Source: an uncultured virus (IMG/VR IMGVR_UViG_3300031281_000001)
Lineage: Duplodnaviria; Heunggongvirae; Uroviricota; Caudoviricetes
IMG/VR virus record: IMGVR_UViG_3300031281_000001
Strand: one strand, 5' to 3'
DNA: 64,000 nucleotides
The notes beneath the pieces were generated by a model, which worked only from the letters and a program-made list of their open reading frames with translations, did not search any database and was not told the origin of the DNA. The position numbers and the translations under genes are program-made. Positions 1 to 64,000 of this stretch are shown one piece after another. How positions within the stretch are numbered: position 1 is the first letter of the stretch; each line of letters opens with the position of its first letter.

Positions 1-318
1 AAAATCACCACCAACTAAAATCTTACCATCAGATTGTACTTTAATACACAATACTAAACCATCAAAACCAGTACCTATATCAAACGAATCATCTACAGTG
101 CCATCATCATTCAAACGAATTAGATAATTATATGTTTCATCTTGATAACTAGTAAAATCACCACCAACTAAAATCTTACCATCAGATTGTACTGATATAC
201 TTTCAACTCCAGCATTAAAACCAGTTCCGATATTAAACGTTGATTCTGGCCCTACTATAACAGTTTCTGAAATAGTATATTTTTTTCTGTTCTGATATGT
301 TACACCAATCGCATTCAT
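1..318 (-). CDS. Partial gene (runs off the window edge) encoding delta-60-type beta-propeller repeats
   Basis: Not in the ORF track. Hand translation from the ATG at 318 gives MNAIGVTY...FNIGTGFNAGVESISVQSDGKILVGGDFTSYQDETYNYLIRLNDDGTVDDSFDIGTGFDGLVLCIKVQSDGKILVGGDF. A 40-nt exact repeat lies at 1-40 and 154-193. Confidence 0.8.
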   Translation of the reverse strand, partial: MNAIGVTYQNRKKYTISETVIVGPESTFNIGTGFNAGVESISVQSDGKILVGGDFTSYQDETYNYLIRLNDDGTVDDSFDIGTGFDGLVLCIKVQSDGKILVGGDF

Positions 319-671
319 TATGTAGTCACCTCCCCTTCTACTATCAATGATCCTTTCATTATAGTACTTACATCAGTTCCATCCGTAAGCTGAATATCAT
401 AATTATATTTTCCGGTAGCAACAAAACCAGTATCCTTTACATTAAATGCAGTAGTAGAAATCGTTATTTTAGGATCAGATCCTGCACTTGAAAATGAACG
501 AATCAATGTCGAAGATACATCACATGTTCTAACTTCCATGTCCAATTGCATACCTGACATATTTAATTCAACTGCATTCTTTTTTACTAAAAAAGAAACA
601 TCAATAGTATCATTCTGAATAAACACAAGGTCTATTTCTGCGGGTTCGACGTTATATATTACTGTTGCCAT
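318..671 (-). CDS. Putative virion structural protein (beta-sandwich, BppU N-terminal-like)
   Basis: 117 aa with the pattern 'IQNDT...GKYNYDIQLTDG..VSTIMKG.LIVEGEVT', seen in phage tail accessory proteins. Confidence 0.5.
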   Translation of the reverse strand: MATVIYNVEPAEIDLVFIQNDTIDVSFLVKKNAVELNMSGMQLDMEVRTCDVSSTLIRSFSSAGSDPKITISTTAFNVKDTGFVATGKYNYDIQLTDGTDVSTIMKGSLIVEGEVTT

Positions 672-678
672 ACAGCAT

Positions 679-870
679 TTATTTTTTTACGTTTATTGCT
701 TGCACCCCTTTCTTTGTACTTTCCAAGTCAAAGGAAACAACATCATTATCATTTACACTGCCTTGTACTTTTGTACAATGAAAAAACAACTCTGGTTCTT
801 TTACATCATCCGGAATAATAAATCCGTATCCTTTTGCTTTGTTAAAAAATTTTACTTTACCTGTACTCAT
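679..870 (-). CDS. csp: Cold-shock domain protein
   Basis: MSTGKVKFFNKAKGYGFI (RNP1), LFFH (RNP2) and KGVQAINV form the canonical CspA family pattern. Confidence 0.93.
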   Translation of the reverse strand: MSTGKVKFFNKAKGYGFIIPDDVKEPELFFHCTKVQGSVNDNDVVSFDLESTKKGVQAINVKK

Positions 871-902
871 AATTTTTTATTCAATAAATTAATAAAACAT
901 TT

Positions 903-2438
903 TTAGGTTATTCTTCCAGCCACTCTTCTTCCTGCAATCAAATTAAAACCAGCAGACGCGGCATCAACCTGATCTTTATACTTTCCATTTGGAAAGAAAC
1001 GGTGCTCTTCGATAAAATCTTTATTCCATTCTCCTCTCAGCAACATTACGTTTCCTTCATTCACCTGTACGGCATAGGGTTGAGCTCGATACTCTTTATC
1101 ACCTTTAGGTAAATCTTTAATCACAACAAATCCTGCAAGATTTCGAATTGTTCCTTCTGCACTCTCTTTGCCACCAGAACCTGGCTCCTGTTCTATTCCC
1201 ACTAAAACATCCCTTCCATCCATTTCAGCAGTTTGCAATATAATACGCTCCCTTTTTTCTACATCCCATTGGCCTTTTCTAACATCTACCACAATAAATC
1301 GATTATTACTAAGTCTTAACATTTTAACGCCTGCCGTACGTTTTCCACCATCTTTCGTAGCAGCCTTGTCCCAATAACGAATTGTTTGAACCCAATGAGT
1401 ATCATTTGGAAGATGATCAATTATTTGAAAATTGTCTACTTTAAACAAACCTCCTCCTGGAGGTGTAGGAAATTGCCCGACCTGTCCTGCATATCCATAA
1501 ACCCCCAAATCAGCCCGCATTTCATCTAACGCCGTTTGCGGCAAACGAACAGGATCTAATAAGTTGTTTATATAATGTGAAACAAGTTCAGGAGGGTTGA
1601 CTTTTTCGCGATATTCGTTGATTTCACCTGGAAGGCATATGTGGTGTATCCTTTTACCTTCCAACCTTTTCTCAAGCATGTGTCCGGTAGGGTCGTTTTG
1701 ATGCAGTCGTTGCATTACCATCACCGTAACCGTAACTTCTTTGTCTTTTTTACGGGTTGAAGCCGATTGATTGATCCAATCGTTTGCAGTTTTCAAAAGT
1801 GCTTCCGATACAGCCTGCTTTGGGTTCAAAGGATCGTCCCATATGTTGATGTGCCCATGAAATCCAGTAATTGTACCTCCAGTAGAAGTGGAAAATCTTC
1901 CACCTCCAAATGTAATTTTACACACATACCCACGAGGATCCCTGTGCTTTACTACGATACGGTAGTTCGACTTCTTTTCTTTGTCTTCTTTGAAGTCCAG
2001 ATCGGGGTACAACATTTTAAATTTGTCCGACCGTATAATGTCCCGACTCTTTTCTGCCGATTCGAGTGAAAGGTCTTCCGAATAAGATCCTGTAATAAAA
2101 CACATCCACGGCCATCGTGTCCAGCACCACACGGGAAACATCACCGAGCAGATGATCGTCTTAGTGGTTCCAGGTGGTATGTTGATAATCACATCGTGCA
2201 ACTTCGGTTCCTTTCTACCCACTCTTCCTGCAACCTCTTCCAACTGGGTACACAAATAGGGGATGTGCCAATTCGGTTTGAACTCGTCGTCGCAGATCTC
2301 ACTCCAAAATACTTGAAGAAATTCAAACAGAGTGAGCCCACCAAGCGAATTGATAGCTGCATATGGATTCTCAATAGCATCCTTCAACACACGTTCCCTA
2401 GAGGGAACAATAGGATTTTTAATTGCCTGATATTCCAT
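903..2438 (-). CDS. terL: Terminase large subunit
   Basis: ATPase motifs NIPPGTTKT and IWDDP, MQRLHQND, and nuclease residues YWDKA ... KYKDQVDA. Confidence 0.95.
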   Translation of the reverse strand: MEYQAIKNPIVPSRERVLKDAIENPYAAINSLGGLTLFEFLQVFWSEICDDEFKPNWHIPYLCTQLEEVAGRVGRKEPKLHDVIINIPPGTTKTIICSVMFPVWCWTRWPWMCFITGSYSEDLSLESAEKSRDIIRSDKFKMLYPDLDFKEDKEKKSNYRIVVKHRDPRGYVCKITFGGGRFSTSTGGTITGFHGHINIWDDPLNPKQAVSEALLKTANDWINQSASTRKKDKEVTVTVMVMQRLHQNDPTGHMLEKRLEGKRIHHICLPGEINEYREKVNPPELVSHYINNLLDPVRLPQTALDEMRADLGVYGYAGQVGQFPTPPGGGLFKVDNFQIIDHLPNDTHWVQTIRYWDKAATKDGGKRTAGVKMLRLSNNRFIVVDVRKGQWDVEKRERIILQTAEMDGRDVLVGIEQEPGSGGKESAEGTIRNLAGFVVIKDLPKGDKEYRAQPYAVQVNEGNVMLLRGEWNKDFIEEHRFFPNGKYKDQVDAASAGFNLIAGRRVAGRIT

Positions 2439-3087
2439 GATCCAAAGCGATGTTTTTGATTGCGATCGACTTTACCAAAGCCTGTTCCTCAGGAGTGAGC
2501 AATTTGATAGAAGCTTCGAGCTTCTTGGAAATGTCTACTTGTACATGAGCCTCTATTTCTGTACGATTTGTATCAGACCACGACTCTCTAAATCGATTCT
2601 TCAAGTAGAAAATGATTGCATTGACGTCAGGTGGAATGTGTTTTGTTACTACCCGTTTGAGGGTTTGAATGTTTCCTTGCCGGTCGATGTGTTGTGAAAT
2701 TTCCATTTCGTTGAAGTTGTATCCCAGGCAGCGTTGTCCGAGAGTTTCCCCGATCTTCATTCCAAACAACATGTGCCCTTCGAGCCAAGCTTCCCGAAAG
2801 TCTGGATTAGTGGCTTTCCAATCTTCGACAGTGTCGAGATGCACAGCAAAGAAGTCAGCAATGTCGGAATCCCTCGCACCCAAACGAGCAAGATAATATG
2901 CCTGCCGATAAAATTCATTTTTAAACTTGGTGGGAGTTCCTCTTTTTTTAGCAATTTCAGTACTCATCTTTTCTTTGAAAAGCTCTTCGAGGAAGTCAGC
3001 CGGGGACATTCCATCAGTCCCTTCAGCTATTGGCGATGTATTTGTTACATCTTTTACCCTTTCTATTACTTTTCCCCGTCTTTTCAT
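2419..3087 (-). CDS. terS: Terminase small subunit (HTH)
   Basis: Directly upstream of terL; HTH-like GARDSDIADFFAV..TVEDW and KHIPPDVNAIIFYLKNR. Confidence 0.8.
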   Translation of the reverse strand: MKRRGKVIERVKDVTNTSPIAEGTDGMSPADFLEELFKEKMSTEIAKKRGTPTKFKNEFYRQAYYLARLGARDSDIADFFAVHLDTVEDWKATNPDFREAWLEGHMLFGMKIGETLGQRCLGYNFNEMEISQHIDRQGNIQTLKRVVTKHIPPDVNAIIFYLKNRFRESWSDTNRTEIEAHVQVDISKKLEASIKLLTPEEQALVKSIAIKNIALDHGISGN

Positions 3088-3119
3088 GATTTCAGATTAA
3101 ATTTACAAAAAAAATCGTT

Positions 3120-3151
3120 GTAAATTTAATTCTTTTTCAAATGCGACGCAA
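3120..3151 (-). promoter_or_regulatory. Bacteroidota-type -33/-7 promoter driving terS
   Basis: Minus strand reads TTG-N20-TAAATTTAC, overlapped by a 13-bp inverted repeat at 3096-3130. Confidence 0.6.
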
Positions 3152-4199
3152 GTCCTCTTCAAAAAAAATTATTTCATATAAAAAAACTCTTTGATATCAA
3201 CTTTTAACAGAGAACATGAGTAGAGAATATTTAGTTGAGAAAATCTTCTCTACCATATTTAGATTATCTATAAATTTTCTCTACATTTCTTGCTTTCTCT
3301 ACAAACTTTCTCTAATCCTATTCTCATATAGTATCGATGGGAGTGAGACCCCATTTTTTACTTTTATTAGATCTCTACTAAATTTTAATGTTTTTAAAAA
3401 ATTAACCCAAAATAAAAAACTAACCCCTGTAGCCCGTAAACACTAAATGAGGAAGATTGCCAAAACCTTCTTTTCCCAGTATAAAACATTATTATATTTT
3501 TTCATTTCTATTTTTTCGGAAAATTTTTTGAGAAAATTTTTTTTAATTGGTTTTTTTCATAAATTTTTCTGATTATTTGAGAAGAGGCCCTCACCCCAAA
3601 ATTCAAAGCCAACCCGCCGAACGCCATACCCCCCCTTCTCTATTTGCCCGTAGTGGCCTTCGCCCCGTGTTGGTTCTTTTCTTTTTCTTTCTACTTCGCA
3701 CAATAGTTTGTTTAATGGTTCGCCGGTTCTTTTTTTCGAATACACACAACCCGCATTCTTCCATTTCAATTTAGGCCATTTTGAATATTTGGAATTTCGG
3801 AGGCCTTATGCCTATTGGCCTCACGTGCATGTGTGCGTAAAGCTAGGAAATTCTCACGTGGGCACGGCCCTTTCCCTTCTCTTTTTTATTCATTCTCATT
3901 TTTCTTTCTTACTTTCCTTTCCCCTTTTCTACCTTTACTATTAATTGCACTTACTACTTACATATATATGTATTGTTATGCCCCCTACTTTCTTTTTATT
4001 TTTTAGTAGAGAATATTTATGTTGTTTTTAAGCCTATATTTTAATTATTTTAATTTAATTAATTATTTAATTTTTTATTTAATATTGTAATGTATGGGGC
4101 TTTATTTAACGTTTTGTTGTTTTATGTAGCCTTAGTGCAACTAAGCATGTAAGCATACGTGCAAGGCACGTGGTTATTAGGTTGTAGCCACTCATATAT

Positions 4200-4231
4200 T
4201 TGGAAATAGTACATTTCGGTTGTATATTTAC
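4200..4231 (+). promoter_or_regulatory. Bacteroidota-type -33/-7 promoter for the early region
   Basis: TTG-N20-TATATTTAC, the same spacing as at 3120, 16691 and 23903. Confidence 0.6.
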
Positions 4232-4588
4232 ATATGTTTTTTGAAGTACTTAGAATGTTATACAAAGTGTACGGTTTTACCGTATTGAAATTTTCACCAA
4301 TTCTAAGTAGTTAGTGTAACACCCGGGTAAGTGGGTTCGCCGTTTAAAGTACCTACCAACGTGGCTAACGTACAATAGTGTGCCCTTTGCTTTTTTAGGT
4401 TCATAAAGTAGAAAAAAGCTAATTTTCCAAATAGGAATGAATTTTTGAAAAGTAGGAAAACATTTTGAACCGTATTTTTTTGGTTAGTGTTTTCCTACTT
4501 TCTTTTGATTTGGTGCTAAGTTTTAAAAAGTACGTGAAAACCGTACTACGCATTGCGTTTCGTTTAAACCAAATTAAATTTAAAAATT

Positions 4589-4816
4589 ATGAAAACAATA
4601 AACTTTTCAAAAAGCGAAAAACAATTAATATGTGCGGTTTTCAATAAACACATGAACAACACCCCCTTTAATTATTCTTTCGAAAGCATTCTTGAAAAAA
4701 ATGTTCACGCAAAATACATACGTGCGGCATTAATTGAAGAAAGAAGTAGCGAAAAAAATTCAAATTTGAAAAACCAAAAAATTCAAAGTATTCTTGAAAA
4801 AATATATACGTTGTAA
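4589..4816 (+). CDS. Small early hypothetical protein
   Basis: ORF with the leader AAACCAAATTAAATTTAAAAATTATG shared with neighbouring genes. Confidence 0.7.
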   Translation: MKTINFSKSEKQLICAVFNKHMNNTPFNYSFESILEKNVHAKYIRAALIEERSSEKNSNLKNQKIQSILEKIYTL

Positions 4817-5203
4817 TTTTGCTTTTATAAAAAGCAACCTTTGTGCCCGCTAGTGTTCATTCGCTAGCGGGTTTTCGTGGTAGAAAACGTTCCGTTTTTG
4901 CCGTAAATGCTTTGCGATTTTACGTTTAAAATAGCTTTGCCCAAGTATGCGTTTTAAAAAAATAAGTGAATTTACCATACCCAAAATGGATTTTGCTTAT
5001 TTTATTGGAATAATTATGCTTTCATGTAAAAAAATAGTGTTTTTCATAGTTTGGTTTTCCGGCTAGTATTTATTTGCTAGCGGGTTTTTACCAAAAACAT
5101 GTAAAAAAGTTTGCCCGAAAAATTCCTTTTACAAAAAAGGGTTCAAATTTTGGCCTGGAATTGGTGTACAAAATTGTATAATATACACAAAAACAATACA
5201 TTA

Positions 5204-5219
5204 TGTTCCACGTGGAACA
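5204..5219. promoter_or_regulatory. parS: parS centromere-like site
   Basis: TGTTCCACGTGGAACA is a perfect palindrome fitting the bacterial chromosomal parS consensus; intergenic. Confidence 0.8.
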
Positions 5220-5252
5220 TCCTCACAATAATTTTAAACCAAAAACTTTTTT

Positions 5253-5399
5253 ATGAAAACAATAAAAAACTATGCAATTCGAAAAAAAATTTTTGAATTA
5301 AACAAGAATTTGGAAAAATTCAGGGATTTTCCCCTTCTACGTGAAAAAATAGAAAAAGAAAGAAACGAACTCCTTGAAAAAATTGTAACTAAAAGTTAG
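5253..5399 (+). CDS. Small early hypothetical protein (48 aa)
   Basis: Hand-translated MKTIKNYAIRKKIFELNKNLEKF..., with the AAACCAAAAACTTTTTTATG leader. Confidence 0.6.
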   Translation: MKTIKNYAIRKKIFELNKNLEKFRDFPLLREKIEKERNELLEKIVTKS

Positions 5400-5489
5400 T
5401 TTTTCATAGTTGTTTAGTTTAGTTGGTTTTGCCTCGTGTTCGAAAGGGCACGGGGTTTTGCCGGTAAAAACCAATTAAATTTAAAAATT

Positions 5490-5672
5490 ATGAAAATCTC
5501 AATCTTTTTATACAAATCGGAAAATAGTAACTTGTTGAACATTTTCCAATGTGAAAAAATATCAAATCACACATTCCATTTAAATCTGAATGGTGAAAGG
5601 TTAACCCCCGCTATCAATGCACTCGAGTACGCCCTGGCCGGGCATCAATACGAACTTACTATAAAAAATTAG
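5490..5672 (+). CDS. Small early hypothetical protein
   Basis: Start moved to the ATG at 5490 (MKISIFL), after the conserved leader. Confidence 0.65.
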   Translation: MKISIFLYKSENSNLLNIFQCEKISNHTFHLNLNGERLTPAINALEYALAGHQYELTIKN

Positions 5673-5764
5673 TACAGTTTTTCATTTTTTCTTAATTTAG
5701 GTTTGGTTTGCCCCGCTGGATTAGTTCAGCGGGGTTTTGGCAGTAGAAACCAAAACTTTTAATT

Positions 5765-5995
5765 ATGAAAACGATAAACACATATGTTTTACCATTTTTT
5801 TACCAACATGCTTTAATCGATGGTGATTTTACTGGATTAAATAGAAAAGAAGCGAAAGATTTACACCAATGGATTTTGAATGTTTCCCCTGGAAAATGTA
5901 TAGGGTGTTCAAACAGAAACCCGTACCATTCGAAAAACAATGATATGAGCAATGAACCGGGGTTGGTGCGAGAATATCGCTTTAGAGAAAATTAA
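5765..5995 (+). CDS. Small early hypothetical protein
   Basis: ORF following a hairpin-leader element. Confidence 0.7.
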   Translation: MKTINTYVLPFFYQHALIDGDFTGLNRKEAKDLHQWILNVSPGKCIGCSNRNPYHSKNNDMSNEPGLVREYRFREN

Positions 5996-6066
5996 CATAA
6001 AACTTTGCCCCTTATCTTAAAACGATAAGGGGTTTTGGCCGTAGAAACCATTTAATTTTTAACACC

Positions 6067-6483
6067 ATGAAAACAAAAAATTTAAAAGATCAAAAAAGTT
6101 CAAAAATTGAGAACAACGTAAAAACAGCACCTTTCGTCGCCGAAGAATTTGCCGCAACTGAAGAAGAAACTCTCGAAATTCTTGAAAAAGATTCAATTCT
6201 TGCAAAAGCTTCAACGGCTAAAAAAGAACGTGCCGAAAAAAAGGAAAAGAAAGAAAAAAAAGAAACGATCCACCGTGGAGATTCCGTTTTTGAAGCAATC
6301 AGGGAACTTTGCACCAAAGAAGGGGCAACGATTCGTCAAGTAATGGATCGCGCTAACGAAATTCACGTTTCTAAAGGTGGAAATTCAAATGAAACCGCAA
6401 CGAACATCAATCGTTATTCAATCCAAGCCCTTGTCGCTTTTGACGTTTTAACGGTTGTAAACGGTAAGTACCTTTTGAAGTAA
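6067..6483 (+). CDS. Hypothetical protein, paralog of the C-terminal domain of 23973-24872; possible winged-helix DNA-binding protein
   Basis: Shares VF.AIR.LC..GAT..Q.M...GGNSN.TATN.N.Y..QALVAFDVL with 23973-24872. Confidence 0.75.
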   Translation: MKTKNLKDQKSSKIENNVKTAPFVAEEFAATEEETLEILEKDSILAKASTAKKERAEKKEKKEKKETIHRGDSVFEAIRELCTKEGATIRQVMDRANEIHVSKGGNSNETATNINRYSIQALVAFDVLTVVNGKYLLK

Positions 6484-6585
6484 AAAACGTTTCCTTAATT
6501 TCTCACGTATGAAAACAACAAAAAAGCACCCGATAGTCGAATGGGCTATCGGGTTTTTGTGGTACAAACCATTTAATTTTAGAAA

Positions 6586-6822
6586 ATGAGATTAACTAAA
6601 CAAAAAGAAAATCAAGTCCGCAAAATTATAGCAAAACACAGACTTGTAAAAAAAAGAGTTTCAGAACTCACTAAAAAAGGTTTCAATGTTAGATATTGCC
6701 CAGTCGGAAAAGGAGGAACAGGGCATATACACTATCTGAAATCGGAACTTAGATTACAAATAGGATATGCAAAAGGGGGAGGTTATCAAAATTATGCCGA
6801 AGCAGTAATATTCGAAAATTAA
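6586..6822 (+). CDS. Small early hypothetical protein
   Basis: ORF following a hairpin-leader element. Confidence 0.7.
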   Translation: MRLTKQKENQVRKIIAKHRLVKKRVSELTKKGFNVRYCPVGKGGTGHIHYLKSELRLQIGYAKGGGYQNYAEAVIFEN

Positions 6823-6838
6823 CATAAAACTTAACAAA

Positions 6839-7105
6839 ATGAAAACAAACAAAAATGCTGAACTTGTTTTTAAAAAAACAGTAAAAGGGAGTAATTTTAT
6901 TACCCCACATATAATTGGATTTTACGGCGATGAAAAATATGCGATCGAACTTAGTGAAGGAACGGGATTTGATAATAAAGAGCTATACGGTGTAACTGTT
7001 GTAAAAGATGCTATACATTATAATCCAGATTGCACCTTGTGTTTTTCATTGAAAGAAGCTATGTTTCATATTGAAAAATTAATCACCAAAAACAAAAAAG
7101 CATGA
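6839..7105 (+). CDS. Small early hypothetical protein
   Basis: ORF with an A-rich leader. Confidence 0.7.
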   Translation: MKTNKNAELVFKKTVKGSNFITPHIIGFYGDEKYAIELSEGTGFDNKELYGVTVVKDAIHYNPDCTLCFSLKEAMFHIEKLITKNKKA

Positions 7106-7277
7106 TAACATTTATTATTTTCTTTGCAATTGGATTTATTTCCATTTGTTACGCCACTCGTAATCTGTCTTTTAAAAAAAGATAAAGTTGTCAAAAGTGG
7201 GTTTGTTAGTTAGTTAGTTTAGCCGATATTCGAAAGGATATCGGCTTTTAGTGGTATAAACCAAAAACTTAACAAAA

Positions 7278-7562
7278 ATGAAAATATCAATTTACATCTC
7301 AGAAAAAAACGCCCGCAGTGCAGCTAAATACGACTACGCAAGCATATTTAACTGTAAACCGTCTTCTATAAGGCTTTCAGAATACAAAAGCTACTACGCG
7401 CCAAATAGCATTAAATGTTCTTGCGGCGAAACTGCTTGTTACGAATTTGTGCCTAAAATGAGCAAAAAACAGCAACAAATATGGGCTGAATACCAAGAAA
7501 AAAATGGCATGAACAGATTTTTTTGGTATGGCGTATGTTTAAGTTGTGGTGAAAAATTTTAA
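7278..7562 (+). CDS. Small Cys-containing (CSCG...CLSCG) hypothetical protein
   Basis: ORF following a hairpin-leader element; possible zinc ribbon. Confidence 0.7.
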   Translation: MKISIYISEKNARSAAKYDYASIFNCKPSSIRLSEYKSYYAPNSIKCSCGETACYEFVPKMSKKQQQIWAEYQEKNGMNRFFWYGVCLSCGEKF

Positions 7563-7656
7563 GCCCGCTTTTTACCCGCTAAGTTTTAGGCGGGTTTTGC
7601 CCCTTATCTTAAAACGATAAGGGGTTTTTGTGGTATAACTTGAAAAACAAAAAGCC

Positions 7657-7797
7657 ATGAAACAAATAAAAAGAAAATTGATCGAATGTATTGTAAAAAC
7701 ACACCGATTGAACAAATGTTCAAAAATACAATTTTTGTATACGTTGAATTTAAATCAATTGTCGTTTTTATCAAATTTAAATTGTAAAAACAAATAG
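7657..7797 (+). CDS. Small hypothetical protein (46 aa)
   Basis: Hand-translated MKQIKRKLIEC..., directly after the hairpin at about 7599. Confidence 0.45.
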   Translation: MKQIKRKLIECIVKTHRLNKCSKIQFLYTLNLNQLSFLSNLNCKNK

Positions 7798-7823
7798 GTA
7801 TTAAACTTTTAATTCAAAAAGGT

Positions 7824-8036
7824 ATGAAAGAACATAAAAAAGTAAATTTCTACATCCCCGAAGGGATTACAGGAAAACAGTTTGAAAAGTTTTTACAGCG
7901 TTCCCGCTTACATTTCTTCTTTCCACGAAAGAAAGAAGTAGATCCTACCAAAGAAAACCTAATCAAAAAAGGGATTCGTAATACAATACTTATGAATAAG
8001 TACAATAACAATTTACTAACTAAAATTGAAAAATAA
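7824..8036 (+). CDS. Hypothetical protein
   Basis: ORF co-oriented in the operon. Confidence 0.55.
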   Translation: MKEHKKVNFYIPEGITGKQFEKFLQRSRLHFFFPRKKEVDPTKENLIKKGIRNTILMNKYNNNLLTKIEK

Positions 8037-8191
8037 TGAGCTTAACACTTCTTTTCTTACTTCTTTATTGTATAGGAATATCTTCCTACTACACATCAAA
8101 ACGTATCAAAAAATCGTAAAGTATTAATGGGCCCGTTAATTTAAAAGTTAACGGGTTTTCTTACTCATATATTAATTTAATTAATCATATT

Positions 8192-8752
8192 ATGAAAAAA
8201 ATAAATAACAATTGGGTTGACGATAACAATAACAGATGGGATTGTAATCTGTGTACAGAAGATCATGCACAAAAATATAGTGATTCATTAGTTAATTGCA
8301 GTTATTGCAGTGATTGCAGTTATTGCAGGAATTGCAGTGATTGCAGTTATTGCAGGAATTGCAGTGATTGCAGTTATTGCAGTGATTGCAGTTATTGCAG
8401 GAATTGCAGTTATTGCAGTGATTGCAGTGATTGCAGGAATTGCAGTGATTGCAGTGATTGCAGTGATTGCAGTTATTGCAGGAATTGCAGTTATTGCAGT
8501 TATTGCAGGAATTGCAGAAATTGCAGTGATTTTAAAGAAAACCCAGAACAAATAACTTCCTCAAAAATTGGAAGTAGAAATTCTCAAACGACAATTTACT
8601 GGACAAAAGAAAGAGAATTAGTCGTTTGTGACTGTTTTGAAGGAAATGTTGAAGAATTTAAACAAAGAGTAATTAATACGCATAGAAATAATGAGTATGC
8701 AAAGCAATATTTTAAATTTATTGAAAAAGTAAAAAAATATAGAGAAGAATGA
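8192..8752 (+). CDS. Cys-rich tripeptide repeat protein
   Basis: About 26 CSY/CSD/CRN repeats followed by an IGSR..TT..CDCFEG..EF..RV..TH C-terminal domain. Confidence 0.8.
   Translation: MKKINNNWVDDNNNRWDCNLCTEDHAQKYSDSLVNCSYCSDCSYCRNCSDCSYCRNCSDCSYCSDCSYCRNCSYCSDCSDCRNCSDCSDCSDCSYCRNCSYCSYCRNCRNCSDFKENPEQITSSKIGSRNSQTTIYWTKERELVVCDCFEGNVEEFKQRVINTHRNNEYAKQYFKFIEKVKKYREE
8295..8531 (+). repeat. 9-bp tandem repeat (TGCAGTTAT / TGCAGTGAT / TGCAGGAAT)
   Basis: Directly visible in the sequence. Confidence 0.95.
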
Positions 8753-8785
8753 AAAACTAAAGCGCACACCATTAATTAAAAAAAT

Positions 8786-8986
8786 ATGGAAGAAAAAGTA
8801 AAAATGAGTAAACATTACTATGAAGAAAAAATTGATGATTATATCAGTTTAATTTCAAACGGTGATGTTACAGAACAAGCAAAGGATCGAATGTCGATCG
8901 AAATTAATTGTTATCGAGGATTTATAACGGAACTTGGTAAAATACTACAAGAAGATGATAATATTAGCAGTAGCAAAGAGAAATGA
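8786..8986 (+). CDS. Hypothetical protein
   Basis: ORF in the operon. Confidence 0.55.
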   Translation: MEEKVKMSKHYYEEKIDDYISLISNGDVTEQAKDRMSIEINCYRGFITELGKILQEDDNISSSKEK

Positions 8987-9305
8987 GTTTTATGTATGGA
9001 AAAACACATTCGCCAAATGTACAATTGAGGCAGTACTTGAAAATGATCACGTATCATTTATCGAGCATTATAACGGACATGTGACTATACTACGGGAAGA
9101 ATTAGTACGATCACTCTTCCCAAAGGATACCCCAATTCGTGACCGTCCTTTTTTGATAAAAGACAACAAAGAATTTTATGCAATTCTAAATCGTAAAAAG
9201 GAAAAGTATAAACATATTTTCGAAAAAATAGTAGAAGAGACTAAACGTTCGAAAATAAACATTAAAAGAAAACCAAAAATGTACGAAAAAAATGACAGAA
9301 CATAA
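8934..9305 (+). CDS. Hypothetical protein
   Basis: ORF overlapping its neighbours; true start is probably near 8955. Confidence 0.55.
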   Translation: MVKYYKKMIILAVAKRNEFYVWKNTFAKCTIEAVLENDHVSFIEHYNGHVTILREELVRSLFPKDTPIRDRPFLIKDNKEFYAILNRKKEKYKHIFEKIVEETKRSKINIKRKPKMYEKNDRT

Positions 9306-10941
9306 AGTATATCCTAAAAAAATATTACGTACAGCATCTTTGGCAAGAAACATGAGGGATGATAGAGTTATCAAAATTAAATTCCCATTCAACCACGAAG
9401 ATGTTCATTTAATAAACTCTCTGCCAAATCATAATTACCATAAAAAACAACATTGCTGGTCGATTCCACTAAATTTATCAAATATAAAAACTCTTGCTGG
9501 TTGGGGTTTTATGATTGACGAAAAGTTAAAAGAATATGTGCGACAGCAGAATGCATTGGAAGCAGGACACATAAAAATTGACATTCCAGGGCTTCGTGGG
9601 GAACTATTGCCTTTTCAAATGATTGGTGTAAAATTTGCTGATGATCATAACGGGGCAATATTAAACGCTGATGATATGGGTCTGGGGAAAACCGTGCAAA
9701 CTATTGCATACTTACAACTACGAAAAAAGGAAAAACTACCTGCGCTCATTGTATGCCCCGCAACGATAAAACTTAATTGGAAAAAAGAAATCATAAAATG
9801 GATGTCACCCGTTCCAAAGGTTCAAGTATTGGAAGGGGAAACACCCCATAAAATTACGGGTGATATTGTTATTGTCAACTACGACATTTTACAATATTGG
9901 GTAAAGAAAATAAAGGCATATGGTTTTGCAATAATGGTGGCGGATGAAGCCCAGGCAATAAAAAATCCTCAAGCTATTCGAACTAAGTCAATTAGACAGA
10001 TCAAAAAAAGCATTCCAACTTTCATGGCATTAACTGGCACACCCGTTGAAAACCATCCAGGCGAATTATACAATGCAATAAGCATGATTAACCCTTCTTT
10101 GTTAAACGACTATTGGTCGTTTGCTTGGGAATATTGTGAACCGGTGCTTAATTATGGATGGAAAGTACAGGGGGCGAAAAAAGAAAATATTGGTAAACTT
10201 CATAAACTGTTGACGGATTCCGTAATGCTTCGTCGTTTAAAAACTGAGGTATTACCTGATCTTCCCCCAAAAATAAGATCGTTTTTACCTATGGAACTTT
10301 CAAACAAAACGGAATATCAAACAGCTGAACATGATTTTATTCGTTTTGTAAAGGAACAAAGAGGAGCTGCCGCCGCAAAAAGGGCATCCAATGCAAAAGC
10401 ACTCGCTGAAATAGAAGGTCTCAAACAAGTTGCTGTAAAAGGAAAATTACCAGCGATAATTAATTGGATTGAAGATTATTTGGAAACGGATCATAAACTT
10501 GTCGTTGTAGCAACTCATAAATTTGTCATAGATGAATTAATAAAAAAATTTCCAGATGTCTCATTAAAAATAGACGGTTCAATAAGTGCGATACAAAAAG
10601 AAAAAAACAAAGAACTTTTTCAGAACAATCCTACATACAAATTAATCTTTCTAAATTTGAAAGCGGGAGGAGTTGGTATAACGTTGACGGCAGCATCAAA
10701 TATGCTTATCACTGAACTTGGGTATACACCATCACAAATGGATCAAGTTGAAGATCGTGTTTATAGAATAGGAACGACACGAGGGGTCAACATCTATTAT
10801 GGACTGGCTGAGAACACAGTAGAGGAAAAAATTGCTGAAATAATCGACAAAAAAAGAAAAATAGCTGACGGTGTTGTTGATGGAAAAGAAACGGAAAACG
10901 AAAGTTTATTAACCGAATTGATGAAAATATATGCAAAATGA
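9292..10941 (+). CDS. SNF2-family (SMARCAL1/HARP-like) helicase
   Basis: ADDMGLGKT, DEAQ, LTGTP, GVGITLTAA and QVEDRVYRIG motifs. Confidence 0.92.
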   Translation: MTEHKVYPKKILRTASLARNMRDDRVIKIKFPFNHEDVHLINSLPNHNYHKKQHCWSIPLNLSNIKTLAGWGFMIDEKLKEYVRQQNALEAGHIKIDIPGLRGELLPFQMIGVKFADDHNGAILNADDMGLGKTVQTIAYLQLRKKEKLPALIVCPATIKLNWKKEIIKWMSPVPKVQVLEGETPHKITGDIVIVNYDILQYWVKKIKAYGFAIMVADEAQAIKNPQAIRTKSIRQIKKSIPTFMALTGTPVENHPGELYNAISMINPSLLNDYWSFAWEYCEPVLNYGWKVQGAKKENIGKLHKLLTDSVMLRRLKTEVLPDLPPKIRSFLPMELSNKTEYQTAEHDFIRFVKEQRGAAAAKRASNAKALAEIEGLKQVAVKGKLPAIINWIEDYLETDHKLVVVATHKFVIDELIKKFPDVSLKIDGSISAIQKEKNKELFQNNPTYKLIFLNLKAGGVGITLTAASNMLITELGYTPSQMDQVEDRVYRIGTTRGVNIYYGLAENTVEEKIAEIIDKKRKIADGVVDGKETENESLLTELMKIYAK

Positions 10942-11231
10942 AACTTTTAATATGTTTAGAATGTGGGGATATTTTCTCTTTAAATAGAAAACTTAAAATT
11001 TGTTCATGTGGAAAAACACAAGGACAATATATTGATAACCTAAATGTCGAAATAAAAGGGAATTGCAAGGCGATCGGATTTGCAAACGATTCTTTTAAGA
11101 AAGCATATCAACTTCAAAAAATAGAAGATGATGCGCAAACTACAATTAATAAACCTGTTTGTTGTGAAGGAAAAAACTTTGAGGCTTTTTTTATTCCTGA
11201 ATCGGCAACAAGTATCAAGCGGGTGAATTAA
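10938..11231 (+). CDS. Hypothetical Cys-rich protein
   Basis: CLECGD...CSCG. Confidence 0.65.
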   Translation: MKLLICLECGDIFSLNRKLKICSCGKTQGQYIDNLNVEIKGNCKAIGFANDSFKKAYQLQKIEDDAQTTINKPVCCEGKNFEAFFIPESATSIKRVN

Positions 11232-11260
11232 TACTAACAAATTAATGGGGGTTTTGTATT

Positions 11261-11665
11261 ATGTACATATCAAAGAAAAATAGGGAAATAGTCAAAAATA
11301 TGTTTAATGGTAAATGTGCCTATACGGGCACAGATTTGCTTGCAGATTGGCAGGTTGATCACATAAAACCGATTAAAAGGAATTGGCAGTTAAACAATTC
11401 AGCAATGTTTGAAGAAAATCATAATTTGCAAAACATGCTTCCAACACAAAGAATCATAAACCATTATAAACACTCAATGGATTTGGAGTTGTTTAGAAAT
11501 TTTATGATGTACTTTCATATTAGACTTTCTAAACTGCCTAAAAATCCAAAGGTCGAAAAATCAATAAAACGAAAGGCGTATATGTTAGAAATCGCAAGGC
11601 TTTTCGATATAACAGCAGATAAACCATTCTCAGGAAAGTTTTGGTTTGAAAAAAACAAATATTAA
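11261..11665 (+). CDS. HNH endonuclease-like protein
   Basis: GKCAYTG...WQVDHIKP...N.LP...IN.YK. Confidence 0.8.
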   Translation: MYISKKNREIVKNMFNGKCAYTGTDLLADWQVDHIKPIKRNWQLNNSAMFEENHNLQNMLPTQRIINHYKHSMDLELFRNFMMYFHIRLSKLPKNPKVEKSIKRKAYMLEIARLFDITADKPFSGKFWFEKNKY

Positions 11666-11723
11666 ATTTTTAAAATAAACTTGATATAAAACAGAAAATT
11701 AACATTTTAACACAATTTAAGCA

Positions 11724-12110
11724 ATGGATATTTTAAATAATACAGTATTAGAAAAAGCAACCAAAAAACCAGAAATGGAAATGGTAGAGCGTGAAAAGCA
11801 TGAATATAAACTTATAGGTACTTACATGAGGCGTAAAGGACTTAAATTGTATTCATATAATTCTATAAAAAACGAATTAAAAGAAGTGCATGTACTCACT
11901 AAAGACACTTTGCAAATTGTACCAGATGAAAACGGGAAGTTAACTGCTATTGATACTGGGTATGAGAAAGCTTATGTTGATAGTAGGAATATTTATTTTG
12001 AAGCATTGAATTTAAAGAATGCACAAAAAAGACTTGCTAAATTTAAAAAAGGTGAAATAAAAGAATTATGCAATTTAAAAGAACCTGGCAATAGGATCAA
12101 TTTTTGGTGA
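11724..12110 (+). CDS. Hypothetical protein
   Basis: ORF in the operon. Confidence 0.65.
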   Translation: MDILNNTVLEKATKKPEMEMVEREKHEYKLIGTYMRRKGLKLYSYNSIKNELKEVHVLTKDTLQIVPDENGKLTAIDTGYEKAYVDSRNIYFEALNLKNAQKRLAKFKKGEIKELCNLKEPGNRINFW

Positions 12111-12185
12111 ACATGGGCAAAATTGTTGGAGTAAACCTCCTTAAATAAGGCTTAAGTGGCGTGGAATGATTAAAAAACTATAAAT

Positions 12186-12422
12186 ATGCATAAAAATAGA
12201 GAATCAATTGACAAACAACAAGAAGCTCAAGTTATAAAAATAGAGCTTGAAGGTGAAATTACGTTTACCGCTACAACGGTAGAAGACAAAAGAAAACTGA
12301 TTGAATTGAGAAAACTAATTTCAGAGGCCAAAAAACCTGATTATACCACAATCAAAATTAATAGTGGAGTTACATCCGAAGGTGATTTAAAAATGAATAT
12401 ACGTGGAATTGAAAATGATTAA
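12186..12422 (+). CDS. Hypothetical protein
   Basis: ORF in the operon. Confidence 0.55.
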   Translation: MHKNRESIDKQQEAQVIKIELEGEITFTATTVEDKRKLIELRKLISEAKKPDYTTIKINSGVTSEGDLKMNIRGIEND

Positions 12423-12424
12423 AA

Positions 12425-12643
12425 ATGAAACAACCGAAAGTAAAATTACTTTTAAAAAGTAATTCAGATGAACTAATTTGTAAAATAACTTCTGTTCACT
12501 GGTACTCAAATAAAATATGGAAAATAGGAGTTGATTATTGGTTTGATGGTAATGAATCTCTGATACTTATTGATGAACAATTCAATGGTGTATTTGTAAA
12601 TCAATACAAAAATATCATTGGAACTTTAATTGAAAATGATTAA
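12425..12643 (+). CDS. Hypothetical protein
   Basis: ORF in the operon. Confidence 0.55.
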   Translation: MKQPKVKLLLKSNSDELICKITSVHWYSNKIWKIGVDYWFDGNESLILIDEQFNGVFVNQYKNIIGTLIEND

Positions 12644-12645
12644 TT

Positions 12646-13587
12646 ATGGACTTTGTACAATTATGTGAAGATTTTGGGGTTCCATACTATACAGAAGGCT
12701 GGAAGTATTGTCGTCATGGTTGGATAAACGTTGAATGCCCTTTTTGCTCAGATAAAACCAGCGAAGGCCCGCATCTTGGTTTTGAAGTACAAAATCCTCA
12801 CTTCCATTGTTGGGCTTGTGGGTTTCATCCCATAAACGAAACTATTTCGCTAATACTTAATGTGAATTATATACAAGCGAACGAAATCATTAAGCAATAT
12901 GGTGGGGAAACAAGTACTACAAAATATAAAATATGTGCAAAATTCGGCACAAAGCCACATAAACTCCCATCTAATACAGAACCATTACGAAACATACACA
13001 AAAAATATCTGGAAAGCAGAGGATTTGACGCTGAAAAATTAGAGCGTGAGTGGTTCCTAGTAGGAACAGGCCCTGTTTCTCTATTGAAAGAAAGTTCAGA
13101 TAAACTTATTGATTATCGCTTTCGAATCATTATTCCTTATATTTGGAATGGGGGGCAAGTTTCATTTGATGCAAGGGATATAACTGGGCATGCTATGCAC
13201 AAGTATCAAGCCTGTCCAAAAAGCCGTGAAATAATTCCCCACAAGGATATTCTCTATGGTAGACAGGACAAATGGACAACTACGGGGATTTGTGTAGAAG
13301 GAACAACGGACGTTTGGCGAATGGGCGTAAACGCATTCGCAACGAGTGGAATCGCTTTTACCACAAAACAAGTCCATCAAATAGCAAAGCATTTTAAACG
13401 TGTAGCTGTAATGTTTGATGGGCCGAGTAATACAAGCAATGAACAAAAAGCAGAGGAACAAGCTCAATTATTAATATCAAAATTACGTTTTGCCCGTGTA
13501 GATGCTTTTCGTATACGAATAAAAGATGATCCGGCAAAGTTGCCTCAAAGTGAAGCTGACTATATAGTAAAACAAATTTTAAAATAA
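12646..13587 (+). CDS. DNA primase (Zn finger plus TOPRIM)
   Basis: CPFC...HLG...CWACG, RIIIP, VEGTTD, MFD and KDDPA. Confidence 0.85.
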   Translation: MDFVQLCEDFGVPYYTEGWKYCRHGWINVECPFCSDKTSEGPHLGFEVQNPHFHCWACGFHPINETISLILNVNYIQANEIIKQYGGETSTTKYKICAKFGTKPHKLPSNTEPLRNIHKKYLESRGFDAEKLEREWFLVGTGPVSLLKESSDKLIDYRFRIIIPYIWNGGQVSFDARDITGHAMHKYQACPKSREIIPHKDILYGRQDKWTTTGICVEGTTDVWRMGVNAFATSGIAFTTKQVHQIAKHFKRVAVMFDGPSNTSNEQKAEEQAQLLISKLRFARVDAFRIRIKDDPAKLPQSEADYIVKQILK

Positions 13588-13648
13588 AAAAAATTTATTA
13601 ACTTGTACCTTATGTAGAAAAACAAATGTCTAATTAAAATTTAAAGTC

Positions 13649-14146
13649 ATGAAAAAAATTTTATTGTCTCTACCATTAATGTGGTTGTGTTTGAGTGCTT
13701 TTTCACCAACAAACATGAGACCAAAAACTGAAACAATAGAGGTATATAAAAGACATCAAAAAGAAATTGAAAAACAAAAACACATAAAAAAAATTATCCT
13801 TACTTTTTCCTTTATAGAAAGTAGAGGAAAATATTCAGCAAAAGGGGCATCGGGGGAATACGGAAAATATCAAATACTTCCAAATACTTGGAAAGGATTG
13901 AGTTTACTTTATTTCAATAAAATACTGGTTTGTAATCCTGAAAACCAAGAATTAGTAATGAATGCAGTAATAACAGATTGGGTTGAAAAAGGTTTTACAA
14001 TAACACAAATAGCTGCTAAATGGAATTGTGGAACGCATATTGGATGGGAAAATAAAATAGGAATCAATTATCGTGGAGTTCCGTATAATGTTCCTAAATA
14101 TGTAAAAAAATTCACGACAACGTACCATTCAATATCATTTAAATAG
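13649..14146 (+). CDS. Lysozyme-like / lytic transglycosylase with an N-terminal signal
   Basis: IESRG..A.GASGEYGKYQILPNTW...NQE...A.KWN.G and a hydrophobic N-terminus. Confidence 0.75.
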   Translation: MKKILLSLPLMWLCLSAFSPTNMRPKTETIEVYKRHQKEIEKQKHIKKIILTFSFIESRGKYSAKGASGEYGKYQILPNTWKGLSLLYFNKILVCNPENQELVMNAVITDWVEKGFTITQIAAKWNCGTHIGWENKIGINYRGVPYNVPKYVKKFTTTYHSISFK

Positions 14147-14185
14147 ACGCTCCGTCTTTCAGGGGAAAACAATTTAATTTTAATT

Positions 14186-14488
14186 ATGAGCACAAACAAT
14201 ATACAAAGAAAAGATAGATTAAAATTATACAAAAAAGCTTTGTTTGATTATAGACTATCTTTGTTTTTAGAAAGAATAAAATTATTAAAATTATTCCCAA
14301 AGATAGATATTAAAACAAAAAGGGGGTTTTGTCTTTATTTTTTATCACATGGCATTCCTTTAAGTAACTTACCAGAACTTTATGCGCAAAGAACAAAACA
14401 TCCTGTTGGGCTTTGGTTTCTAGTTGGTGAAAAGAAGCGAAGGATAATTTGTTTAAAAAAAGCAATTATCATAACTAAAGCTAAATAG
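14186..14488 (+). CDS. Hypothetical protein
   Basis: ORF in the operon. Confidence 0.55.
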   Translation: MSTNNIQRKDRLKLYKKALFDYRLSLFLERIKLLKLFPKIDIKTKRGFCLYFLSHGIPLSNLPELYAQRTKHPVGLWFLVGEKKRRIICLKKAIIITKAK

Positions 14489-14645
14489 ATTATGAAAAAA
14501 GTAGAAATTACTCTAAATTTCCTCACGAATGAAGAAACCGAAGAAAGAATAAAAAAAATGTTCATTGATTCAGAATTATCTATGAAATTGCCGAAAGGTT
14601 TCGACCCCCCAAAACCATTGTCAGTCGACTTTAAAATTAAACGCT

Positions 14646-14903
14646 ATGTTAAGAAAAGATAAGTATGTAGGGCGAAAAATAAAAATGGTAAACCCGTTAA
14701 TAACGAATGGAATATATCAAAATTTAACACTCAATTCCGTACACGTTATAATAGCAGCTCCTGGAATAACACCAAATAGTGAGAAAGGGGTTTGGGTAAA
14801 AGGATATAGAGAACATGCATATGTTGAAACTAAAGAATTTGTTTTTGTAGATATAAACAAAAAGATACTCTTCAAAAGAAATGTTCAACAAAATAGTAAA
14901 TAA
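14646..14903 (+). CDS. Hypothetical protein
   Basis: ORF in the operon. Confidence 0.55.
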   Translation: MLRKDKYVGRKIKMVNPLITNGIYQNLTLNSVHVIIAAPGITPNSEKGVWVKGYREHAYVETKEFVFVDINKKILFKRNVQQNSK

Positions 14904-14993
14904 TTAATTAAACAATGTTTACCGATTAAAATAAATATTTTGGCTAATTGTCTTTAAAATTTAATAGAATATTAATTAAAAACTAAATAAATA

Positions 14994-15419
14994 ATGAAAA
15001 CATTACAGCAAGTAAAAGAAATGTACAAATCACAAACTATTGATGGTAGAGATTTGTCAAGATTAATGCAATTTATTCCAGAAGTAGAACTTAAAGATTT
15101 TGGATTAAAACTAAAAGATGATTATGTTGGAAAACATAAACACATTGAATTTACAAAAGAAAACATTTTAATCCAATTAAAAAAAGATGTTGCTTTTGGG
15201 TTTGAAAAAGCTCTTGATCAAAGAGGTATTTCGGCTGGATTAATGGCGAGTGTAGTTCAAATGTGGAATTGGATTTTAGAAGAAGGATTGGAAGAATTTG
15301 ATGAATATCCAATGTACGGACTTCCAATATTTAAGGCAACTGCAATAAAATATGGATTTAAAAATCCTATTGGGGAAGATTATGGAAATGAAAGTAGTTA
15401 TAACGTTTTTGACTATTGA
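14994..15419 (+). CDS. Hypothetical phage protein
   Basis: 141-aa ORF with typical composition. Confidence 0.7.
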   Translation: MKTLQQVKEMYKSQTIDGRDLSRLMQFIPEVELKDFGLKLKDDYVGKHKHIEFTKENILIQLKKDVAFGFEKALDQRGISAGLMASVVQMWNWILEEGLEEFDEYPMYGLPIFKATAIKYGFKNPIGEDYGNESSYNVFDY

Positions 15420-15496
15420 CTATTGACTGGGCAAATTTATTATAGTGGATGCCATATCTTTTATTAATCGAATTTTAAACTTTAAATATCAAAGCA

Positions 15497-15853
15497 ATGG
15501 AGCAGAAAATTGATGAATTTAAAAAGTTTGTAGTAAAATTATTTACTACGGCATATGCTGCATGGAAAAGTGAACAGTTAGTTTGTGATTGTTGTAAATG
15601 TCAAAAATGTGGGCATAAATACAAATTGGATTTGATAATACCAGATGAAATTTGGCGTAAAATTACCCCTTCAAAAAATAATGAAGGTGGATTACTTTGT
15701 CCAATTTGTATTATAACCGAAATTGAAAAAATATATGGATATTCTATGTTTAAATTGAGCGAGGGTAACCAAGAATTACTTAAAATATCAACTAAAAATT
15801 ATGGAGAAGATGGTATTGGATTATCAAGTGAAGAAATTAGCAAGTTGTTGTAA
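15497..15853 (+). CDS. Hypothetical Zn-binding protein
   Basis: CQKCG...LLCPIC. Confidence 0.65.
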   Translation: MEQKIDEFKKFVVKLFTTAYAAWKSEQLVCDCCKCQKCGHKYKLDLIIPDEIWRKITPSKNNEGGLLCPICIITEIEKIYGYSMFKLSEGNQELLKISTKNYGEDGIGLSSEEISKLL

Positions 15854-16013
15854 ACGTGATATGAATACAATAATTAACAGGGTTAGGGCTTCTGGCATGA
15901 CCCCATCACAATATCTTAAAAGCATGATGTAATCCTTCGATACAAAGTTAATTAGCAGCACAAATGGCCAAGTAACCGTTCGGTTTTTTATTAACTAATT
16001 AAAATACAATAAT

Positions 16014-16331
16014 ATGGAATTACAAGTAGGTGACAGAATTTATCAAGAAAATTACAACAAAATATCAGGTGTATTTACGGTTGAAAGAGTAACAAAAACA
16101 CTTGCTATTTGTGACAAAGGAGTAAAATTCAAACGTGAATATTCGAAAGATTCATGGATAAATCCAGCTGGAGATACTGGAAAATGGAATACAAAACATT
16201 ACCAATTAGAAACATATGAATTGAAAGAAAAACTTTATAAACAAGTTTCAATTTCAAAAATCAGAGATTACAAATTGGAAGATTTATCAACTGAGCAAAT
16301 ACGCTCGATAATGGCTGTCTTGCACATATAA
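16014..16331 (+). CDS. Hypothetical protein
   Basis: 105-aa ORF. Confidence 0.65.
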   Translation: MELQVGDRIYQENYNKISGVFTVERVTKTLAICDKGVKFKREYSKDSWINPAGDTGKWNTKHYQLETYELKEKLYKQVSISKIRDYKLEDLSTEQIRSIMAVLHI

Positions 16332-16446
16332 CAATGATTGCTAAGTTTGGAATATTTTTAAAATAATACGACGTAAATGAAATATTAAGACAACTATATT
16401 TTTGAAGTCTGATAAAAATTAACAACAATATTATTAAATTTAATTT

Positions 16447-16668
16447 ATGAAAGAAGATATGATAAGAAATGCTCGTCCAACATCGTCAGTAAAATCAGAT
16501 GGGATAAGAACCAGAATGATTAGAAATGCAATGGCTCATAATAAGTTTTTAACTTGTAAATTTCTCTGTCTTAAAAGTACAGAAGAACTTATTTGCTTCT
16601 GCCATCCTGATGACCGTGCAAAATTTGAAATAGAACTAGGGTTGAAAAAAACAAATAAATTATTGTAA
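16447..16668 (+). CDS. Hypothetical protein
   Basis: ORF in the operon. Confidence 0.55.
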   Translation: MKEDMIRNARPTSSVKSDGIRTRMIRNAMAHNKFLTCKFLCLKSTEELICFCHPDDRAKFEIELGLKKTNKLL

Positions 16669-16690
16669 ATTAACAAATAAAAAAAGATAT

Positions 16691-16722
16691 TTGCTTTTCA
16701 ATAAATAATTTGTTATGTTTAC
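16691..16722 (+). promoter_or_regulatory. Bacteroidota-type promoter for the replication genes
   Basis: TTG-N20-TATGTTTAC. Confidence 0.6.
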
Positions 16723-16743
16723 ACAACATTAAATAAAAAACTC

Positions 16744-16840
16744 TTGTTGAGTGGTCGCAACAAATGATATAATGTTTATGTTAAACATAACCTGATAGCA
16801 AGTAAAGGAACGACCACCCCCGAAAGCTATCAGGTTTTTT
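16744..16840 (+). ncRNA. Putative cis-regulatory leader RNA (kissing-loop attenuator)
   Basis: Hairpin TTGTTG-agtggtcg-CAACAA, then a terminator-like stem AACCTGATAGC/GCTATCAGGTT plus T run whose loop contains CGACCAC, complementary to GTGGTCG. Confidence 0.55.
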
Positions 16841-16853
16841 AATCCTACCGAAC

Positions 16854-17708
16854 ATGAAAGATACTAAACAAGAAAAACACGTACTTTTAGCCAATCCTTA
16901 TGACGAACCAATGGTAATATCTAACCAATTGGTTGATAGCCTAAGAAAAGAAGAAAAACATGAGGATTTGTTAGCTCTATATACTTTCTATTATGGAATG
17001 ACTAAAAAGCAACAAACAACTCAAATTTGGGCTACTACATCTTTTGCAGCAAAAGGAATGAAGTGGACAGAAGAAAGAGTGAGGAAAACGAAAAGAAAAT
17101 TAAAAGAATTATGGCTCATTGAAGACTTACAAGGCAAGAAAGAAGATGGGTCATTTGGAAAAAGGTATATTCGAGTTTTTTATCGTATTGATACCCAGCG
17201 TACCTCGGATTCACCGTACTACGGTGAAAACCGTACTACGGTAGAGCATGAACTGAAATGCTTGAATACAGAAAATAAGATAAATGCTTTTAAAATAAAG
17301 AGAAGAAATGCTTCATCTTCGTTTTCGAATGGATTTATTACCCAAGAAATGTTTGAGGACTTTTGGAAACTTTATCCAAGAAAAGGGCCTAAAGGAAAAG
17401 CCAAAAAAAAATGGATCGAACTATGTACCCAAAAAACTAAAGAAAGTATTCGTCCAAAATGGACGGAAATAAAAGATGCAATAAAAGCTCAAATTAAAAG
17501 TGAACAATGGCAGGAGGAACAATACATACCATTAGCAGCAACATGGTTGCATCAGACACGTTGGATAGATGATCCAAATGAATTGGTATCATATTCTAAA
17601 CGTGATGAAAGAAAAGAAAAATCATTTGTATCAAGTTATGATGAAGATATCGAAATTCCAGAAAAGTTCAGAAAAATACATGAGTATAATGAAAGAAATA
17701 GAAGATAG
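16854..17708 (+). CDS. Putative replication initiator / replisome organiser
   Basis: HTH-like N-terminus; FEDFWKLYPRK..K.KA...W and YIPLAATWL..RW.D C-terminal domain; upstream of dnaB. Confidence 0.75.
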   Translation: MKDTKQEKHVLLANPYDEPMVISNQLVDSLRKEEKHEDLLALYTFYYGMTKKQQTTQIWATTSFAAKGMKWTEERVRKTKRKLKELWLIEDLQGKKEDGSFGKRYIRVFYRIDTQRTSDSPYYGENRTTVEHELKCLNTENKINAFKIKRRNASSSFSNGFITQEMFEDFWKLYPRKGPKGKAKKKWIELCTQKTKESIRPKWTEIKDAIKAQIKSEQWQEEQYIPLAATWLHQTRWIDDPNELVSYSKRDERKEKSFVSSYDEDIEIPEKFRKIHEYNERNRR

Positions 17709-17710
17709 AT

Positions 17711-19276
17711 ATGAATGAAGATTTTGAAGAAAGAAAGATCATTATAGGTCTTGTAATGTCTACCGAATTTATCCAACGAATAAAGAACTTTTGGTCTATT
17801 CGTCTGATTGAAACGCCGGAAGCAAAACGGATTGCAATGTGGTGCATAGAATACTATGATAAATACAATGAAGCCCCAAAAAAAGAAATAGAAACAATAT
17901 ATTTTTCCAAAAAGAAAAAAGGGCTGCCCGAGGATGTTTGTGAATTGTTCGAAGATGTTTTGCTTCCAGGTTTGTCAGAGGAGTTCGTGGAAGATGGGGG
18001 CATCAATGTGGATTATCTTGTTGACGTTGCACGAAAATACTTTGGTAGGCGAAACCTTCAAACGCACATAGAAAAGTTAATGTCGCTTTTAGAAAAGGGA
18101 AATGTAACGGAAGCTGAAAAAGAAGCTAATTCTTACATGAAATTAGCCGAAGAGTCCAATCCGTGGATAGACCTTTCACATGAAAGCATATTTGACGTTA
18201 TACATCGTGCCTTTAACCGTACCAAGAAATGTTTGATTCCATTCGAGGGGGCAATAGGTGAATTTTGGAACAAACAACTATACAGGGGGGCGTTTGTTGC
18301 ATTGATGGGGCCTGAGAAACGAGGAAAGTCCTATTGGCTATTAGAATTTGCAATGCGTGCCCGAAGAAATAAAAAGAAAGTAGCATTGTTTCAAGCAGGG
18401 GACATGGATGATGAGGATCAGATAATGCGCATAGCCAATTATTTAACTCATAAATCAGAAGACGAAGACAATTCAGGAAAAATATACGAACCCACACTTG
18501 ATTGTATTTTAAATCAAACGGACTTTTGTGACAAAAGAGAACGAACGTGTGATCGTGGTATATTTAATCACAAAATAAAAAATGAAAAAGAAGCAATTAA
18601 GTTAAGAAAAACAATAGCATATCAGGAATTGATCGACGTAAGAAAAACAGCAAAAGGATATAAAACGTGTACAAATTGTGAAATGTTTAAAAAGAGTAAA
18701 TTTGGCACACCGTGGATAAGAAAAACGGATGTAGGCCCACCATTAACGGAAGAGGAAGCAAAAGAAGCATACGACGAATTTTTCGTTCAGTCTAAACGAT
18801 CCTTTCGCATTTCTACACATGCCAATGGAACACTTACGGTAAAAGAAATTGAAAATGTTCTTGGTATTTGGGAACGTGAAGGTTTTATTTCTGATGTAAT
18901 TATAATAGACTATGCAGATCTGTTGACAGAAGATTCACAAAAGGAAGAAAGACATCGTCAAAATAAAGTTTGGAAAGATCTCCGTGGCCTTTCACAAAAG
19001 AAACATGCGTTAATAATAACGGCTACGCAAACAGATGCTGCATCATATTCCAATGATCTTTTAACATTAGACAACTATTCAGAAGACAAACGTAAGTATG
19101 GACATGTAACGGCAATGTATGGATTGAACCAAGATCCATCTGGCAGGGAAAAAGAACTGGGTGTGATGCGCATCAATGAAATAATGTTGCGAAAGGGTAA
19201 ATTTAGCCTGAAGAATCAAGTACATGTTTTGCAAAATCTAACACGTGGAATCCCTTGCCTCACAAGCTATTATTAA
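17711..19276 (+). CDS. DnaB-like replicative helicase
   Basis: Walker A GPEKRGKS, IIIDYADLL and ITATQ. Confidence 0.85.
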   Translation: MNEDFEERKIIIGLVMSTEFIQRIKNFWSIRLIETPEAKRIAMWCIEYYDKYNEAPKKEIETIYFSKKKKGLPEDVCELFEDVLLPGLSEEFVEDGGINVDYLVDVARKYFGRRNLQTHIEKLMSLLEKGNVTEAEKEANSYMKLAEESNPWIDLSHESIFDVIHRAFNRTKKCLIPFEGAIGEFWNKQLYRGAFVALMGPEKRGKSYWLLEFAMRARRNKKKVALFQAGDMDDEDQIMRIANYLTHKSEDEDNSGKIYEPTLDCILNQTDFCDKRERTCDRGIFNHKIKNEKEAIKLRKTIAYQELIDVRKTAKGYKTCTNCEMFKKSKFGTPWIRKTDVGPPLTEEEAKEAYDEFFVQSKRSFRISTHANGTLTVKEIENVLGIWEREGFISDVIIIDYADLLTEDSQKEERHRQNKVWKDLRGLSQKKHALIITATQTDAASYSNDLLTLDNYSEDKRKYGHVTAMYGLNQDPSGREKELGVMRINEIMLRKGKFSLKNQVHVLQNLTRGIPCLTSYY

Positions 19277-19352
19277 AGTCATATTAAATACAAATAAAAT
19301 TATACTAATACGGCAATTAACTATACCACGTGTTATAAAACGTTTTTGAGCG

Positions 19353-19631
19353 ATGGAATTAAAAGAATTTGAAGTAAAAAGATTGACGAATGGTAGAGGA
19401 AACTCTCATTTAGTAGTAATAACCGAACCTGCAATAGAAGATATTAGCATTGGAAGTGTACTCATAGTGCCTTATGCAGATGGTTTTAAAGACCCTAAAA
19501 GCGTAATATTGCAAGTTGATGCAGTCGGTAAACCAAAAACTGCTAACGGCTACGCATATGCGGTCGTGGCCGAATACAAAGAACGAAATTATCAAACAGT
19601 AAATAACATTAGATATGAAACACGAAAGTAA
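19353..19631 (+). CDS. Cassette 1 hypothetical protein
   Basis: ORF reading through the first attC-like arm. Confidence 0.6.
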   Translation: MELKEFEVKRLTNGRGNSHLVVITEPAIEDISIGSVLIVPYADGFKDPKSVILQVDAVGKPKTANGYAYAVVAEYKERNYQTVNNIRYETRK

Positions 19632-20055
19632 CAATAACCCACAAACTAAGGCCATGCCGTATGATGCGATGTTAGTAGCTGGCCGTGAATATAGCATTGA
19701 ATTTGATGAGAACGATAACAACGGCAACCCGTGCGGTAGGGTTCATCAATGCATTATTGGTGATATGTACCTTGAGATAATGGATATGGATGGCACGAGA
19801 TTTAATACAGTTACCTATACTGGCAAGATAGGATTTGAAGTTGAAAACAAAATATTTCCAGCATTAACATTTAATCCCTGGGTTGACAATATGATTTGGA
19901 ACTCATATAAGCTTACAGAAGAAAATGCATTGATGTTGGTTAACCACTTAATTAAGAGCGGTAACTGGACTGTAAACGAAGCACCAACAGAACAGTATGA
20001 AAAATTTGCGGGCGGGCAAGCTTTTGATAAGAGCGACTTACAGGCTTGCTACTAA
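19615..20055 (+). CDS. Cassette 2 hypothetical protein
   Basis: Starts in the attC-like loop; its stop TAA is part of TAAC. Confidence 0.7.
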   Translation: MKHESNNNPQTKAMPYDAMLVAGREYSIEFDENDNNGNPCGRVHQCIIGDMYLEIMDMDGTRFNTVTYTGKIGFEVENKIFPALTFNPWVDNMIWNSYKLTEENALMLVNHLIKSGNWTVNEAPTEQYEKFAGGQAFDKSDLQACY

Positions 20056-20179
20056 CGTTTCGTGTATGAGCAGTGGCACTTGTACACACTTTCAAATTAG
20101 CACAAAACTATCCGTGCCATTGCTTATACACGGTGTTAGCCACAGTATTTTTTAGTAATAATTTTAAAAACAATATATT

Positions 20180-20578
20180 ATGGAAAAGATTTTAAGAATT
20201 GAAGAAACTAACTTCAAAACAAAAGAAAGAAGCTGGGGCGGTTATGATGGTTATCAAATAATAACTGACCAACAGACAATACAAATTGGAATTTCAGATG
20301 GACAATGTTGTTGTGAAAACTTTGGCTGTATAATCACAAACGATGAGACCAAAGAATTTATAGGAGCTGATTTACTCGGTATTTCAATTACTGATACTGC
20401 TTTAAACAACAAAAAGATTGAAGAAATTGAATACTTGGATTGTGGCGGTGCAATGTTTGTGAACTTAGAAACAAGTGAAGGACTTCTACAATTTGTAGCC
20501 TATAATTCTCACAACGGATATTACGGACATGAAGCGGTTTTAATTAGTAAACAACTTAACTGCGAAGAAGGTCTTTAA
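20180..20578 (+). CDS. Cassette 3 hypothetical phage protein
   Basis: QCCCE..G and YNSHNGYYGH motifs. Confidence 0.75.
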   Translation: MEKILRIEETNFKTKERSWGGYDGYQIITDQQTIQIGISDGQCCCENFGCIITNDETKEFIGADLLGISITDTALNNKKIEEIEYLDCGGAMFVNLETSEGLLQFVAYNSHNGYYGHEAVLISKQLNCEEGL

Positions 20579-20646
20579 TATTGTGGCTAACGTTGATGAT
20601 ATGCCCTGATGGGCGATAAATAGTAATAACTTTTAAATTTAGTACA

Positions 20647-20928
20647 ATGAATAAAGAACCGAAAATAGTTTCAAATTTTGACGAACACGCCCATTTGGGT
20701 ATATCTATTGTTAGTTGCCGTTTATTTGATTTGATGGCACTACAAAAAGAAGAATATCACAAATATACAACTCCGATTTATACAAAATTAGATGGAATGT
20801 ACGGATATATTTGTGTAAGTGGATATAAAGTGTTTTTCTTCTGGAATGATGTTCAAAGTGGAAATGTTAGTTGTGATGATGTTACAGAAAAATTCAGAAT
20901 TGAGTATGTTACCGAAAATGGCAACTAA
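20647..20928 (+). CDS. Cassette 4 hypothetical protein
   Basis: Starts in the attC-like loop; stop lies in TAAC. Confidence 0.65.
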   Translation: MNKEPKIVSNFDEHAHLGISIVSCRLFDLMALQKEEYHKYTTPIYTKLDGMYGYICVSGYKVFFFWNDVQSGNVSCDDVTEKFRIEYVTENGN

Positions 20929-21013
20929 CGGTTTTAATAAAAAATCGTTTTAATGTTTTTTATTTATTGTTGTGCTTTCGTTTTTGCGGGAGGGCAACAC
21001 AAACTTTAAGATT

Positions 21014-21202
21014 ATGAAAGCTGAATACTGGAAAGAAAGGATAAAAGAAATTGTAAGTAACAACGATGAAGAAAGTTTAACCCTACTTGCTAAACTAATT
21101 GAAGAAGCTGAACAGGCTAAACAAGAGTTGAGAAATAAAGGTTATGGATGGACTGGATTAAGCTTATTAAAAACAGTTATTGAAGAAGTGCCGAGTGCGT
21201 AG
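21014..21202 (+). CDS. Cassette 5 hypothetical protein
   Basis: ATG at 21014 (MKAEYWK). Confidence 0.6.
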   Translation: MKAEYWKERIKEIVSNNDEESLTLLAKLIEEAEQAKQELRNKGYGWTGLSLLKTVIEEVPSA

Positions 21203-21350
21203 GCAAATGAAGCACAACGATGGTAATATGAAATGGCTGGGATTCGGAGCTACTAACCTATCCCACGCCACAAAACTAACAGGTAGCAAGCTGGCTAAAA
21301 AGTCCGATAACACCCAGCTATTTTATATTATGTGTTAGCGGTAGTTAATT

Positions 21351-21755
21351 ATGTATAAACAATATGTTGTTAAAATTAAACAGTGTGCAAGTTGTGTTTA
21401 TAATAAATGCACAAAAATAAACACACCAATATATAACGAAGAAATTCAAGAAATGCAAGATTTTAGTTATGTGGCAATATGCTCTAAATTAAAAATTGAA
21501 TTAAATGATACTAGCATTATCCCAAATAACTGCCCACTTGATACTTGCAATGTTTATGAAATATGTGTGCATTTAGATGGGGTATCTGTAAATGAAAAAA
21601 GAAAGGTATTTGATGTGTTTAAAGAGGATTATGATGTGGAAATTTTAGATTACATAAGTATGCCAATTGCAAGTATTATTTTTATGTTGATTGATAAAAA
21701 AATTGAACTTCCTGAATATGCTGAATATGTTACTGGAAGGTTTAATTACCGCTAA
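21351..21755 (+). CDS. Cassette 6 hypothetical Cys-rich protein
   Basis: Stop lies in TAAC. Confidence 0.65.
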   Translation: MYKQYVVKIKQCASCVYNKCTKINTPIYNEEIQEMQDFSYVAICSKLKIELNDTSIIPNNCPLDTCNVYEICVHLDGVSVNEKRKVFDVFKEDYDVEILDYISMPIASIIFMLIDKKIELPEYAEYVTGRFNYR

Positions 21756-21815
21756 CGGATTGCGTATTGGCGTTGTTGCCTACTAGCTTAAAATTGAAAC
21801 AAAAATTTTGATGAT

Positions 21816-22082
21816 ATGAAAAAAGATAAATTGAAAAACGGAAGCAATAACGCTAATACGCTGTTATGTGCTGATAATTTTACGGGTTACTTCGATGATG
21901 CTAACAAACCAATTTTTGTTGGTGATAAATTAAGAAGTGAGTGGAATTATGAAATAATTGTAGTAAAAGACGAAGATGGTGATTATAGCGGAAAATTGGT
22001 TTGTGATAACAACCACAGTTGCAAAAACATTCCTTATGCCTTAAATAAGGGCAAAGGTTATAGTAAAATTATTTGTACATAA
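21816..22082 (+). CDS. Cassette 7 YopX-like fragment protein
   Basis: FTGYFDDANKPIFVGDKL resembles the YopX motif; starts in the attC-like loop; stop lies in TAAC. Confidence 0.6.
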   Translation: MKKDKLKNGSNNANTLLCADNFTGYFDDANKPIFVGDKLRSEWNYEIIVVKDEDGDYSGKLVCDNNHSCKNIPYALNKGKGYSKIICT

Positions 22083-22214
22083 CGTTGGTAATATGAAAAG
22101 TTGGCTTTGCCGTCGCTTTCAATTTACCACAGCAGCTTGATAGCCAATTTTTTATATTACGTGTTATCGGCTGCCTTTTATCAATCGAATTTTTAACCTT
22201 TAAATATAAACACA

Positions 22215-22595
22215 ATGAGTAAATACATAACAGAATTTCAGCAAACAGGAAACTCAATTGTAAATGTTGATTTGATTTGCAAAGAGTGGAATGATAGGTT
22301 CACAATTAGCACTTGGATTAATGACAAAGAAGAAAAATACACTTTTGTTGTAAATGGTAAACGCAAAAACACAAGACTTTGCAAAACTAAAATATCAAAA
22401 GACCAAGCGATGGATATTGTTTCAAAACTTGCTCTTATTCACGTAAAAGATAATACTTTCAGGAGTGGTGGAGCTTACCATTCTAAAAATTTTATAAAAT
22501 CAGAGGTTGAAAGAATAACTAAAATCAAACAAGAAAAGGAGCAGGAATTATCATTTATTAATCAGGCACTTTATATGTACGAACGCTGTCTTTAA
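22215..22595 (+). CDS. Cassette 8 hypothetical protein
   Basis: ORF bounded by inverted termini. Confidence 0.7.
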   Translation: MSKYITEFQQTGNSIVNVDLICKEWNDRFTISTWINDKEEKYTFVVNGKRKNTRLCKTKISKDQAMDIVSKLALIHVKDNTFRSGGAYHSKNFIKSEVERITKIKQEKEQELSFINQALYMYERCL

Positions 22596-22671
22596 GGTTG
22601 CCGATAACGGCAACTTGTAAGGCGTAGTTGCGCCAACAATTGAAATACAAAACTTTAAAATAATTACTAAG

Positions 22672-22947
22672 ATGACAAAAGAGAACGAACGTACCGAATT
22701 TGAAGCGCAATTCGCTTTACAAAATGTTAGCAACCGTGTTTTTTCTGACCATTTTTTACAGAAAACCACTAAGCTAACGTTGATTGAAAAAATAGTGTTG
22801 AAGTTTAAAAAGAAGCTGTTTTTTGTAGATGACCTTGAATTGATTACGATTGTTTATAAAAAATGGAGGGGTAAAACTTACATACTAAACAGCTACCATA
22901 ACCCACCAATGCACCCATTGTGTAGATGCTCATTACATGGTTGCTAA
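22672..22947 (+). CDS. Cassette 9 hypothetical protein
   Basis: Starts in the attC-like loop; stop lies in TAAC; ends PPMHPLCRC. Confidence 0.65.
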   Translation: MTKENERTEFEAQFALQNVSNRVFSDHFLQKTTKLTLIEKIVLKFKKKLFFVDDLELITIVYKKWRGKTYILNSYHNPPMHPLCRCSLHGC

Positions 22948-22961
22948 CTATTATATATTAA

Positions 22962-23321
22962 ATGAACTATATAAACATAAGTAAAATGAATACTTTTGAA
23001 CAATCAACTCTTAAAAAATTTGAAAATATTTTAAGGCAAAGAAATTACTCTGAAAGAACTATTCAGATATATTCATTTTATGTTTTAAAATATTATAAAT
23101 CAATAAATAAAGAAACATATCAATTAACTACTCGAGATTTAGTTAATTATTTATATAATTTTAATTATAGTTCTATAAGTCAACAAAATCAAGTTATAAA
23201 CGGATTAAAAGTATTTTACAAATACATCCTTAATAAATCTGATATTCATTTAAATAAAATTGAACGCCCACATAAAGAAAAACATTTACAAGATGTAGTA
23301 AAAAGATTTGAACCAATATAA
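22962..23321 (+). pseudogene. Truncated tyrosine recombinase (N-terminal SAM-like domain of integron-integrase/Xer type only)
   Basis: LRQRNYSERTIQIY...SISQQNQVINGLKVFYKYIL...IERP.KEKHL stops where the catalytic domain should begin; no R-H-R-Y residues. Confidence 0.75.
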
Positions 23322-23339
23322 TAATATTAAAAATAAAAA

Positions 23340-23828
23340 GTGATGCAAACATTTCTACCTTACCCAGATTTTTTGTATAGTGCCAGAGTTTTAGATAAGA
23401 AACGGTGCTGGAAACAAGTTGTAGAAGCTAAACAGATAATTTCAATATTATCTCATTTAGAAGAATGTCCAAAAGATAAGGTCCCCTGGGAAAAACATCC
23501 AGCAGTTAAAATGTGGGAAGGGCATATAGAATGCTTAAAACTTTATTATAATTTTTTTTTATTTGTTTCTAAGGATGTTCATAAGGTAAATACTACCTTG
23601 CCTTTATTTCAGGAGGTAGATGACAAATACCGAAATTGGGAGGGTATATATAAACCCTGGTGGTTAGGAAATAAAGATTTCCATCGTGCTATGCGGTCGA
23701 GATTAATAGAAAAGAATAGGGAATTTTACCTTCCATTGTTCCCAGATGATGAAGGATTTAATGATGGTTTATATCTTTGGCCTGACATGGAAACACGTAC
23801 GTTTAAAACAATTAAACCAAAAAAATAG
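23340..23828 (+). CDS. Pyrimidine-dimer DNA glycosylase / endonuclease V family-like protein
   Basis: MQTFLPY.DF..SA.VLD.KR..KQ.VEA.QI...HPAVKMWEG...PWWLG...FH...RSRL. Confidence 0.8.
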   Translation: MMQTFLPYPDFLYSARVLDKKRCWKQVVEAKQIISILSHLEECPKDKVPWEKHPAVKMWEGHIECLKLYYNFFLFVSKDVHKVNTTLPLFQEVDDKYRNWEGIYKPWWLGNKDFHRAMRSRLIEKNREFYLPLFPDDEGFNDGLYLWPDMETRTFKTIKPKK

Positions 23829-23902
23829 TACACATTCTTTTCAAAGTAAAATATATTAATATAATGATTTATAATTTTTTTAAATATTTTTTTAAATACA
23901 TA

Positions 23903-23934
23903 TTGCAAATTAAAAAAACAGGTATTATATTTAC
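23903..23934 (+). promoter_or_regulatory. Bacteroidota-type promoter
   Basis: TTG-N20-TATATTTAC in an intergenic gap. Confidence 0.6.
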
Positions 23935-23972
23935 AATTCAATTCAAAAATTTAACATTTAATTTTAAAAATT

Positions 23973-24872
23973 ATGGGTTTTACAAACAAAGAGCTGTTAA
24001 AGGCAGCAAAAGAACTGATCGAAAAACTCGATCTTTTAGACGACAATGGCGTAGATTCATTAACGATCCCAAAAAAAGCAGATGATGATTATCTTACTGA
24101 CTTCATAAAAGAAGCTACGGATCAAATGGGGCCTCAAGATGCTGAAATTGAATTTACTGATGAAACAAAAGAAATCATCGAAGAGTTGACCAAACCTAAA
24201 AAGAAAACCGTTAACGAAGTTGGTAAAAAAGAAGGTAGGAAAAAAGTTCTTCCTGAACCAGAAGAAGACGAAGATACGGAAGACGATGAGGATGATGATG
24301 AGGATGAAGACAACGATGATATTTTTGTTATGTTGGAAGAAATCCAAAATGCAAAGAAAATCAAAACATTGAAAGAAATAGTTGCTAACAATGGTGTTTT
24401 CAAAAAAAGTGCAAAAAAACTCAAAGCAATTACCGATATTGACGAACTTCGTGAAGAAATGATTGCCATAATTCAGCCAGAAGTAACTGAAGAAGATGCT
24501 GATGTGGATACAGACGATGATGATGATGGTGATGATGAAGTAACGGTAAAAGTAGATCCAAAGAAAAAGGAAAAGGCCAGTATCAAAAAAGAATCTGTTA
24601 AAGAAACAAAACAGAAAAAAGCAAAAAAAGAACCGAAAGAAAAAGCTTCGAGGAAAGAAGGACGTCAAAAATATGTTTTTGATGCCATTCGTTCCTTGTG
24701 TAAAAAAGGGGCTACTATGGAGCAAATAATGAAAGAAAGTGATGATTTGTGTGTTGAAGCTGGGGGAAATTCCAATCCTACAGCAACAAATGTAAACTCA
24801 TACACTTTGCAGGCTTTGGTTGCTTTCGATGTTTTAGAAAAAGATGGTAAGATTTACAAGTTCAAAAAGTAA
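23973..24872 (+). CDS. Acidic/basic low-complexity protein with a C-terminal domain paralogous to 6067-6483
   Basis: D/E tracts, a K-rich linker and the shared C-terminal domain. Confidence 0.75.
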   Translation: MGFTNKELLKAAKELIEKLDLLDDNGVDSLTIPKKADDDYLTDFIKEATDQMGPQDAEIEFTDETKEIIEELTKPKKKTVNEVGKKEGRKKVLPEPEEDEDTEDDEDDDEDEDNDDIFVMLEEIQNAKKIKTLKEIVANNGVFKKSAKKLKAITDIDELREEMIAIIQPEVTEEDADVDTDDDDDGDDEVTVKVDPKKKEKASIKKESVKETKQKKAKKEPKEKASRKEGRQKYVFDAIRSLCKKGATMEQIMKESDDLCVEAGGNSNPTATNVNSYTLQALVAFDVLEKDGKIYKFKK

Positions 24873-24874
24873 AC

Positions 24875-25927
24875 ATGAATAGGGCAAAACTTCCTAAAAA
24901 TGGTTTTGATTTTAAAGATAAAATTACCCCCGGTAAAGGTTTGCCGGGGCGTTTTATCTTTCCTCCTTTTACAGTGTTGAGGGCTACCGACGGTGAATGG
25001 AATGTTAGAAAACGACAATGGATATCACTTGGTATAAAAAGTGAGGTAGGTCGTGGTGGAAATCTTACTATTCGTGATCCTCAATTGAACGACTTTAATG
25101 TATATAAACATGGAAAGTATAAAAGAAAAGCAGCAACCACTTATAATATTGGTAACAAAACGGAATGGGAAAAAGGTCTTTTGCATAAAGGGAAAACAAT
25201 CAATACTTCAACTGAAAAATGGGATGGTGGTGAAAGTGCGTGGCAGAATAGTGGCACTTCCATTTTTGATCCTGTACTTTGTGAACTTATGTATTCTTGG
25301 TTTTGCCCAATCGAAGGACAAGTCATTGATCCTTTTGCTGGAGGATCCGTCAGGGGAATCGTTGCAACCTTCATGGGATATAAATACTGGGGTTCAGAAT
25401 TACGACAAGAACAAGTTGATGAAAATGTGCTTCAGGGAAAGTCGATTTGTAACGGCAAGGAACCAGTATGGATTTGCGGTGACTCATATGAATATGTGAA
25501 AGAAGCCCCACAATCAGACTTTTTATTTTCATGTCCACCATACGGAAATCTTGAAGTGTATTCAGAATTAGATGCTGATATAAGTAATATGAATTATGAT
25601 GCGTTCATAGACCGTTATACAATTATAATACGTCGTTTCGTGCGTCGTTTAAAAGAAAACCGCTTCGCCTGTTTTGTTGTAGGTAATTTTAGAGACAAAA
25701 AAACAGGAATATATCATAACTTTGTAGGGGATACTATAAAAGCATTTAAACTTGCTGGTATGAATTTCTACAATGACGCTATATTAATCACACCAACTGG
25801 TAGTTTGCCAGTTCGTGCTGGAAGACAATTCGATGCCAGCCGTAAATTAGGCAAAGCGCATCAAAATGTTTTGGTGTTTTACAAAGGAAACCCGAAGGAA
25901 ATTAATAATATATTTAACTATGAATAA
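24875..25927 (+). CDS. DNA N4/N6 methyltransferase
   Basis: IDPFAGG (motif I) and SCPPY (motif IV). Confidence 0.85.
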   Translation: MNRAKLPKNGFDFKDKITPGKGLPGRFIFPPFTVLRATDGEWNVRKRQWISLGIKSEVGRGGNLTIRDPQLNDFNVYKHGKYKRKAATTYNIGNKTEWEKGLLHKGKTINTSTEKWDGGESAWQNSGTSIFDPVLCELMYSWFCPIEGQVIDPFAGGSVRGIVATFMGYKYWGSELRQEQVDENVLQGKSICNGKEPVWICGDSYEYVKEAPQSDFLFSCPPYGNLEVYSELDADISNMNYDAFIDRYTIIIRRFVRRLKENRFACFVVGNFRDKKTGIYHNFVGDTIKAFKLAGMNFYNDAILITPTGSLPVRAGRQFDASRKLGKAHQNVLVFYKGNPKEINNIFNYE

Positions 25928-26558
25928 CATATTATCTTCCAACACCACGACGCGTAAGGTTATTTGTGGTAATTCTTTGAATTTATTAAATAATTACGAA
26001 AACGTCAAAGCTATAATTACAAGTTTGCCTGATATGGAAGAAATAGGCGAAACCAAAATTTATAAGTATCATCTGTGGTTGTTTGTAGCTTGCGAAAAAT
26101 TAAGAAATTCTATTGATGAAAATGGGGTTATTTTTTTCTATCAAACAAATAGAAAATATAAAGGAACATTAATTGATAAAAATAGTTTAATTACATCTCA
26201 ATTTATACCTTACGAATTTAACAAAGTATTTGAAAAAATAATATTGAGAAAAGAACCAGAAACAATTGATAGGTATCGGCCTACCTATACTACTTTAACA
26301 GCATTTTCCAAAACGTTAAAAGCCGGTCAACCCACACCAGATATTATACATAGAGGAAACATGATGTATAAAAACGCAATGGGGGAAAATGCAATAAAAG
26401 TATGTTTGGATTTTGTTAAGAAAAATGTAGAAACTGATACAATACTTGATCCCTTCTGCGGCAGAGGTTCGGTTTTACGTTTAGCAAACTTCTACGGATA
26501 TAATGCCATTGGAATTGATATCGATCCAAAACAATGTGAAATAGCAAAAAATATATGA
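25920..26558 (+). CDS. Second DNA methyltransferase-like protein
   Basis: ITSLPD (atypical motif IV) and LDPFCGRGS...GIDID (motif I). Confidence 0.75.
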   Translation: MNNILSSNTTTRKVICGNSLNLLNNYENVKAIITSLPDMEEIGETKIYKYHLWLFVACEKLRNSIDENGVIFFYQTNRKYKGTLIDKNSLITSQFIPYEFNKVFEKIILRKEPETIDRYRPTYTTLTAFSKTLKAGQPTPDIIHRGNMMYKNAMGENAIKVCLDFVKKNVETDTILDPFCGRGSVLRLANFYGYNAIGIDIDPKQCEIAKNI

Positions 26559-27019
26559 AAAAAATAAAATTAAATCAAAATTTTGTTGTTATTGTTGATA
26601 ACGATGATTATGATTATTTAATACAATTTGATTGGAAAGTTTTAAAAGCCAAATATACAAATTATGCTAGAAGATCCATTTGTAAAAATGGAAAAGTAAA
26701 AACTGTTTTGATGCACAGGGAAATAATGAACACCCCAAAAAATTTGTATGTTGATCATAAGGATCATAATGGTTTAAATAATCAAAAAAGTAATTTAAGA
26801 AATTGTACTAATTCGGAAAATTGTCACAACGTAAAACCTAGAGGAAAATCAAAATATTTAGGTGTGTATATTGATTATGATCAGTTCAAAGCTCAAATAT
26901 GTGTACATAGAAAAGTTATAAACTTAGGAAGATTCAATAATGAATTAGATGCTGCTAAAAAATATGATGAAGCAGCAAAAAAGTATTTTGGAAATTTTGC
27001 AAATTTAAATTTTAAATAA
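26555..27019 (+). CDS. HNH-AP2 homing endonuclease
   Basis: MHREIM...VDHKDHNGLNNQKSNLR plus an AP2 domain (SKYLGV...LGRF..E.DAA..YD.AA..YFG.FA.LNF). Confidence 0.92.
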   Translation: MKKIKLNQNFVVIVDNDDYDYLIQFDWKVLKAKYTNYARRSICKNGKVKTVLMHREIMNTPKNLYVDHKDHNGLNNQKSNLRNCTNSENCHNVKPRGKSKYLGVYIDYDQFKAQICVHRKVINLGRFNNELDAAKKYDEAAKKYFGNFANLNFK

Positions 27020-28057
27020 ATGATTATAAAAAAAGATGATCTTCTAAAAGCTTTAGAGGTTGTTAAACCAGGATTAGCTTCAAAAGAGGGAAAACTAGAA
27101 CAAGCCACATCATTTGCATTCATTAAAAATCGTGTTGTTACATACAACGACGATTTGAGTATTTCATACCCTATTGAAGGTTTGGACATTACAGGTGCAG
27201 TAAAAGCCGAAGAAATGTACAATTTACTTGGTAAATTGAAAACCGAAGAAATTGTACTTTCAGTAAACGAAAATGAATTAGGCATTAAATCAGGACGTGC
27301 AAAAGCAGCTTTCACATTTCAAAACGAAGTGATATTGCCGCTTGGTGACATGGGTAAAAAAGGAGAATGGGTTGCATTGCCAAAGAACTTTTTGAAAGGT
27401 TTGGATTTTGTAAGTAAAGCAGCAACCAGAATAAAGGATGACGTGTTGATGAATACCGTACATGTAAACGAAGGAGGTTTTGTAGAAGCATCTGATAGAT
27501 ATCGTATTTCTAAATATACATTAGATACTGAACTTAAAATAAAAACATTTATACTTCCTCTTGTTTGCGTCAACGTTGTTTTAAAAATGGAACCTTATGC
27601 AATTGCAGAATCAAAAGGATGGGTACATTTCAAAATGAAAAATAAGGTAGTAATGTCGTGTAGAATACTTGACAAAGACATATATCCAGATACAACACCT
27701 TTTTTAAAGGTACATGGGGAAGAGTTCACGTTCCCTGAAAAATTAAGTGACATGTTAGAACGTGCAATGGTTTTTTGCAAACGTGAAATAGGAATTGATG
27801 ATGTAAATATTTCAATAAATGAAAAAAGATTTACAGTTTTTTCTAAATCAGACAGTGGAAGATTCGAAGAAAGTATAAAATTTAGATACGAAGGGGAATC
27901 TCTTAAATTTAACATAAAACCTAATCTTCTAAAAGATATTTTAGATGAAACTTTGGTTTGTACAATATCTAAGGATAAAATAAAGTTTTCAGGTGACAAC
28001 TGGACTTACGTTTCTATTTTACAAGCAAAAAATGATTTTGACGATTTACCTTTTTAA
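27020..28057 (+). CDS. DNA polymerase sliding clamp (beta-like)
   Basis: 345 aa; DLLKALEVVKP, EASDRYRI, IYPD and LSDMLERA patterns of DnaN. Confidence 0.75.
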   Translation: MIIKKDDLLKALEVVKPGLASKEGKLEQATSFAFIKNRVVTYNDDLSISYPIEGLDITGAVKAEEMYNLLGKLKTEEIVLSVNENELGIKSGRAKAAFTFQNEVILPLGDMGKKGEWVALPKNFLKGLDFVSKAATRIKDDVLMNTVHVNEGGFVEASDRYRISKYTLDTELKIKTFILPLVCVNVVLKMEPYAIAESKGWVHFKMKNKVVMSCRILDKDIYPDTTPFLKVHGEEFTFPEKLSDMLERAMVFCKREIGIDDVNISINEKRFTVFSKSDSGRFEESIKFRYEGESLKFNIKPNLLKDILDETLVCTISKDKIKFSGDNWTYVSILQAKNDFDDLPF

Positions 28058-28059
28058 GT

Positions 28060-28368
28060 ATGACAGGACTAGAATGGATTGCACTCAAAAGAAAAGAGCA
28101 AATTGAAAAACATAATTTCACGCCGGAACATGACGAAAAACATAAAGATGGTCAATTGCTTATGTTAGCTCATTATTGTATTCTTTCTAATGATGACAAC
28201 ATGCCTAAAAATGCGACATGGAGGAAAGATTATTTAAGTTCTTTTTTCTTGCTACCACGAATTGAACAATTGGCAATTGCAGGAGCCCTAATAGCTGCCG
28301 AAATTGATAGGAAGCAACGTGAAAATGAAAGATTGATCGAAAAACAAAGACAACAGGAAAACGAATAA
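28060..28368 (+). CDS. Hypothetical phage protein
   Basis: RKEQIEKH.FT.EHD...AGALIAAEIDR, a common phage pattern. Confidence 0.75.
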   Translation: MTGLEWIALKRKEQIEKHNFTPEHDEKHKDGQLLMLAHYCILSNDDNMPKNATWRKDYLSSFFLLPRIEQLAIAGALIAAEIDRKQRENERLIEKQRQQENE

Positions 28369-28369
28369 T

Positions 28370-29662
28370 ATGCAAGGCTTTTTCACACGAAAAGAAACGG
28401 AATCTAAAACACGCCCAACAGGAAAGATACACTCCTGTTTTAGTTGTGGTTTGTATCGTGAAGTTACTACTCCAAAAATGAAACCTTTCGGAAATTTCAA
28501 GAAAGGAATTATGAATATAGGAGAAGCACCTGGAGAAGTAGAGGATGATCGTAGTAAACAATGGCAAGGGAAAGCTGGAAGAGTTCTAAAAAATATTTAT
28601 AAAGAACTTGGTATCGATCTTTTTGAAGATTGCATAAACATAAATGCTGTTAATTGTAGACCAATAGATGAAGTTGGTAAAAATGCAAAACCGACATCAC
28701 ATCAAATTGATTGTTGCAGAGATATGATGGTATTAAAAGCCATTAAACAATACAAACCAAAGGTGATAATACTTTTAGGTGAATCAGCCGTGACAAGTAT
28801 TATAGGGTATCGATGGAAGAAAAACCTGGGGGGAAATGAAAATGGGACAAGCAAAAAGTCTGGAATTATATCAAAATGGAGGGGTTGGGCAATTCCTGAT
28901 CAGGATTTTCAAACTTGGATTTGTCCTACGTTTCATCCATCATATGTAATACGGGAAGACAAACCTGAAATCGATACCATTTGGAAGCTTGATTTAGAAC
29001 AAGCATTCGAATACGTAAAGAAACCATTTCCGGTATGGAAAGAACCGAATATCGAAACGATAACGGACTTATCCATATTCGATAACCCTAAGTTCGGACG
29101 TTCCAAATATTTCGTAATGAACCAGGCGGTTTTAGACTTTGAAACTACAGGATTGAAACCACATGCAAAAGGTCACGAAATAATATGTGCAGCGATTGCG
29201 GATACAGAAGATCATGCCTATGCTTTTATGATGCCTAAAACACGTCGTGAACTTCGTCCATTCTTGAATTTTCTAAAGAATGAAAAAATTGCAAAAGTAG
29301 CTCAAAACATGAAGTATGAGCATACATGGGCCAAAGTTTTGTTGCGGTGTGAAATAAAACCTTGGGCATGGGATACAATGCAGGCTACACACATTCAAGA
29401 CAATCGTTCAGGTGTAACCGGATTGAAATTTCAAAACTATGTTACATTTGGTATTGTTGATTATGATTCAGAAATAGCACCTTATTTGAGATGTAAAGAT
29501 GAATCAAGTGCAAACAACATAAATCGTATCCACGAACTTTTAAAATTACCAGGAGGTAAGGAAAAACTTTTGAAATATTGTGGATGGGATGCAGTAATTG
29601 AAAGTCGTTTATCTATACTACAACGTAAATTATTTGAACCAAAATTAGGAGGTAAAAAATGA
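28370..29662 (+). CDS. DNA polymerase subunit: uracil-DNA glycosylase (family 4-like) plus 3'-5' exonuclease
   Basis: CFSC, IGEAPG..ED, NAVNCRP and TFHPSY, followed by exonuclease motifs DFETTG, QNMKYE and YCGWDA. Confidence 0.88.
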   Translation: MQGFFTRKETESKTRPTGKIHSCFSCGLYREVTTPKMKPFGNFKKGIMNIGEAPGEVEDDRSKQWQGKAGRVLKNIYKELGIDLFEDCININAVNCRPIDEVGKNAKPTSHQIDCCRDMMVLKAIKQYKPKVIILLGESAVTSIIGYRWKKNLGGNENGTSKKSGIISKWRGWAIPDQDFQTWICPTFHPSYVIREDKPEIDTIWKLDLEQAFEYVKKPFPVWKEPNIETITDLSIFDNPKFGRSKYFVMNQAVLDFETTGLKPHAKGHEIICAAIADTEDHAYAFMMPKTRRELRPFLNFLKNEKIAKVAQNMKYEHTWAKVLLRCEIKPWAWDTMQATHIQDNRSGVTGLKFQNYVTFGIVDYDSEIAPYLRCKDESSANNINRIHELLKLPGGKEKLLKYCGWDAVIESRLSILQRKLFEPKLGGKK

Positions 29663-30198
29663 AAAGAATATCAACAGTTCCTTTTATTGATTTAATTGAT
29701 TTAAAAATGATAAAAGGATTGGAAAATATAAAACGAGCATGTGAAATTGCTGTGGTTGGACATCATTCCATAGCAATAGTAACAGTTAAAGGTTTTGGAT
29801 TTTCTATGTTACAAAAAGCATATCACAACATAGATAGTGAAGTATGTATTCAAGAATATGAACAAGAAAAACGTGATAATTATGACATTGTTGTTGAAAT
29901 GCAACGTGAACCTTTTGAAAAATATTTTTCAGATTTGTGTGAAAATTCTTTTGTAGTTCAGGAAAGAATAGCAAAAGCAAAAAATTTTATGCTTGGTAAA
30001 GAACCTTTATCTATGAATTTAGATAATCAATCAAAAGCTTTATTAAAAAATGCCTTTGAAAAATTATATTTATCGTTCAAAGATATTAATGGGATACTAC
30101 AAATTTCGCGAACAATAGCAACATTAGATTGTGAAGAACACATAAAAGGAATCCACATAGCTGAGGCAATAATGTATAAAAATTATAAAAATGATTGA
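29659..30198 (+). CDS. Internally deleted ComM/YifB (Mg-chelatase-like) protein
   Basis: N-terminal DL..IKG.ENIKRACEIA..G.H and C-terminal LS...ILQISRTIA.LD...I...HIAEAI.Y; no Walker A or B. Confidence 0.7.
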   Translation: MKRISTVPFIDLIDLKMIKGLENIKRACEIAVVGHHSIAIVTVKGFGFSMLQKAYHNIDSEVCIQEYEQEKRDNYDIVVEMQREPFEKYFSDLCENSFVVQERIAKAKNFMLGKEPLSMNLDNQSKALLKNAFEKLYLSFKDINGILQISRTIATLDCEEHIKGIHIAEAIMYKNYKND

Positions 30199-31687
30199 AC
30201 TACATCCAAATTCGTATCAAGCTTATGCATTAATGCACGAAGGTGTTCTCGCGCTTGCACGTGCAGAAATGCAGGGATTTCGTGTAGATGTAGATTACGT
30301 ATTTAGAAAAAAAGAACACCTTAAACGTAAAATTGTACGATTAGAAGAAAAATTCAAAGATACTGATTTTTACAAGGGATGGGAAAAAGCAATGAGGGGA
30401 AAGAAAGTAAATATAAATTCTCCTACACAACTTGGTCATTACCTGTATAACGTGATGGGGATAGAACCCGTGAAATATACTGAAGGTGGAAAGGCTGGAG
30501 GGAATAAAAAAGGGGCAACGGATGAAGAGGCTTTGAAACAACTGGACATACCCGAACTGAATATTCTTTTAGAAAAAGGCAAAATAAAAAAAACGATTGA
30601 TGTTTTAGAGGGGTTTTATAATGAACAGATAGATGGATTCATACATCCTTTTTATAACTTACACACAGTCAGAACATTTCGTTCAAGTAGTGATAGCCCA
30701 AATTTCCAGAACACACCAAAAAGAGACGAGGAACAAATGAAAATTTGCCGTCGTGCTATATTTCCACGTTTAGGTCATCAATTGATGGAAATTGACTTTG
30801 GGCAATTGGAAGTTCGTATAAGTGCATGTTATAACAAAGATGAGAAATTGATAAATGATATACTTCATGGTGATATGCACGCTGATATGGCTACTGAAAT
30901 ATTTATGATTGATGCTATAGAAACAAAATTAAATAGTCAAAATAAAGTAACAAAAAGTGGGCATAAGAATTTACGCCAGGCAGCAAAAAATGGTTTTGTG
31001 TTTCCTCAATTCTATGGTGACTATTATAAGAATTGTGTTCAAAACATAGCAATGAACTGGTGTAAATTACCACAAGGCAAATGGTCGTATGGTCAGGGAA
31101 TCGTAATTGATGAGATAGGAAAATCGTTCAGACAATATCATATTTCTGATCATTTAATTTCCAAAGGAATTAAAGAATATGGTAAGATTGTAAGAACGGA
31201 AATGGGTACGAAAGTAACTGGGTTTTTAAGGCATGTTCAAAAAATAGAGAATTCATTTTGGAATCAACGATATACACAATACAGAGATTGGAAAGAGGTA
31301 CACTTCGAAGAATATCAAAAACGTGGTTATATTGATACATTAACAGGTTTTAGGTGTTCAGGTGTAATGAGAAAGAATGACGTGAGCAATTATCCAGTGC
31401 AAGGTGCTGCATTCCATTGTTTGTTGTGGTCTTTGATACAAACCGATAAATTTATTTATGAACTTGCAAAGCTTGACACGAGAATTATTGGGCAGATTCA
31501 TGACTCTTTAATTCTTGATGTTAATCCAAATGAACTTGAACTCGTTGCAAAAACAATACACAGAATAACCACTAAGGATTTACTTGAGCATTGGAACTGG
31601 ATTATTCTTCCATTGGAAGTTGGTGTCGATTTATTTCAAGTAGATGGTTCATGGGTTGATAAAGTTGAAGAATTTAAATTAAATTGA
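30191..31687 (+). CDS. polA: Family A DNA polymerase, polymerase domain
   Basis: RSSSDSPNFQN, motif A EIDFGQLEVR, motif B RQAAK..FVFPQFYG, NYPVQG and motif C QIHDS. Confidence 0.93.
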   Translation: MIELHPNSYQAYALMHEGVLALARAEMQGFRVDVDYVFRKKEHLKRKIVRLEEKFKDTDFYKGWEKAMRGKKVNINSPTQLGHYLYNVMGIEPVKYTEGGKAGGNKKGATDEEALKQLDIPELNILLEKGKIKKTIDVLEGFYNEQIDGFIHPFYNLHTVRTFRSSSDSPNFQNTPKRDEEQMKICRRAIFPRLGHQLMEIDFGQLEVRISACYNKDEKLINDILHGDMHADMATEIFMIDAIETKLNSQNKVTKSGHKNLRQAAKNGFVFPQFYGDYYKNCVQNIAMNWCKLPQGKWSYGQGIVIDEIGKSFRQYHISDHLISKGIKEYGKIVRTEMGTKVTGFLRHVQKIENSFWNQRYTQYRDWKEVHFEEYQKRGYIDTLTGFRCSGVMRKNDVSNYPVQGAAFHCLLWSLIQTDKFIYELAKLDTRIIGQIHDSLILDVNPNELELVAKTIHRITTKDLLEHWNWIILPLEVGVDLFQVDGSWVDKVEEFKLN

Positions 31688-31688
31688 T

Positions 31689-31910
31689 ATGAAAACAGAA
31701 TTAGAAATAAGAAAACTTCTTGCAGAACACATAGATCGCATAACAAGATGTAACAATCAAATTATTGAATTGAAAGAGCAGATAAGACTTTCAGAAGTAG
31801 CTTTAACGAGTTTAGAATGGTGTTTGCAAAATACATCTGAACCAGTTCCAGCAAAATCTTTTGAAGATTTGGGGGACGATAATTGGGAAGATACGAGAGG
31901 AATTTTTTAA
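31689..31910 (+). CDS. Hypothetical coiled-coil protein
   Basis: ORF in the operon. Confidence 0.6.
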   Translation: MKTELEIRKLLAEHIDRITRCNNQIIELKEQIRLSEVALTSLEWCLQNTSEPVPAKSFEDLGDDNWEDTRGIF

Positions 31911-31925
31911 TGAGGAGAGTTATTT

Positions 31926-32834
31926 ATGAGTATAGCAACAAAATATAGGCCACTTAATTTAGATCAAGTAAAAGGCAATAATGAAGTAGTGGAAAGCCTT
32001 CGAAACATGGTGTCCAAATCCAATCCGCCACATACATTTCTCTTTGTAGGCCCGACGGGTTGTGGAAAAACAACACTTGCTCGCATAGTAGCAAAGGAAT
32101 TTGATTGCAATGGAAATGATATTGTTGAAATCGACTCTGCTCAATTTCGTGGAATTGATACGGTTAGAACAATAAGAGAAAAAAGTTCATATATGCCTTT
32201 AGAGGGGAAAAGTAGATGTTTCATCATTGATGAAGTCCACGAACTTACCTCAATTGCCCAGGATGGTTTATTGAAAATATTAGAGGAACCACCAAAGCAC
32301 GTTTTCTTTTTTCTTTGTACTACTGAACCTCAAAAATTGAAAACAACAGTACGTGGCCGTTGTCAAATATACGAAGTTAAAACTTTAACGAGTAAACAAA
32401 TGACAGGGTTGCTCAGGAAAGTTGTACGTGAGGAGGATGAAACACTTGAAAAGGAAGTATACGAGCAAATAGTAAAAGATTCATTGGGGCATCCGAGAAA
32501 CGCTTTAAATATATTGGAACAAGTACTTACCGTATCACAGGAAAAGCGTTTGAATGTCGCGAAGAAAACGGCTATAAAAGAAAGTCAAATATTAGAACTT
32601 TGTAGGGCTTTAATTCGTGGTGCTCGATGGAAGGAAATTTCAATTATATTAAATGGATTACAAGAAGAGGAACCGGAAAGTATAAGACGGGCAATACTTG
32701 GTTATTGTAATTCAATTTTATTGAAGGAGGATAATTTAACGGCAGGTATGGTCATGGAACAAATGATCGAACCGTTTTACAATACGGGATGGCCTGGACT
32801 TACATTCGCTTGTTATAACATTATAAAAACATAA
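31926..32834 (+). CDS. Clamp loader ATPase (DnaX gamma/tau-like)
   Basis: KYRP, GPTGCGKTTLAR, IIDEVH, LLKILEEPP and RGRC. Confidence 0.92.
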   Translation: MSIATKYRPLNLDQVKGNNEVVESLRNMVSKSNPPHTFLFVGPTGCGKTTLARIVAKEFDCNGNDIVEIDSAQFRGIDTVRTIREKSSYMPLEGKSRCFIIDEVHELTSIAQDGLLKILEEPPKHVFFFLCTTEPQKLKTTVRGRCQIYEVKTLTSKQMTGLLRKVVREEDETLEKEVYEQIVKDSLGHPRNALNILEQVLTVSQEKRLNVAKKTAIKESQILELCRALIRGARWKEISIILNGLQEEEPESIRRAILGYCNSILLKEDNLTAGMVMEQMIEPFYNTGWPGLTFACYNIIKT

Positions 32835-32838
32835 TAAT

Positions 32839-33342
32839 ATGAACTATGAAAATGATCTTGAAATTGACGAGCAAGGCTTGGATGTGGAATGGCTTGAACA
32901 GCCACAATTAATGATGAAATATGTTCGAATACAATCGAAATCACAAAGAGAAGAAGAAAAAGCTAAAGAAAAACTCGAATTTGTTGATGCTGAACTTGAT
33001 ATTAAAATCAGAAAAAATCCTGAAAAGTACAAAATAGAAAAAATTACTGAAGCCGCAGTAAAAAGTACGATACTGATGGATACTCAGCATATAGAAGCTT
33101 ACGAGGAATACTTGGATGCTAAATTTGAAAACAATGTCGCCAAAGGGGCTGTTAAGGCTTTTGACCAACGCAAAGACGCCCTTGAGAATTTAGTAAAACT
33201 GCATGGGCAAAGTTATTTTGCAGGGCCTAAAATGCCACGTGATATCACTAAGGAAAAAACTAAAAGAGACGAAGATAAAGAGCGTACTAATAAAATGAAT
33301 GCCGAAATGGCGAAAAGAATAAGACGTAGAAATCAAGAATAA
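32839..33342 (+). CDS. UvsY-like recombination mediator (putative)
   Basis: Helical protein with KITEAAV and KAFDQRKDAL..L; lies next to SSB and RecA. Confidence 0.5.
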   Translation: MNYENDLEIDEQGLDVEWLEQPQLMMKYVRIQSKSQREEEKAKEKLEFVDAELDIKIRKNPEKYKIEKITEAAVKSTILMDTQHIEAYEEYLDAKFENNVAKGAVKAFDQRKDALENLVKLHGQSYFAGPKMPRDITKEKTKRDEDKERTNKMNAEMAKRIRRRNQE

Positions 33343-33361
33343 CATTTTAATTTTTTAAAAC

Positions 33362-34672
33362 ATGAAGAAAAATAAAAGTAATTTGAAAGAAAGAATGCAA
33401 GCCAGCATGAAGGAAAAACCTAAATCTGGTGGCCGTCTTTTAGCACTTCCAAAAGGAGTATCTTTGTTAACATTTGATGAAGATGTTGAAACAGTAAAAA
33501 TGGATTTTGTTTCTTACAGAGTAAAAGATAAGAAACATCCAGATGAAGGTTTGGCTGTTGTTGGTGAAGGGTGGTATCGCCGTCCTTACAAAATTCACAG
33601 GGGAATAGGTGCAAAAAACAAGAGTTATGTTTGCCGTCAATCTATCGGTGGAAAATGCCCTATTTGTGAACATCAAGCTCAATTGTTTGCAAAGGATATG
33701 CGAGAAGAAGCGATCAAATTATATCCAAAAGATCGTGATTTGTATGTTCCAATTCCTTTAGATTCGGAAAAACACGAAGCTGAACCAGTTTACATATGGG
33801 ATATGGCTGAATCTTTGTTTCAAAATTGTTTAAGCAAAAAGTGTGAAAAGAATCCTGATATTCTACTGTTCGCCGATCTTGAAGAAGGTCTTACGTTAGA
33901 ACTCACTTTCAAATGGGATACTATTGGAAAGAAAGGAAAACCTTTCCCAGAAGTTGTTTTTATTACCTCTAAAAAGAGGAAACCATACGACGAAAGCATT
34001 TTGGATGAAGCCCCAAATCTTGATGATATTATTAAAGCTTCTACCCTTTCATATGAAGATCTAAAAGCAGCATATTTCGAAATGGAAGATGATGACGAAG
34101 ACAACGATTTGAAGGATGACGAAGATTATGATGAAACACCAAGAAATAAAAAACATGTTACAAGTAAAAGTCGTGTAGTAAAAGAGGATGAAGACGACGA
34201 TGAGGATGAGGATGATGACGAGGATGTACCTCAAACCAAAAGAACGGTTACCAAAAAGCAAACCAAAAAGGTTGTTAACAACGATGAGGATGAAGACGAT
34301 GACAATGATGAAGACGAGGATGAAGATGAGGAACCAAAAATAAAACTTACAAGAGCCGCTGCAAAAGTAGATGAGGAAGATCGTTGTGTAGCTTGCCAAG
34401 GTTCTGGTTTAAATTCACGGGGTAAAACTTGTCCAATATGTAAAGGAACTGGGATAAAACCAGAAGAAGATGACAAGGAGGATGAGGAAGATGAAACACC
34501 TAAAGTTTCAAAAAAACATTCAATAAAAAGGGGTAGTCGTTCAGAAAGTAGTAATAAATGCCCGTATGGACATAAATTTGGTACTGATTCAGAAAAATTT
34601 GACGATTGTGACGATTGTGAAATATGGAGTGAATGTGCTGACGAAAAAGACAAACAAAGAAGTAAAAAGTAA
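33362..34672 (+). CDS. Single-stranded DNA-binding protein (gp32-like) with acidic tail and Zn fingers
   Basis: H...YVC......CPICE core, long D/E tracts and CVACQGSG...CPICKGTG. Confidence 0.65.
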   Translation: MKKNKSNLKERMQASMKEKPKSGGRLLALPKGVSLLTFDEDVETVKMDFVSYRVKDKKHPDEGLAVVGEGWYRRPYKIHRGIGAKNKSYVCRQSIGGKCPICEHQAQLFAKDMREEAIKLYPKDRDLYVPIPLDSEKHEAEPVYIWDMAESLFQNCLSKKCEKNPDILLFADLEEGLTLELTFKWDTIGKKGKPFPEVVFITSKKRKPYDESILDEAPNLDDIIKASTLSYEDLKAAYFEMEDDDEDNDLKDDEDYDETPRNKKHVTSKSRVVKEDEDDDEDEDDDEDVPQTKRTVTKKQTKKVVNNDEDEDDDNDEDEDEDEEPKIKLTRAAAKVDEEDRCVACQGSGLNSRGKTCPICKGTGIKPEEDDKEDEEDETPKVSKKHSIKRGSRSESSNKCPYGHKFGTDSEKFDDCDDCEIWSECADEKDKQRSKK

Positions 34673-34678
34673 AAAGGT

Positions 34679-35041
34679 ATGCCAATACTAAAAATCACAA
34701 GTAAGAATGACAAAATTGTAAATAGTAAGATGGTAGGAGTGCAATTCCCAGTTGAATTGCATTCTTACTTTTCATTATTTGCTTTGGCAAAAGGTGTTAC
34801 TAAATCATCTATTGTAAAAGAACTAATGAATGATTGGTACAATGCCTGCATGGAAGAGGATAATCTTACACCTAAAAAACTAATGGTTGATTTGTTATAC
34901 AAAATTCGTATAGAATGGAAAAAATATAAAGTTGAAAAGCCTTTTATTACATTGATTGAATTTAAAAAAACAATTAAAAATGAATTGAAACATCGAGGGG
35001 TTGATGCTAAAATTATAGATGTAATTTTAAAACAATTATAA
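34679..35041 (+). CDS. Hypothetical protein (possible ribbon-helix-helix)
   Basis: VGVQFP.ELH......A..KGVTKSSIVKELM. Confidence 0.55.
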   Translation: MPILKITSKNDKIVNSKMVGVQFPVELHSYFSLFALAKGVTKSSIVKELMNDWYNACMEEDNLTPKKLMVDLLYKIRIEWKKYKVEKPFITLIEFKKTIKNELKHRGVDAKIIDVILKQL

Positions 35042-36087
35042 TGAAAAGATCAGAAATATTAAGTAAACAAATGAAAAGACATGTTGAAAAACCTATAAAG
35101 GATGAAGATGAACTTGAAGGTAATTTTGATTATGTTATTTCAACAGGTTCAACTTTGCTTGATTTAAATATTTCAGGTGGACGAATACGGGGGGGTGGTG
35201 TTCCAGGTGGAATATTTATGGAAATATTCGGCCCAAATAGTTCAGGAAAATCTGTTTTGTTAAGTGAAATGGCAGGTGATGTGTTACGTAAAGGTGGTGA
35301 TGTTCGTTTTGATGATCCTGAAGCAACACTAAGTAAACAATATGCCAAAATATTTGATTTGGATGTAAATAGGATCAAATATGACACACCAGACACAGTA
35401 ACTGAAGTATTTGAAAATATTCGCAAATGGCAACCGCGAACAAATGGTAAAATTCATGGGACTTTTACTGATTCACTTGCCGCACTTTCTACAGCATTAG
35501 AAATGGAAGATGAAGATGGTGATAAGAGGGGGCAACGTCGAGCGAAGGAATTTTCAGAGGGTTTTAGAAAAAATGCTCGAATACTTAAAAAGAATAATTA
35601 TTTGATGGTTGGAAGTAACCAAGTAAGGGACAATGATGAAGCCGTTAACAAATATAGTGTCAAATATAAATCAACTGGGGGTTTTGCTATTGGATTTTAT
35701 GCTTCTATTCGTTTACGGGCTAGTACCCCTGCAAAAATTGAAAAGAAAATTAAATTTCGTGGAAAAGAAATAAAACAAGCAATTGGTGTCGAAACAGAAT
35801 TTGAAGTATTCAAAAACAAGGTATGGACACCATATCGTAAAACACCTCTATACATTCTTTGGGATTACGGAATTGATGATATTAGAAGTAATCTGATTTA
35901 TATAAAAACATATTCGGATGAATCCGTATATACATTAGAAAATCAAAAACTAGATAAATCTTTAGAAAAATCAATAAATATAGTTGAAAGTGACCCCAAT
36001 GCCATTATATCACTTAAAAATGAAGTTATTAATTTGTGGGAAGAAATTAATCGTAAATTTGATACAGGTCGCAAAAAAATAAGATAA
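35041..36087 (+). CDS. recA: RecA/UvsX-like recombinase
   Basis: ISTGSTLLD...GG, EIFGPNSSGKS, DSLAAL, NQVR, TGG.AIGFYASIRL and KNKV. Confidence 0.93.
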   Translation: MKRSEILSKQMKRHVEKPIKDEDELEGNFDYVISTGSTLLDLNISGGRIRGGGVPGGIFMEIFGPNSSGKSVLLSEMAGDVLRKGGDVRFDDPEATLSKQYAKIFDLDVNRIKYDTPDTVTEVFENIRKWQPRTNGKIHGTFTDSLAALSTALEMEDEDGDKRGQRRAKEFSEGFRKNARILKKNNYLMVGSNQVRDNDEAVNKYSVKYKSTGGFAIGFYASIRLRASTPAKIEKKIKFRGKEIKQAIGVETEFEVFKNKVWTPYRKTPLYILWDYGIDDIRSNLIYIKTYSDESVYTLENQKLDKSLEKSINIVESDPNAIISLKNEVINLWEEINRKFDTGRKKIR

Positions 36088-36089
36088 GC

Positions 36090-36323
36090 ATGTCATCATT
36101 TACACCTATGAAATTGTTAGAAAAAGAATTAAAAGACAATGAACGTGCTTTGGAAAAATCTATAAGCATGTATAATAAAGGTGTTATTGATTGCGAAACA
36201 CACTTACTACATAAAGAAAATTTAATCAAATTGATAACTTTATATAAAGAAGCCATCAATTTGTTAAAACACGCAGAACAATTTAAAAAGTTAGTAGATG
36301 AAAAGAAAAACAGAAACATGTAA
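36090..36323 (+). CDS. Hypothetical protein
   Basis: ORF in the operon. Confidence 0.55.
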   Translation: MSSFTPMKLLEKELKDNERALEKSISMYNKGVIDCETHLLHKENLIKLITLYKEAINLLKHAEQFKKLVDEKKNRNM

Positions 36324-36807
36324 AACATATATAGGAATAGACAATGGTGTTTCCGGTGCTATTACTATTATTTCAAACGAAAATATAATCGTGTTACACG
36401 AAAAAACACCCGTTAAAAAATGTTTGAATTATACTAAGAAAAAAGCATTTATGAATAGAGTCAATTTTGAGTTGTTCAAATCATTTTTTTTATGTGCAGG
36501 TGAAAACACATTTTGTATGATCGAACGTCCTATGGTAAATCCAACACGTTTCACAGCGTCAGTTTCAGCACTACGTTGTTTAGAAGCGACTGAAATATTG
36601 TTGGAAATGTTACAAATCCCATATCAGTTTATAGACAGTAAAGAATGGCAAAAAAAATTATTGCCATCAGGATTAAAGGGGGATGAGTTAAAAATAGCTG
36701 CAAAAGAAATAGTAAAAAGAACATTTCCAAAAGCAAACATACACAATGCAGATTCTATTTTAATTGCGAAGTATTGTATGTTAAAACAAATGAATATTAA
36801 CTTTTAA
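36298..36807 (+). CDS. RuvC-like Holliday junction resolvase
   Basis: YIGIDNGVSGA, IE, W.K and ADSILIA. Confidence 0.8.
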   Translation: MKRKTETCKTYIGIDNGVSGAITIISNENIIVLHEKTPVKKCLNYTKKKAFMNRVNFELFKSFFLCAGENTFCMIERPMVNPTRFTASVSALRCLEATEILLEMLQIPYQFIDSKEWQKKLLPSGLKGDELKIAAKEIVKRTFPKANIHNADSILIAKYCMLKQMNINF

Positions 36808-36817
36808 TATCTAAAAA

Positions 36818-37093
36818 ATGACAGCAAGTAATGTCGCTTTTCACATGGCAATGCAAGCTCAAAGAGCTACACATGATGATCTGGTATGCTTAATGAGAAA
36901 AGCTCTTGAAGTATATGCACATGAGGTACAATATGCAAAAAATAAAAATAAAGTAGATGAAGCTTTTAATCAATTGTCATACATTGCACAACTGATTTGC
37001 ATAAAAAAAGGGAAACACGATCCAATAAAATATGCAGAAGCTGTTGAACGTTCTGAAAAACTCGATGAAGCTTTTAACATTAAAATTGGTTAG
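36818..37093 (+). CDS. Hypothetical protein
   Basis: ORF in the operon. Confidence 0.55.
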   Translation: MTASNVAFHMAMQAQRATHDDLVCLMRKALEVYAHEVQYAKNKNKVDEAFNQLSYIAQLICIKKGKHDPIKYAEAVERSEKLDEAFNIKIG

Positions 37094-37094
37094 A

Positions 37095-38168
37095 ATGTTG
37101 AGGAGTGTAGAAATTTACAATTTTCTTAGTCATAAAAATACAATTGTTCATTTTGTTTCTGGTGTTAATGTGATCGTAGGGCTTTCCGATTCAGGAAAGT
37201 CCGCGATCATTAACGCTCTACGTTGGGTCATATTTAATCAACCTATGGGGGAATCATTTCGTTCGTGGTGGGGTGGATCTACGTGGGTAAAAGTTACAAC
37301 GGACAAATATGAAATAACAAGGCTGAGAAACGATACAGAAAACGGTTATATTTTACAATCCCTTAAAAAAGATTCGGTAAAATCACGTTTCAACGCAATA
37401 AAAAACGGTGTACCAGAAGAAATAACACGAGCATTAAATATAACCGATGTGAATTTTCAACGTCAAGTTGATACACATTTTTTACTGAGTGAAACACCTG
37501 GTGAAGTGGCGAAGTATTTCAACAAGATTGCGAAACTTGATTCAATTGATATTGCTACCACTAATATTAATTCGTGGATAAATGAAATAAATAGAACAAT
37601 TAAATACAAAGAAACAGATTTAGAAAAAAACAAAGAAAAACTTTCGACATTCAATTTTGTAGAAGAACTGGAAACCCAAGTTGAAGTTTTGGAAATTTTA
37701 CAAAGTCAATTGGAAAAAACACGAAATAGAAAGGAAAAACTATTAAATGTATACACACAATTAGTAAATGGTTCAAAAAGTATTGCAAAAAAAGAAAAAG
37801 AAATTGAAGTCGAACCTTTAATCAATTACATTATAAAGAATATTGAAAGACGTAATGCGATAAACAATACAAAAGATTTGATTACAAAATGGTTTTTAGA
37901 TTACAAAGAAGTCAATTCAGCAATAATAGAAAGTACTATGTTTTTGGAATCAGAAAAACATATTGATTATTTAATTAAACTGAAAAATGGTAAAGATGCG
38001 TTAGTAAATAAAAAAAATGAACTTTCTAATCTATACGTAAAACTAAATAAAATGGAACGTGATGTAGGTACATCGGGGGATCATTATAATTATTTATACA
38101 ACCAATTAGACGAAAATATGCCGGAAACGTGCCCTTTTTGTGAACAAACAATTAAAAAGAAAAAATAA
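37095..38168 (+). CDS. SbcC/Rad50-like ATPase, N-terminal half
   Basis: NFLSH, GLSDSGKSAII.AL (Walker A), Q-loop and coiled coil ending in a CPFC Zn hook; start moved to 37095. Confidence 0.85.
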   Translation: MLRSVEIYNFLSHKNTIVHFVSGVNVIVGLSDSGKSAIINALRWVIFNQPMGESFRSWWGGSTWVKVTTDKYEITRLRNDTENGYILQSLKKDSVKSRFNAIKNGVPEEITRALNITDVNFQRQVDTHFLLSETPGEVAKYFNKIAKLDSIDIATTNINSWINEINRTIKYKETDLEKNKEKLSTFNFVEELETQVEVLEILQSQLEKTRNRKEKLLNVYTQLVNGSKSIAKKEKEIEVEPLINYIIKNIERRNAINNTKDLITKWFLDYKEVNSAIIESTMFLESEKHIDYLIKLKNGKDALVNKKNELSNLYVKLNKMERDVGTSGDHYNYLYNQLDENMPETCPFCEQTIKKKK

Positions 38169-38362
38169 TATGGCAACCATAAGAGGTGTAGACATAGGGG
38201 AAGAGTTATGTAGAGCTCTAAAATTAAATGCACATGAAATAACATCAATTACGATTCATCTTCCAGCAAACGATATAGTAACAGTAGATGTTACTATGTA
38301 TGCCACGAAGGATTTTGTAAAAGAACTGATTGAAACAATAAAACATTATCATTTAGAAAAAG

Positions 38363-39226
38363 ATGATTAGAAAGAAGAAACAGCCGGATCTCATCTTAAC
38401 TTCTGACTGGCATATCCGGGAAGATGCACCAATATGCAGAACAGATTTTCAAAAAGAACAATGGGAAGCTGTTGACTTTGTAGCAAACTTACAATGTAAA
38501 CATAATTGCCCTGTTTTACATGCTGGTGATCTGTTTAATTATTGGAAACCTTCACCTTGGTTATTGTCCAAAACAATAATACATTTGCCTAAAAAGTTTT
38601 ATACTGTATATGGCAATCATGATTTGCCTCAGCATAACTTAAATTTACAAGAAAAAAGTGGTATATATACTTTAGAACAAGCAGATATCGTAAATGGTAT
38701 TACACCTAAAGGAATGCAATTTTTAAGTTGGGGAATGGTTCCTTTTGAAAATGACGATGATATTTTAGTTTGGCATCGTTTCACATGGCAAGGTACACGT
38801 CCATGGCCTGGTTGTGTACATTTACCTGCTATTGAATTATTAAAAAAACATTCACGTTTTAATTTAATTCTCACAGGTGATAATCATGTTCCATTTGTTG
38901 AAGAACGTAAAGGTAAAATATTGGTTAATCCAGGACCTCTTACAATTCAAAAAGCAGATGAAACTAATTTACCACGTGTCTATTTGTGGTATTCGGATAC
39001 AAACATGGTAGAACCTGTTTATCTACCATACCATAAAGAAACTTACACACGGGAACATTTGGACAAAGTTGAAGCACGTAACGAAAGAATTGAAATATTC
39101 GTAAATTCTTTAAATACAAAATTTAAAGCTGCTTTATCTTTTGAAGACAATTTGGAACAGTTCGAAAAAGAAAATAGTATACGTAAATCAGTAATGGAAA
39201 TAGTTTATAAATCCATAGGAAAATGA
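38363..39226 (+). CDS. SbcD/Mre11-like nuclease
   Basis: SDWH, AGDLF, GNHD, GDNH and NPG. Confidence 0.9.
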   Translation: MIRKKKQPDLILTSDWHIREDAPICRTDFQKEQWEAVDFVANLQCKHNCPVLHAGDLFNYWKPSPWLLSKTIIHLPKKFYTVYGNHDLPQHNLNLQEKSGIYTLEQADIVNGITPKGMQFLSWGMVPFENDDDILVWHRFTWQGTRPWPGCVHLPAIELLKKHSRFNLILTGDNHVPFVEERKGKILVNPGPLTIQKADETNLPRVYLWYSDTNMVEPVYLPYHKETYTREHLDKVEARNERIEIFVNSLNTKFKAALSFEDNLEQFEKENSIRKSVMEIVYKSIGK

Positions 39227-39661
39227 CAAGAAAAGTATATGAGAATTTAGTGAATAATATTCGTTGTAGTACATATCACATGAATGATAAACAAGCAAAG
39301 GAAGTTATTGATAAATATTTAAAAAGTTTTCCAGAACTTTTAGATTTTCATCCAGCAGAATGGTATTATAAATATTGTTAAAATTTAAAAATATGAGTGA
39401 AACACATAAATATGATGAATTTGCTGCAATGAAAGAAAAAATAGTAGCAGCAACACGTTATAAAATACAAATAATAGTAACTGAACGTGACGAAGAAAAA
39501 GAAAAATCTATAAATCATATGCAACAAGAAGTAAGTAGATTATTTAGAAGTAGAGAAGCAATGATTGAAGAATTTTTGAATTGTAAAGATTACGATTCAC
39601 AAATCATATGTATTCAAGCATTCGATTTAATAAACAAAAATATTAAACTAATTTTGGGGAT

Positions 39662-39868
39662 ATGAAAATGCAAAAATTAACAGATGAATCAAAAATGCCA
39701 TATGGAAAATACAAAGGGACGAAGATGGCAAATGTTCCAGCTTCCTATTTACTCTATATAAAAGAGCAAGGGTATGCAAGTCACGATGTTGCGGAGTACA
39801 TTTTAGAAAATCTAAAAGCTATTATAATAGAAATCGAAAAAGAAAAGGAGGAAAATGAAGATGAATGA
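39662..39868 (+). CDS. Small MPFGKYKG-motif protein
   Basis: MPYGKYKG..MANVPASYL. Confidence 0.75.
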   Translation: MKMQKLTDESKMPYGKYKGTKMANVPASYLLYIKEQGYASHDVAEYILENLKAIIIEIEKEKEENEDE

Positions 39869-40103
39869 AAATGATCTAATGCAACTGAAAAGGAAAGTTG
39901 ACGAAGCAAAAACAAATTTGAACGTTTTAAAAGGTCAACAAGTAGCACTAATGAAACAATTGAAAGATAATTGGGAATGTACTACAATTAAGGAAGCTGA
40001 AAAAAAACTGATGGAAATGGGCACGGAACTCACCAAAATATCCAGCCAGATTAAAAAGGGATTAATTGAACTTGAATCTAAATATGATTTTGACGACAAC
40101 TGA
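39855..40103 (+). CDS. Small coiled-coil protein, possibly part of the split SbcC system
   Basis: Heptad pattern; lies between the two SbcC halves. Confidence 0.6.
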   Translation: MKMNENDLMQLKRKVDEAKTNLNVLKGQQVALMKQLKDNWECTTIKEAEKKLMEMGTELTKISSQIKKGLIELESKYDFDDN

Positions 40104-40160
40104 TGTTTATAGGAATTACTATCAAATAAATTTGTGTAAAACCATTTTAATATTGAAAAC

Positions 40161-40595
40161 ATGAGAATACTTTTAATTTTATTGCTATTGAGTTTAAAAC
40201 TAAGTTTAAATGCTCAATTATTTGTTACCATTGAACCAGCTCATTTTAGACCAGGAATAATGTACGGACAAAACTTTGACAAGTTTGGTTTGTATGCTAA
40301 AGCATGGTACGGAACGATTAAATCAAAAAAAGACATGCCCTATTTCTATACTAAAAACATTAAAGTAGGTCTTGGTACTTCTTACAAGATAAATGGATTA
40401 GGAAGAGTTTATGTTGGCATAAACCATAATTACTTTTTTAACTCCTATAATTTAGAAATAAGTGGAGTAAACAAAATTCATAAAACTTCATTTGACATTG
40501 GAATAAGCGGCACAGTTGCAGGTCGGTTTTCAATCTTGTTAATGTCAGATATATGGAATTGGGAATCAAATATTGGTGTGGGTTTTAATTTTTAA
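40161..40595 (+). CDS. Putative small outer-membrane beta-barrel protein
   Basis: Signal peptide ending LNA-Q, alternating amphipathic strands and a C-terminal VGFNF beta-signal. Confidence 0.65.
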   Translation: MRILLILLLLSLKLSLNAQLFVTIEPAHFRPGIMYGQNFDKFGLYAKAWYGTIKSKKDMPYFYTKNIKVGLGTSYKINGLGRVYVGINHNYFFNSYNLEISGVNKIHKTSFDIGISGTVAGRFSILLMSDIWNWESNIGVGFNF

Positions 40596-40852
40596 GGTAT
40601 GAAAACAATTCTAAAAGCAATAGCAATTCCATTCCTATATTTATTTGCATTTTTCATCAAATGTTGCATATGGGGGATATTGGGTTTGAAATGGTTCAAA
40701 AGTTTATTTACCAATCGTCCAATAGGTACTAGAATTTTATATAAAGATACATATTGGATAAAGGGCAGGAAAGTAAGCATATACGAAGCGATTTTACACT
40801 GCTTACAAAATACCAAAAAGTAATTATATAAATGCCGAAAAACTGATAAAGA

Positions 40853-41476
40853 ATGAATATAAAAGAGATCAGAAACAGGCTGGAAAGAATAAAGGGGGAA
40901 CGTTCCAGTATTGGGAAAACGATAAATTCCATCCGATTAGAAATTAAGGAATGTAAAAGGAATTTACAAAGGCATGAGGAAGCCAGGGAAATCATTCGAG
41001 AAGTCGGAATGAAAACACAGCAACAATTACAAACCCATATTTCTGACATAGCTTCGATGGCAATGGATTCGGTATTTCCAGAACCGTACACGTTGCAAGT
41101 AGAGTTTGTACAACGTCGAAACAAAACGGAATGTGATCTGTACTTCGAACGTGACGGAAATAGAATAGATCCTATGGAAGCATCTGGATTTGGTGCTGTT
41201 GATGTGGCTGCAATAGCTCTTCGTGTTGGTTGTTGGACAATGCAAACTCCACGTTCCCAAAATATACTCATACAAGACGAACCTTTTAAATATTTGAAAG
41301 GGGAGGAACCTAATAAACTTGTTCTGGAAATGATACGTGAAATTTCTAATAAAATGGGTATGCAAGTAATTATGGTTAGCGACGAACGTATATCACGCGA
41401 GGAAATAATGGAATCGGCGGACAAAGTAATTGAAGTTACAATACGTAATAAACGAAGTAAAGTAAATGAATTATAA
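40853..41476 (+). CDS. SbcC/Rad50-like ATPase, C-terminal half
   Basis: Coiled coil, signature-like ASGFG, Walker B ILIQDEPF and QVIMVS. Confidence 0.82.
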   Translation: MNIKEIRNRLERIKGERSSIGKTINSIRLEIKECKRNLQRHEEAREIIREVGMKTQQQLQTHISDIASMAMDSVFPEPYTLQVEFVQRRNKTECDLYFERDGNRIDPMEASGFGAVDVAAIALRVGCWTMQTPRSQNILIQDEPFKYLKGEEPNKLVLEMIREISNKMGMQVIMVSDERISREEIMESADKVIEVTIRNKRSKVNEL

Positions 41477-41490
41477 AAAAACAAAGAAAG

Positions 41491-41847
41491 ATGAATAAAG
41501 AAGAAACCATAAATCGAATACTCTTGGAAATTAGGACCAAGAGTATTCTACCTACACCCGATTACACTCCAACGATAGATCATTATGTTCCTATTAGATT
41601 TGTACAATTTTATTTAGAACTTGCTTTTACAGCAGGATATGACAAAGGTAGATTTGAAATTGGGCATGGAAAAAAAGTTCGACAACTATTAAATGGAAAA
41701 GAAATAAAAGTGTGGGATAGTGCATCTGCTGCCGCACGAGGAATGAAATATTCACGGAATACTGTTGCAAATGCAATAAAACATAATTATAAAACTGAAC
41801 ACAAATACAATTGGGAATACATAAATGAAGAAAAAAAGAAACCTTGA
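41491..41847 (+). CDS. NUMOD1-type DNA-binding domain protein
   Basis: KKVRQ..NGKEIKVWDSASAAAR...YNWEY. Confidence 0.7.
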   Translation: MNKEETINRILLEIRTKSILPTPDYTPTIDHYVPIRFVQFYLELAFTAGYDKGRFEIGHGKKVRQLLNGKEIKVWDSASAAARGMKYSRNTVANAIKHNYKTEHKYNWEYINEEKKKP

Positions 41848-41866
41848 AATCTCACGACGTCAAGGC
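41832..41866 (-). terminator. Terminator where the early/middle and late arms converge
   Basis: Minus strand CCTTGA-cgtcgtgagatt-TCAAGG followed by TTTCTTTTTT. Confidence 0.6.
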
Positions 41867-41904
41867 TCTACTTAATCAACCCAATAAAAACAAAAAACCC
41901 AAAT

Positions 41905-42195
41905 TTATGATTCTAACATTTCAAAACTCTGTCCTAAAATAAGTGGCGGATAGAATTTACCGATTGAATCTTTGATGATTGCAACATCCTCAGCCGATAA
42001 AGTCACAGTATCTATACTGTCCCTAAATTTTTTATAGATTTCCCACTTTTCAAATTTCTTTTTACGGTCATCCCCTTCCATAGGGGTTAGAACAGCCGCA
42101 ATACACACTTCCTTTAAGGTTAAAGGATTACCTTTTTCAATAATAGACGTTTTTCCGTCTATGTTTTTCAATTCTTCGTTAATTTTAATTGTCAT
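41905..42195 (-). CDS. Hypothetical tail-associated protein
   Basis: Last gene of the tail operon. Confidence 0.6.
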   Translation of the reverse strand: MTIKINEELKNIDGKTSIIEKGNPLTLKEVCIAAVLTPMEGDDRKKKFEKWEIYKKFRDSIDTVTLSAEDVAIIKDSIGKFYPPLILGQSFEMLES

Positions 42196-42223
42196 TGTTT
42201 TACTATTTATTTGATTAATAAAT

Positions 42224-44566
42224 TTAAGAAAAATTATAAAACACCTGCCCAGTCACAGTATCTACACATAAATTTCTCACGTCCGGATTTCCCCCCGTAT
42301 AATTAGCAATACCTTTTATATACATCAACATTGTAGAACTCGTTGTTTCTACTTCAAATAAATTCTCATAGCCTTTTTTCATACTAATTAAGCTGTTATC
42401 AGCATATAATATCCAATCATAATCACTATCACTATCTACACTGGCATCCTTTCTAAATTCAAAATAAGGATCAATATTTGAAGAATTTTCTCTTCCGATT
42501 AATTTAAATAAAGGAGAATAGTTTGCCGGGGCAGGAGACCATATTTCAAAAGACGCTCTTGTTGTATTCATGTGTATATAATTTACAGACTTATTCCCAG
42601 TGCCAACTACTAAATCATTTATATACGCTTCACCACTTGGTTTTACTCTGAATGGGGCTGTCGCTCTGTTCGCATATGTAGATCCAGCATAAAAAGGATA
42701 ATCAGTAGGAGCCATGCCCGATGATGACGTTGCAGTTCCTGTATCTTTAGCTAAATATGCAGAATTTATCGTCCAACCTCCTATATCCCCTGATGTTGCA
42801 TTAATTACCCCTCTAATACTCAATGCCGCACCACTCTGATCCCATGATAACCCTGCACCACCACCAGCGTAATCACCAAGTACCATATTGCCGGAATTGT
42901 CCATATAGGTTTTCCATGCCCCTGAAGTATAATAACCCATGTATGTAGAAGATAAAAATAAGCCGCTTCCGGTAGGTGTTCCTAATGTTCCTGGTATATT
43001 TGACAAATTTGTATTCCAATTAGCACCTACGGTTGCCCCCGCAGCCGCAGCATTATCCAATGTTGTTTGATCTATATCACCTGGATTAGCGATAATTATT
43101 TGTCCTTTCAAATAAATATTATCAGAGTATAATCCATACCCACTTAAAGCCCCACCAAAATCGGCATCAGTTATTCCAGTTAACTTGCCTAATCTAACTT
43201 TTGTTTTATCTGTAAAAGTATAACCATCATCTATTCCATCTAAAACATCAATATAAGGGGCATTTGAATCACTAGAGGTTATATAAATAGCTCCTTGCCT
43301 ATTTGTTATATACTCATTTCCAACCCTAACTAACACATCCCCCACAGATGGCGTACCTGCACCATCTATAATACGCATATAAAACGTATCTACATATGGG
43401 GATCCTGTTCTTGCTGCGATATACGCTGTATAATACTTAACGCCTGTACCAGTCCATTTTTGACAACGTACAAAATCCCCTCCCACAAAAGGTGGATCCC
43501 CACCAATAGGAAAATTATCATCATCTATATAACATGTATACCCATTTCCAGCACCAGGGTAACTGTCATAATAAGGGTTTAAAGCATACCCCGTTAATTT
43601 AACAGAATCAGTAACCCATAAAGAACCGTTTGTAGCCCTAATTTGATTAATAACAAGTTCATATACATTCATTGATTTGCGAACATACAAATTATCTACA
43701 GATAATGTATTCACCCCCGAAGAATCTTCTTCCAAACGCCAACCACTACCGGCAAAGCCACTAAAAAATGTTTCACTTCCAATGTTGTCTTCAAATAAAA
43801 CTTCTCCTGTAAAATAACCAGTACCATCTACTGTTAATTTAAAATTAGGATCTGTTTCGTTTATTCCAACATTACCATCAGCCCTTATTCTCATTCTTTC
43901 CACAGAAGAGTTCCAAAAAGTTAATGGAGCGGCTTCATCTGTAAACATATCAAAAGACCAAACACCTGTTAATGTACCCAGATGCCCAATCCTTCCAACA
44001 AGATCCGTGCCAGCATCACTTATAAAAGCAATAGCATGATCTACATTAGCGGCAGTTCCACTAATTCTTCTTATGATCAATTGATTATTGTCTGTACTAT
44101 TTATATCTAATTTGACAGATGGTGCAGTAACTCCTAATCCAACATTTCCTGAATTATTATTATAAATATCATTTCCATTTGGAGTCCAATATCCGCCATA
44201 AATATCTTTGTAAGCCCCACCATTTTCGGACATTTTGAAAGTATTTGCAGTACTATCAAAATAAATAATACCTTGCCCAGCAGTAGAAACACTTGGAGCT
44301 GCTATACCCCGTATCGTTAATGCCCCTTCCATATCAAGTAACGTTCCAGGTGCATCCGAACCAATCCCCATCCCTATCGCATGATTATCTGCATCAATAA
44401 ATAAGGTGTCTGTATCAAATGTATAACTTCCAGTAGCGTCATCCCCCGTTTTGAGTAAATAACTACCCAAAGCACCTGTACTAGACCCACCACCTATAAT
44501 ACTATAATAATTTCTTTCATCGTAATTATTTCTTCGATATGAACTATATGTAATTTCTCCTGCCAT
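42224..44566 (-). CDS. Tail fiber / tail tip protein
   Basis: GNVGLG..PS.KLD and ERMRI..DGNVGI repeats; VDNLYVRKSM.VYELVINQIRATNG; Gly-rich. Confidence 0.75.
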   Translation of the reverse strand: MAGEITYSSYRRNNYDERNYYSIIGGGSSTGALGSYLLKTGDDATGSYTFDTDTLFIDADNHAIGMGIGSDAPGTLLDMEGALTIRGIAAPSVSTAGQGIIYFDSTANTFKMSENGGAYKDIYGGYWTPNGNDIYNNNSGNVGLGVTAPSVKLDINSTDNNQLIIRRISGTAANVDHAIAFISDAGTDLVGRIGHLGTLTGVWSFDMFTDEAAPLTFWNSSVERMRIRADGNVGINETDPNFKLTVDGTGYFTGEVLFEDNIGSETFFSGFAGSGWRLEEDSSGVNTLSVDNLYVRKSMNVYELVINQIRATNGSLWVTDSVKLTGYALNPYYDSYPGAGNGYTCYIDDDNFPIGGDPPFVGGDFVRCQKWTGTGVKYYTAYIAARTGSPYVDTFYMRIIDGAGTPSVGDVLVRVGNEYITNRQGAIYITSSDSNAPYIDVLDGIDDGYTFTDKTKVRLGKLTGITDADFGGALSGYGLYSDNIYLKGQIIIANPGDIDQTTLDNAAAAGATVGANWNTNLSNIPGTLGTPTGSGLFLSSTYMGYYTSGAWKTYMDNSGNMVLGDYAGGGAGLSWDQSGAALSIRGVINATSGDIGGWTINSAYLAKDTGTATSSSGMAPTDYPFYAGSTYANRATAPFRVKPSGEAYINDLVVGTGNKSVNYIHMNTTRASFEIWSPAPANYSPLFKLIGRENSSNIDPYFEFRKDASVDSDSDYDWILYADNSLISMKKGYENLFEVETTSSTMLMYIKGIANYTGGNPDVRNLCVDTVTGQVFYNFS

Positions 44567-44577
44567 AAGTAATTTAT

Positions 44578-46686
44578 TTAAGAAATGTCATCATCATCTA
44601 CAAATTCCTTTAAGCTCAAATCATTCATCGTTTTAGATTCTATACTGTAACGATACCCATTTACATAAAAATTATTTCCAAAATATTGAGCATCTACTAA
44701 ACTAAAAGGCTTCAATATTCTATAAAAGACGTCACTAGTTATTTCTCGTCTAACTTTATTAAAAATTTGATATCGATCTTCAATCAATTTCTGAACTAAA
44801 GGCAAAGGGCCTTGACTGAATCCGTCTTCCCATTGTTCTGTTAAATCTAGTGTGTCTTCAGAATTAAGAATAGAATTAAGCATGTTTAAAGAAGCTCCAT
44901 CATACAATGTTATTTCCTTTTGCATTGTGTCTACGAAATTATCTGAAACAGAACCCTTATGTTCATTATCATTAACATCCCCATTTACACTTATAACAAT
45001 ATCCCCAAATACAGAATTTTTCAAAGCATAATGACATGGCGGATCTACAACATAAAAATTATAAGGTACAGAAGCAAAAGGATTATAATAACCTAATTGA
45101 CATAGGCCAAACACAAAAGAAGGCGCTGTACTCTGTAAATCTTCCTTAAAATCATCAACAGCAATAGAAATAGAAAATTCAGTAGAAAATGTTTCTGGTT
45201 CTGTAAAATTTGCATATGCAATAGGTTTAACAATAATCGCTGGATCTATTTTACTTGCATCATTTAAAATAATATCAGATCGTGTAACCATTTCATACTT
45301 TCCGTCATCCGAATTATACACTACATATTGACCTGCCCCAAAGAAGTCTTCACGTAAAAAGAATCTTACATAGAATACATGATCATTTGGATGTGCCCTA
45401 CAATCAGTCAAAAAAGAAGAAAGATTATCTATAAAATTTTGAGGAATCCTAAATCTAAATTTTAAGGTTAAAGTCGTATCATTAGATTGATTTAGAGTTA
45501 TCTTAAAAGCAGTATACAATCCTGATAAAGATTCAGTGTAAGCCTCATACATATGGCTGTATGTAAATGCTGTTCCAAATAAAAACTCATAAATAGTGTT
45601 TTGTGATGTATAATTAATCAATGTATTCTGTAAATCCGCACAATTGGCCATATAGTAATAATTGGTTCTATATACCCAATCTGTATTAGCATCAATTTGC
45701 CAAGTCAAATAGTCAGGTACAATATCTTCCACATCCGGGTCACTTCCACTTGCAGTTTCAATTAAATTATCATAATAATAATTTAGTAAATTGATTTTAA
45801 GTTTTTCATTTAAACTTATACGAACTTCCTTAAGCCCAGGTTTATATGTTAATCTTTGTGAACGTTCCGTATATCTTAATTTTGCATTATCATTACCTGT
45901 TTCATAAATAGTATTTGTTTCATCATCCGTGGACTTCGTATCGTTTATTTCATAAACTACATAATGCTTTGTAGCCCATCCTAAATCTTTTACACGTTCA
46001 ATATACCATTTATGGTTCCAATAGTAAATTTTACAATCAAAAGATTCTATTGCTGCCTGTAAAATAGTTAAACAGTCTTGGTATTCATTATCATTTTCTA
46101 AAAATAAATCAGAATGAACATATTTTTCAAATAAAGAAGATGTTGCAGTTGCATAATCAAAACCAGATGAATCCCCCCATTCATGCAAAGAACAACTTAC
46201 ATATATTGGCAAAGTCAAACCCGTAAAAGACAAACAATGTTTTATAATACTAATCAAGGTGTATGTTGTCCGAGTAGTAAACATTGTCGGTTGGAACGAA
46301 GATAATCTCTTTAAATTATTTGTTGCATTGACAATAACAATTCCTTTGGACAAAAAGGATTGTTCTACAATAGCACAAGGAATAAACCCTTCAAAATAAG
46401 TGATAGAAGCATCATGTATTTTAACATAGAATTGAAAATCATTTACCGTAAACAAATCTTCCAACTCGAAAAAATCATCCCTATCGTTTATAATCTGTAT
46501 TTCAGCATTAACGGAAACGATCGAATCAAAATAATCTGTTGTATCCATTGTTACTTTAGTACCATCTCTAGCAATAGTCAAAGCCGTAACACTTCCAGAA
46601 TAATCATCCTCGTATATACTAATATAAACAGGATCTACTTCCGAAAGTGGGTATACGGTTGACTGATATTTTAATTCATACGCCAT
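44578..46686 (-). CDS. Tail tip / baseplate hub protein
   Basis: 702 aa directly downstream of the tape measure gene. Confidence 0.6.
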   Translation of the reverse strand: MAYELKYQSTVYPLSEVDPVYISIYEDDYSGSVTALTIARDGTKVTMDTTDYFDSIVSVNAEIQIINDRDDFFELEDLFTVNDFQFYVKIHDASITYFEGFIPCAIVEQSFLSKGIVIVNATNNLKRLSSFQPTMFTTRTTYTLISIIKHCLSFTGLTLPIYVSCSLHEWGDSSGFDYATATSSLFEKYVHSDLFLENDNEYQDCLTILQAAIESFDCKIYYWNHKWYIERVKDLGWATKHYVVYEINDTKSTDDETNTIYETGNDNAKLRYTERSQRLTYKPGLKEVRISLNEKLKINLLNYYYDNLIETASGSDPDVEDIVPDYLTWQIDANTDWVYRTNYYYMANCADLQNTLINYTSQNTIYEFLFGTAFTYSHMYEAYTESLSGLYTAFKITLNQSNDTTLTLKFRFRIPQNFIDNLSSFLTDCRAHPNDHVFYVRFFLREDFFGAGQYVVYNSDDGKYEMVTRSDIILNDASKIDPAIIVKPIAYANFTEPETFSTEFSISIAVDDFKEDLQSTAPSFVFGLCQLGYYNPFASVPYNFYVVDPPCHYALKNSVFGDIVISVNGDVNDNEHKGSVSDNFVDTMQKEITLYDGASLNMLNSILNSEDTLDLTEQWEDGFSQGPLPLVQKLIEDRYQIFNKVRREITSDVFYRILKPFSLVDAQYFGNNFYVNGYRYSIESKTMNDLSLKEFVDDDDIS

Positions 46687-49638
46687 TTATACAGTATTTA
46701 ATTTGTTAGAATATTTTTTAAGAATCCCCACTAAATCATACCCTTCTATTCTAAATACAACTTCACCATCTTTCATGCCCCCTTGTTTCTGCAAATTTTC
46801 TAACTTACCCGGAGGTGTTACGATTTCCCCTGATGTAAGAAGTGCCGGATATGTATCATTAGGGTATCCCGCTGGTACTTTCCCACCTTCTGCAAATTTA
46901 GGTACAATTGATTCCATTGTCGCTCTGGTAGCAGCTGCAATCGCTGCTGCTTTTATAATTGCAATATATGGATTTTTAGAGGTTTTAACTGCCTGTTTTG
47001 CATTGTAAACAACTGCATCTGCAATATAAGCAGAAATAGCATTAATAGTTGCTCGACGTAAAGCATTTCCTAAATCTTGTAAACTTTCAATATTCCCATC
47101 TAATGCTTGTGCAAACTCTCTAGCTACGGTATTCCCTATTTCAGTAGTCCTATTTACTGATTCTTGTTGTGTTTTCAGTTCTTTTAGTTTTTCTATATAG
47201 ATATCTACTAAAGCATTCCCTTTTGGATATATTGAAAACAATAGATCATACATCTGAGAAGTGTACTGTATCTGTTCATCTAATGTTTTCATTGACATTT
47301 CCGAAGCATTAAATGAATCGGTAACCAAAGCGTTATGCAAAGCAATTCGAGCTAATTGGTTATTTAAATTTTCCAATGGGCCACCAACATCTGCTATACG
47401 CATAAAATGTTTTCGATAATCTATTGGTTCAGCAAATTCGGGAGCTTGTACAACAGGAGCCGTTAATTTTTCCATTTCTTTACTGTACATATCTAATGCT
47501 TCTCGTGCATCATCATACATCTTTTTATATGGGTTAGACTTTACAGTTATTTCACTGGCAGTGGTGTTCACTTCTTTTACTTTTGTAATATACTTCTCAT
47601 ATAAAGCCAAAATACCTTCAATAGCCTTACCGTCCATATTCCTTTTTTCAATTAATTCATCAAAACTATCAGCTATTTTTTGCCAGGGCAATCCTGTAAC
47701 TTTTGCTAATGCCATAAGTTCATCAGAAGCAGAAACTGTTTCTTGTTTAACATGCTTAAACCCATTTACAGCATCTTTAAAACCATCATTAGATGTTGTT
47801 ATTACTTCTTTCCAATGTTTTTCATAATCATTTAATGCAACAATCCATGATGTTAATGGGGCTTGTACACCTGTTTCTATTTTAGATAAAGCAGACAACA
47901 TAGATTGTTCATCTTCCATTTGTTGTTGTAAAATAGCATTAATCCTTTCCGTTTGTGTTTGCAAAGCTAACTTAGACGACATTGCTTTTACTGTGTCTTT
48001 TTCAATTTTCTCTATTTCTGCTAATGTTGTTTTTTCAGTTAATAGATTAGGTAAATATTCTCCATATTTTGTATTAATAGTATCAATCAAATTTTTGCGT
48101 ACTTCTGTATTTTCATTCGTTCTTTTTAATGCCCCGAATAAAGAATATAACGAACCCTCTTCATTATTTAAATTTCCTAAAAATGCGGAATGAGCACTTT
48201 CCATTCTTCTTAAAGACTCAGCGTGCGTTATATATTCCCCAGATAAATCAGAAAATGTTCCACTTAATTTAAATAAACCTATTACTAATAAAGATGCAGC
48301 GGTAAGCACAAGCCCCATTGGAGAAATTAAAGCCACAAAAGACATTTTCATAAAATTTAAAGCCAATGTTAAACCAGCTAAAGCTCTGGAAAGTAAACCA
48401 ATTCCTACGGCCAAAGGCCCTATCGCAGCTAAAAATACACCAAATTTTAATACTGTTTCCTGTTGTGCTTTTGTTAAATTAGTAAACCATTTAGTCAATG
48501 CTTGTACTTTTTGTGTAAACCCTTCCATAAAACCAATTATAGGGCCTTTTAAAGCAGCACTAAACTCAATCATCATTTTTTGTGCTGTTGCTACTGCTTT
48601 GTTATATTTAAAATCAATAGTTTTAGTCACTGCTTCAAAAGCCTTAGCACTACTTCCAACAGATTTATTAACAACATCAAACAGTTTTACATTTTCATTT
48701 AATCTGTCTCCTGTTAAGGATAGTACTGGAATAAGGGCGCGTACATTCGGAAATACTTTACCAATCATATCTTCACCAAACTTATTTACAAGTATATTTA
48801 CTTTTTGTAACCCGGCTAACATCCCTTGTCCCGCAAATATATCCCGCATTTCAGCCCCAGAAGTACCCATTGAATGTAATGCTTTTTCTACTTTAGGAGT
48901 GGTATTCAACAGAGTAACCAATATTCTTTTAATTCCAGTCGCTGCTTCGGCAACATTCATCCCTGTTAACGTCACAGAAGCCATTGCAGCTGCAACCTGA
49001 TCAAAACTCACCCCCATTTTGGAAGCTATTGGAATAACATCCCCCATTTGCTTCGCAAAATCAGATGCTTCCCCCTTACCTTCACGTACAGCCGCTGTTA
49101 GTACATCCATAACCCTACTTGCTGTTAAACCTGAATTTTTATATGCATTCATTGCAGAAGTGGCTAAATCAGCTATATCTTTTGTATCACCTAATCCTGA
49201 TGCTGCTGCTTTTGCAGATTGTTCTACTATATTTAACGCTTCCGCACCTTTAAAACCAGACGATGTAACAAAATACAAAGCATCTGCCAATTCCTTTGGG
49301 CCTTTTCCTACTTCAGGGCCAAACGCCAATAATGATTTACTCCAAGCATCTACTTGCGTTTGAGAAACACCAACCAAACCCACAATCTTTTGCATTGAAC
49401 TTTCAAAATCCTTTCCCATTTTAATAGCAGCCCCACCAGCCAATACTAAAGGCAATGTCAAAAACCTTCCGGCAGCCGTTCCAAAATAGTAAATATTACG
49501 TCCTGTTTTATCCAATGTTTTAGCAACAGAAGACAAATTTAACTCTGCTTTCTGTCTAAATTGATTCATTGCTGCCCCTGCTTTATTTAAACCGTGTGTA
49601 TCTACTCCTAATGAAGCTGTTAACGTTCCTATGTGCAT
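46687..49638 (-). CDS. Tape measure protein (TP901-type core)
   Basis: 983 aa, Ala-rich and helical; FLTLPLV.AGGAAIK...DFESSM; downstream of the tail chaperones. Confidence 0.92.
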   Translation of the reverse strand: MHIGTLTASLGVDTHGLNKAGAAMNQFRQKAELNLSSVAKTLDKTGRNIYYFGTAAGRFLTLPLVLAGGAAIKMGKDFESSMQKIVGLVGVSQTQVDAWSKSLLAFGPEVGKGPKELADALYFVTSSGFKGAEALNIVEQSAKAAASGLGDTKDIADLATSAMNAYKNSGLTASRVMDVLTAAVREGKGEASDFAKQMGDVIPIASKMGVSFDQVAAAMASVTLTGMNVAEAATGIKRILVTLLNTTPKVEKALHSMGTSGAEMRDIFAGQGMLAGLQKVNILVNKFGEDMIGKVFPNVRALIPVLSLTGDRLNENVKLFDVVNKSVGSSAKAFEAVTKTIDFKYNKAVATAQKMMIEFSAALKGPIIGFMEGFTQKVQALTKWFTNLTKAQQETVLKFGVFLAAIGPLAVGIGLLSRALAGLTLALNFMKMSFVALISPMGLVLTAASLLVIGLFKLSGTFSDLSGEYITHAESLRRMESAHSAFLGNLNNEEGSLYSLFGALKRTNENTEVRKNLIDTINTKYGEYLPNLLTEKTTLAEIEKIEKDTVKAMSSKLALQTQTERINAILQQQMEDEQSMLSALSKIETGVQAPLTSWIVALNDYEKHWKEVITTSNDGFKDAVNGFKHVKQETVSASDELMALAKVTGLPWQKIADSFDELIEKRNMDGKAIEGILALYEKYITKVKEVNTTASEITVKSNPYKKMYDDAREALDMYSKEMEKLTAPVVQAPEFAEPIDYRKHFMRIADVGGPLENLNNQLARIALHNALVTDSFNASEMSMKTLDEQIQYTSQMYDLLFSIYPKGNALVDIYIEKLKELKTQQESVNRTTEIGNTVAREFAQALDGNIESLQDLGNALRRATINAISAYIADAVVYNAKQAVKTSKNPYIAIIKAAAIAAATRATMESIVPKFAEGGKVPAGYPNDTYPALLTSGEIVTPPGKLENLQKQGGMKDGEVVFRIEGYDLVGILKKYSNKLNTV

Positions 49639-49640
49639 TT

Positions 49641-50081
49641 TTACAAGTTTTTAGGTGAATTATCAACTTTTTTAAGCTTACGTGGTGGGGGACGTTGTGT
49701 CTTTTTTCTTGCCTCCCTTTTATTTTGAGTATTTGCAATACTTAATAAAATACCCTTCATTTCCTCCACAGACTGTTTTTTGTCAATAGATGTTTCCTTT
49801 TCATCCAACCAATCTGGCATCTCATCTATTATAGAAACTAAAATAGGTTCTTTCCCTTTTTCACAATACAACGTATTTACTATATTTTGTATTAATGCAG
49901 TAAGTTTAGCAAACCTAAAATCATCCCTCCAAGTACCAATTGGATCTATCTTATCGTATGCTTCCCATTCAGCTATTTGAAAAGCATTAAGATGATCCAA
50001 AAGGTAATCAGGATGTACTATTCCAAGTTCTCTACAAAGCCGGAACTGGAATTGTCTTCCAGGCCGGCATCTGAGTTTTTT
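49641..50081 (-). CDS. Tail assembly chaperone GT extension (-1 frameshift product)
   Basis: The -1 frame after A AAA AAC reads KLRCRPGRQFQFRLCRELGIVHPDYLLDHLNAFQIAEWEAY..., in frame with the track ORF 49641-50000. Confidence 0.8.
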   Translation of the reverse strand, partial: KKLRCRPGRQFQFRLCRELGIVHPDYLLDHLNAFQIAEWEAYDKIDPIGTWRDDFRFAKLTALIQNIVNTLYCEKGKEPILVSIIDEMPDWLDEKETSIDKKQSVEEMKGILLSIANTQNKREARKKTQRPPPRKLKKVDNSPKNL

Positions 50082-50449
50082 ACCATCTCCTCCTTATCCT
50101 GGTCAGTAATTTTATTTAACTTTTGGGATGCTTCAATTATTTTTTCCAATTTGTCAATACGCATATTTCTACTTAATGCAACATAATCATTGTGTCGAAG
50201 TAGCAATTCCCCTTTTTCATCACAAATAGTTAACACTGCAAGTTTTGCCCTGAAATCTTCCATTGCACGGTCAAATCCTTTTATATTCCCCTTACTATCC
50301 GTTTTTTCTTTCATGAGGGATTGTTCAAATTTATCTCTTTCATGTCCAGTCATGCAACGAACATATATATACTCATCTTCCCCCAAATCAACCTTTTCTA
50401 CTTTAAGGTCATCCTTTTTTAATAAATCTTCTCTGTTTAAAAGTGCCAT
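50018..50449 (-). CDS. Tail assembly chaperone G
   Basis: Lies between the tail tube and tape measure genes; slippery heptamer at 50075-50081. Confidence 0.85.
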   Translation of the reverse strand: MALLNREDLLKKDDLKVEKVDLGEDEYIYVRCMTGHERDKFEQSLMKEKTDSKGNIKGFDRAMEDFRAKLAVLTICDEKGELLLRHNDYVALSRNMRIDKLEKIIEASQKLNKITDQDKEEMVKNSDAGLEDNSSSGFVENLE

Positions 50450-50508
50450 AATTTTTTGATTAAAAACTTGTTAAAAATAATTCTTGATTAGAATTAAATA
50501 ATACTTAA

Positions 50509-50940
50509 TTAAGTTCCAGAACCCGAACCACTATTAATCACAACTTGTCCAGAAATTTGGATAGTTACATTTACTGTGATCTTATCATCAGCAGGAATAG
50601 TTAATGGTAAATCAATTACCAAACCTTCAAATTCTAATGAAGTAGCTTCATCATCCGGAAGTAATATTTCGTAATTTCTTGCCACATCACTTTCAAAATC
50701 ATCTTTCATAAGATCATATGTTGATCTTGTAAAGTTCATTGCAAGTACAACTGTGCCAGCATTACGAAAACCCGTTATAAATTCCCTATACCCCCCAGTA
50801 GAACTAAGGGAGGTAACGTCTATTGTGTCCCTGGACATACCAGGGCCTGTGATGGAATTAATTTCTGCAATTTCTACCCACTCAGTACCAGACCATCTGC
50901 GAAATTCGGTTCCAACTCCAGCTTTTGCGTTACTAGCCAT
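50509..50940 (-). CDS. Major tail tube protein
   Basis: IAEINSITGPGMSRDTIDVTSLSS.GGYREFI.G.R..G. Confidence 0.88.
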   Translation of the reverse strand: MASNAKAGVGTEFRRWSGTEWVEIAEINSITGPGMSRDTIDVTSLSSTGGYREFITGFRNAGTVVLAMNFTRSTYDLMKDDFESDVARNYEILLPDDEATSLEFEGLVIDLPLTIPADDKITVNVTIQISGQVVINSGSGSGT

Positions 50941-50957
50941 ACATTTTTCCTCCTTTT

Positions 50958-51359
50958 TTAAAATCTGCGTTGAATATTAAAATTTACAATAAATCGAGCA
51001 TTCGCACCATCATCCCAATCGAGCAACGCAGGACCACTCGAACAGTAGATAACCGAATATAAAGATCCACCCCATGTCTCTTTTGCCCGGCCATGTAATG
51101 AATCTTTAATTTTTTGAGTCAATGTCATTCCATCTATATAATGTTTATTTCTAACTCTTATTTGAATAGATGGATATTCATAATTTCCTCCTTTACCATC
51201 AAGAGTAAGTTGAGGAGGAAATCCTGGCGTATCAAATATGGTAACAGTATCTTTAGGAGTAGCAGGTTCTTTACCAATAAACAAATTACTGGCAAAAACC
51301 AATCCTAAACTACTATCAACTTCCAACATATCTGCAATATCTTTTGAGGTAGCATTCAT
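50958..51359 (-). CDS. Tail terminator-like protein
   Basis: LFIG.EP..P....TIFDTPG...PSIQIRVR...NF.IQR; position in the neck module. Confidence 0.7.
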   Translation of the reverse strand: MNATSKDIADMLEVDSSLGLVFASNLFIGKEPATPKDTVTIFDTPGFPPQLTLDGKGGNYEYPSIQIRVRNKHYIDGMTLTQKIKDSLHGRAKETWGGSLYSVIYCSSGPALLDWDDGANARFIVNFNIQRRF

Positions 51360-51850
51360 TTGATTTGTGCGTTTTCTTTTATTATTTTCAAAATAGTATC
51401 CTTATTAGCATATACTGCCCTTTGAAAGAATTTAGGCCCAGAGTTTTTTCTTTTCCAATTTATGCCAGGGTCTATCATTTCATGCACAGGAGCTGCATAA
51501 TTTGCCCCAAATCCAATCACTAAAAACAAAGCATTAGGATTAGATTGTGTCATTGTCACCGCTTCACCCACTGCTGCACTATACTGTTGTTCAATGTTAC
51601 TTGCATTATCACCTTTAAAAGAAGGAGGGTTCGACTCTACTTTTTTAGCAGATACCACAAACCAAGATGCTCGTAAATTCCCGTAATCTACAGGAATAAC
51701 AGGTGGAGTATGATCCATATCACGCCTGATCTTTATGGCGGATTTCAAAAGACCTTTCATTGTCCTACCTTTTATATTTTTAATCTCAGCATTTAAATTT
51801 TTAAATACTTCATCAAACCCCTTAATATGCCCTGATCCTGCATATGCCAT
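51356..51850 (-). CDS. HK97 gp10-like tail completion protein
   Basis: PVDYGNLRAS, ANYA..VHE and PKFFQRA. Confidence 0.75.
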   Translation of the reverse strand: MAYAGSGHIKGFDEVFKNLNAEIKNIKGRTMKGLLKSAIKIRRDMDHTPPVIPVDYGNLRASWFVVSAKKVESNPPSFKGDNASNIEQQYSAAVGEAVTMTQSNPNALFLVIGFGANYAAPVHEMIDPGINWKRKNSGPKFFQRAVYANKDTILKIIKENAQIK

Positions 51851-52242
51851 TATACCATATTTTTACTTGACAAATATACTTTACGTAAGAACTTACTATT
51901 TGATCCTAATACAGGTGTTTTATCAAATCGTTTTATAATTGCAGCCCCTTCTACATCTTTAGGGTCAATAGTTACTCCTGCACTGTCACTTTCGTACAAA
52001 GCATCCAAAGTACCTAACCACAAACATCCTTCTTCGTCAACATCCTGAGAAATATATACAATAGACTTTGCAATAAGCTCATCCCCATTTGGAGCGACAA
52101 ACACCTCATTTCTATCTTCCCATCTGCATTGTATTTCAACAGGTGAATCAAAAGTTTTGTCACCATAACCATCATTTACTGGGTTTCCCCAGTAAACAGC
52201 AGTTTGATCTAAGTTTCTCTCTATGATATTAGCTATTCCCAT
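51850..52242 (-). CDS. Head closure / head-tail adaptor protein
   Basis: QTAVYW....DGYG...F..PVEI.CRWED; position in the neck module. Confidence 0.7.
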   Translation of the reverse strand: MGIANIIERNLDQTAVYWGNPVNDGYGDKTFDSPVEIQCRWEDRNEVFVAPNGDELIAKSIVYISQDVDEEGCLWLGTLDALYESDSAGVTIDPKDVEGAAIIKRFDKTPVLGSNSKFLRKVYLSSKNMV

Positions 52243-52244
52243 GA

Positions 52245-52628
52245 TTAATCATCAAAACTAGTTATTGCATAAATATTAGCAGACCTCTTACCTGCATAAT
52301 TCGCCATCTTTCCAGTTACATCTAATTGAAGTGCCATCTGTCCAAATGGTGTAGAAGAAAGGAAATCTGCATATTTCCCTGTATATTTTACTTGAGCTTC
52401 TCCAACCTTTTCTTCAATCGTTGTTCTGTAGTTAGGTGTTGATGCAACCATATGTGCCGTAAACCACCTGGAAATCTCTTTCTTTAAAGTATCCGTAATA
52501 TCCCCATCCCCTTCAAATACTTTATCAATAACAGCTTCCGCAGCAGCCATACATGCAGCTATCAAAGCATCTGGAATCGTAGTATCATCCATTATTTCTC
52601 TTATTTCAATTGCTGTAATTAGTGCCAT
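52245..52628 (-). CDS. Head-tail connector protein
   Basis: WFTAHM...EKVGEA.V.Y...L.STPFGQ.AL.LD. Confidence 0.7.
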   Translation of the reverse strand: MALITAIEIREIMDDTTIPDALIAACMAAAEAVIDKVFEGDGDITDTLKKEISRWFTAHMVASTPNYRTTIEEKVGEAQVKYTGKYADFLSSTPFGQMALQLDVTGKMANYAGKRSANIYAITSFDD

Positions 52629-52629
52629 T

Positions 52630-53316
52630 TTATTCTCCTTTCTTTCTTTGAGGACTATTTTGTAATAAAGACTCCGCTAATGCAACTACATTACTATTCC
52701 AAGATAACCCAACCCATTTGAGTAATTCATGTATTTGACAATAGTCACCATACACCATACGTTCAGGCCAAATTACTTTACAATTTAAACCACTTTCAAT
52801 CATTTCAATGAATAATTTTTCATGTTGATGAACCCACCACAACCATCCGTCATTTTCCGAATCAGCCCCTACAGCCTTTTGATTTACTTTTAATTTAAAT
52901 GTATCCATATACGCCGTTTTCATGCACGAAGAAATAATATCACCCGTACGTCTACGAACTATAACATATTTAGCATTTGGAAAAGCACAACTCCAAACGG
53001 GCCATACTTGCGCAATTCGTGAACTTTTATATAACCATGTAACATCACTGTATAGTTGTATTCTCAATTTGACTTCCTTAGCCCAATTAACAGGAATTAA
53101 AAGTTCTTTAGTATCTGGAAGTGGGTAACGACCATTTTTATCAACATGCAAATCTGAATAGTATTTATCTACCAAGTTCTTAACTTGATCATTTTCCATC
53201 ATTTCACTCGTTCGCCCCGTGTATGCCCCGCACATTTGCAAAATTCTTGCAATAATAGAACTTCCTGATCGTTCTATTCCTGTAACAAAAATCGGTGAAT
53301 CAATTACATTCATCAT
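52630..53316 (-). CDS. Sulfotransferase-family protein
   Basis: PIFVTGIERSGSS (PAPS-binding loop-like) and FPNAKYVIVRR...DI.SS. Confidence 0.7.
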   Translation of the reverse strand: MMNVIDSPIFVTGIERSGSSIIARILQMCGAYTGRTSEMMENDQVKNLVDKYYSDLHVDKNGRYPLPDTKELLIPVNWAKEVKLRIQLYSDVTWLYKSSRIAQVWPVWSCAFPNAKYVIVRRRTGDIISSCMKTAYMDTFKLKVNQKAVGADSENDGWLWWVHQHEKLFIEMIESGLNCKVIWPERMVYGDYCQIHELLKWVGLSWNSNVVALAESLLQNSPQRKKGE

Positions 53317-53924
53317 AAATAACTATTAATAAGTTGACGTCTATTCTTTTTACGAGACACTGAATCACAAGTACGAATTATTTGTTTAGGATGCCTACGA
53401 TACCCTTCAAATGCAAAATCAATATATCCAATATTAAATCTTGCTTTTAAACATCTTAAATTAAATTCCAACTCTTCAAACGAGTGCATTTTGGGATCTT
53501 CATTAAAACCCCCTATTTTTTCAAATACTTCTTTACGATATATTAAAGAACTACTATGAATTACATTCTTTTTAAGAAGATCATTTAAAGTAGGTAGTTT
53601 AATTGATGGTACATATGTCTTTGAATAAAAACCAACATCTAAATACATTTCACGAGCATTTCCATGAGCAAAATGCACATTTTCAAATGTAGGGGATTCA
53701 AATGCTTTGATATATTGTTCAATAGCCCCTGGAAGAAGTATATCATCTTCATGTAAGAATTTGATTAAATCCCCTTGAGCTTGTGGAAGAGCTTTATTGA
53801 AATTCCGAGGCCAATTTCCATTTCCCTGACTCAAAATTAATTGAACATCAGATGGAACACTATCAATTGCTTGTTTGAGCCATCCTCTATCAATTTTATA
53901 TGGTATAATTATTGTCACTTTCAT
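53313..53924 (-). CDS. Glycosyltransferase, GT2-like
   Basis: VTIIIP, FLHEDD, FEKIGGFNE and EELEF.LR. Confidence 0.85.
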   Translation of the reverse strand: MKVTIIIPYKIDRGWLKQAIDSVPSDVQLILSQGNGNWPRNFNKALPQAQGDLIKFLHEDDILLPGAIEQYIKAFESPTFENVHFAHGNAREMYLDVGFYSKTYVPSIKLPTLNDLLKKNVIHSSSLIYRKEVFEKIGGFNEDPKMHSFEELEFNLRCLKARFNIGYIDFAFEGYRRHPKQIIRTCDSVSRKKNRRQLINSYL

Positions 53925-54595
53925 AATGGAACGGAATTAATATACTCATTTATCCATCCAATACGTGATGCTGCAAATATACGAGGTTTTCCATGAAAAC
54001 ACACAATTTTTGTATCATTTGGCAACGACATTAGTAATTCACGGGTCCTCGGTTTGAAATCTTTAATTCCATTAGTCATACTTTGCCAATACAGATCAGC
54101 CGATATATGTTTCTTTAAAAAATAATCCATTCTTTTACCCACCATTTTATTGGGATGCCAATTATTCCAAACCTGCTTTATTTTTTCGGAATTAGCCGGA
54201 AACCAAACCAATCCAGTTGCTAATTGCCCCTTTTGCCAAAAATCTTCAAGGGTAATAAATTTAGTAGGATCCGTTACTAAGTCAAAAAAATACTCTACAG
54301 AATCAATAACAGCAGTATCCAAATCAATGTATAAGAACGGTCTGTATTTTTCCATTTCCGGACTATACAATTGCATTCTTGACCAAGTTCCAATATAATT
54401 ATTTCTTAAAGGGATTACTTCAACACCTACTGTTAAAGAAAATTCAACATCAGTCTGATCCCACAAACAAATAACTCTTGGTCTGATTTCAGATTTCCAT
54501 TTTGTATTTATATGATGTGCAATCAATTCAACATCATTAAAAGTAAAATCTCCACTACTTTTTAAAACTAATACAACTGTACGTCTATTTTCCAT
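53921..54595 (-). CDS. Glycosyltransferase, GT-A fold (GT8-like)
   Basis: W....LY...LYIDLDT and IVCFHGKPR. Confidence 0.75.
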   Translation of the reverse strand: MENRRTVVLVLKSSGDFTFNDVELIAHHINTKWKSEIRPRVICLWDQTDVEFSLTVGVEVIPLRNNYIGTWSRMQLYSPEMEKYRPFLYIDLDTAVIDSVEYFFDLVTDPTKFITLEDFWQKGQLATGLVWFPANSEKIKQVWNNWHPNKMVGKRMDYFLKKHISADLYWQSMTNGIKDFKPRTRELLMSLPNDTKIVCFHGKPRIFAASRIGWINEYINSVPL

Positions 54596-55553
54596 TGTAT
54601 TTGCTCCTATAAAAATTTATAACATCATGAATTATATATTCACGATCATATATTGGACACCACTCCAATTCACTACTTATTTTTTCAGAGTTCGGAACTT
54701 TGTCCCAAGTCTCTTCGAAAAGAGGTCCATGTATCGTTTTAGGATCTACATGTATAATCTTACTTTTACTCTTCGTAACTTCCTTTACACAATTGGCAAT
54801 GTAATTAATGGTTGAAATATTATGTGAATTTCCAATGTTCCAAATTTGATTATATTTGTTCATGGTAGAAACTAAATAAATACCATCAACAATATCTTTT
54901 ACGTGTGTAAAAGCCCGAACCTGTTCACCATTCCCGAACACTGTTATATCTTTCCCTTCCAAAGCTTGTGTAACGAATGTAGGTAAAACAAATCCCCCTG
55001 CTTTTAATTGTCTTGCCCCACTAATGTTGAAAGGACGAACAATTTGATATTTTAAATTGGATGTTTTTGCAGTATTACAAAGAACAATTTCAGCAAGTAG
55101 TTTTGCCTGGGCGTATTCATTCCGAACCGAAAATTCACCGACAAGCACCTTGTCATCGTTTTCTTTCAACATTATTGCATGATCCCTATATCCGTATATT
55201 TCCGAAGTCGAAACGAATATCAAAGGGCAGTTCCTATTAATTTTGGCTCCTAAAATGACTCTATAGGTATCTTCAAGAATCATATTTGCCATTTGCCCCG
55301 AATGTTTAAGAACTCCAACAGGGCCAACCGGACTTGCATAATGAAGAATCAAATTAAATTGGGTTGAACCCCAATTATAATCCAAAAGATCACAAATAAC
55401 AACATTTACATCTTTACAAATCGGGTCATCAGGTGTAATAACACTGGATGAAAGATTATCAACAACGGTAACGTTCCACCCCTCGGCCTTGAATTTCTCA
55501 ATTGAATGAGAACCAAGAAATCCTAATCCACCTGTTATTAAAACATTTTTCAT
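54585..55553 (-). CDS. NAD-dependent nucleotide-sugar epimerase/dehydratase (UDP-GlcA decarboxylase-like)
   Basis: ITGGLGFLGSH, STSEIYG, YAQAK and ITVFGNGEQVRAFTHVKD. Confidence 0.9.
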   Translation of the reverse strand: MKNVLITGGLGFLGSHSIEKFKAEGWNVTVVDNLSSSVITPDDPICKDVNVVICDLLDYNWGSTQFNLILHYASPVGPVGVLKHSGQMANMILEDTYRVILGAKINRNCPLIFVSTSEIYGYRDHAIMLKENDDKVLVGEFSVRNEYAQAKLLAEIVLCNTAKTSNLKYQIVRPFNISGARQLKAGGFVLPTFVTQALEGKDITVFGNGEQVRAFTHVKDIVDGIYLVSTMNKYNQIWNIGNSHNISTINYIANCVKEVTKSKSKIIHVDPKTIHGPLFEETWDKVPNSEKISSELEWCPIYDREYIIHDVINFYRSKYNGK

Positions 55554-56314
55554 ATACTCGTTACTTTACGATATTCTGTTTTATAATCATCTTTCATAAA
55601 TAATCTTGTTCTTGATGGCCCCCCTTTACTGCTTTTTATTCTCTCTTTAAACATAATTCCTAATTGGGAATGTGACCAATCTTTCCAATTTGCTTCAATC
55701 GCAGGAACATGATCACCTATTTTTCCATCATATTTAAAATAAGGTTCTTCACAAACCATTCTTTTAACTTCACTACTCGTCACCTTCCATTTATGACGAA
55801 ACCAAACCCCCGAATATTTACAAGCTTCTGCCCCTTTTGGAAATAAAGGGCTTTTCCAAGACTGATCATATTCAGCTTCCTCAGATTCATAATAAGCCAA
55901 ATTTGCTAACCGTAATCTTAATACAAAGTCATCATCTTCAAAACCACCACCAAAATACCCTTCATCCCACCATCCAATTTTACGAATCAATTGTTTTGAA
56001 AAACCCATAAAACCAACACTGTATTTGGTGGCCATTGCAAAACCATTCTCTAACAATTGAAGTATGTGTTTTGCATCAAAAAATGTAGGCTTTACACGGT
56101 CATTAAGAAATAACATATACTCTGTTGGAGAAGTTACAATTGAATGATTAATCAATTCTGAAAAGGAATCGTAAGAACCAGGATGTCGATCAATACGATT
56201 GTTCCAATATACCTTGTAATAATCATTTAAACCTTCTAAAGCATCCATTTGATCATTTACCACTTTCATATTGCAACCACAATGTAAGCAAATAGTTATT
56301 TCTTTTATTTTCAT
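55550..56314 (-). CDS. Glycosyltransferase, GT2-like
   Basis: LFLND and IGWWDEGYFGGGFEDDDFVLR. Confidence 0.75.
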   Translation of the reverse strand: MKIKEITICLHCGCNMKVVNDQMDALEGLNDYYKVYWNNRIDRHPGSYDSFSELINHSIVTSPTEYMLFLNDRVKPTFFDAKHILQLLENGFAMATKYSVGFMGFSKQLIRKIGWWDEGYFGGGFEDDDFVLRLRLANLAYYESEEAEYDQSWKSPLFPKGAEACKYSGVWFRHKWKVTSSEVKRMVCEEPYFKYDGKIGDHVPAIEANWKDWSHSQLGIMFKERIKSSKGGPSRTRLFMKDDYKTEYRKVTSI

Positions 56315-56922
56315 AATAAATTTTTATCACAAATAATCAAAACATCATGATCATTCCCTTTTATATACCTACGATCATCAATATAAACACAATGCTGAAT
56401 ATCTTTTGGAAATTGTTCCATAATCAATTGCAACATACGTTTCTTTTCTTTCAAAGATTTAATCCAACATGCAGCATCTTCAATAATTAAAATCCCATCG
56501 TTTTTAAGTAAATTCAAATAATTATTAACCACAAAAATTTGTTCACCCACTACATGAGAGCCATCATCAATAATAATATCAAATTTACCTAGTTGAGTTA
56601 ATTGTTGTATAGTTACATAACTATATGCATTCGCTTGTATTGCATGTATATTACTATATAATGGAACATTCACTTGCCTCAAATCACAATCAATTCCATA
56701 AATAATAGAATTACTAAAATATTCAGCCCACAAATTTAACGAATCCCCTTGATATACCCCTATTTCCAATATTTTAATTTTCTTTTCTCTAAATCTTGAG
56801 AATAAAACATTATATAATGAAAGATAAGTATGATTATTTTCCCCATACTTATCTGTAGTATGCTTTTTTTCAAAGTATATATCAATTAAATTACTCATTG
56901 CATCATTTTTACCAATGACCAA
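56311..56922 (-). CDS. Class I SAM-dependent (sugar O-) methyltransferase
   Basis: TDK...H.Y, ILEIGV..G.SL..W, FDIIIDDGSH and GILIIED. Confidence 0.85.
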   Translation of the reverse strand: MVIGKNDAMSNLIDIYFEKKHTTDKYGENNHTYLSLYNVLFSRFREKKIKILEIGVYQGDSLNLWAEYFSNSIIYGIDCDLRQVNVPLYSNIHAIQANAYSYVTIQQLTQLGKFDIIIDDGSHVVGEQIFVVNNYLNLLKNDGILIIEDAACWIKSLKEKKRMLQLIMEQFPKDIQHCVYIDDRRYIKGNDHDVLIICDKNLL

Positions 56923-57653
56923 GTACTATCCCATTTTTTACTCCCTGCAAAATGTCTAAAAATTACATCCTCCACTTTACCAGATGTGGTGGGTATTTTA
57001 TAAAATTGATTAGTATCATGCCACGAAGTAACATTCCATTCTACTGGTAATATATCTACATTCTTTTCTAAATCCTCAATAGAATAAACAGGTTGATTTT
57101 TACCAGTAGAACACCAACCTTTATGGTCAAAATTCATCCAACTTTTCTGTTTCGGATCGGCAAAAACATCATCTATGCCAGCCAATGAATACCACGAAGC
57201 TTGCTCATGAAACACTTTCCAAAATGGGTTGTTTTTAAACTTATCATATCTACTTTCACTAAGTAAATAATTTAACATTTCTTTTGACCAATTACTGACT
57301 CGTATAGAAACGGCCCCCATACAATGTGTATTACATGAATCAATCGCATAAGCAAAACTTTTTCCTCCGTGTGGTTCGAATGATTGTGCACCATTTACAA
57401 TACAAATATCAGCGTCAATCATAGAAATTATATCACCTTCTTTTATTTTTCCACCTAATATCCAATCTCGAATTAAAAAAAATCTATCCCATACAATTCC
57501 TCTATGAAATGTGACTTGATTTTTAATATCCAAAATTTCAATATATTCAAAATCATGATATTCACAATACATTTTATTGCGGGGTGAATGATAGTTTAAA
57601 AAATGATCTTGTCTATCATCCTTGTAATCTGCTATGCAAAGCAAATACTTCAT
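56895..57653 (-). CDS. Glycosyltransferase, GT34-like
   Basis: YC..H...Y, W.R, IDAD, HEQ, WN and RHFAG. Confidence 0.65.
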   Translation of the reverse strand: MKYLLCIADYKDDRQDHFLNYHSPRNKMYCEYHDFEYIEILDIKNQVTFHRGIVWDRFFLIRDWILGGKIKEGDIISMIDADICIVNGAQSFEPHGGKSFAYAIDSCNTHCMGAVSIRVSNWSKEMLNYLLSESRYDKFKNNPFWKVFHEQASWYSLAGIDDVFADPKQKSWMNFDHKGWCSTGKNQPVYSIEDLEKNVDILPVEWNVTSWHDTNQFYKIPTTSGKVEDVIFRHFAGSKKWDSTWSLVKMMQ

Positions 57654-58522
57654 GTATTCAATATTTTATTTTTCCAATATTCAAAAGTCAATTTACTGTA
57701 ATCCCAATTTTCTTTCCAAATTCTAGTATATTCAGATAGTAAAAATTCATAAGTTACTTGACTCCAATCATCAACAAAACAAATAGGCAAATCAGTATAA
57801 AATCTATTGTTTAAATTCCTCTTTTCAATAGGTATCGTTTTCACATAAAGGCATTCCCAAGTTCTATGCGTATCCATGCCATTCCCCTGGGGGCTAAACA
57901 CAAATCGATGTCTTTGCAAATTATCAAGGTAACGATCAAAATCCCTACCATTCACCCCATTTTCACACGTTACCCATGTTTTATCACGAAACATGCTATA
58001 TAATTTAAGTCGTTCCATGTTCGTGTCGCGATTCACATTCAAATAAACCAAATTACGAAGTGGTGGTTTAGTGGATATTAAAGAACTTTGAAGTATTTTT
58101 TCTTTCTTGCGCACATCTGGAAACCACATGCTATTTTCCAAACCAATAGGAATTGATTCAATTTTAGGATGTATACAATTCACATTTTTGGTGTACCATT
58201 TAATTAAATTATCTGGCAATACATAAGGTGTCACGGATTCAACTTCCCCCCTCCCATTTGGACGAATAATGCTCTTGTCTTCAATTCTACAATCACAACT
58301 ATGTGTAATCAAAATAAATTGTCCTTTTAAATGTGCTATTAAATTAAGCAATTTAGGGGCATATGAAATATGTGTATATACAATATTTCTATCTTTTAAA
58401 TTTGACAATTCCATTGTATTTTGCAAATTATCATAATCATCCCTCATTTTCTGTTTAGGGGAATACGTAAAATCAGCAATTGTTTTGAATTTTTCACCAG
58501 TTATAAAATCAATCATAATCAA
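57650..58522 (-). CDS. Exostosin-like (GT47-like) glycosyltransferase
   Basis: IPIGL and FVFSPQGNGMDTHRTWECLY...IPI. Confidence 0.75.
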   Translation of the reverse strand: MIMIDFITGEKFKTIADFTYSPKQKMRDDYDNLQNTMELSNLKDRNIVYTHISYAPKLLNLIAHLKGQFILITHSCDCRIEDKSIIRPNGRGEVESVTPYVLPDNLIKWYTKNVNCIHPKIESIPIGLENSMWFPDVRKKEKILQSSLISTKPPLRNLVYLNVNRDTNMERLKLYSMFRDKTWVTCENGVNGRDFDRYLDNLQRHRFVFSPQGNGMDTHRTWECLYVKTIPIEKRNLNNRFYTDLPICFVDDWSQVTYEFLLSEYTRIWKENWDYSKLTFEYWKNKILNT

Positions 58523-59250
58523 AACGAATTAATAAAGTTTCTTAATATTTTTGTTGCCTGTTTGCATTTGTCATTATTTTGTTTATACCAACTTCCACTA
58601 TGTAACCTATGCGTATAGTATAACCCTGGAACTATTTTAATCATATTTCCATATAATAACCATAAACAAGAAAAATACATAGCATCATTATAACTAAGTA
58701 GGTTGTCTTTATCATACGATTCGTATACTTGTAAATACATAGCTCTGTTTACCAAATAATTACCAGTATTTAAACAAGCTTCAAAACTTCCAACGTCTAA
58801 ATAATTCTTTGCGTTGGTGTGATCAATATCTAAATGACAAAATTCGCTATAATCCCATTGCACCTTTCCATCCAAACTCATTAGTTTTTCAGGGCAATAC
58901 AACACATTCTTATCAAAAAAATGAAGTTGGCCAAAACATTTCACATAGTTTTCATCAATTATATTATCAGAATCGAGAAGAATCACATATTCATTATTGC
59001 ATTTCTTTACAACTTCATACTTATTACGAAGAGGCCCTAAATTGGATGAATTTCTGTAAATTTTTATTTTTCGCACATCCAAACCAGTATCATATATGAT
59101 ACTTTCAAATAGTTTCGAATAATTTTCTATTGTAGAACAATCATCCAAAATAACAATCTCATCAATACATTCATTCGATAACACCTTAGCGAATGATTCC
59201 ATTGTTAAATCAGGCCGATTAAAAGTAGGTATAGCTAATGAGAATTTCAT
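58519..59250 (-). CDS. Glycosyltransferase, GT2
   Basis: IPTFNR, ILDDCST, NLG...N and LLDSDN. Confidence 0.88.
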   Translation of the reverse strand: MKFSLAIPTFNRPDLTMESFAKVLSNECIDEIVILDDCSTIENYSKLFESIIYDTGLDVRKIKIYRNSSNLGPLRNKYEVVKKCNNEYVILLDSDNIIDENYVKCFGQLHFFDKNVLYCPEKLMSLDGKVQWDYSEFCHLDIDHTNAKNYLDVGSFEACLNTGNYLVNRAMYLQVYESYDKDNLLSYNDAMYFSCLWLLYGNMIKIVPGLYYTHRLHSGSWYKQNNDKCKQATKILRNFINSF

Positions 59251-59873
59251 ACTAATTTTCGTTTAATGTAAAAAGAATCCCCCCATTTGTTTTTAGTCAT
59301 TTTAGTAGCCATACGAACAAAATCATACAATTTTAAATATTCGTCAATTTCAGTTACTAAACAGCACCCCTTATATAATTCATCTTCGTTTACTTCAGTA
59401 TAAATGTAATCAATTTTATCAAGGTATTTCCCCATACTTTTAATTACACTCAATTCTACACCTTGAACATCTATATTGAGAAAATTAAAATCTTCAATTT
59501 GTCTTTCACCCGAATCAAAAAGTTCATCTAAACGTACCATTTTTATTTTTTGTTCACCTACATAATAAACATTAGGATGGTACAGTTTATGTAAATGAAG
59601 CGTGAGAATTGAAGAACTTTGTCCGTCATTATTGGAAATATTCAAAGTTGCACTTTTTAAAATATCATGCACACCTGCATTATAGGCATAATGCCCACAA
59701 AAAACAGAAATATTCTTTACTAATCTATCAAACAATTCGTTATTAGGTTCAAAATAAATAACCTTTTCAAATCCCTTTCGAACATACCAAAATCTTTCCT
59801 GTCCTTCATGTGCCCCTACATGAATAGCCCCCCTACATTCCTTTAAATATTTTTCAAAATTAGTAAATAGCAT
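59247..59873 (-). CDS. FkbM-family methyltransferase
   Basis: IHVGAH.G, FEP, SSSIL and LNIDVQGVEL.V. Confidence 0.9.
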   Translation of the reverse strand: MLFTNFEKYLKECRGAIHVGAHEGQERFWYVRKGFEKVIYFEPNNELFDRLVKNISVFCGHYAYNAGVHDILKSATLNISNNDGQSSSILTLHLHKLYHPNVYYVGEQKIKMVRLDELFDSGERQIEDFNFLNIDVQGVELSVIKSMGKYLDKIDYIYTEVNEDELYKGCCLVTEIDEYLKLYDFVRMATKMTKNKWGDSFYIKRKLV

Positions 59874-59876
59874 ACA

Positions 59877-60674
59877 TTAGATTTTTATCCATTCTTTTGG
59901 GTAATGTACTGAATCATCATAAGTACTCCATTTCTTTTTTGAAATAATCCAATGAGAAGGGGCTACTACCTTTTTACTTTCATTATTATTTAAATAAGCT
60001 GCCCACCAACTAAAAGTACTGTGAGAAATTATATTATGAGTGCATAACTTCATTAATTCTAAATCCAAATAATCTTCCAAACTAACAAAAGTTATTTTTC
60101 TATCAAAATTTTCCTGATTAAAATGTTCCTTGCACCATTCTATTTCGTCACTAAATATAAAGATACTTCCTTTATCAATTAGTTTTAAGGCATTATAATA
60201 ATACTGCAAAGGCAATGGTGTCAAGGCATCTAATTTGTGTGGTTGAGCGTAATCACCTCTTCTAATATGCACTGAAACTGATTCTTCGGAAGTAATCATT
60301 TCTACATATTGTAAGAAATCATCAGTATACCATTTTCTCTCAACACAAAATTTATTTCTTAAAATAGGTAAAATCTTATTGTAAAATTTTATATATTGCC
60401 AATAACCATCAAAATAACAGCCATCCAAAACGATAACTCTCCTATTAGCATCATTCTTCCTATCGTATATTTTTAAAAGTCTAGTTCTGTTTTTAATTTT
60501 TACATTAATATCATACTTATCTAATCGATATGGTCTAGGCCACTCTAAATTTTTATTCCTCTCATACCACGTATCATCATAATAAACTTTAAGGCCATAC
60601 TCTTCTTTAGCCATACCAAAAGCATATTGAAATAGCTGATTACCTAATCCCCCCTGTAATTTTATTACATTCAT
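59877..60674 (-). CDS. Alpha-1,2-fucosyltransferase (GT11)
   Basis: LQGGLGNQLFQYA, GYWQ, VHIRRGDY, FSD and STFSWWAAYL. Confidence 0.92.
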   Translation of the reverse strand: MNVIKLQGGLGNQLFQYAFGMAKEEYGLKVYYDDTWYERNKNLEWPRPYRLDKYDINVKIKNRTRLLKIYDRKNDANRRVIVLDGCYFDGYWQYIKFYNKILPILRNKFCVERKWYTDDFLQYVEMITSEESVSVHIRRGDYAQPHKLDALTPLPLQYYYNALKLIDKGSIFIFSDEIEWCKEHFNQENFDRKITFVSLEDYLDLELMKLCTHNIISHSTFSWWAAYLNNNESKKVVAPSHWIISKKKWSTYDDSVHYPKEWIKI

Positions 60675-61435
60675 ATCATTACATTTTCCATATGTTCTAC
60701 TTTATTTACAACATATGAAGGATTTTCCTGTAAGAACTCTTTTAATGTCAATTTTCTAAAAGATACAATTTCACTATCAGGGCAAATATTTAATATCTCT
60801 ACATTTTTCTTTTTAGCATCTTCCAAAATACTTGGGAATCCCGTTAGATGCCTATCAAATGGAAAAGTAGGCCGTCTACGAGGATGCCTATCAGCAGGAT
60901 TTCTTCCCATCCTATGATACAAATTATGCCAATGTTGTTTTCCTTCTTTATCAATTTTCATATCAAACCCTATTAACATTATTCTCTTTGCACCAAAATG
61001 AACAGCTAAATTAATAGCAGCCGAACCACTATTCGAGTTCCACGACAATCGTTTAGGATCATTACTTATACCCTTACTATGAGAAGAATCTCTATTTAAA
61101 TATTTAATCCAACTATACTTTTCACATAATGGATGACAAGAAACCTTTATTCCTGGAAAAGCCGCCAGCCCTAATTTTTCTCTAAGAAAAAATCCATTAT
61201 CCCCAAAAAATACGACATCTATCCAATCCCCTATTTTATAAGCCATATTTACCGCTATTACATGTTTATCATGTAATATACTCATATATGGCGAGTAGAC
61301 ATTAGGAGTAGTTTTTTCAGAAATGACATCTTGTACTACCCTATTAGGAATACCAAATTGTTCAGTTAATGAAGGCCCACCTCCTAATATCCATACATCA
61401 CCACCTTCCCACATTCTAGGAACATTCCACATCAC
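60671..61435 (-). CDS. MptE/Maf-like (DUF115-type) transferase
   Basis: ILGGGPSL, VIAVN, NSGSAAINLA.HFGAKRI.LIGFDM and HWH. Confidence 0.7.
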   Translation of the reverse strand: MMWNVPRMWEGGDVWILGGGPSLTEQFGIPNRVVQDVISEKTTPNVYSPYMSILHDKHVIAVNMAYKIGDWIDVVFFGDNGFFLREKLGLAAFPGIKVSCHPLCEKYSWIKYLNRDSSHSKGISNDPKRLSWNSNSGSAAINLAVHFGAKRIMLIGFDMKIDKEGKQHWHNLYHRMGRNPADRHPRRRPTFPFDRHLTGFPSILEDAKKKNVEILNICPDSEIVSFRKLTLKEFLQENPSYVVNKVEHMENVMI

Positions 61436-61800
61436 CGAGATAAATCTGAAATTAATTTGTTAGCTGTTACTTCATCTAAAGGTTTCTGATTTATTATTTT
61501 TCCAGTAGATGTTAAAACATTGAAAAATCCTTCTTCATCTTCGGCTGGTTGTAATTTGTAAGAAGCTTTATTCACGTTTGAAACTGGTATTTCTTCCATT
61601 ATTTCCTGTTGTGGAATTATCACATCACGGAAGGCTTTGGAAACTTCGTGTGGAAATGCTTTAAACCTTTCCCCTGGTTTTATTATTCTATTTTTTCCTA
61701 TACGGAAAGTTTTTCCATTATTCTTAAACCAAATCTTTTCATCTGTAGCCTTATTTTTTTCTAAAGAAACTACACCATTTTGTTTATCACTTCGAATCAT
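61432..61800 (-). CDS. Hypothetical protein downstream of the capsid gene
   Basis: ORF in the late operon. Confidence 0.6.
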   Translation of the reverse strand: MIRSDKQNGVVSLEKNKATDEKIWFKNNGKTFRIGKNRIIKPGERFKAFPHEVSKAFRDVIIPQQEIMEEIPVSNVNKASYKLQPAEDEEGFFNVLTSTGKIINQKPLDEVTANKLISDLSR

Positions 61801-61845
61801 ATCTTTCTATTTAAATTAATACTTGATTAGTATTATTCTATAAAA

Positions 61846-62955
61846 TTAAGCTAAGTGAACAATGCCACTTCTCTTATTATAATCCGAACGGATTTGAGGA
61901 ACCTGGATGGTCATGACTTTGTAGTTAGTGACCATATTCCCCTCAGATTTCCATTCTACATTCTGAAGGCCCATTCCGCGAACAAGACGAACAACATCAG
62001 AAGTCATTTGAACTAAAAGAACATTGCCATCTGTCAATGTATCAATAACTTTAATTCCTTTAATTCCATTAATCTTCATAATGCGTTCACGAATTGTTGT
62101 TCCAGGTGTAGTGGAATCATAATCATCATCCAAAACAGTTTCATACGTTGTTGGAATATATAACATCCACGGGCCATAATGATAATCTGCAATACTTGCT
62201 TGTTTCATTTCAAGAACATCCTGAATAATTCCTGCCCCCGTCATTGCAGAAGAGTTCCATGCAATACTCAAATTAATAAGATTCCTGTCAGGATGATTTA
62301 CATAACTATAAATAGTATTCCTGCCATTACTTCCTTTCTCACCCCATGAATACGTTGTATTTGTAAACAACATTGCTTCCAATTTTTCAGCTACTTTACG
62401 AGCAGCTATTTGAGCATCAATCGTATCAAGTGGATTACCCAAATTGCGGGATGCTGCTAATTCACGAGCATTTATCTCATAATCGATGTGAATTATAGGA
62501 ATTGGTAAATAATGGTAGTTGAAATCAGGGCGGTCATTCTTTGCTCTGGTAATACCATCCATCGTAAGTTCAGCTTCAAAAGCATCACTTACATCATGAT
62601 ATTCAAGAATTGTAGTCCCCATTGCATTACCTAAATTATAGGTAAGCCCATTGTCAACTAAATCCTGAATACCGATTAATCGAGTACGGGATACATCCAA
62701 TAGTGCATCATCTAATGATTTCCATTCATCACGACGAAGTGTGGCATTTGTCAAAGGAACTTGGTACGTATGATAACTTGTTGCTTTTTTAGGATTTCCA
62801 CCAGTATAAACCGTTACATATGCATTACCATTATCATCTATAAATGGCCTTCTGGATCCTATATTAAGTTGTCCATTTGCCATTAAATATTTGGCAATGT
62901 CCCCTTGTCCACCACTTTTTAAAAGCACATCAACATTTGCATTTATTCTTTTCAT
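61846..62955 (-). CDS. Major capsid protein (HK97 fold, encapsulin/linocin-like)
   Basis: TLRRDEW..LD..., PIPIIH.DY.I..REL.ASR..G.PLD and PQIRSD....SGIVH; start moved to ATG 62955 after AAAGGAGG. Confidence 0.85.
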   Translation of the reverse strand: MKRINANVDVLLKSGGQGDIAKYLMANGQLNIGSRRPFIDDNGNAYVTVYTGGNPKKATSYHTYQVPLTNATLRRDEWKSLDDALLDVSRTRLIGIQDLVDNGLTYNLGNAMGTTILEYHDVSDAFEAELTMDGITRAKNDRPDFNYHYLPIPIIHIDYEINARELAASRNLGNPLDTIDAQIAARKVAEKLEAMLFTNTTYSWGEKGSNGRNTIYSYVNHPDRNLINLSIAWNSSAMTGAGIIQDVLEMKQASIADYHYGPWMLYIPTTYETVLDDDYDSTTPGTTIRERIMKINGIKGIKVIDTLTDGNVLLVQMTSDVVRLVRGMGLQNVEWKSEGNMVTNYKVMTIQVPQIRSDYNKRSGIVHLA

Positions 62956-62973
62956 TGTCTTTCCTCCTTTCAA

Positions 62974-63495
62974 TTACATTATACGAATTAAAGTATGCTG
63001 AGTAGTTGTGGCTCCAAACTCACTGGAATCTGTAGTTGACAATGAAGTCAAATCCTTTGCTTCAACAGCCTGTCCTACTACATGCTGATCATATAATGTA
63101 TGAGCACCACCACCTGGGTACGCATCATCTGATTCCCAAGATTCATTTGTGCGAACTTCCTTACGAACAAATCCTGCCCCATTAGATTCTACAAAATCCC
63201 CAATGGAAACGCTGTCTTCATCAGCAAGTAACAAATAGGCCATATCACCACGTTGTGGAATCCATACACGAACCTTATCCCCACTTGCATACGCTTCATC
63301 AATGGCCTTACCTTGTAAGGCATCTTCAATCGCAACCATTACTAAAGCAGTTTTTCCAGCTCCAGAATGTTTCTGCACTTTACCGGCACTAGTCAATTCT
63401 ACAAGTTGTCCTGGGAGAATTGTTCCATATGCTTCGTATTCTTCAAATACATGAAGATAATCTTTAATTATAATCGTATTATGTTTAATAGACAT
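62974..63495 (-). CDS. Head decoration / cement protein
   Basis: Between scaffold and capsid genes; EEYEA.G.I.PG.LVE...G..IDEAYASGD.V. Confidence 0.7.
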   Translation of the reverse strand: MSIKHNTIIIKDYLHVFEEYEAYGTILPGQLVELTSAGKVQKHSGAGKTALVMVAIEDALQGKAIDEAYASGDKVRVWIPQRGDMAYLLLADEDSVSIGDFVESNGAGFVRKEVRTNESWESDDAYPGGGAHTLYDQHVVGQAVEAKDLTSLSTTDSSEFGATTTQHTLIRIM

Positions 63496-63512
63496 CGTAT
63501 TTTCCTCCTTTC

Positions 63513-64000
63513 TTATTTCTTAGTTTCTTCTTCAAGTTCAATTCCGGCAGGTAACATATGATTTACAATGTTTGCATTAACCCCTACTTTCCTCATTCCT
63601 AAAGCTGAATAATTAATAATTTCACTGTTTTCATCATTTTCTGTTACTACAGAATTATAAAGCTTTTCAAGAAAAGCATCATTACATGCTTTCAAATCAT
63701 CGTCCGACCAAGTTCCCTGTTCAGTATTGGACTGAATGCTTCTAATCCAATTATCCCTGCGAGCTTGTTTTTGAGCACGTCCAAATTCTAATGCTTCTTT
63801 ATCTTCTACAGATAACGCATTTAGAATCATTTCACGAGTAATTTTAACCTCAGAGTTAGTGGCTGGTTTATTTTCTACTGGAACAGCATCCAACCATGCT
63901 TCATCCTTTTCCAGTAAATACTCACGATCAGCGGCAGTAAAAGGATTTGCATTACTCTGAATTATTGCAACCACTTTTTCCATACACTTCCCGCACTCTT
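63513..64000 (-). CDS. Scaffold-like C-terminal region of a prohead protein (probably partial)
   Basis: The frame stays open upstream of ATG 63983 to the window edge; lies upstream of the decoration and capsid genes. Confidence 0.55.
   Translation of the reverse strand, partial: ECGKCMEKVVAIIQSNANPFTAADREYLLEKDEAWLDAVPVENKPATNSEVKITREMILNALSVEDKEALEFGRAQKQARRDNWIRSIQSNTEQGTWSDDDLKACNDAFLEKLYNSVVTENDENSEIINYSALGMRKVGVNANIVNHMLPAGIELEEETKK

Follow-up and report, generated by a model that had tools for sequence, protein, structure and literature searches.

The closest described counterparts of the locus analysed here are the classical integrons (IntI, attI and attC), both those of class 1 and the chromosomal ones of Vibrio, in which a tyrosine recombinase with an adjoining docking site serves a one-way array of single-gene cassettes bordered by imperfect hairpins with ...AAC and GTT... 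ends, an unpaired spacer and a variable loop. In the classical layout, the hairpin stands ahead of its unit on the bottom strand. The Xer recombinases form a second point of reference; in the integration of CTX phage at dif, an Xer-type enzyme uses a folded single-stranded hairpin. Clusters of attC sites in phages have already been published: 17 were detected with IntegronFinder/HattCI as hairpin-bounded arrays of small genes without a working integrase nearby (CALINs), and IntI1 recombined five of six tested phage sites, one of them from Polaribacter phage P12002L (Qi, Rajabal, Ghaly, Tetu and Gillings 2023, PMC9892861). The excerpt of that article used here sees integron parts shared with bacteria; a phage recombinase dedicated to them, a docking site or cargo in reversed orientation is not mentioned in it. 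No description of a dedicated recombinase of phage cassette arrays was found in the literature searched.

We analysed 64,000 nucleotides of an uncultured virus (IMGVR_UViG_3300031281_000001; the window, in what follows), in which a phage cassette array of nine small accessory-gene units, each with a hairpin at its head, ends at a truncated tyrosine recombinase gene. The region is very probably an integron-like cassette platform, one of a family carried by phages that has a compact, Xer-like recombinase. The observation made in a preliminary description of the same DNA was confirmed and its interpretation as cassettes supported; corrections concern the enzyme family, the assignment of hairpins to genes and the insertion of the array.

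Organisation of the array

All nine cargo open reading frames (ORFs) and the recombinase remnant downstream of them are read from the + strand, as are all features given below, and the G+C content of the array equals that of the phage. The cargo thus reads towards the recombinase, whereas classical cassettes read away from intI, from a promoter located at the intI/attI end. At the left end lies a half hairpin (19306-19335) consisting of a 3′ arm and GTTA only; its sequence, CAATTAACTATACCACGTGTTA, resembles the 3′ arm of a site in another contig (L004:324-444), our covariance model gives no match to it, and a separate X1 contig has only 19305-19336 in common with the window. Unit 1 (19332-19546) is the weakest of the nine. 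ORF c1 (19353-19631) begins in it, crosses a TAAC and runs into the next hairpin, and this counts against a cassette platform. Unit 2 (19547-20055) is made up of hairpin J1 (TAAC at 19544-19547 to GTTA at 19671-19674; 55.9 bits over 19540-19678) and cargo c2 (ATG at 19654, stop at 20055), with the end pair GTTAGTAGC/GCTACTAAC. This first hairpin begins at TAAC 19544-19547, inside the ORF of c1, and not at 19628 as first read.

Unit 3 (20056-20590) combines hairpin J2 (20053-20138; 58 bits) with cargo c3 (20180-20578), a DUF7448 protein (Pfam, 2e-12). It is followed by unit 4 (20591-20928; J3 at 20588-20713, 70.5 bits; c4 at 20647-20928; end pair GTTAGTTGCC/GGCAACTAAC) and by unit 5 (20929-21217), which has a short, A/T-rich and weak hairpin, J4 (20926-20972), cargo c5 (21014-21202) and the end pair GTTGTGCTT/AAGCACAAC. 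Further to the right are unit 6 (21218-21755; J5 at 21215-21337, 72.8 bits; c6 at 21351-21755), unit 7 (21756-22082; J6 at 21753-21866, 62.9 bits; c7 at 21816-22082), unit 8 (22083-22607; J7 at 22080-22166, 54.3 bits; a leader and c8 at 22215-22595) and unit 9 (22608-22947; J8 at 22605-22729, 52.8 bits; c9 at 22672-22947; end pair GTTAGCAACC/GGTTGCTAAC), which closes with TAAC and has no hairpin beyond it. Four ORFs (c2, c4, c7 and c9) start inside a hairpin loop, a frequent position in the phage arrays that sets them apart from classical integrons. In six ORFs the stop codon is the TAA of TAAC. The hairpins belong to the genes downstream of them, and not to those upstream.

The hairpin sites

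A covariance model, built for this analysis and distinct from that of IntegronFinder, was trained on 44 sites of other viral contigs, none of them from the window. Across the 64 kb it matched seven junctions at 52.8-72.8 bits (E 6e-12 to 5e-8, the E-values of this model being rough), all on the + strand and all within the array. For the eighth, short junction (20922-20976) the score was no higher than 16.8 bits, with E 0.49 in a search of the window and 0.034 in one of 4.4 kb, and the top match outside the array had 18.4 bits (E 0.23, 64 kb). On the - strand the seven sites scored at most 15.3 bits. A stem scan of the + strand of the window gave 8 sites, of which the five scoring at least 14.5 all lie in the array; the number of sites in 10 mononucleotide shuffles of one strand, counted at the same threshold of 11, was 0-4 per shuffle.

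As DNA, six junctions are predicted to fold strongly on the + strand (-11 to -16 kcal/mol), a fold for which the preliminary description proposed to look; extrahelical bases, to be sought according to the same proposal, are absent from the consensus stem of the 44 independent sites. Of the 24 pairs in this consensus, 17 show compensatory changes; the fold is made up of a TAACG/TGTTA helix, an internal loop of 5/1 nt and a continuous 19-bp stem. One T-A pair is invariant (44/44), and fixed G.T wobbles occur at two positions (43/44 and 42/44) in place of the bulged bases of classical sites. Single-base bulges were seen only in the individual sites J1 and J8. The loops fall into size classes of about 45, 85 and 120 nt, and sites of the ~45-nt class, like J4, occur in other loci. 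As in classical integrons, the strand that would fold is the recombinase sense strand, on which the hairpin lies ahead of its unit.

All 16 end strings of the eight pairs described as private to cassettes 2-9 are located exactly where they had been reported. Six pairs are perfect reverse complements and two (20135/20591 and 21863/22083) imperfect, the latter, of unit 7, being 21 nt long. Between the start and the end of the same cassette, the uninterrupted complementary runs are 9, 10, 10, 9, 10, 7, 9 and 10 nt for cassettes 2-9; when every start was compared with every end, mismatched partners gave runs of 3-6, because they share only GTTA/TAAC. In unit 1 the pairing is interrupted (4+7 bp), with GTTA and GTTTTTG (19332-19335, 19342-19348) opposite CAAAAAC and TAAC (19534-19540, 19544-19547). 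Complementarity of both ends of each unit, uninterrupted here in eight of nine units, is shared with classical integrons, but the phage pairing extends over 9-21 nt against about 7 in the classical case. In the copy of cassette 3 in another phage (L115), two compensatory double substitutions connect ends that are ~450 nt apart.

Recombinase and docking site

The tyrosine-recombinase remnant noticed at the end of the array was substantiated: the SAM-like N-terminal domain (Pfam PF13495, 1.2e-11) is all that ORF 22962-23321 contains, and the remnant itself (22986-23321) comprises residues 1 to ~100 of ~269, without the catalytic domain. Over residues 1-105 it shares 77% identity with P0001, and it ends after ERPHKEKHL, in the alignment ahead of R135, K160, HxxR, H245 and Y254; no further match to P0001 and no catalytic domain were found elsewhere in the 64-kb window. 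Longer homologues number 49, with a top identity of 77%. The full-length enzymes of the family have 264-269 amino acids and conserve the catalytic R, K, HxxR, H and Y. Homologous arrays might have had no intact recombinase beside them, as the preliminary description considered; in fact, such arrays do adjoin intact recombinases, and 130 viral contigs encode a relative. Ten prokaryote loci do so, mostly on short MAG contigs, among 185,579 species represented by one genome each.

Judged by sequence, the enzyme family is Xer-like and not IntI. With the integron integrase model TIGR02249, relatives score 141.6 bits, below the cut-off of 265 and in two stretches, and they have 33 amino acids where VchIntIA (PDB 2a3v) has 81, so that the IntI-specific insertion is absent; an identity with IntI was rejected on these grounds. 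Archaeal XerA (PDB 4a8e, 5hxy) is nearest by sequence (NF040815, 187 bits; PDB 4a8e, 1.6e-38) and shares the short form without an arm-binding domain, but the NF040815 score is below the cut-off of 220 and there is no dif or chromosome-resolution context. Elements that exploit Xer enzymes further differ in being one integrated element instead of an array of many units.

An attI-like docking site, TAAC followed directly by TATTATATAT (22945-22985), lies 37 nt before the recombinase start. It matches the family core exactly, is the sole match with up to two mismatches on both strands of the 64 kb, and is intact. In the family, roughly 40 nt separate the core from the recombinase start that follows it; in 41 of 56 testable loci, and in none of 168 control windows, TAACTATTATATAT occurs no more than 120 nt ahead of the ATG of the recombinase. 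A docking site of attI type beside the recombinase gene is a further likeness to classical integrons, and we know of no attI site to which the core sequence is related. Where both flanks were present (31 loci), the model gave 158 matches, about 20 of them training sequences; 155 lie upstream of the recombinase and all 158 are on its sense strand.

To the left, the array adjoins a gene for a DnaB-like helicase (17711-19276; PHROG 19, 3.6e-23; weak Pfam DnaB_C) and to the right one for a DenV-like pyrimidine-dimer glycosylase (23340-23828; Pfam Pyr_excise, 5.7e-13). A simple insertion after dnaB, as first supposed, does not describe this position: three syntenic relatives (L077, L020 and L084) have the order initiator-array-recombinase-DnaB-DenV, with the DnaB homologue following the recombinase rather than preceding the array (and, in L077, the DenV-like gene after DnaB), from which it follows that the window is rearranged. 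Since the recombinase stop overlaps the DnaB start in relatives, the recombinase lies within the replication module of these lytic-type phages, another contrast to classical integrons.

Units in other contigs and phages

A contig of run X2, from another sample, lacks exactly 20056-20590, passing from 20051 to 20587 within the shared eight letters CTAACGTT. As the deletion is flanked by these 8-nt direct repeats, replication slippage could also yield it. X2 has low-depth pieces of unit 3 in addition, and an X2 contig spans 21190-21758; the two forms, one whole unit apart, come from salt-marsh samples of the same year. In the phage of L115, homology covers exactly 20053-20594, between different neighbours. 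Taken from these comparisons of sequence, cassette 3 travels as one unit. L146 encodes the c2 cargo at 86% amino acid identity, with DNA homology over 19655-20056 that ends exactly at AAC. The isolates Freya_1, Freya_5 and Freya_10 differ by blocks of 4.9 kb and 3.2 kb, joined as ...AAC and ACCCCTATAAC before the integrase. The ends in X2, L115, L146 and Freya are thus at the AAC core, and are not the unrelated breakpoints that would have spoken against the cassette reading.

Hairpins and cargo also occur in other combinations. J5 shares 89% identity with L020:5393-5537, a hairpin at the head of another cargo. The J7 hairpin with GTTATCGGCTGCC, the leader and the trailer TAAGGTTGCCGATAA(C/T) recurs around five different ORFs (in the window, L002, L008=L015, L013 and L017), c8 matching none of those in the other loci, and the left flanks of J7-type hairpins diverge from TAAC outward. 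Cassette 3 ends and cargo stand behind a different hairpin in L116, as does cassette 2 in L146, and J5- and J7-type hairpins head differing right flanks. Exchange has also taken place at the GTT border on the right, for which one crossover point between TAA and C offers no explanation, and this weighs against the cassette platform as we propose it. No circular cassette was seen among the assembled contigs of the runs.

Alternative explanations

That the array is a fragment of a bacterial integron (CALIN) derived from the host, with attC sites of the usual kind on which an IntI of the host would act, is highly improbable. The sites are indeed attC-like in their AAC...GTT borders, unpaired spacer and variable loops, and the published phage clusters, with the activity of IntI1 on them, fit such an origin. 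In our site scan, P12002L has TAAC/CAAC...GTTA sites of this shape beside methyltransferase genes, though the P12002L attC site recombined by IntI1 (PMC9892861) may differ from those scanned here; this experiment speaks for the cassette platform as well. As regards a CALIN, the window shows eight sites by our own model and lacks an intact recombinase over its 64 kb, but it has the remnant and the docking site. Against a host fragment stand the enzyme at which homologous arrays end, which is not IntI, its place in the phage replication module, the 10 prokaryote loci compared with 130 viral contigs, the reversed cargo, the consensus stem without bulged bases and the uniform G+C content. Almost as improbable is an array of RNA structures, in which hairpins and end pairs would govern processing, stability or translation of a polycistronic transcript, its variation would stem from homologous recombination or slippage between hairpins, and the recombinase would serve lysogeny or multimer resolution. 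Wobbles of G.U type at fixed positions of the transcribed strand could mean folding as RNA rather than as single-stranded DNA; start codons in the loops, compensatory changes that long-range RNA pairing would fit equally well, and the repeats around the X2 deletion point the same way, and the integrases of Freya, Leef, Danklef and Ingeline were read as signs of a temperate lifestyle, according to the part of the article used here (Bartlau et al., PMC8776804). However, TAAC is also present in the docking core by the recombinase start, where the Freya blocks have their fixed junction, units in other phages are cut exactly at TAAC, and RNA function alone does not explain why arrays lie upstream of a recombinase. 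No Rfam family reached its threshold in 18500-24500, the sole match scoring 27 bits where 65.3 are required. An RNA role alongside recombination may exist.

It is possible, albeit unlikely, that we see a dead fossil, an array assembled while the recombinase was still whole and fixed since then, the X2 variant being an older or slipped form. The truncated recombinase without a second copy in 64 kb, the half hairpin at the left end, the degenerate J4 and unit 1 and the platform rearranged relative to its relatives agree with this. Seven high-scoring hairpins and an exact docking core would be unexpected after long neutral decay, and the two salt-marsh forms of one year, with the low-depth pieces of unit 3 in X2, also speak against it.

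Proposed mechanism and significance

We therefore favour the cassette platform. Each platform of the family consists of the compact recombinase, the docking site with TAAC before TATTATATAT and a co-oriented row of units upstream, each unit running from hairpin through a private GTTA stretch and a small gene to the complement of that stretch, ending in TAAC. The + strand, from which the recombinase is read, would fold, with TAACG pairing to TGTTA and the 19-bp stem with its fixed wobbles forming, and the recombinase would exchange this one strand between TAA and C. Seen on its recombinogenic strand, a classical integron has the same geometry. Exchange between two hairpins would excise a circle, in which the two private ends would pair and lengthen the hairpin stem; if a hairpin recombined with the docking site instead, the unit would be inserted next to the recombinase. 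A system for capture and shuffling of cassettes, as first suggested, is thus supported by homologous arrays and AAC breakpoints at the level of the family, but the copy in the window cannot shuffle by itself, its recombinase being truncated. With the gene cut to ~100 codons, we infer that the units were either moved before this loss or would be mobile only in trans, with the enzyme of a co-infecting phage.

Cassette ends and hairpin sites

Cassettes 2–9 of the nine-unit array (19332–23321) had been assigned eight private pairs of complementary ends, and all sixteen strings were found where the preliminary description had placed them. When every start was compared with every end, the true partners of cassettes 2–9 showed uninterrupted complementary runs of 9, 10, 10, 9, 10, 7, 9 and 10 nt, respectively, against 3–6 nt in wrong partners, which had only the common GTTA/TAAC. 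The hairpin sites fall into three length classes (approx. 45, 85 and 120 nt), and six junctions fold strongly. Insertion of MITE-like hairpins was rejected, because the complementary flanks surround the gene rather than the hairpin. Also rejected was WsnRNA46, the sole Rfam match in 18500–24500 (27 bits; threshold 65.3).

For an independent test of the sites, an alignment of 44 sites of the ~120-nt class was prepared from other viral contigs, with the window sites excluded. Its consensus fold has 24 pairs, with compensatory changes in 17, and consists of an outer helix TAACG/TGTTA, an internal loop of 5/1 nt and a stem of 19 bp, in which one T-A pair is invariant and the G.T wobbles are fixed. 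A covariance-model search had been proposed as a check, and our own model (R1), trained on these sites from outside the window, recovered seven sites in the 64 kb, all on the + strand and all within 19540–22733 (52.8–72.8 bits, E 6e-12 to 4.8e-8). The short junction at 20922–20976 scored 16.8 bits, the best match elsewhere in the window 18.4 bits (E 0.23), and the window sites read on the − strand at most 15.3 bits. Because of these site positions, the start of the first hairpin was moved from 19628 to the TAAC at 19544–47, inside ORF 19353–19631. The loops of the ~120-nt class are non-random, with GATTnnAAAC and ATTAGAAGCACAAA recurring in loop columns 34–100 of an alignment of sites from 44 loci (A2).

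Movement of whole units

In run X2, from a salt-marsh sample that is probably not the source of the window, a 677-nt contig (depth 7.25, short side 44 nt) joins 20051 to 20587 through the common CTAACGTT, so that precisely hairpin J2 (20053–20138) and cassette 3 (20056–20590) are missing; uncovered stretches of X2 were excluded as evidence. The runs were read as contigs, which cannot show circles, and X3 and X10 contained only small shares of the window. A contig of run X1 skips 289 nt from 21506 to 21796, i.e. from the sixth cargo ORF to the loop of J6, with a short side of 22 nt and ends off the core; it probably represents a repeat or another organism.

The same cassette 3 was detected on another viral contig (L115), where its protein is 98% identical and the DNA homology to the window covers 20053–20594 only; there its neighbours are different, and the array around it has five model matches. 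Its end pair differs from that of the window by two double substitutions that preserve pairing (GTTAGCCACAGTATT/AATATTGTGGCTAAC in L115 against GTTAGCTACCGTATT/AATATGGTAGCTAAC). In a further locus, L146, cassette 2 is present at 86% amino acid identity and homology stops exactly at 20056. Among cultured phages, the Polaribacter phages Freya_1, _5 and _10 have near-identical genomes and an integrase 37% identical to P0001, a full-length relative of the recombinase. What distinguishes these genomes is blocks of 4.9 and 3.2 kb immediately before the integrase, with junctions of the form ...AAC|ACCCCTATAAC at one edge and ...AAC|hairpin at the opposite edge. The comparison of related phages for breakpoints at the AAC core, suggested earlier, thus bore out the expectation in the X2 deletion, at the edges in L115 and L146, and in the Freya joins. 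All-against-all BLAST of 98 loci, asking whether cargo travels with its left or its right hairpin, was uninformative: most of the 466 HSPs were hairpins alone, and 45 of the 48 long ones ended away from a site core on both sides, most of those inspected being recombinase genes.

A family of arrays with a docking core

Relatives of the recombinase are encoded on 130 viral contigs; 80 loci were retrieved. In the 31 loci that have both flanks, the model has 158 matches at E≤1e-4, approximately 20 of which are training sequences. Every match is on the sense strand of the recombinase; 155 are upstream of its gene, and the three downstream ones all belong to one locus, L019. A cruder stem scan returned 289 sites, 271 on the recombinase sense strand, with TAACG at the left in 243 and GTTA at the right in 267. 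The Freya subfamily is too distant for model R1, which gave no match at E≤1e-3 in the Freya loci, and its sites were detected only by the looser stem scan. An 18-mer from the J5/J7 arm had pointed to 17 loci, nine of which (L001, L003, L005–L007, L009–L011 and L014) carry no model match and were dismissed as chance matches.

A 14-nt core, TAACTATTATATAT, precedes the ATG of the recombinase by no more than 120 nt in 41 of 56 testable loci, versus 0 of 168 control windows further upstream; 24 loci with a missing flank or an unclear start were left out. The window has one exact copy of this docking core, at 22945, 37 nt before the ATG of the recombinase remnant, and no other on either strand. Among prokaryotes, with one genome for each of 185,579 species, ten loci encode the enzyme (eight MAG contigs and two flavobacterial isolates).

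Recombinase remnant and order of the platform

As the preliminary description held, the array ends at a tyrosine-recombinase remnant: the ORF at 22986–23321 comprises the SAM-like N-terminal domain only and, aligned with its homologues, stops after ERPHKEKHL. The 49 longer homologues (best 77% identical) all have 220–286 aa, mostly 264–269, and a full catalytic domain; R, K, HxxR, H and Y are conserved in those aligned. A search for the catalytic part elsewhere in the 64-kb window found none. The last codons (..EPI*) might conceivably be the original C-terminal end, with an internal stretch deleted, an idea prompted by an 8-nt resemblance. An A/T-rich inverted repeat, AACATAAGTAAAATGAATA ... 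TATTCATTTTATGTT (22974–23084; stem-scan score 14–17), flanks the beginning of the remnant, from its start codon to about codon 30.

The best NCBIfam model for the full-length family is archaeal XerA (187 bits; cut-off 220). With the integron-integrase model the score is 141.6 bits (cut-off 265), split over two stretches, and the 81 residues of VchIntIA (2a3v) correspond to 33 in the phage enzyme. By these sequence comparisons the compact family is Xer-like.

The window belongs to a tailed phage genome (G+C 33%) encoding a terminase, SNF2 helicase, replication initiator, DnaB-like helicase, family A polymerase, clamp and clamp loader, and a RecA-like protein, with tail and capsid genes on the opposite strand. 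Blastn of 17001–25000 against cultured and GenBank phages revealed no close relative, only one 158-nt match in two uncultured records, and the window DnaB alone had no match among viral contigs. In three syntenic relatives (L077, L020 and L084) the order is initiator, array, full recombinase and DnaB, followed in L077 by DenV, the pyrimidine-dimer glycosylase gene; the stop of the recombinase and the start of DnaB overlap in L077 and L020. In the window the order is initiator, DnaB, array, remnant and DenV. The array does lie directly after dnaB, as had been described, but the order in the relatives marks this position as rearranged. At its left end only the 3′ arm of a hairpin is left (19306–19335). 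From the differing gene order and this half hairpin we infer that the platform was rearranged by events that were not site-specific and that also removed the catalytic domain. The array is now in a CALIN-like state, resembling an attC cluster without integrase. On a 334-kb viral contig, L004, a second truncated recombinase (1273–1935, 220 aa) ends HFHLQHY* within the HxxR motif and adjoins hairpin sites, so the window is not the only case in which the enzyme has decayed beside an array that was kept.

An X2 contig of depth 2 joins the remnant end (23336) through 31 other letters back to mid-DnaB (18570), which could reflect a chimera or a different order of the region. The overlapping ORFs 24875–25927 and 25866–26558 carry partial N6/N4 DNA methylase domains (profile positions 4–110 and 163–220), and the first has matches at two distinct positions in L077; the pair could represent a methyltransferase gene that has been split or interrupted.

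Cargo and mode of exchange

Database searches assigned a function to almost none of the cargo: Pfam gave DUF7448 for the third ORF only, PHROGs one family of unknown function, and Atlas nothing for the second; no relatives of the sixth (21351–21755) and eighth (22215–22595) were found in viral contigs. The J7-type hairpin with GTTATCGGCTGCC and its leader, ~40 A/T-rich nt up to the ATG, recurs in L002, L008 (=L015), L013 and L017, together with a trailer from the stop codon, TAAGGTTGCCGATAAC, whose final letter is T, not C, in L008 (window pieces 22080–22215 and 22593–22608). This frame, bordered by the start and stop codons, holds a different ORF in each of the five places, with no tblastn match of the eighth cargo ORF of the window, the one compared, to the others. 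Left flanks of J7-type hairpins diverge from TAAC outward. An HNH-type gene standing alone in the window (11261–11665) is 81% identical in amino acids to the cargo (5531–5920) of an L020 unit headed by a hairpin 89% identical to J5, DNA homology beginning a few bases before the ATG; thus the same gene stands outside the cassette frame in one phage and inside it in another.

On the + strand a unit consists of a hairpin, a private stretch from GTTA, the cargo, and a complementary stretch ending in TAAC. Four ORFs (the second, fourth, seventh and ninth) start within the loop of the preceding hairpin, the TAA of TAAC is the stop codon of six, and only the first reads through a TAAC; the last unit ends at TAAC, abutting the docking core. 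We infer strand exchange at TAA|C of the folded + strand because it would fit this layout, the loop starts and the TAAC stops. In classical integrons, recombination uses the bottom strand, which is the sense strand for intI. The exchanged bond and strand proposed here would be the same, whereas the cargo is inverted in the phage arrays. Different hairpins precede unchanged ends and cargo of cassette 3 in L116 and of cassette 2 in L146, and J5- and J7-type hairpins have different right flanks, so the GTT border must have been a place of exchange as well, and the TAA|C model is incomplete; rarer events on the other strand or homologous recombination are perhaps responsible.

Discussion

Integrons are the textbook example of gene capture in bacteria, and their chemistry is thought to require an insertion unique to IntI and bulged bases in attC. 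In the array and its relatives the logic of integrons is found in phages, where the enzyme is Xer-like and smaller and the sites are marked in another way, and the minimal requirements for single-strand cassette recombination thereby become testable. It is quite possible, if somewhat short of probable, that Bacteroidota-type phages run their own integron analogue, in which a Xer-like enzyme without the IntI insertion acts on G.T-marked hairpins without bulged bases on one folded strand, and cassettes form a common pool. Arrays whose own recombinase is lost, like that of the window, would retain intact sites and docking core and would still gain or lose whole units, because co-infecting phages would supply the enzyme in trans.

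Clusters of attC in phages have been described, with IntI1 recombining 5/6 tested sites, and P12002L, a phage included in that study, has sites of the same shape (Qi et al. 2023, PMC9892861). Our literature search found no published description of a dedicated compact recombinase, a docking core or inverted cargo. The Freya phages paper takes the integrase as a sign of lysogeny, and a term search of it found none of the words cassette, integron and hairpin (PMC8776804). The arrays alter the reading of such flavobacterial phage ‘integrase’ genes.

The arrays point to a fast-turnover compartment in phage genomes. New in the window are a polymorphism of one unit that occurs naturally between samples, cassette ends that have evolved in a compensatory way, and a platform outliving its own recombinase. 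If phages do run such an integron analogue, integron chemistry would have arisen, or persisted, outside the IntI clade, and the sharp frame borders around different, apparently unrelated genes would offer a way into cassette birth.

Follow-up and report, generated by a model that had tools for sequence, protein, structure and literature searches.

Hairpin sites that appear to lead their genes and to carry their start codons in a putative integron-type cassette array of an uncultured phage

Results

The replication module of an uncultured phage (IMG/VR record IMGVR_UViG_3300031281_000001, of which a window of 64,000 nucleotides was analysed) contains eight integron-type hairpin sites (AAC...GTT) at 19.5-22.9 kb. 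The region is probably an integron-type cassette array in which the mobile unit is a hairpin site together with the gene downstream of it. In four of the cassettes, the reading frames indicate that a single DNA element probably both moves the gene and starts its translation. The host of the phage is probably a member of the Bacteroidota. The features of the array are these:

AAC at 19240, GTT ending at 19334: candidate site S0; its end complementarity, 5 of 9, fails the rule described below
19353..19631, + strand: first small ORF of the array, 92 aa, lacking a convincing hairpin; its frame meets no stop in the left box of S1, crosses the left arm of that site, and terminates in the loop, where it overlaps ORF 19615 by 17 nt
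19545..19673, + strand: hairpin site S1, 129 nt, with ATG 19615 in the loop and two G.T wobbles at fixed positions
19615..20055, + strand: cassette ORF 19615, 146 aa, starting in the S1 loop, with a TAA stop inside the next left box; further in-frame ATGs at 19654 and 19669 (ATG|TT)
20054..20137, + strand: hairpin site S2, 84 nt, which with ORF 20180-20578 (DUF7448) makes up a 535-nt unit
20589..20712, + strand: hairpin site S3, 124 nt, with ATG 20647 in the loop
20647..20928, + strand: cassette ORF 20647, 93 aa, starting in the S3 loop, with its stop in the S4 left box; alternative ATG at 20734
20927..20971, + strand: minimal hairpin site S4, 45 nt, with a weak stem (-3.8 kcal/mol), then ORF 21014-21202 with its own ATG
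21216..21336, + strand: hairpin site S5, 121 nt, with no ATG in the loop, then ORF 21351-21755, with its stop in the S6 left box
21754..21865, + strand: hairpin site S6, 112 nt, with ATG 21816 in the loop
21816..22082, + strand: cassette ORF 21816, 88 aa, starting in the S6 loop, with its stop in the S7 left box
22081..22165, + strand: hairpin site S7, 85 nt, then ORF 22215-22595 with its own ATG
22606..22728, + strand: hairpin site S8, 123 nt, with ATG 22672 in the loop
22672..22947, + strand: cassette ORF 22672, 91 aa, starting in the S8 loop, with its stop in the terminal left box
22939..22985, + strand: array end, the last left box (GGTTGCTAAC) followed by a conserved attI-like stretch (TATTATATAT...) up to the recombinase start
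22962..23321, + strand: truncated tyrosine recombinase, 119 aa, with only the N-terminal SAM-like domain; likely start ATG 22986

Anatomy of the sites

Sites were detected with a custom scanner. A scan of the + strand of the whole 64 kb gave 10 hairpins at -11 kcal/mol or better. Seven of these are S1, S2, S3, S5, S6, S7, and S8, and the remaining three are weaker and lie elsewhere in the 64 kb; S4 and the doubtful S0 escaped the scan. All eight sites have AAC and GTT at the base of the hairpin.

The ends of successive sites obey a rule: the 9 nt from the GTT of one site are complementary to the 9 nt ending in the AAC of the next. This is so for all seven successive pairs from S1 to S8 (six at 9/9 and one at 8/9) and, by eye, for S8 and the terminal box (9/9), while the GTT-side and AAC-side nonamers of one and the same site are complementary at only 3-7 of 9 positions. 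S4 was accepted as a site, despite its weak stem, because both of its flanks fit the rule at 9/9. The first unit (ORF 19353) breaks it, at 5/9. One might suppose that the first hairpin had replaced the tail of an ancestral helicase, with a predicted end of ...QNLTIIY. This is ruled out by locus L027, where the helicase ends in ...VLQNLKRGRPIIGSYL, like that of the window (...VLQNLTRGIPCLTSYY). Since the tail is kept in L027, the left arm of S0 is native helicase coding sequence and S0 itself is doubtful.

The hairpin of the + strand is the more stable in seven of the eight sites. In six of the eight it contains precisely two G.T wobbles, at fixed positions, with G on the left arm and T on the right; none of the eight has the reverse arrangement. 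In those six, the wobble T is on the arm that faces AAC, at 12-14 and 18-19 nt counted from the end of GTT. Inspection by eye showed single bulged bases in just two sites, S1 and S8. The loops of the + strand are 47% A. Arm sequences vary from unit to unit, with AAC, GTT, and the two wobble positions fixed, and no run of T follows the stems. For S8 in isolation, the minimum-energy DNA fold favours local stems; its long-range arms come from inspection by eye and from a separate hairpin analysis. In the recombined strand of integron attC sites, according to Nivina 2016, extrahelical bases lie on the arm facing AAC, and the unpaired parts are purine-rich. The recombined strand of the phage sites would be the + strand.

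Start codons in the loops

According to the first-pass annotation, the start codon of each of ORFs 19615, 20647, 21816, and 22672 is an ATG inside the hairpin loop, from which the frame continues across the right arm and past GTT. The sequence confirms this, and the N-termini quoted there were found to be correct. The short sites (S2, S4, and S7, at 84, 45, and 85 nt) do precede genes with their own ATG, 42-49 nt past GTT. The sites with loop starts (S1, S3, S6, and S8, at 129, 124, 112, and 123 nt) are long, as had also been said, but length is no rule: S5, at 121 nt, has no loop ATG, its gene starting 14 nt after GTT, and this disposes of site length as a predictor of loop starts.

Loop starts exceed what chance would provide. 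In a non-redundant set of 36 sites, drawn from the window and related loci, 19 have a loop ATG that is in frame with the main cassette ORF and meets no stop before GTT, as against 7 of 72 in the two other frames (Fisher p = 2e-6); orthologous sites were kept in this set (four entries for the S6 family and two for the S3 family), and a box filter dropped the S3-type sites in the window, L018, L023, and L024. Divergence or replacement of the hairpin also leaves the loop ATG and its frame intact, as in L001 (ORF 19615), L025 (ORF 20647), and the group-2 leaders (ORF 21816), so that leaders of differing sequence and length retain both. Even where the left arm has been lost, in L019 and L020/L021, a start upstream of GTT and the frame are preserved; L020/L021 gained a new ATG after the loss and still encode the right-arm residues. 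Two CDS in the GenBank annotation of the Polaribacter phage Freya_10 start inside such hairpins.

The wider context of translation in the phage is consistent with such starts. Of the window's 62 long ORFs, only 8 are preceded by a core resembling a Shine-Dalgarno sequence, and A is enriched at positions -3, -5, -12, and -13 of window ORF starts. An earlier proposal, that the site supplies expression signals as well as N-terminal coding sequence, is supported by comparison of related loci. A promoter in the loops was considered and rejected: the Bacteroidota -7 motif TAnnTTTG occurs in none of 36 loops (0.5 expected). We infer that ribosomes would initiate in the loops.

Perhaps the loop ATGs are instead chance upstream extensions in A-rich, stop-poor loops, with the true starts at or after GTT. 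Candidates for such starts are ATG|TT at 19669, ATG 20734, TTG 22780, and, for ORF 21816, a non-standard codon. Gene callers always choose the longest frame, and three of the four ORFs have alternative starts, in two cases in-frame ATGs at or after GTT (19669 for ORF 19615 and 20734 for ORF 20647). Also, on checking, non-array homologs of ORFs 21816 and 22672 proved to start at an ATG of their own, located a few residues ahead of the conserved core. The leader, missing in these homologs, must be dispensable for the fold, and it is predicted to be unstructured: AlphaFold places residues 1-25 of the ORF 20647 protein and residues 1-17 of the ORF 21816 protein at pLDDT below 50, while the fold of the latter exceeds 90 from about residue 21. 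Chance extension does not account, however, for the excess over the control frames, nor for a frame and ATG that survive indels and the complete turnover of hairpin sequence, nor for the upstream starts of L019 and L020/L021. ORF 21816 has no alternative: in-frame ATG, GTG, and TTG are absent from the loop to 130 nt past GTT, and the next in-frame start is at 21996. All told, we think chance extension unlikely.

Boundaries of the exchanged units

Comparison with related loci (excluding L014 and L017, whose matches are weak) shows that exchange of units takes place mainly at the left-box AAC, which precedes the loop. The hairpin therefore belongs to the downstream gene, the reverse of the classical integron cassette layout, and the loop ATG and leader normally travel with their own gene. 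Window positions 21753-22096 match three loci (L002, L003, and L004) at 83-91%, from the S6 left box to the S7 left box. The bases preceding AAC differ. Beyond the S7 left box, L002 and L003 have another hairpin, and L004 stays similar through an S7-like hairpin. For the S3 unit, similarity to L018/19, L022/23, and L024 extends from one AAC to the next, and the sequences on both sides differ. L005 and L006 have units in common at 97-100% identity in changed order, and 8 of the 9 block ends inspected coincide with an AAC box or are no more than 25 nt away from one; one breakpoint, at L005 2118, falls inside a gene. Within the window's own population (run X2), one contig skips exactly 535 nt, 20052-20586, which is S2 and its gene, with a joint (20051->20587) ambiguous by 8 nt, and another departs from the window sequence just past the S6 left box.

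Ten cultured isolates of the Polaribacter phage Freya appear to differ essentially in their cassette content beside the integrase. Around a 12-gene block of 4.94 kb, the two flanks agree between Freya_1 and Freya_10 at 100% and 99.9% identity. This block begins with a hairpin, directly after ...ACAAC, and ends in ...GCTAAC right before the integrase leader. Freya_9 equals Freya_10 except that it lacks one 307-nt unit at the junction adjoining the integrase; in Freya_5 the end is at a different AAC, and coverage across the isolates forms a ladder.

Exchanges at or near GTT, which swap leaders, do occur, as a minority. The leader of ORF 20647 is joined to an unrelated protein in P0079. One X2 contig has the S1 loop and right arm in common with the window and diverges directly after GTTA (read from comparison tables). 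L025 and L001 have different leaders on the same genes, with homology from at or near GTT, and the left half of the ORF 19615 hairpin is poorly conserved in L001 (z of 5.4, as against 10-13 for S6 orthologs). The first-pass suggestion that crossover could create new N-terminal fusions presupposes the classical exchange at G|TT and suits this minority; most boundaries, lying at the left-box AAC, speak against it.

The minority cases are also what one would expect of the classical integron layout, in which the hairpin belongs to the upstream gene, exchange takes place at G|TT, N-terminal fusions are the normal outcome, and a loop ATG becomes joined to the following cassette by accident or by design. 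The end-complementarity rule is symmetric and fits that layout equally well. Against it, units common to different arrays keep their upstream hairpin and not the downstream one (the S7-like hairpin of L004 being the sole exception seen), the indels of Freya_1, 5, 9, and 10 and the 535-nt skip begin right after AAC with the hairpin at the 5' end, and arrays end in a bare left box beside the recombinase gene. As the main pathway the classical layout is disfavoured, and we hold it to be quite improbable.

The recombinase and the end of the array

The recombinase ORF of the window, at 119 aa, is without a catalytic domain. Full-length relatives of 268-270 aa lie directly downstream of similar arrays in L026 and L027, and the junction AAC|TATWATATAT is conserved in all three, a fixed insertion site beside the recombinase gene. 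That gene is co-directional with the cassette genes, which point toward it. To judge from their sequences, the full-length relatives are Xer-like and lack the insertion of integron integrases. Their best-scoring family is XerA (NF040815), at 183 and 174 bits, under the cut-off of 220; against TIGR02249 they score 143-151 bits, in two stretches, short of the cut-off of 265. Where IntI4 has 87 residues they have 39, so that the family-specific insertion, about 48 residues, is missing. A search of five related contigs with PF00589 found a match only in the contig of L004, far from the array. We infer that the Xer-like recombinase of 268-270 residues moves the units. Because its own recombinase is truncated, the window array would be immobile unless helped in trans.

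Stem-loop cassettes occur in T4-type phages, where shuffling by ordinary recombination between repeats has been proposed. That the present hairpins are likewise regulatory stem-loops (terminators or RNA elements), shuffled by homologous or illegitimate recombination between similar repeats, would suit the truncated recombinase, the breakpoint inside a gene, and the BLAST matches that run 13-25 nt past some boxes because hairpins of different units have short motifs in common, but it is highly improbable given fixed AAC, GTT, and wobble positions in varying arms, complementary ends in each unit, junctions in the window, L026, L027, and Freya that fall exactly at AAC with a tyrosine recombinase gene alongside, and stems without a T-run.

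Further searches added little. The INPHARED phage set, searched with the DNA of the region, gave only a 158-nt match, in a glycosylase gene, and the nearest virus record (G001, a 22-kb fragment) gave no match. Neither the search for helicase relatives in viral contigs nor that with alignment A3 against viral contigs gave anything useful, and alignment A2 against genome contigs gave one spurious match of 12 residues. A look-up of RNA runs listed none that contains the region.

Discussion

Integron cassettes are usually described as a promoterless gene followed by a recombination site, with one platform promoter for expression. The sites are seen mainly as obstacles to translation, and the insertion domain of IntI is thought essential for integron function. 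Xer proteins resolve chromosome dimers at double-stranded dif sites.

The phage recombinases find their best sequence matches among Xer-type proteins such as archaeal XerA (PDB 4a8e, 5hxy), which are of similar length and likewise without the IntI insertion. Unlike Xer proteins, they adjoin arrays of hairpin cassettes, and their scores of 174-183 bits lie below the NCBIfam XerA cut-off of 220.

Clusters of attC sites without integrase (CALINs) have been reported in virulent phages, among other places (Qi et al. 2023, PMC9892861). A CALIN, with at least two attC sites and no intact integrase nearby, is what the window presents: eight sites and a truncated recombinase. As in integrons and CALINs, small and mostly unknown genes lie between imperfect hairpins with AAC and GTT at the base, unit ends are complementary, stop codons fall in the box, insertion takes place beside a tyrosine recombinase gene, and the unpaired parts are purine-rich on one strand. 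Unlike in those systems, the phage gene lies downstream of its own hairpin and points away from it, making the hairpin a 5' leader rather than a 3' trailer; rather than a gene preceding its own attC and read from a platform promoter, the hairpin travels with the downstream gene. Also, the recombinase gene is co-directional with the cassette genes, the recombinases of 268-270 aa miss about 48 residues at the IntI4 family-specific insertion, and six of the eight sites have a pair of G.T wobbles at fixed positions in place of the expected extrahelical bases.

Translation from recombination sites has precedents. In class 1 integrons, attI1 carries translation signals (ORF-11, ORF-17, ORF-18) and short ORFs lie within attC (PMC8876359). 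There too a start codon lies in a recombination site and a frame crosses the crossover point, helping expression of the neighbouring cassette. Those frames, however, encode separate small peptides that act by translational coupling, whereas in the phage the frame started in the site would be that of the cassette protein itself, and the site would be part of the same mobile unit. The synthetic attC sites embedded in coding sequences by Nivina et al. 2020 (PMC7439510) are likewise structure-specific hairpins written into protein-coding sequence; they were engineered, while the phage arrangement appears to be natural and recurrent.

How might the system work? A unit starts directly after the AAC of a left box and comprises the hairpin, the GTT box, and the ORF, up to the next ...AAC, with the TAA of that next box often serving as the stop codon. 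New units enter at the conserved attI-like junction adjoining the recombinase gene. The hairpin forms the 5' end of its own gene, and its A-rich loop may act as a translation start region in a phage poor in Shine-Dalgarno sequences. In four of the nine units of the window, the start codon is placed in the loop itself, and the right arm and GTT would contribute about 15-25 N-terminal residues, predicted to be unstructured. The near-symmetry of the sites could occasionally let the other strand recombine at G|TT and so swap leaders between genes.

The layout is the reverse of the familiar one: the site leads the gene and appears to carry its start codon. A captured gene might then be translated anywhere in a co-directional phage operon. 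Each would bring its own start region, a module indifferent to context and suited to hosts that do not use Shine-Dalgarno sequences, along with a short disordered N-terminal tag. Evenly balanced, in our estimation, is the broader proposal that flavobacterial phages have an active cassette-capture system of their own, related to integrons but distinct from them, with a Xer-like recombinase without the IntI insertion, sites with G.T wobbles, cassettes in which the hairpin comes first, and a site that doubles as a portable module for starting translation.

If this is true, it would account for the way in which Bacteroidota phages trade very small accessory genes, including methyltransferases, and leave the neighbours undisturbed. 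It would provide an instance of a cassette recombinase working without a domain thought essential for integron function, and the ten Freya isolates would offer a cultured test system. It would also advise caution in annotation, as the orientation of attC sites, when taken from the box sequences alone, can mislead where sites are nearly symmetric.

Genomic setting of the array

The window has a G+C content of about 32% and the appearance of a phage genome. Its + strand carries a replication module (SNF2 helicase, primase, replication initiator, DnaB-like helicase, methyltransferase, sliding clamp, and a split family A polymerase), and the 42-64 kb end carries ORFs on the - strand. Nine small + strand ORFs, with hairpin sites between them, fill the interval from the helicase gene to a glycosylase gene:

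17711-19276, + strand: DnaB-like helicase gene, the upstream border of the array
23340-23828: pyrimidine-dimer glycosylase gene, the downstream border of the region

Directly 3' of the array is an ORF of 119 amino acids in which a tyrosine recombinase is represented solely by its N-terminal SAM-like domain (PF13495, E = 1.2e-11). A protein from another genome (P0080, 111 amino acids) is 66% identical to this domain and equally truncated in length: either the N-domain-only form recurs or the contig was cut. The N6/N4 DNA methyltransferase is encoded by two overlapping ORFs, 24875-25927 and 25866-26558, and the split (24875-26558) may stem from a frameshift or from programmed slippage. Family A DNA polymerase, too, is spread over two ORFs (28370-31687), one with the UDG and 3'-5' exonuclease domains (28370-29662) and one with the polymerase domain (30191-31687), and between them lies an ORF of 179 amino acids (29659-30198).

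Hairpin sites and their ends

Each of the eight sites, S1 to S8, extends from AAC to GTT; the arms that these enclose are long and imperfect. A window-wide scan found ten + strand AAC...GTT hairpins at -11 kcal/mol or better, seven of which are S1, S2, S3, S5, S6, S7, and S8; the S4 hairpin is weaker than this threshold. When the 9 nt from GTT of one site are compared with the 9 nt ending in the next AAC, all seven successive pairs are complementary (9/9 in six pairs, 8/9 in one), and the match within a site is 3-7 of 9. Complementary unit ends are a hallmark of integron cassettes. The last unit fits the rule by eye, its terminus being a bare left box (22939-22948).

A further candidate, S0 (19240-19334), is a weak AAC...GTT hairpin that overlaps the final 12 codons of the helicase. 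It does not obey the end rule, and the tail of the helicase is native; S0 may be a decayed distal site or due to chance. In two related contigs, a second motif, T[AG]GAAT[GT]GTGTAAGATTAGTA, replaces the usual arm after AAC (L005 at 4250 and 6735, L006 at 5285 and 5670), and units that carry it may represent a second site subtype.

At seven of the eight sites, the hairpin folds more stably on the + strand than on the - strand. Six of the eight have exactly two wobble pairs with G on the left and T on the right, 15-16 and 20-22 nt from AAC, and the reverse pair (T left, G right) occurs in none of the eight. Loops of the + strand are 47% A. Stability, wobbles, and A-rich loops thus mark the + strand as the special one. 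In integrons, the recombined strand is described as having AAC on the 5' arm, extrahelical bases opposite, and purine-rich unpaired parts (Nivina et al. 2016). The wobble Ts lie on the arm facing AAC, near the place expected of extrahelical bases, and perhaps they act in their stead.

The hairpin travels with the downstream gene

Because the end rule is symmetric, it does not tell which hairpin belongs to a gene, the one after it (crossover at G|TT) or the one before it (AA|C). Five independent lines of evidence agree that the hairpin moves with the gene downstream of it. The unit of ORF 21816 matches three viral contigs (L002, L003, and L004) at 83-91% between the AAC triplets of S6 and S7. 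Sequence 5' of the first AAC differs in all three; the hairpin that follows the unit is different in L002 and L003, and the L004 match extends through an S7-like hairpin. The unit of ORF 20647 is likewise matched from AAC to AAC (L018/19, L022/23, and L024), with flanks that differ on both sides. Contigs L005 and L006 have units in common, at 97-100% identity but in different order, and of nine block ends inspected, eight fall at an AAC box or at most 25 nt after it and one inside a gene. A further line comes from the population of the window's own phage, in sequencing run X2; a second run, X1, is possibly the source sample and not independent. One X2 contig joins 20051 to 20587, with 8 nt of shared letters, and the 535 nt missing are exactly S2 plus ORF 20180. 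A second departs from the window 2 nt past the left box of S6, into what appears to be a different hairpin arm. Five of the nine ORFs have as their stop the TAA within the next YTAAC box.

The same behavior is seen in cultured phages. The ten Freya isolates of Polaribacter phage (GenBank MT732463-MT732472; loci L028-L034) range from 43,978 to 48,920 bp, and in their records the upstream distance of the integrase gene changes with genome length. Over the roughly 7 kb around the integrase locus that were compared, Freya_1 and Freya_10 show 100% identity on one flank, and 99.9% on the other, of a 4.94-kb block of 12 genes, which starts with a hairpin right after ...ACAAC and ends in ...GCTAAC, followed at once by the integrase leader. 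Within the array region, to which the comparison of Freya_5, 6, and 9 was confined, Freya_9 equals Freya_10 less one 307-nt unit at the integrase-proximal position, and the end point of Freya_5 is another AAC. The differences examined all concern the number of small hairpin-led units just 5' of the integrase gene. A coverage table across the isolates, the sole source for Freya_2-4, 7, and 8, gives a ladder of common content; the Danklef isolates have 38% of the Freya_10 block in common, at 97%. The paper describing the Freya isolates (PMC8776804) gives the size range and one integrase, and its main text does not contain the words cassette, hairpin, or variable region.

Probable translation starts in the loops

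The first-pass annotation held that recombination hairpins double as translation starts. ORFs 19615, 20647, 21816, and 22672 do have their ATG in the loops of S1 (19545-19673), S3 (20589-20712), S6 (21754-21865), and S8 (22606-22728), in frames that cross the right arm and GTT, and the N-termini quoted for them are correct. Site length is no reliable guide to loop starts: the genes behind the short sites S2, S4, and S7 each bring an ATG of their own, but the same holds for the gene behind the long S5.

At 19 of 36 non-redundant sites, the frame of the main ORF contains a loop ATG that stays open to GTT, versus 7 of 72 for the other frames (p = 2e-6), a count in which orthologs entered more than once and from which a filter removed some S3-type sites. 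For ORF 21816, no in-frame ATG, GTG, or TTG was found between the loop and 21996. In the 45 of its 63 family matches that were aligned, the conserved core begins at FTG, preceded by leaders of two or more unrelated types, which resemble one another in length and keep ATG and frame. Contigs without hairpins carry shorter forms, in which a separate ATG stands 2-7 residues ahead of the core.

In the ORF 20647 family (13 matches, all aligned), the leader is almost invariant where the hairpin is kept. One homolog (L025) has an unrelated hairpin, again with an in-frame loop ATG; in L020/L021, the left arm and half of the loop are gone and a new ATG has been gained, with the right-arm residues still encoded. 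The copy of ORF 19615 in L001 follows a strongly diverged hairpin (similarity z of 5.4; unrelated sites reach 2-3, S6 orthologs 10-13), whose loop ATG is shifted yet in frame. Of the homologs of ORF 22672, that in L019 is missing the left arm and retains loop, ATG, and leader, and that in L015 has another N-terminus with an ATG of its own. A third (L016, 2990-3010) has a run of nine Ts versus six in the window, which puts a longer upstream ORF out of frame; this could be an error in the homopolymer or a genuine frameshift.

Several considerations count against loop starts or limit the case for them: the leaders are disordered in the predicted structures (pLDDT under 50 at residues 1-25 of ORF 20647 and 1-17 of ORF 21816), they are missing from some homologs, and three of the four ORFs have alternative possible starts. 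On the present comparisons, start codon and first 15-25 codons very probably come from the hairpin, which makes the earlier interpretation half right: the hairpin would act within the cassette of the gene itself and not as the upstream neighbor's site.

Shine-Dalgarno cores are rare in the window (8 of 62 genes), and the sequence before starts is A-rich. The window fits hosts that start translation on unstructured A-rich leaders, as Bacteroidota may do.

Several units of related arrays encode DNA methyltransferases (L003 4329-5012, L003 1667-3242, and L027 3033-3842), the one at L003 4329 starting within a hairpin loop. Methyltransferases have been described in phage cassettes (Qi et al. 2023, PMC9892861).

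Possible fusions at the right box

It had also been proposed that crossovers could create new N-terminal fusions. Since the main boundary lies upstream of the loop, leader and gene are normally shuffled together, but there are exceptions. The protein P0079 has 22 of the 23 leader residues of ORF 20647 and then unrelated sequence, the switch coming just past the GTT-AGT codons. Match tables show an X2 contig that agrees with the window over about 97 nt of S1 (loop and right arm), apart from two differences, and diverges right after GTTA. Both fit occasional recombination at the right box. Strand choice is relaxed when extrahelical bases are deleted (Nivina et al. 2016), and a similar relaxation at sites without such bases might permit it. 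A reverse fusion is seen in ORF 19353 (19353-19631), which has no stop in the left box of S1 and runs through the left arm into the loop, gaining a C-terminal extension of 28 codons encoded by the hairpin of the next unit.

The recombinase and its junction with the array

In L026 and L027, like arrays lie directly 5' of a full-length recombinase gene (268-270 residues) with which they are co-directional. Their last unit closes with ...CGCTAAC or ...ACATAAC, followed by TATTATATATAAAAT... or TATAATATATAAATT... ahead of the start codon; the junction in the window reads ...TTGCTAAC and then TATTATATATTAAAT.... Viewed from the other strand, this matches the integrase-attI-cassette order of integrons. 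Unlike in that order, every cassette gene points at the recombinase gene.

Among NCBIfam families, the 119-residue fragment is nearest to XerA-type and integron integrases. The nearest full-length relatives cluster at 264-271 residues and score best as XerA-type (174-183 bits, under the cut-off of 220), with 143-151 bits, in two stretches, against the integron integrase family TIGR02249 (under its cut-off of 265). Aligned with IntI4 of Vibrio cholerae (PDB 2a3v), they show a break at a stretch of 87 residues in IntI4, for which the phage protein has 39. The insertion is reported as essential for integron function and not fully conserved in an integron-like subgroup (Smyshlyaev et al. 2021). 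Given the sub-threshold scores and the shortened insertion region, we do not class the system among canonical integrons, though, judging from its sequence, it probably works like one.

Clusters of attC sites in virulent phages, a Polaribacter phage included, are already in print (Qi et al. 2023), and attI1 is known to contain start codons and small frames, as attC is to contain short ORFs (review PMC8876359). A literature search that covered few subscription journals found no account of cassettes whose coding sequence starts in the loop of the leading hairpin, and, within the same scope, none of arrays in flavobacterial phages linked to a Xer-like recombinase without the insertion. The array system is a new form of integron-type arrangement.

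Follow-up and report, generated by a model that had tools for sequence, protein, structure and literature searches.

In the present study, we analysed a window of 64,000 nucleotides from an uncultured marine tailed phage (IMG/VR record IMGVR_UViG_3300031281_000001) and found that its stretch 19545-23321 is very probably an integron-like gene-cassette platform of the phage, with the docking site and a co-oriented recombinase downstream of the cassettes. In classical integrons, the integrase gene intI is divergent from the cassette genes and an attC site lies 3' of each gene. Unlike in these, the phage cassette genes are oriented toward the docking site and the integrase, and the phage hairpin precedes its gene and often holds the start codon.

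Results

Genes of a tailed phage were recognized in the window by PHROGs and Pfam. The terminase subunits (903-3087) and the head and tail genes (tape measure, tail tube and major head protein) are on the minus strand, and a replication and recombination module on the plus strand contains a SNF2 helicase, a replication initiator, a DnaB-like helicase, a clamp, a split family-A polymerase, a UvsX/RecA-like protein and an SbcC-like protein. The window is therefore a tailed-phage genome, and the phage that carries the cassette array is virulent-looking. Its hosts are probably Bacteroidota (Flavobacteria-type), and the sequencing runs containing it are salt-marsh metagenomes; in runs X2 and X3, the cover of the stretch by contigs was patchy. 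A nucleotide search of 17001-25000 against INPHARED (50,697 deposited phage records) revealed no related phage, the sole match being 158 nt over the Pyr_excise gene in two 735-kb uncultured phage records.

The array (19545-22948) has eight hairpin sites of attC-like form and closes with a TGCTAAC box that stands alone (Table 1). All the sites between 19545 and 22728 have the same plan (n=8), that is, xxxxAAC, spacer, stem, loop, stem, spacer and GTTxxxx, and they show the features of the attC type: the palindromes are imperfect with AAC...GTT cores, the spacer is unpaired and the loop varies. The cassette ORFs and the integrase remnant are all on the plus strand. Computation of the boxes showed that the boundary rule of integrons, by which the closing box of each site is complementary to the opening box of its successor, holds throughout: the 7-mer of the 3' box (R') was the exact reverse complement of the next 5' box (R'') in 8 of 8 adjacent pairs, the last of these with the lone box at 22942-22948, against 1 of 64 non-adjacent pairs. 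These repeats stretch to inverted repeats of 7-10 nt, and inside one site R'' and R' are complementary over 3-5 nt only. Chains of at least two sites were absent from 10 shuffles of the window. A first chain scan with no stem requirement was dropped as too permissive, since the shuffles gave chains of up to 18. The exact R'/R'' chain is the mark left when cassettes are cut out and joined again at one constant core; being symmetric, the rule alone is silent on which core, the 5' AAC or the 3' GTT, is used.

Five sites have arms of 18-19 nt with 83-89% complementarity. The plus-strand DNA folds of these five reached z values down to -4.42, and their energy was below that of the minus strand in 5 of 5. 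The sites h0, h2b and h6 are weak as folds, and in h3 and h6 the expected long stem is absent from the minimum-energy folds. The 40-49-nt size class to which h2b belongs accounts for 23 of the 221 sites of the family.

Table 1. Features of the cassette platform in the window (the slash in a sequence marks the crossover or junction)
Feature	Coordinates	Strand	R''	R'	Description
Site h0	19545..19673	+	TGCTAAC	GTTAGTA	Distal-most; start of ORF 19615-20055 in loop; R-box pairing and ~18-bp stem, large loop, z -0.56; chain with h1 via 9-nt inverted repeat
Site h1	20054..20137	+	TACTAAC	GTTAGCC	19-nt arms, 89% complementary; -18.8 kcal/mol, z -3.93 on + vs -16.3 on -; chain rule holds
Site h2	20589..20712	+	GGCTAAC	GTTAGTT	ATG 20647 in loop; z -2.93 on +, -1.67 on -; chain rule holds
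Site h2b	20927..20971	+	AACTAAC	GTTGTGC	Short, ~45-nt class; chain rule holds on both sides; z -0.71
Site h3	21216..21336	+	GCACAAC	GTTAGCG	18-nt arms, 89% complementary; chain rule holds
Site h4	21754..21865	+	CGCTAAC	GTTATGT	ATG 21816 in loop; z -4.42 on +, -3.19 on -; chain rule holds
Site h5	22081..22165	+	ACATAAC	GTTATCG	z -1.19; chain rule holds
Site h6	22606..22728	+	CGATAAC	GTTAGCA	ATG 22672 in loop; ~11-bp stem, minimum-energy structure prefers local hairpins; chain rule holds on both sides
Cassette 1	19547..20055	+			h0 and ORF 19615-20055
Cassette 2	20056..20590	+			h1 and ORF 20180-20578 (DUF7448); 535 nt; absent from one run X2 contig
Cassette 3	20591..20928	+			h2 and ORF 20647-20928
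Cassette 4	20929..21217	+			h2b and ORF 20972-21202
Cassette 5	21218..21755	+			h3 and ORF 21351-21755
Cassette 6	21756..22082	+			h4 and ORF 21816-22082
Cassette 7	22083..22607	+			h5 and ORF 22215-22595
Cassette 8	22608..22947	+			h6 and ORF 22672-22947; adjoins attI-like end
Terminal box and attI-like segment	22942..22961	+	TGCTAAC		Lone R'' and conserved TATTATATATTAA; proposed crossover AA/C, 22947/22948
Docking junction					Docking side also given as TAAC/TATTATATATAAA
Truncated tyrosine recombinase	22986..23321	+			111 aa, core-binding/SAM-like domain only

At the end of the array, we found the arrangement described in the original prediction: GGTTGCTAAC at 22939-22948 is followed by the AT-rich TATTATATATT at 22949-22959 and then, on the same strand, by the 5' end of the integrase-like ORF. 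The boundary TAAC/TATTATATATT is 37 nt 5' of this co-oriented tyrosine-recombinase gene. The 17-mer TAACTATTATATATWAA is present in a single copy in the window (22945-22961), and its exact copies in 9 of 168 loci are always just 5' of the integrase. A regular expression for the junction of the family, in which variable sequence ending in TAAC meets the conserved TAYTATATATAAA, matched 19 of 21 loci, and the remaining two have junction variants that were read by eye. The distance from AAC to ATG is 39-40 nt in the subgroup that includes the window and 54-55 nt in another subgroup. No conserved hairpin was found past the last AAC, as RNAalifold on 18 homologous junction regions gave 0 pairs, and the fold of 22939-23060 in the window is not unusual (z -1.47). 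A candidate hairpin over the 5' end of the integrase (22982-23000 / 23062-23080) was discarded, since the 18 sequences show no conserved pairing there (0 pairs). A conserved segment TAAC/TAYTATATATAAA with no conserved fold is what would be expected of an attI-like docking site. Hence, the predicted attI-like end with no hairpin partner was borne out, and by conserved sequence position a putative attI docking site lies beside the integrase gene.

The ORF after the junction (22962-23321, plus strand) has as its sole Pfam match the integrase N-terminal SAM-like domain PF13495 (E 1.2e-11), and its homologues begin at the in-frame ATG 22986. It is colinear with the 269-aa homologues to about residue 103, with 70-74% identity over this part to the three closest of them (P0001, P0003 and P0009), and then diverges and comes to a stop codon at 23321, 18 nt 5' of the pyrimidine-dimer glycosylase gene. 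No catalytic domain was found in the recombinase of the window; past residue ~103 there is none, thus the "integrase-like gene" of the original prediction is a remnant. Its strand and position were correct, but an intact gene is not present and only 111 N-terminal residues remain. Among the other 90 of the 91 ORFs scanned with PHROGs and Pfam, no second integrase was found. Since the catalytic domain has been lost, the eight-cassette array is a relic in cis, and with a truncated integrase and no other one, no activity in cis is expected; the array could be mobile only via an enzyme in trans or by other recombination. By comparison with CALINs, a class that is defined by the attC covariance model and in which at least two attC sites have no functional integron integrase near them, the window has eight sites with an integrase remnant only. 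The integrase of the phage Danklef_1 is also truncated, and its array is kept.

A protein search gave 23 full-length homologues of 241-269 aa with both PF13495 and PF00589. Full-length homologues of the 269-aa type occur on 80 viral contigs or loci, and one metagenome scan contained at least 548 matching stretches of recombinase relatives. The best NCBIfam match of the family was NF040815 (XerA_Arch), with 187.2 bits against a cut-off of 220; XerC (147, cut-off 335) and XerD (146.9, cut-off 330) followed, so that every score for the Xer families XerA, XerC and XerD was under its cut-off. The IntI model TIGR02249 scored 141.6 bits in two stretches against a cut-off of 265, and PRK15417 scored 93.8 against 435. 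The best solved relative is 4a8e, a XerA-like protein of Pyrococcus (E 1.6e-38), and the alignment to Vibrio IntI4 (2a3v) is interrupted at a stretch of 81 residues in IntI4 that faces 33 in the query. In view of these sub-cut-off IntI scores and the alignment gap, the family is not IntI and is without the IntI-specific I2 insertion, a check which the original prediction had put forward. The family scores best as XerA-like and would be simpler than IntI.

The upstream flanks of the full-length homologues were also compared, as had been suggested, and besides the conserved junction they contain arrays. The array scanner required a 10-bp stem and an exact 7-mer link, and was tuned on the family of the window. 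The upstream flank exceeds 2 kb in 58 loci, and 36 of these have an array 5' of the integrase (a chain of at least 3 sites whose end is less than 1.5 kb from the integrase start), while an array 3' of it was computed in 1 of the 72 loci whose downstream flank exceeds 2 kb. The longest chains in the relatives have 16-17 sites (L029 and L043) and end at the integrase. In shuffled loci (n=30, 482 kb), there were 13 chains of two sites and none of three or more. The strict scanner found no chain of at least three sites in 22 of the 58 loci, and three of these (L007, L010 and L017) have short arrays by eye, in which the last box still matches the terminal box. The longer ORF of a unit (median 97 aa) is co-oriented with the integrase and reads toward the junction in 176 of 185 units, which is not the integron arrangement of cassette ORFs reading away from attI with a recombinogenic bottom strand.

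The stems of the 221 family sites have 377 G.T and 98 A.C pairs, both of which are scored equally by the scanner. G.T is tolerated if the plus strand folds and A.C if the minus strand folds, therefore the excess of G.T points to the sense strand as the one selected to fold. By analogy with the bottom strand of the classical attC, sense-strand folding would match a crossover at 5'-AA/C. In the same 221 sites, ~5 nt are unpaired in the 5' spacer and 1-2 nt in the 3' spacer. Canonical attC bottom strands carry their extra bases on the other arm. With the longer spacer on the 5' arm of the folding strand, unlike in canonical attC, the structural code is therefore not that of IntI.

Natural variants were used to determine the polarity of the cassettes. 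Run X2, an independent sample, contains a contig of 677 nt in which 20051 is followed directly by 20587, and the 535 nt skipped are exactly cassette 2, so that h1 and ORF 20180-20578 are gone and h2 is retained. Classical polarity would predict that h1 is kept and h2 lost, and the opposite was seen. The joint has an 8-nt ambiguity, CTAACGTT, which is the two 5' boxes; with this microhomology, slippage or short-homology recombination could also produce the deletion. A cassette shared by the loci L014 and L029 is 86% identical over 451 nt, and the homology runs from the upstream AAC to the downstream AAC. Its upstream hairpin is kept (81% identity, 114 vs 118 nt), and the downstream hairpins differ in size class (122 vs 88 nt). 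This is the one informative pair at nucleotide level among 293 units, the other pairs being identical duplicate contigs. Of nine cassette pairs homologous at protein level, six resemble each other more in the upstream hairpin and three more in the downstream one.

Further breakpoints come from the Polaribacter phages Freya_1 to Freya_10, whose integrase is 37% identical to the family of the window. These isolates are 99.4-100% identical over the compared part and differ by zero to twelve small genes directly 5' of the integrase. The scanner detected their arrays only partly, and the sites around the breakpoints were read by eye. The junction is ..GTTTAC[AAC]ACCCC.. in Freya_1 and Freya_2, ..TTACCAAC/ACCCC.. 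in Freya_5 and ..TTTACCAAC/ACCCC.. in Freya_9, and in the junctions read only AAC is common with the docking side. In Freya_6, a different DNA block is inserted exactly between ..ACCAAC and the conserved ACCCC.. In addition, Freya_8 is shorter than Freya_10 by exactly the 902 nt between two 5' boxes, as found by comparison of the lengths. The block gained between Freya_1 and Freya_2 opens with a hairpin, and the loop holds the annotated start of the next gene.

These computed breakpoint positions support the view that each hairpin travels with its downstream gene and that gain and loss events have their endpoints at the 5'-box AAC. The end of the array at a hairpin-less 5' box by the integrase likewise fits an AAC crossover and not a 3' GTT crossover. 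The original prediction had placed recombination at the minus-strand GTT of 22946-22948, which is the AAC of the 5' box, and this agrees with the X2, Freya and L014/L029 breakpoints. It had also assigned each hairpin to the gene downstream, as is now seen in X2, where the deletion takes h1 and keeps h2, and in the upstream hairpin shared by L014 and L029; and it had new cassettes entering next to the integrase, where the Freya_6 block sits at the ACCAAC/ACCCC junction. Hairpins that go with the upstream gene and homologues that lack adjacent arrays would have spoken against it, and neither was the pattern found. Insertion and excision of cassettes would be catalysed by the integrase, and the natural variants have their breakpoints at AAC.

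We consider it very unlikely that the array is instead a classical-polarity attC cluster (CALIN) from a bacterial integron, with each hairpin owned by its upstream gene, a 3' G/TT crossover and an integrase fragment that is an unrelated remnant of lysogeny. Phage CALINs have been published, and an attC of the Polaribacter phage P12002L is recombined by IntI1 (PMC9892861). Furthermore, stop codons are formed by the TAA of TAAC within the 5' box, a trait of many classical cassettes as well, and the symmetric chain rule fits either polarity. A cluster of this kind does not account for an array which ends in a lone hairpin-less 5' box beside a junction conserved in 19/21 loci, or for arrays that are 5' of one recombinase family in 36/58 loci and 3' in 1/72. 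Its polarity is also opposed by the X2 deletion, which takes h1 and leaves h2, by the Freya indels, which break at 5' boxes, and by the ratio of G.T to A.C (377 to 98), which favours the sense strand.

The cargo and the signals at the hairpins were also evaluated. A total of 147 ORFs was scanned for cargo, and one of them was the integrase itself and was left out. Of the remaining 146 cassette ORFs of the relatives, 12 have a Pfam family (E ≤1e-5); six of these are DNA-modification enzymes (five methyltransferases and Mom), and the other families include ADP-ribosyltransferase, GNAT acetyltransferase and YopX. In the window, only cassette 2 has a Pfam family (DUF7448). No promoter signal was found at the hairpins (18 promoter-like sites vs 23.7 expected from shuffles) and no terminator signal either (one terminator-like site, away from the hairpins, vs 2.1 expected), so that the pair which defines a PeSL, a sigma-70 promoter with a terminator stem-loop, is lacking. 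A search of 3000-42000 gave no Rfam family for the hairpins and only weak matches at chance level, the best match over a hairpin being WsnRNA46 at 27 bits (E 0.22), for which the gathering score is 65.3.

These data also bear on the explanation that the hairpins are PeSL-like repeats, which shuffle genes by homologous or short-homology recombination or by replication slippage with no dedicated recombinase. PeSL shuffling and mini-circles are documented in T4-type phages (PMC2839356), 8 nt are common at the X2 joint, and the window and Danklef_1 retain arrays despite truncated integrases. In Freya, however, the 5' box is joined to the non-homologous ACCCC.. with AAC alone in common, and exact inverted repeats of 7-10 nt flank every unit. 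Given the strict tie to one recombinase family and one conserved docking sequence, together with hairpins that have neither promoter nor terminator signal, we regard such shuffling as quite improbable.

A role of the hairpins in RNA was considered as well, because the G.T bias could also reflect it. If the hairpins were mainly sense-RNA elements for processing, stability or translation start, with the likeness to recombination sites secondary, a wobble bias of 377 to 98 would be expected from sense-RNA selection, and 73 of the 176 cassette ORFs start inside the upstream hairpin by the first-start-codon rule. The exact R'/R'' chain, the docking junction and the DNA breakpoints at AAC are left unexplained by this reading, which also finds no matching Rfam family, and we hold it to be extremely unlikely as the main function. 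The hairpins may have a dual role in recombination and RNA.

Discussion

Our results argue for an integron-like platform which might work as follows. A small XerA-like tyrosine recombinase, normally of 269 aa, would recombine folded hairpins with the docking site TAAC/TAYTATATATAAA, which would sit just 5' of the recombinase's own gene. The best-folding strand, cut at 5'-AA/C, would be the sense strand of the cassette genes. If the sense strand folds and is cut at 5'-AA/C, a cassette is therefore a hairpin followed by its gene. The cassette genes would thus point toward the docking site and the integrase, and newcomers would enter beside the integrase. Transcription of the array would probably come by read-through from upstream phage promoters and not from an integron Pc promoter. 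The gain and loss events would be catalysed by the recombinase, the substrate would be single-stranded folded DNA, and excised circles would presumably be formed.

Co-orientation of the integrase with the cassette genes, as seen here, also occurs in "inverted integrase" integrons such as that of Treponema denticola. In the Treponema denticola type, the integrase is upstream and the attC polarity is classical, whereas here the integrase is on the downstream side and the cassettes run the other way round with respect to the site. The phage platform shares with classical integrons the units, mostly of one gene, between imperfect palindromes that have variable loops and AAC/GTT cores, the complementarity of each 3' box to the 5' box that comes next, and a hairpin-less docking site beside the 5' end of a tyrosine-recombinase gene, where gains and losses occur. 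It differs from them in its phage-family recombinase, which is without the IntI insertion and under the IntI cut-offs, in the better folding of the sense rather than the bottom strand, and in its host replicon, a virulent-looking phage. For these comparisons, the canonical features of attC and integrons were taken from PMC8946536.

In a previous study, Qi et al (2023) reported attC clusters with no integrase in virulent phages, including a Polaribacter phage, and some of these were recombined by IntI1 (PMC9892861). The arrays described here resemble these phage CALINs in their attC-type sites between small phage genes and in the DNA methyltransferase cargo (PMC9892861). Qi et al treated them as parts of bacterial integrons, and the available text of their study does not describe a dedicated recombinase, a docking site or reversed polarity (PMC9892861).

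Ross et al (2019, bioRxiv 10.1101/471110) described rAID-1 of Bacteroidales, in which a 5' XerD-like recombinase is followed by co-oriented genes and intergenic repeats "reminiscent of integrons". The platform is like rAID-1 in that a tyrosine recombinase is beside an array of co-oriented accessory genes. Compared by layout as given in the accessible part of that report, rAID-1 has its recombinase 5' of the array and immunity cargo, unlike the phage array with its recombinase on the 3' side. The order of rAID-1, with a 5' XerD-like recombinase and then at least two co-directional low-GC genes, was not found here, the recombinase being 3' in the window and in 36/58 relatives. Four bacterial loci of Bacteroidota (L097, L106, L109 and L121) have the recombinase-first layout of rAID-1, and the polarity of their sites is reversed, with A.C above G.T and the longer spacer on the 3' side. 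Three others (L089, L091 and L096) have the layout of the phages.

The PeSLs of T4-type phages are stem-loops between small non-essential genes, with modular shuffling and mini-circles (Arbiol et al. 2010, PMC2839356). As they are presented in the accessible text, they are units of promoter and terminator recombined by homology, and the phage array is unlike them in having the boundary rule and an associated recombinase and neither of the two signals. Bartlau et al (2021, PMC8776804) annotated the integrases of Freya, Danklef, Leef and Ingeline and took them to point to a lifestyle that may be temperate, and the words cassette, hairpin and "variable region" are absent from the main text of that paper. 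Integrons have been reported to be rare in Bacteroidetes (PMC9024848). In the literature searched, which left subscription journals outside, we found no description of phage cassettes with reversed polarity and a dedicated recombinase other than IntI.

Conclusion

Overall, it seems reasonably likely that phages of Flavobacteria-type hosts have their own analogue of the integron, in which a compact Xer-like recombinase without the IntI insertion captures units of sense-strand hairpin plus gene, and accessory genes, including anti-restriction methyltransferases, are stockpiled and swapped beside the recombinase gene. Gene capture of the integron type is held to require IntI with its special insertion. 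If our reading is true, folded-DNA cassette recombination evolved or diversified beyond IntI, and the compact recombinase with its site would be a pair for engineering. The cultured Polaribacter phages of the Freya series make the cassette-recombinase reading directly testable. With the start of many cassette genes lying within the hairpin, the recombination site would, in that case, also form part of the coding and translation-start region. The platform would account for the hypervariability of early-gene regions across a large group of phages from marine and freshwater habitats. Finally, the "integrase" taken as a marker of lysogeny in such phage families would be a cassette recombinase, which would change the prediction of phage lifestyle.

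Discussion

Arrays adjoining relatives of the window recombinase were also found in bacterial contigs of Bacteroidota, which came from Croceivirga radicis, Ilyomonas, Lishizhenia and one MAG. In these four loci, the recombinase was 44-51% identical to P0001, the closest full-length homologue of the window recombinase, and the array lay downstream of the recombinase with its ORFs co-oriented. The polarity of the hairpins was opposite to that of the phage sites, as A.C exceeded G.T stem pairs (the sign of the folding strand) and the longer spacer was on the 3' side. This layout resembles that of rAID-1, the Bacteroidales clusters with a 5' XerD-like recombinase (Ross et al., bioRxiv 10.1101/471110).

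Coordinates of the arrays, genes and gene blocks discussed in the text
Feature	Source	Coordinates	Strand	Content
Bacterial array	L106	10046-14635
Bacterial array	L121	10411-15537
Bacterial array	L097	13300-16304
Bacterial array	L109	14460-15903
60-nt unit	L083 (Freya_10)	~4930-5000 (record ~48850-48920)		no ORF
'Integrase'	L085 (Danklef_1)	7861-7992
Hairpin-forming ORF (putative)	window	8192-8752
microRNA-model matches	window	8307-8500
299-aa ORF	window	23973-24872		very high in Asp, Glu and Lys runs
N6_N4 DNA methylase region	window	24875-27019		two overlapping methylase ORFs (24875-25927, 25866-26558), then HNH/AP2 endonuclease ORF
Family-A polymerase	window	28370-31687		UDG and 3'-5' exonuclease ORF, Mg-chelatase-like ORF, polymerase domain, in this order
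Sugar-modification block	window	52630-61435	-	sulfotransferase, two GT2 and one GT11 glycosyltransferases, NAD-dependent epimerase/dehydratase, FkbM-type and other methyltransferases

Elsewhere in the window, the N6_N4 DNA methylase is split and the family-A polymerase is likewise fragmented. The 299-aa ORF stands directly past the glycosylase gene, and searches of Pfam and PHROGs assigned it to no family. The sugar-modification genes occupy about 9 kb and are flanked by phage tail and head genes. In the Rfam search, several plant and animal microRNA-precursor models matched one stretch of the window; the top one, MIR7526, reached 43 bits (E 6e-06), which is far under its gathering score. These matches point to a long hairpin-forming sequence inside the ORF that contains them.

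In run X2, the second metagenome sample, a contig of low depth (2) passed from the end of the integrase remnant (23336) through 31 other nucleotides back into the DnaB-like gene (18570). The helicase gene is also downstream of the integrase in L003 and L035, two loci with homologues of the window recombinase, and therefore a relative having this gene order may co-occur. In Polaribacter phage Freya_10, the ORF-less unit, with the ends GTTGTAAAC...GTTTACAAC, folds on itself and looks like an 'empty' cassette. The gene annotated as integrase in Polaribacter phage Danklef_1 is just 132 nt long, and a minus-strand gene immediately precedes it. Danklef_1 is a second phage, besides that of the window, which retains an array alongside a decayed recombinase.
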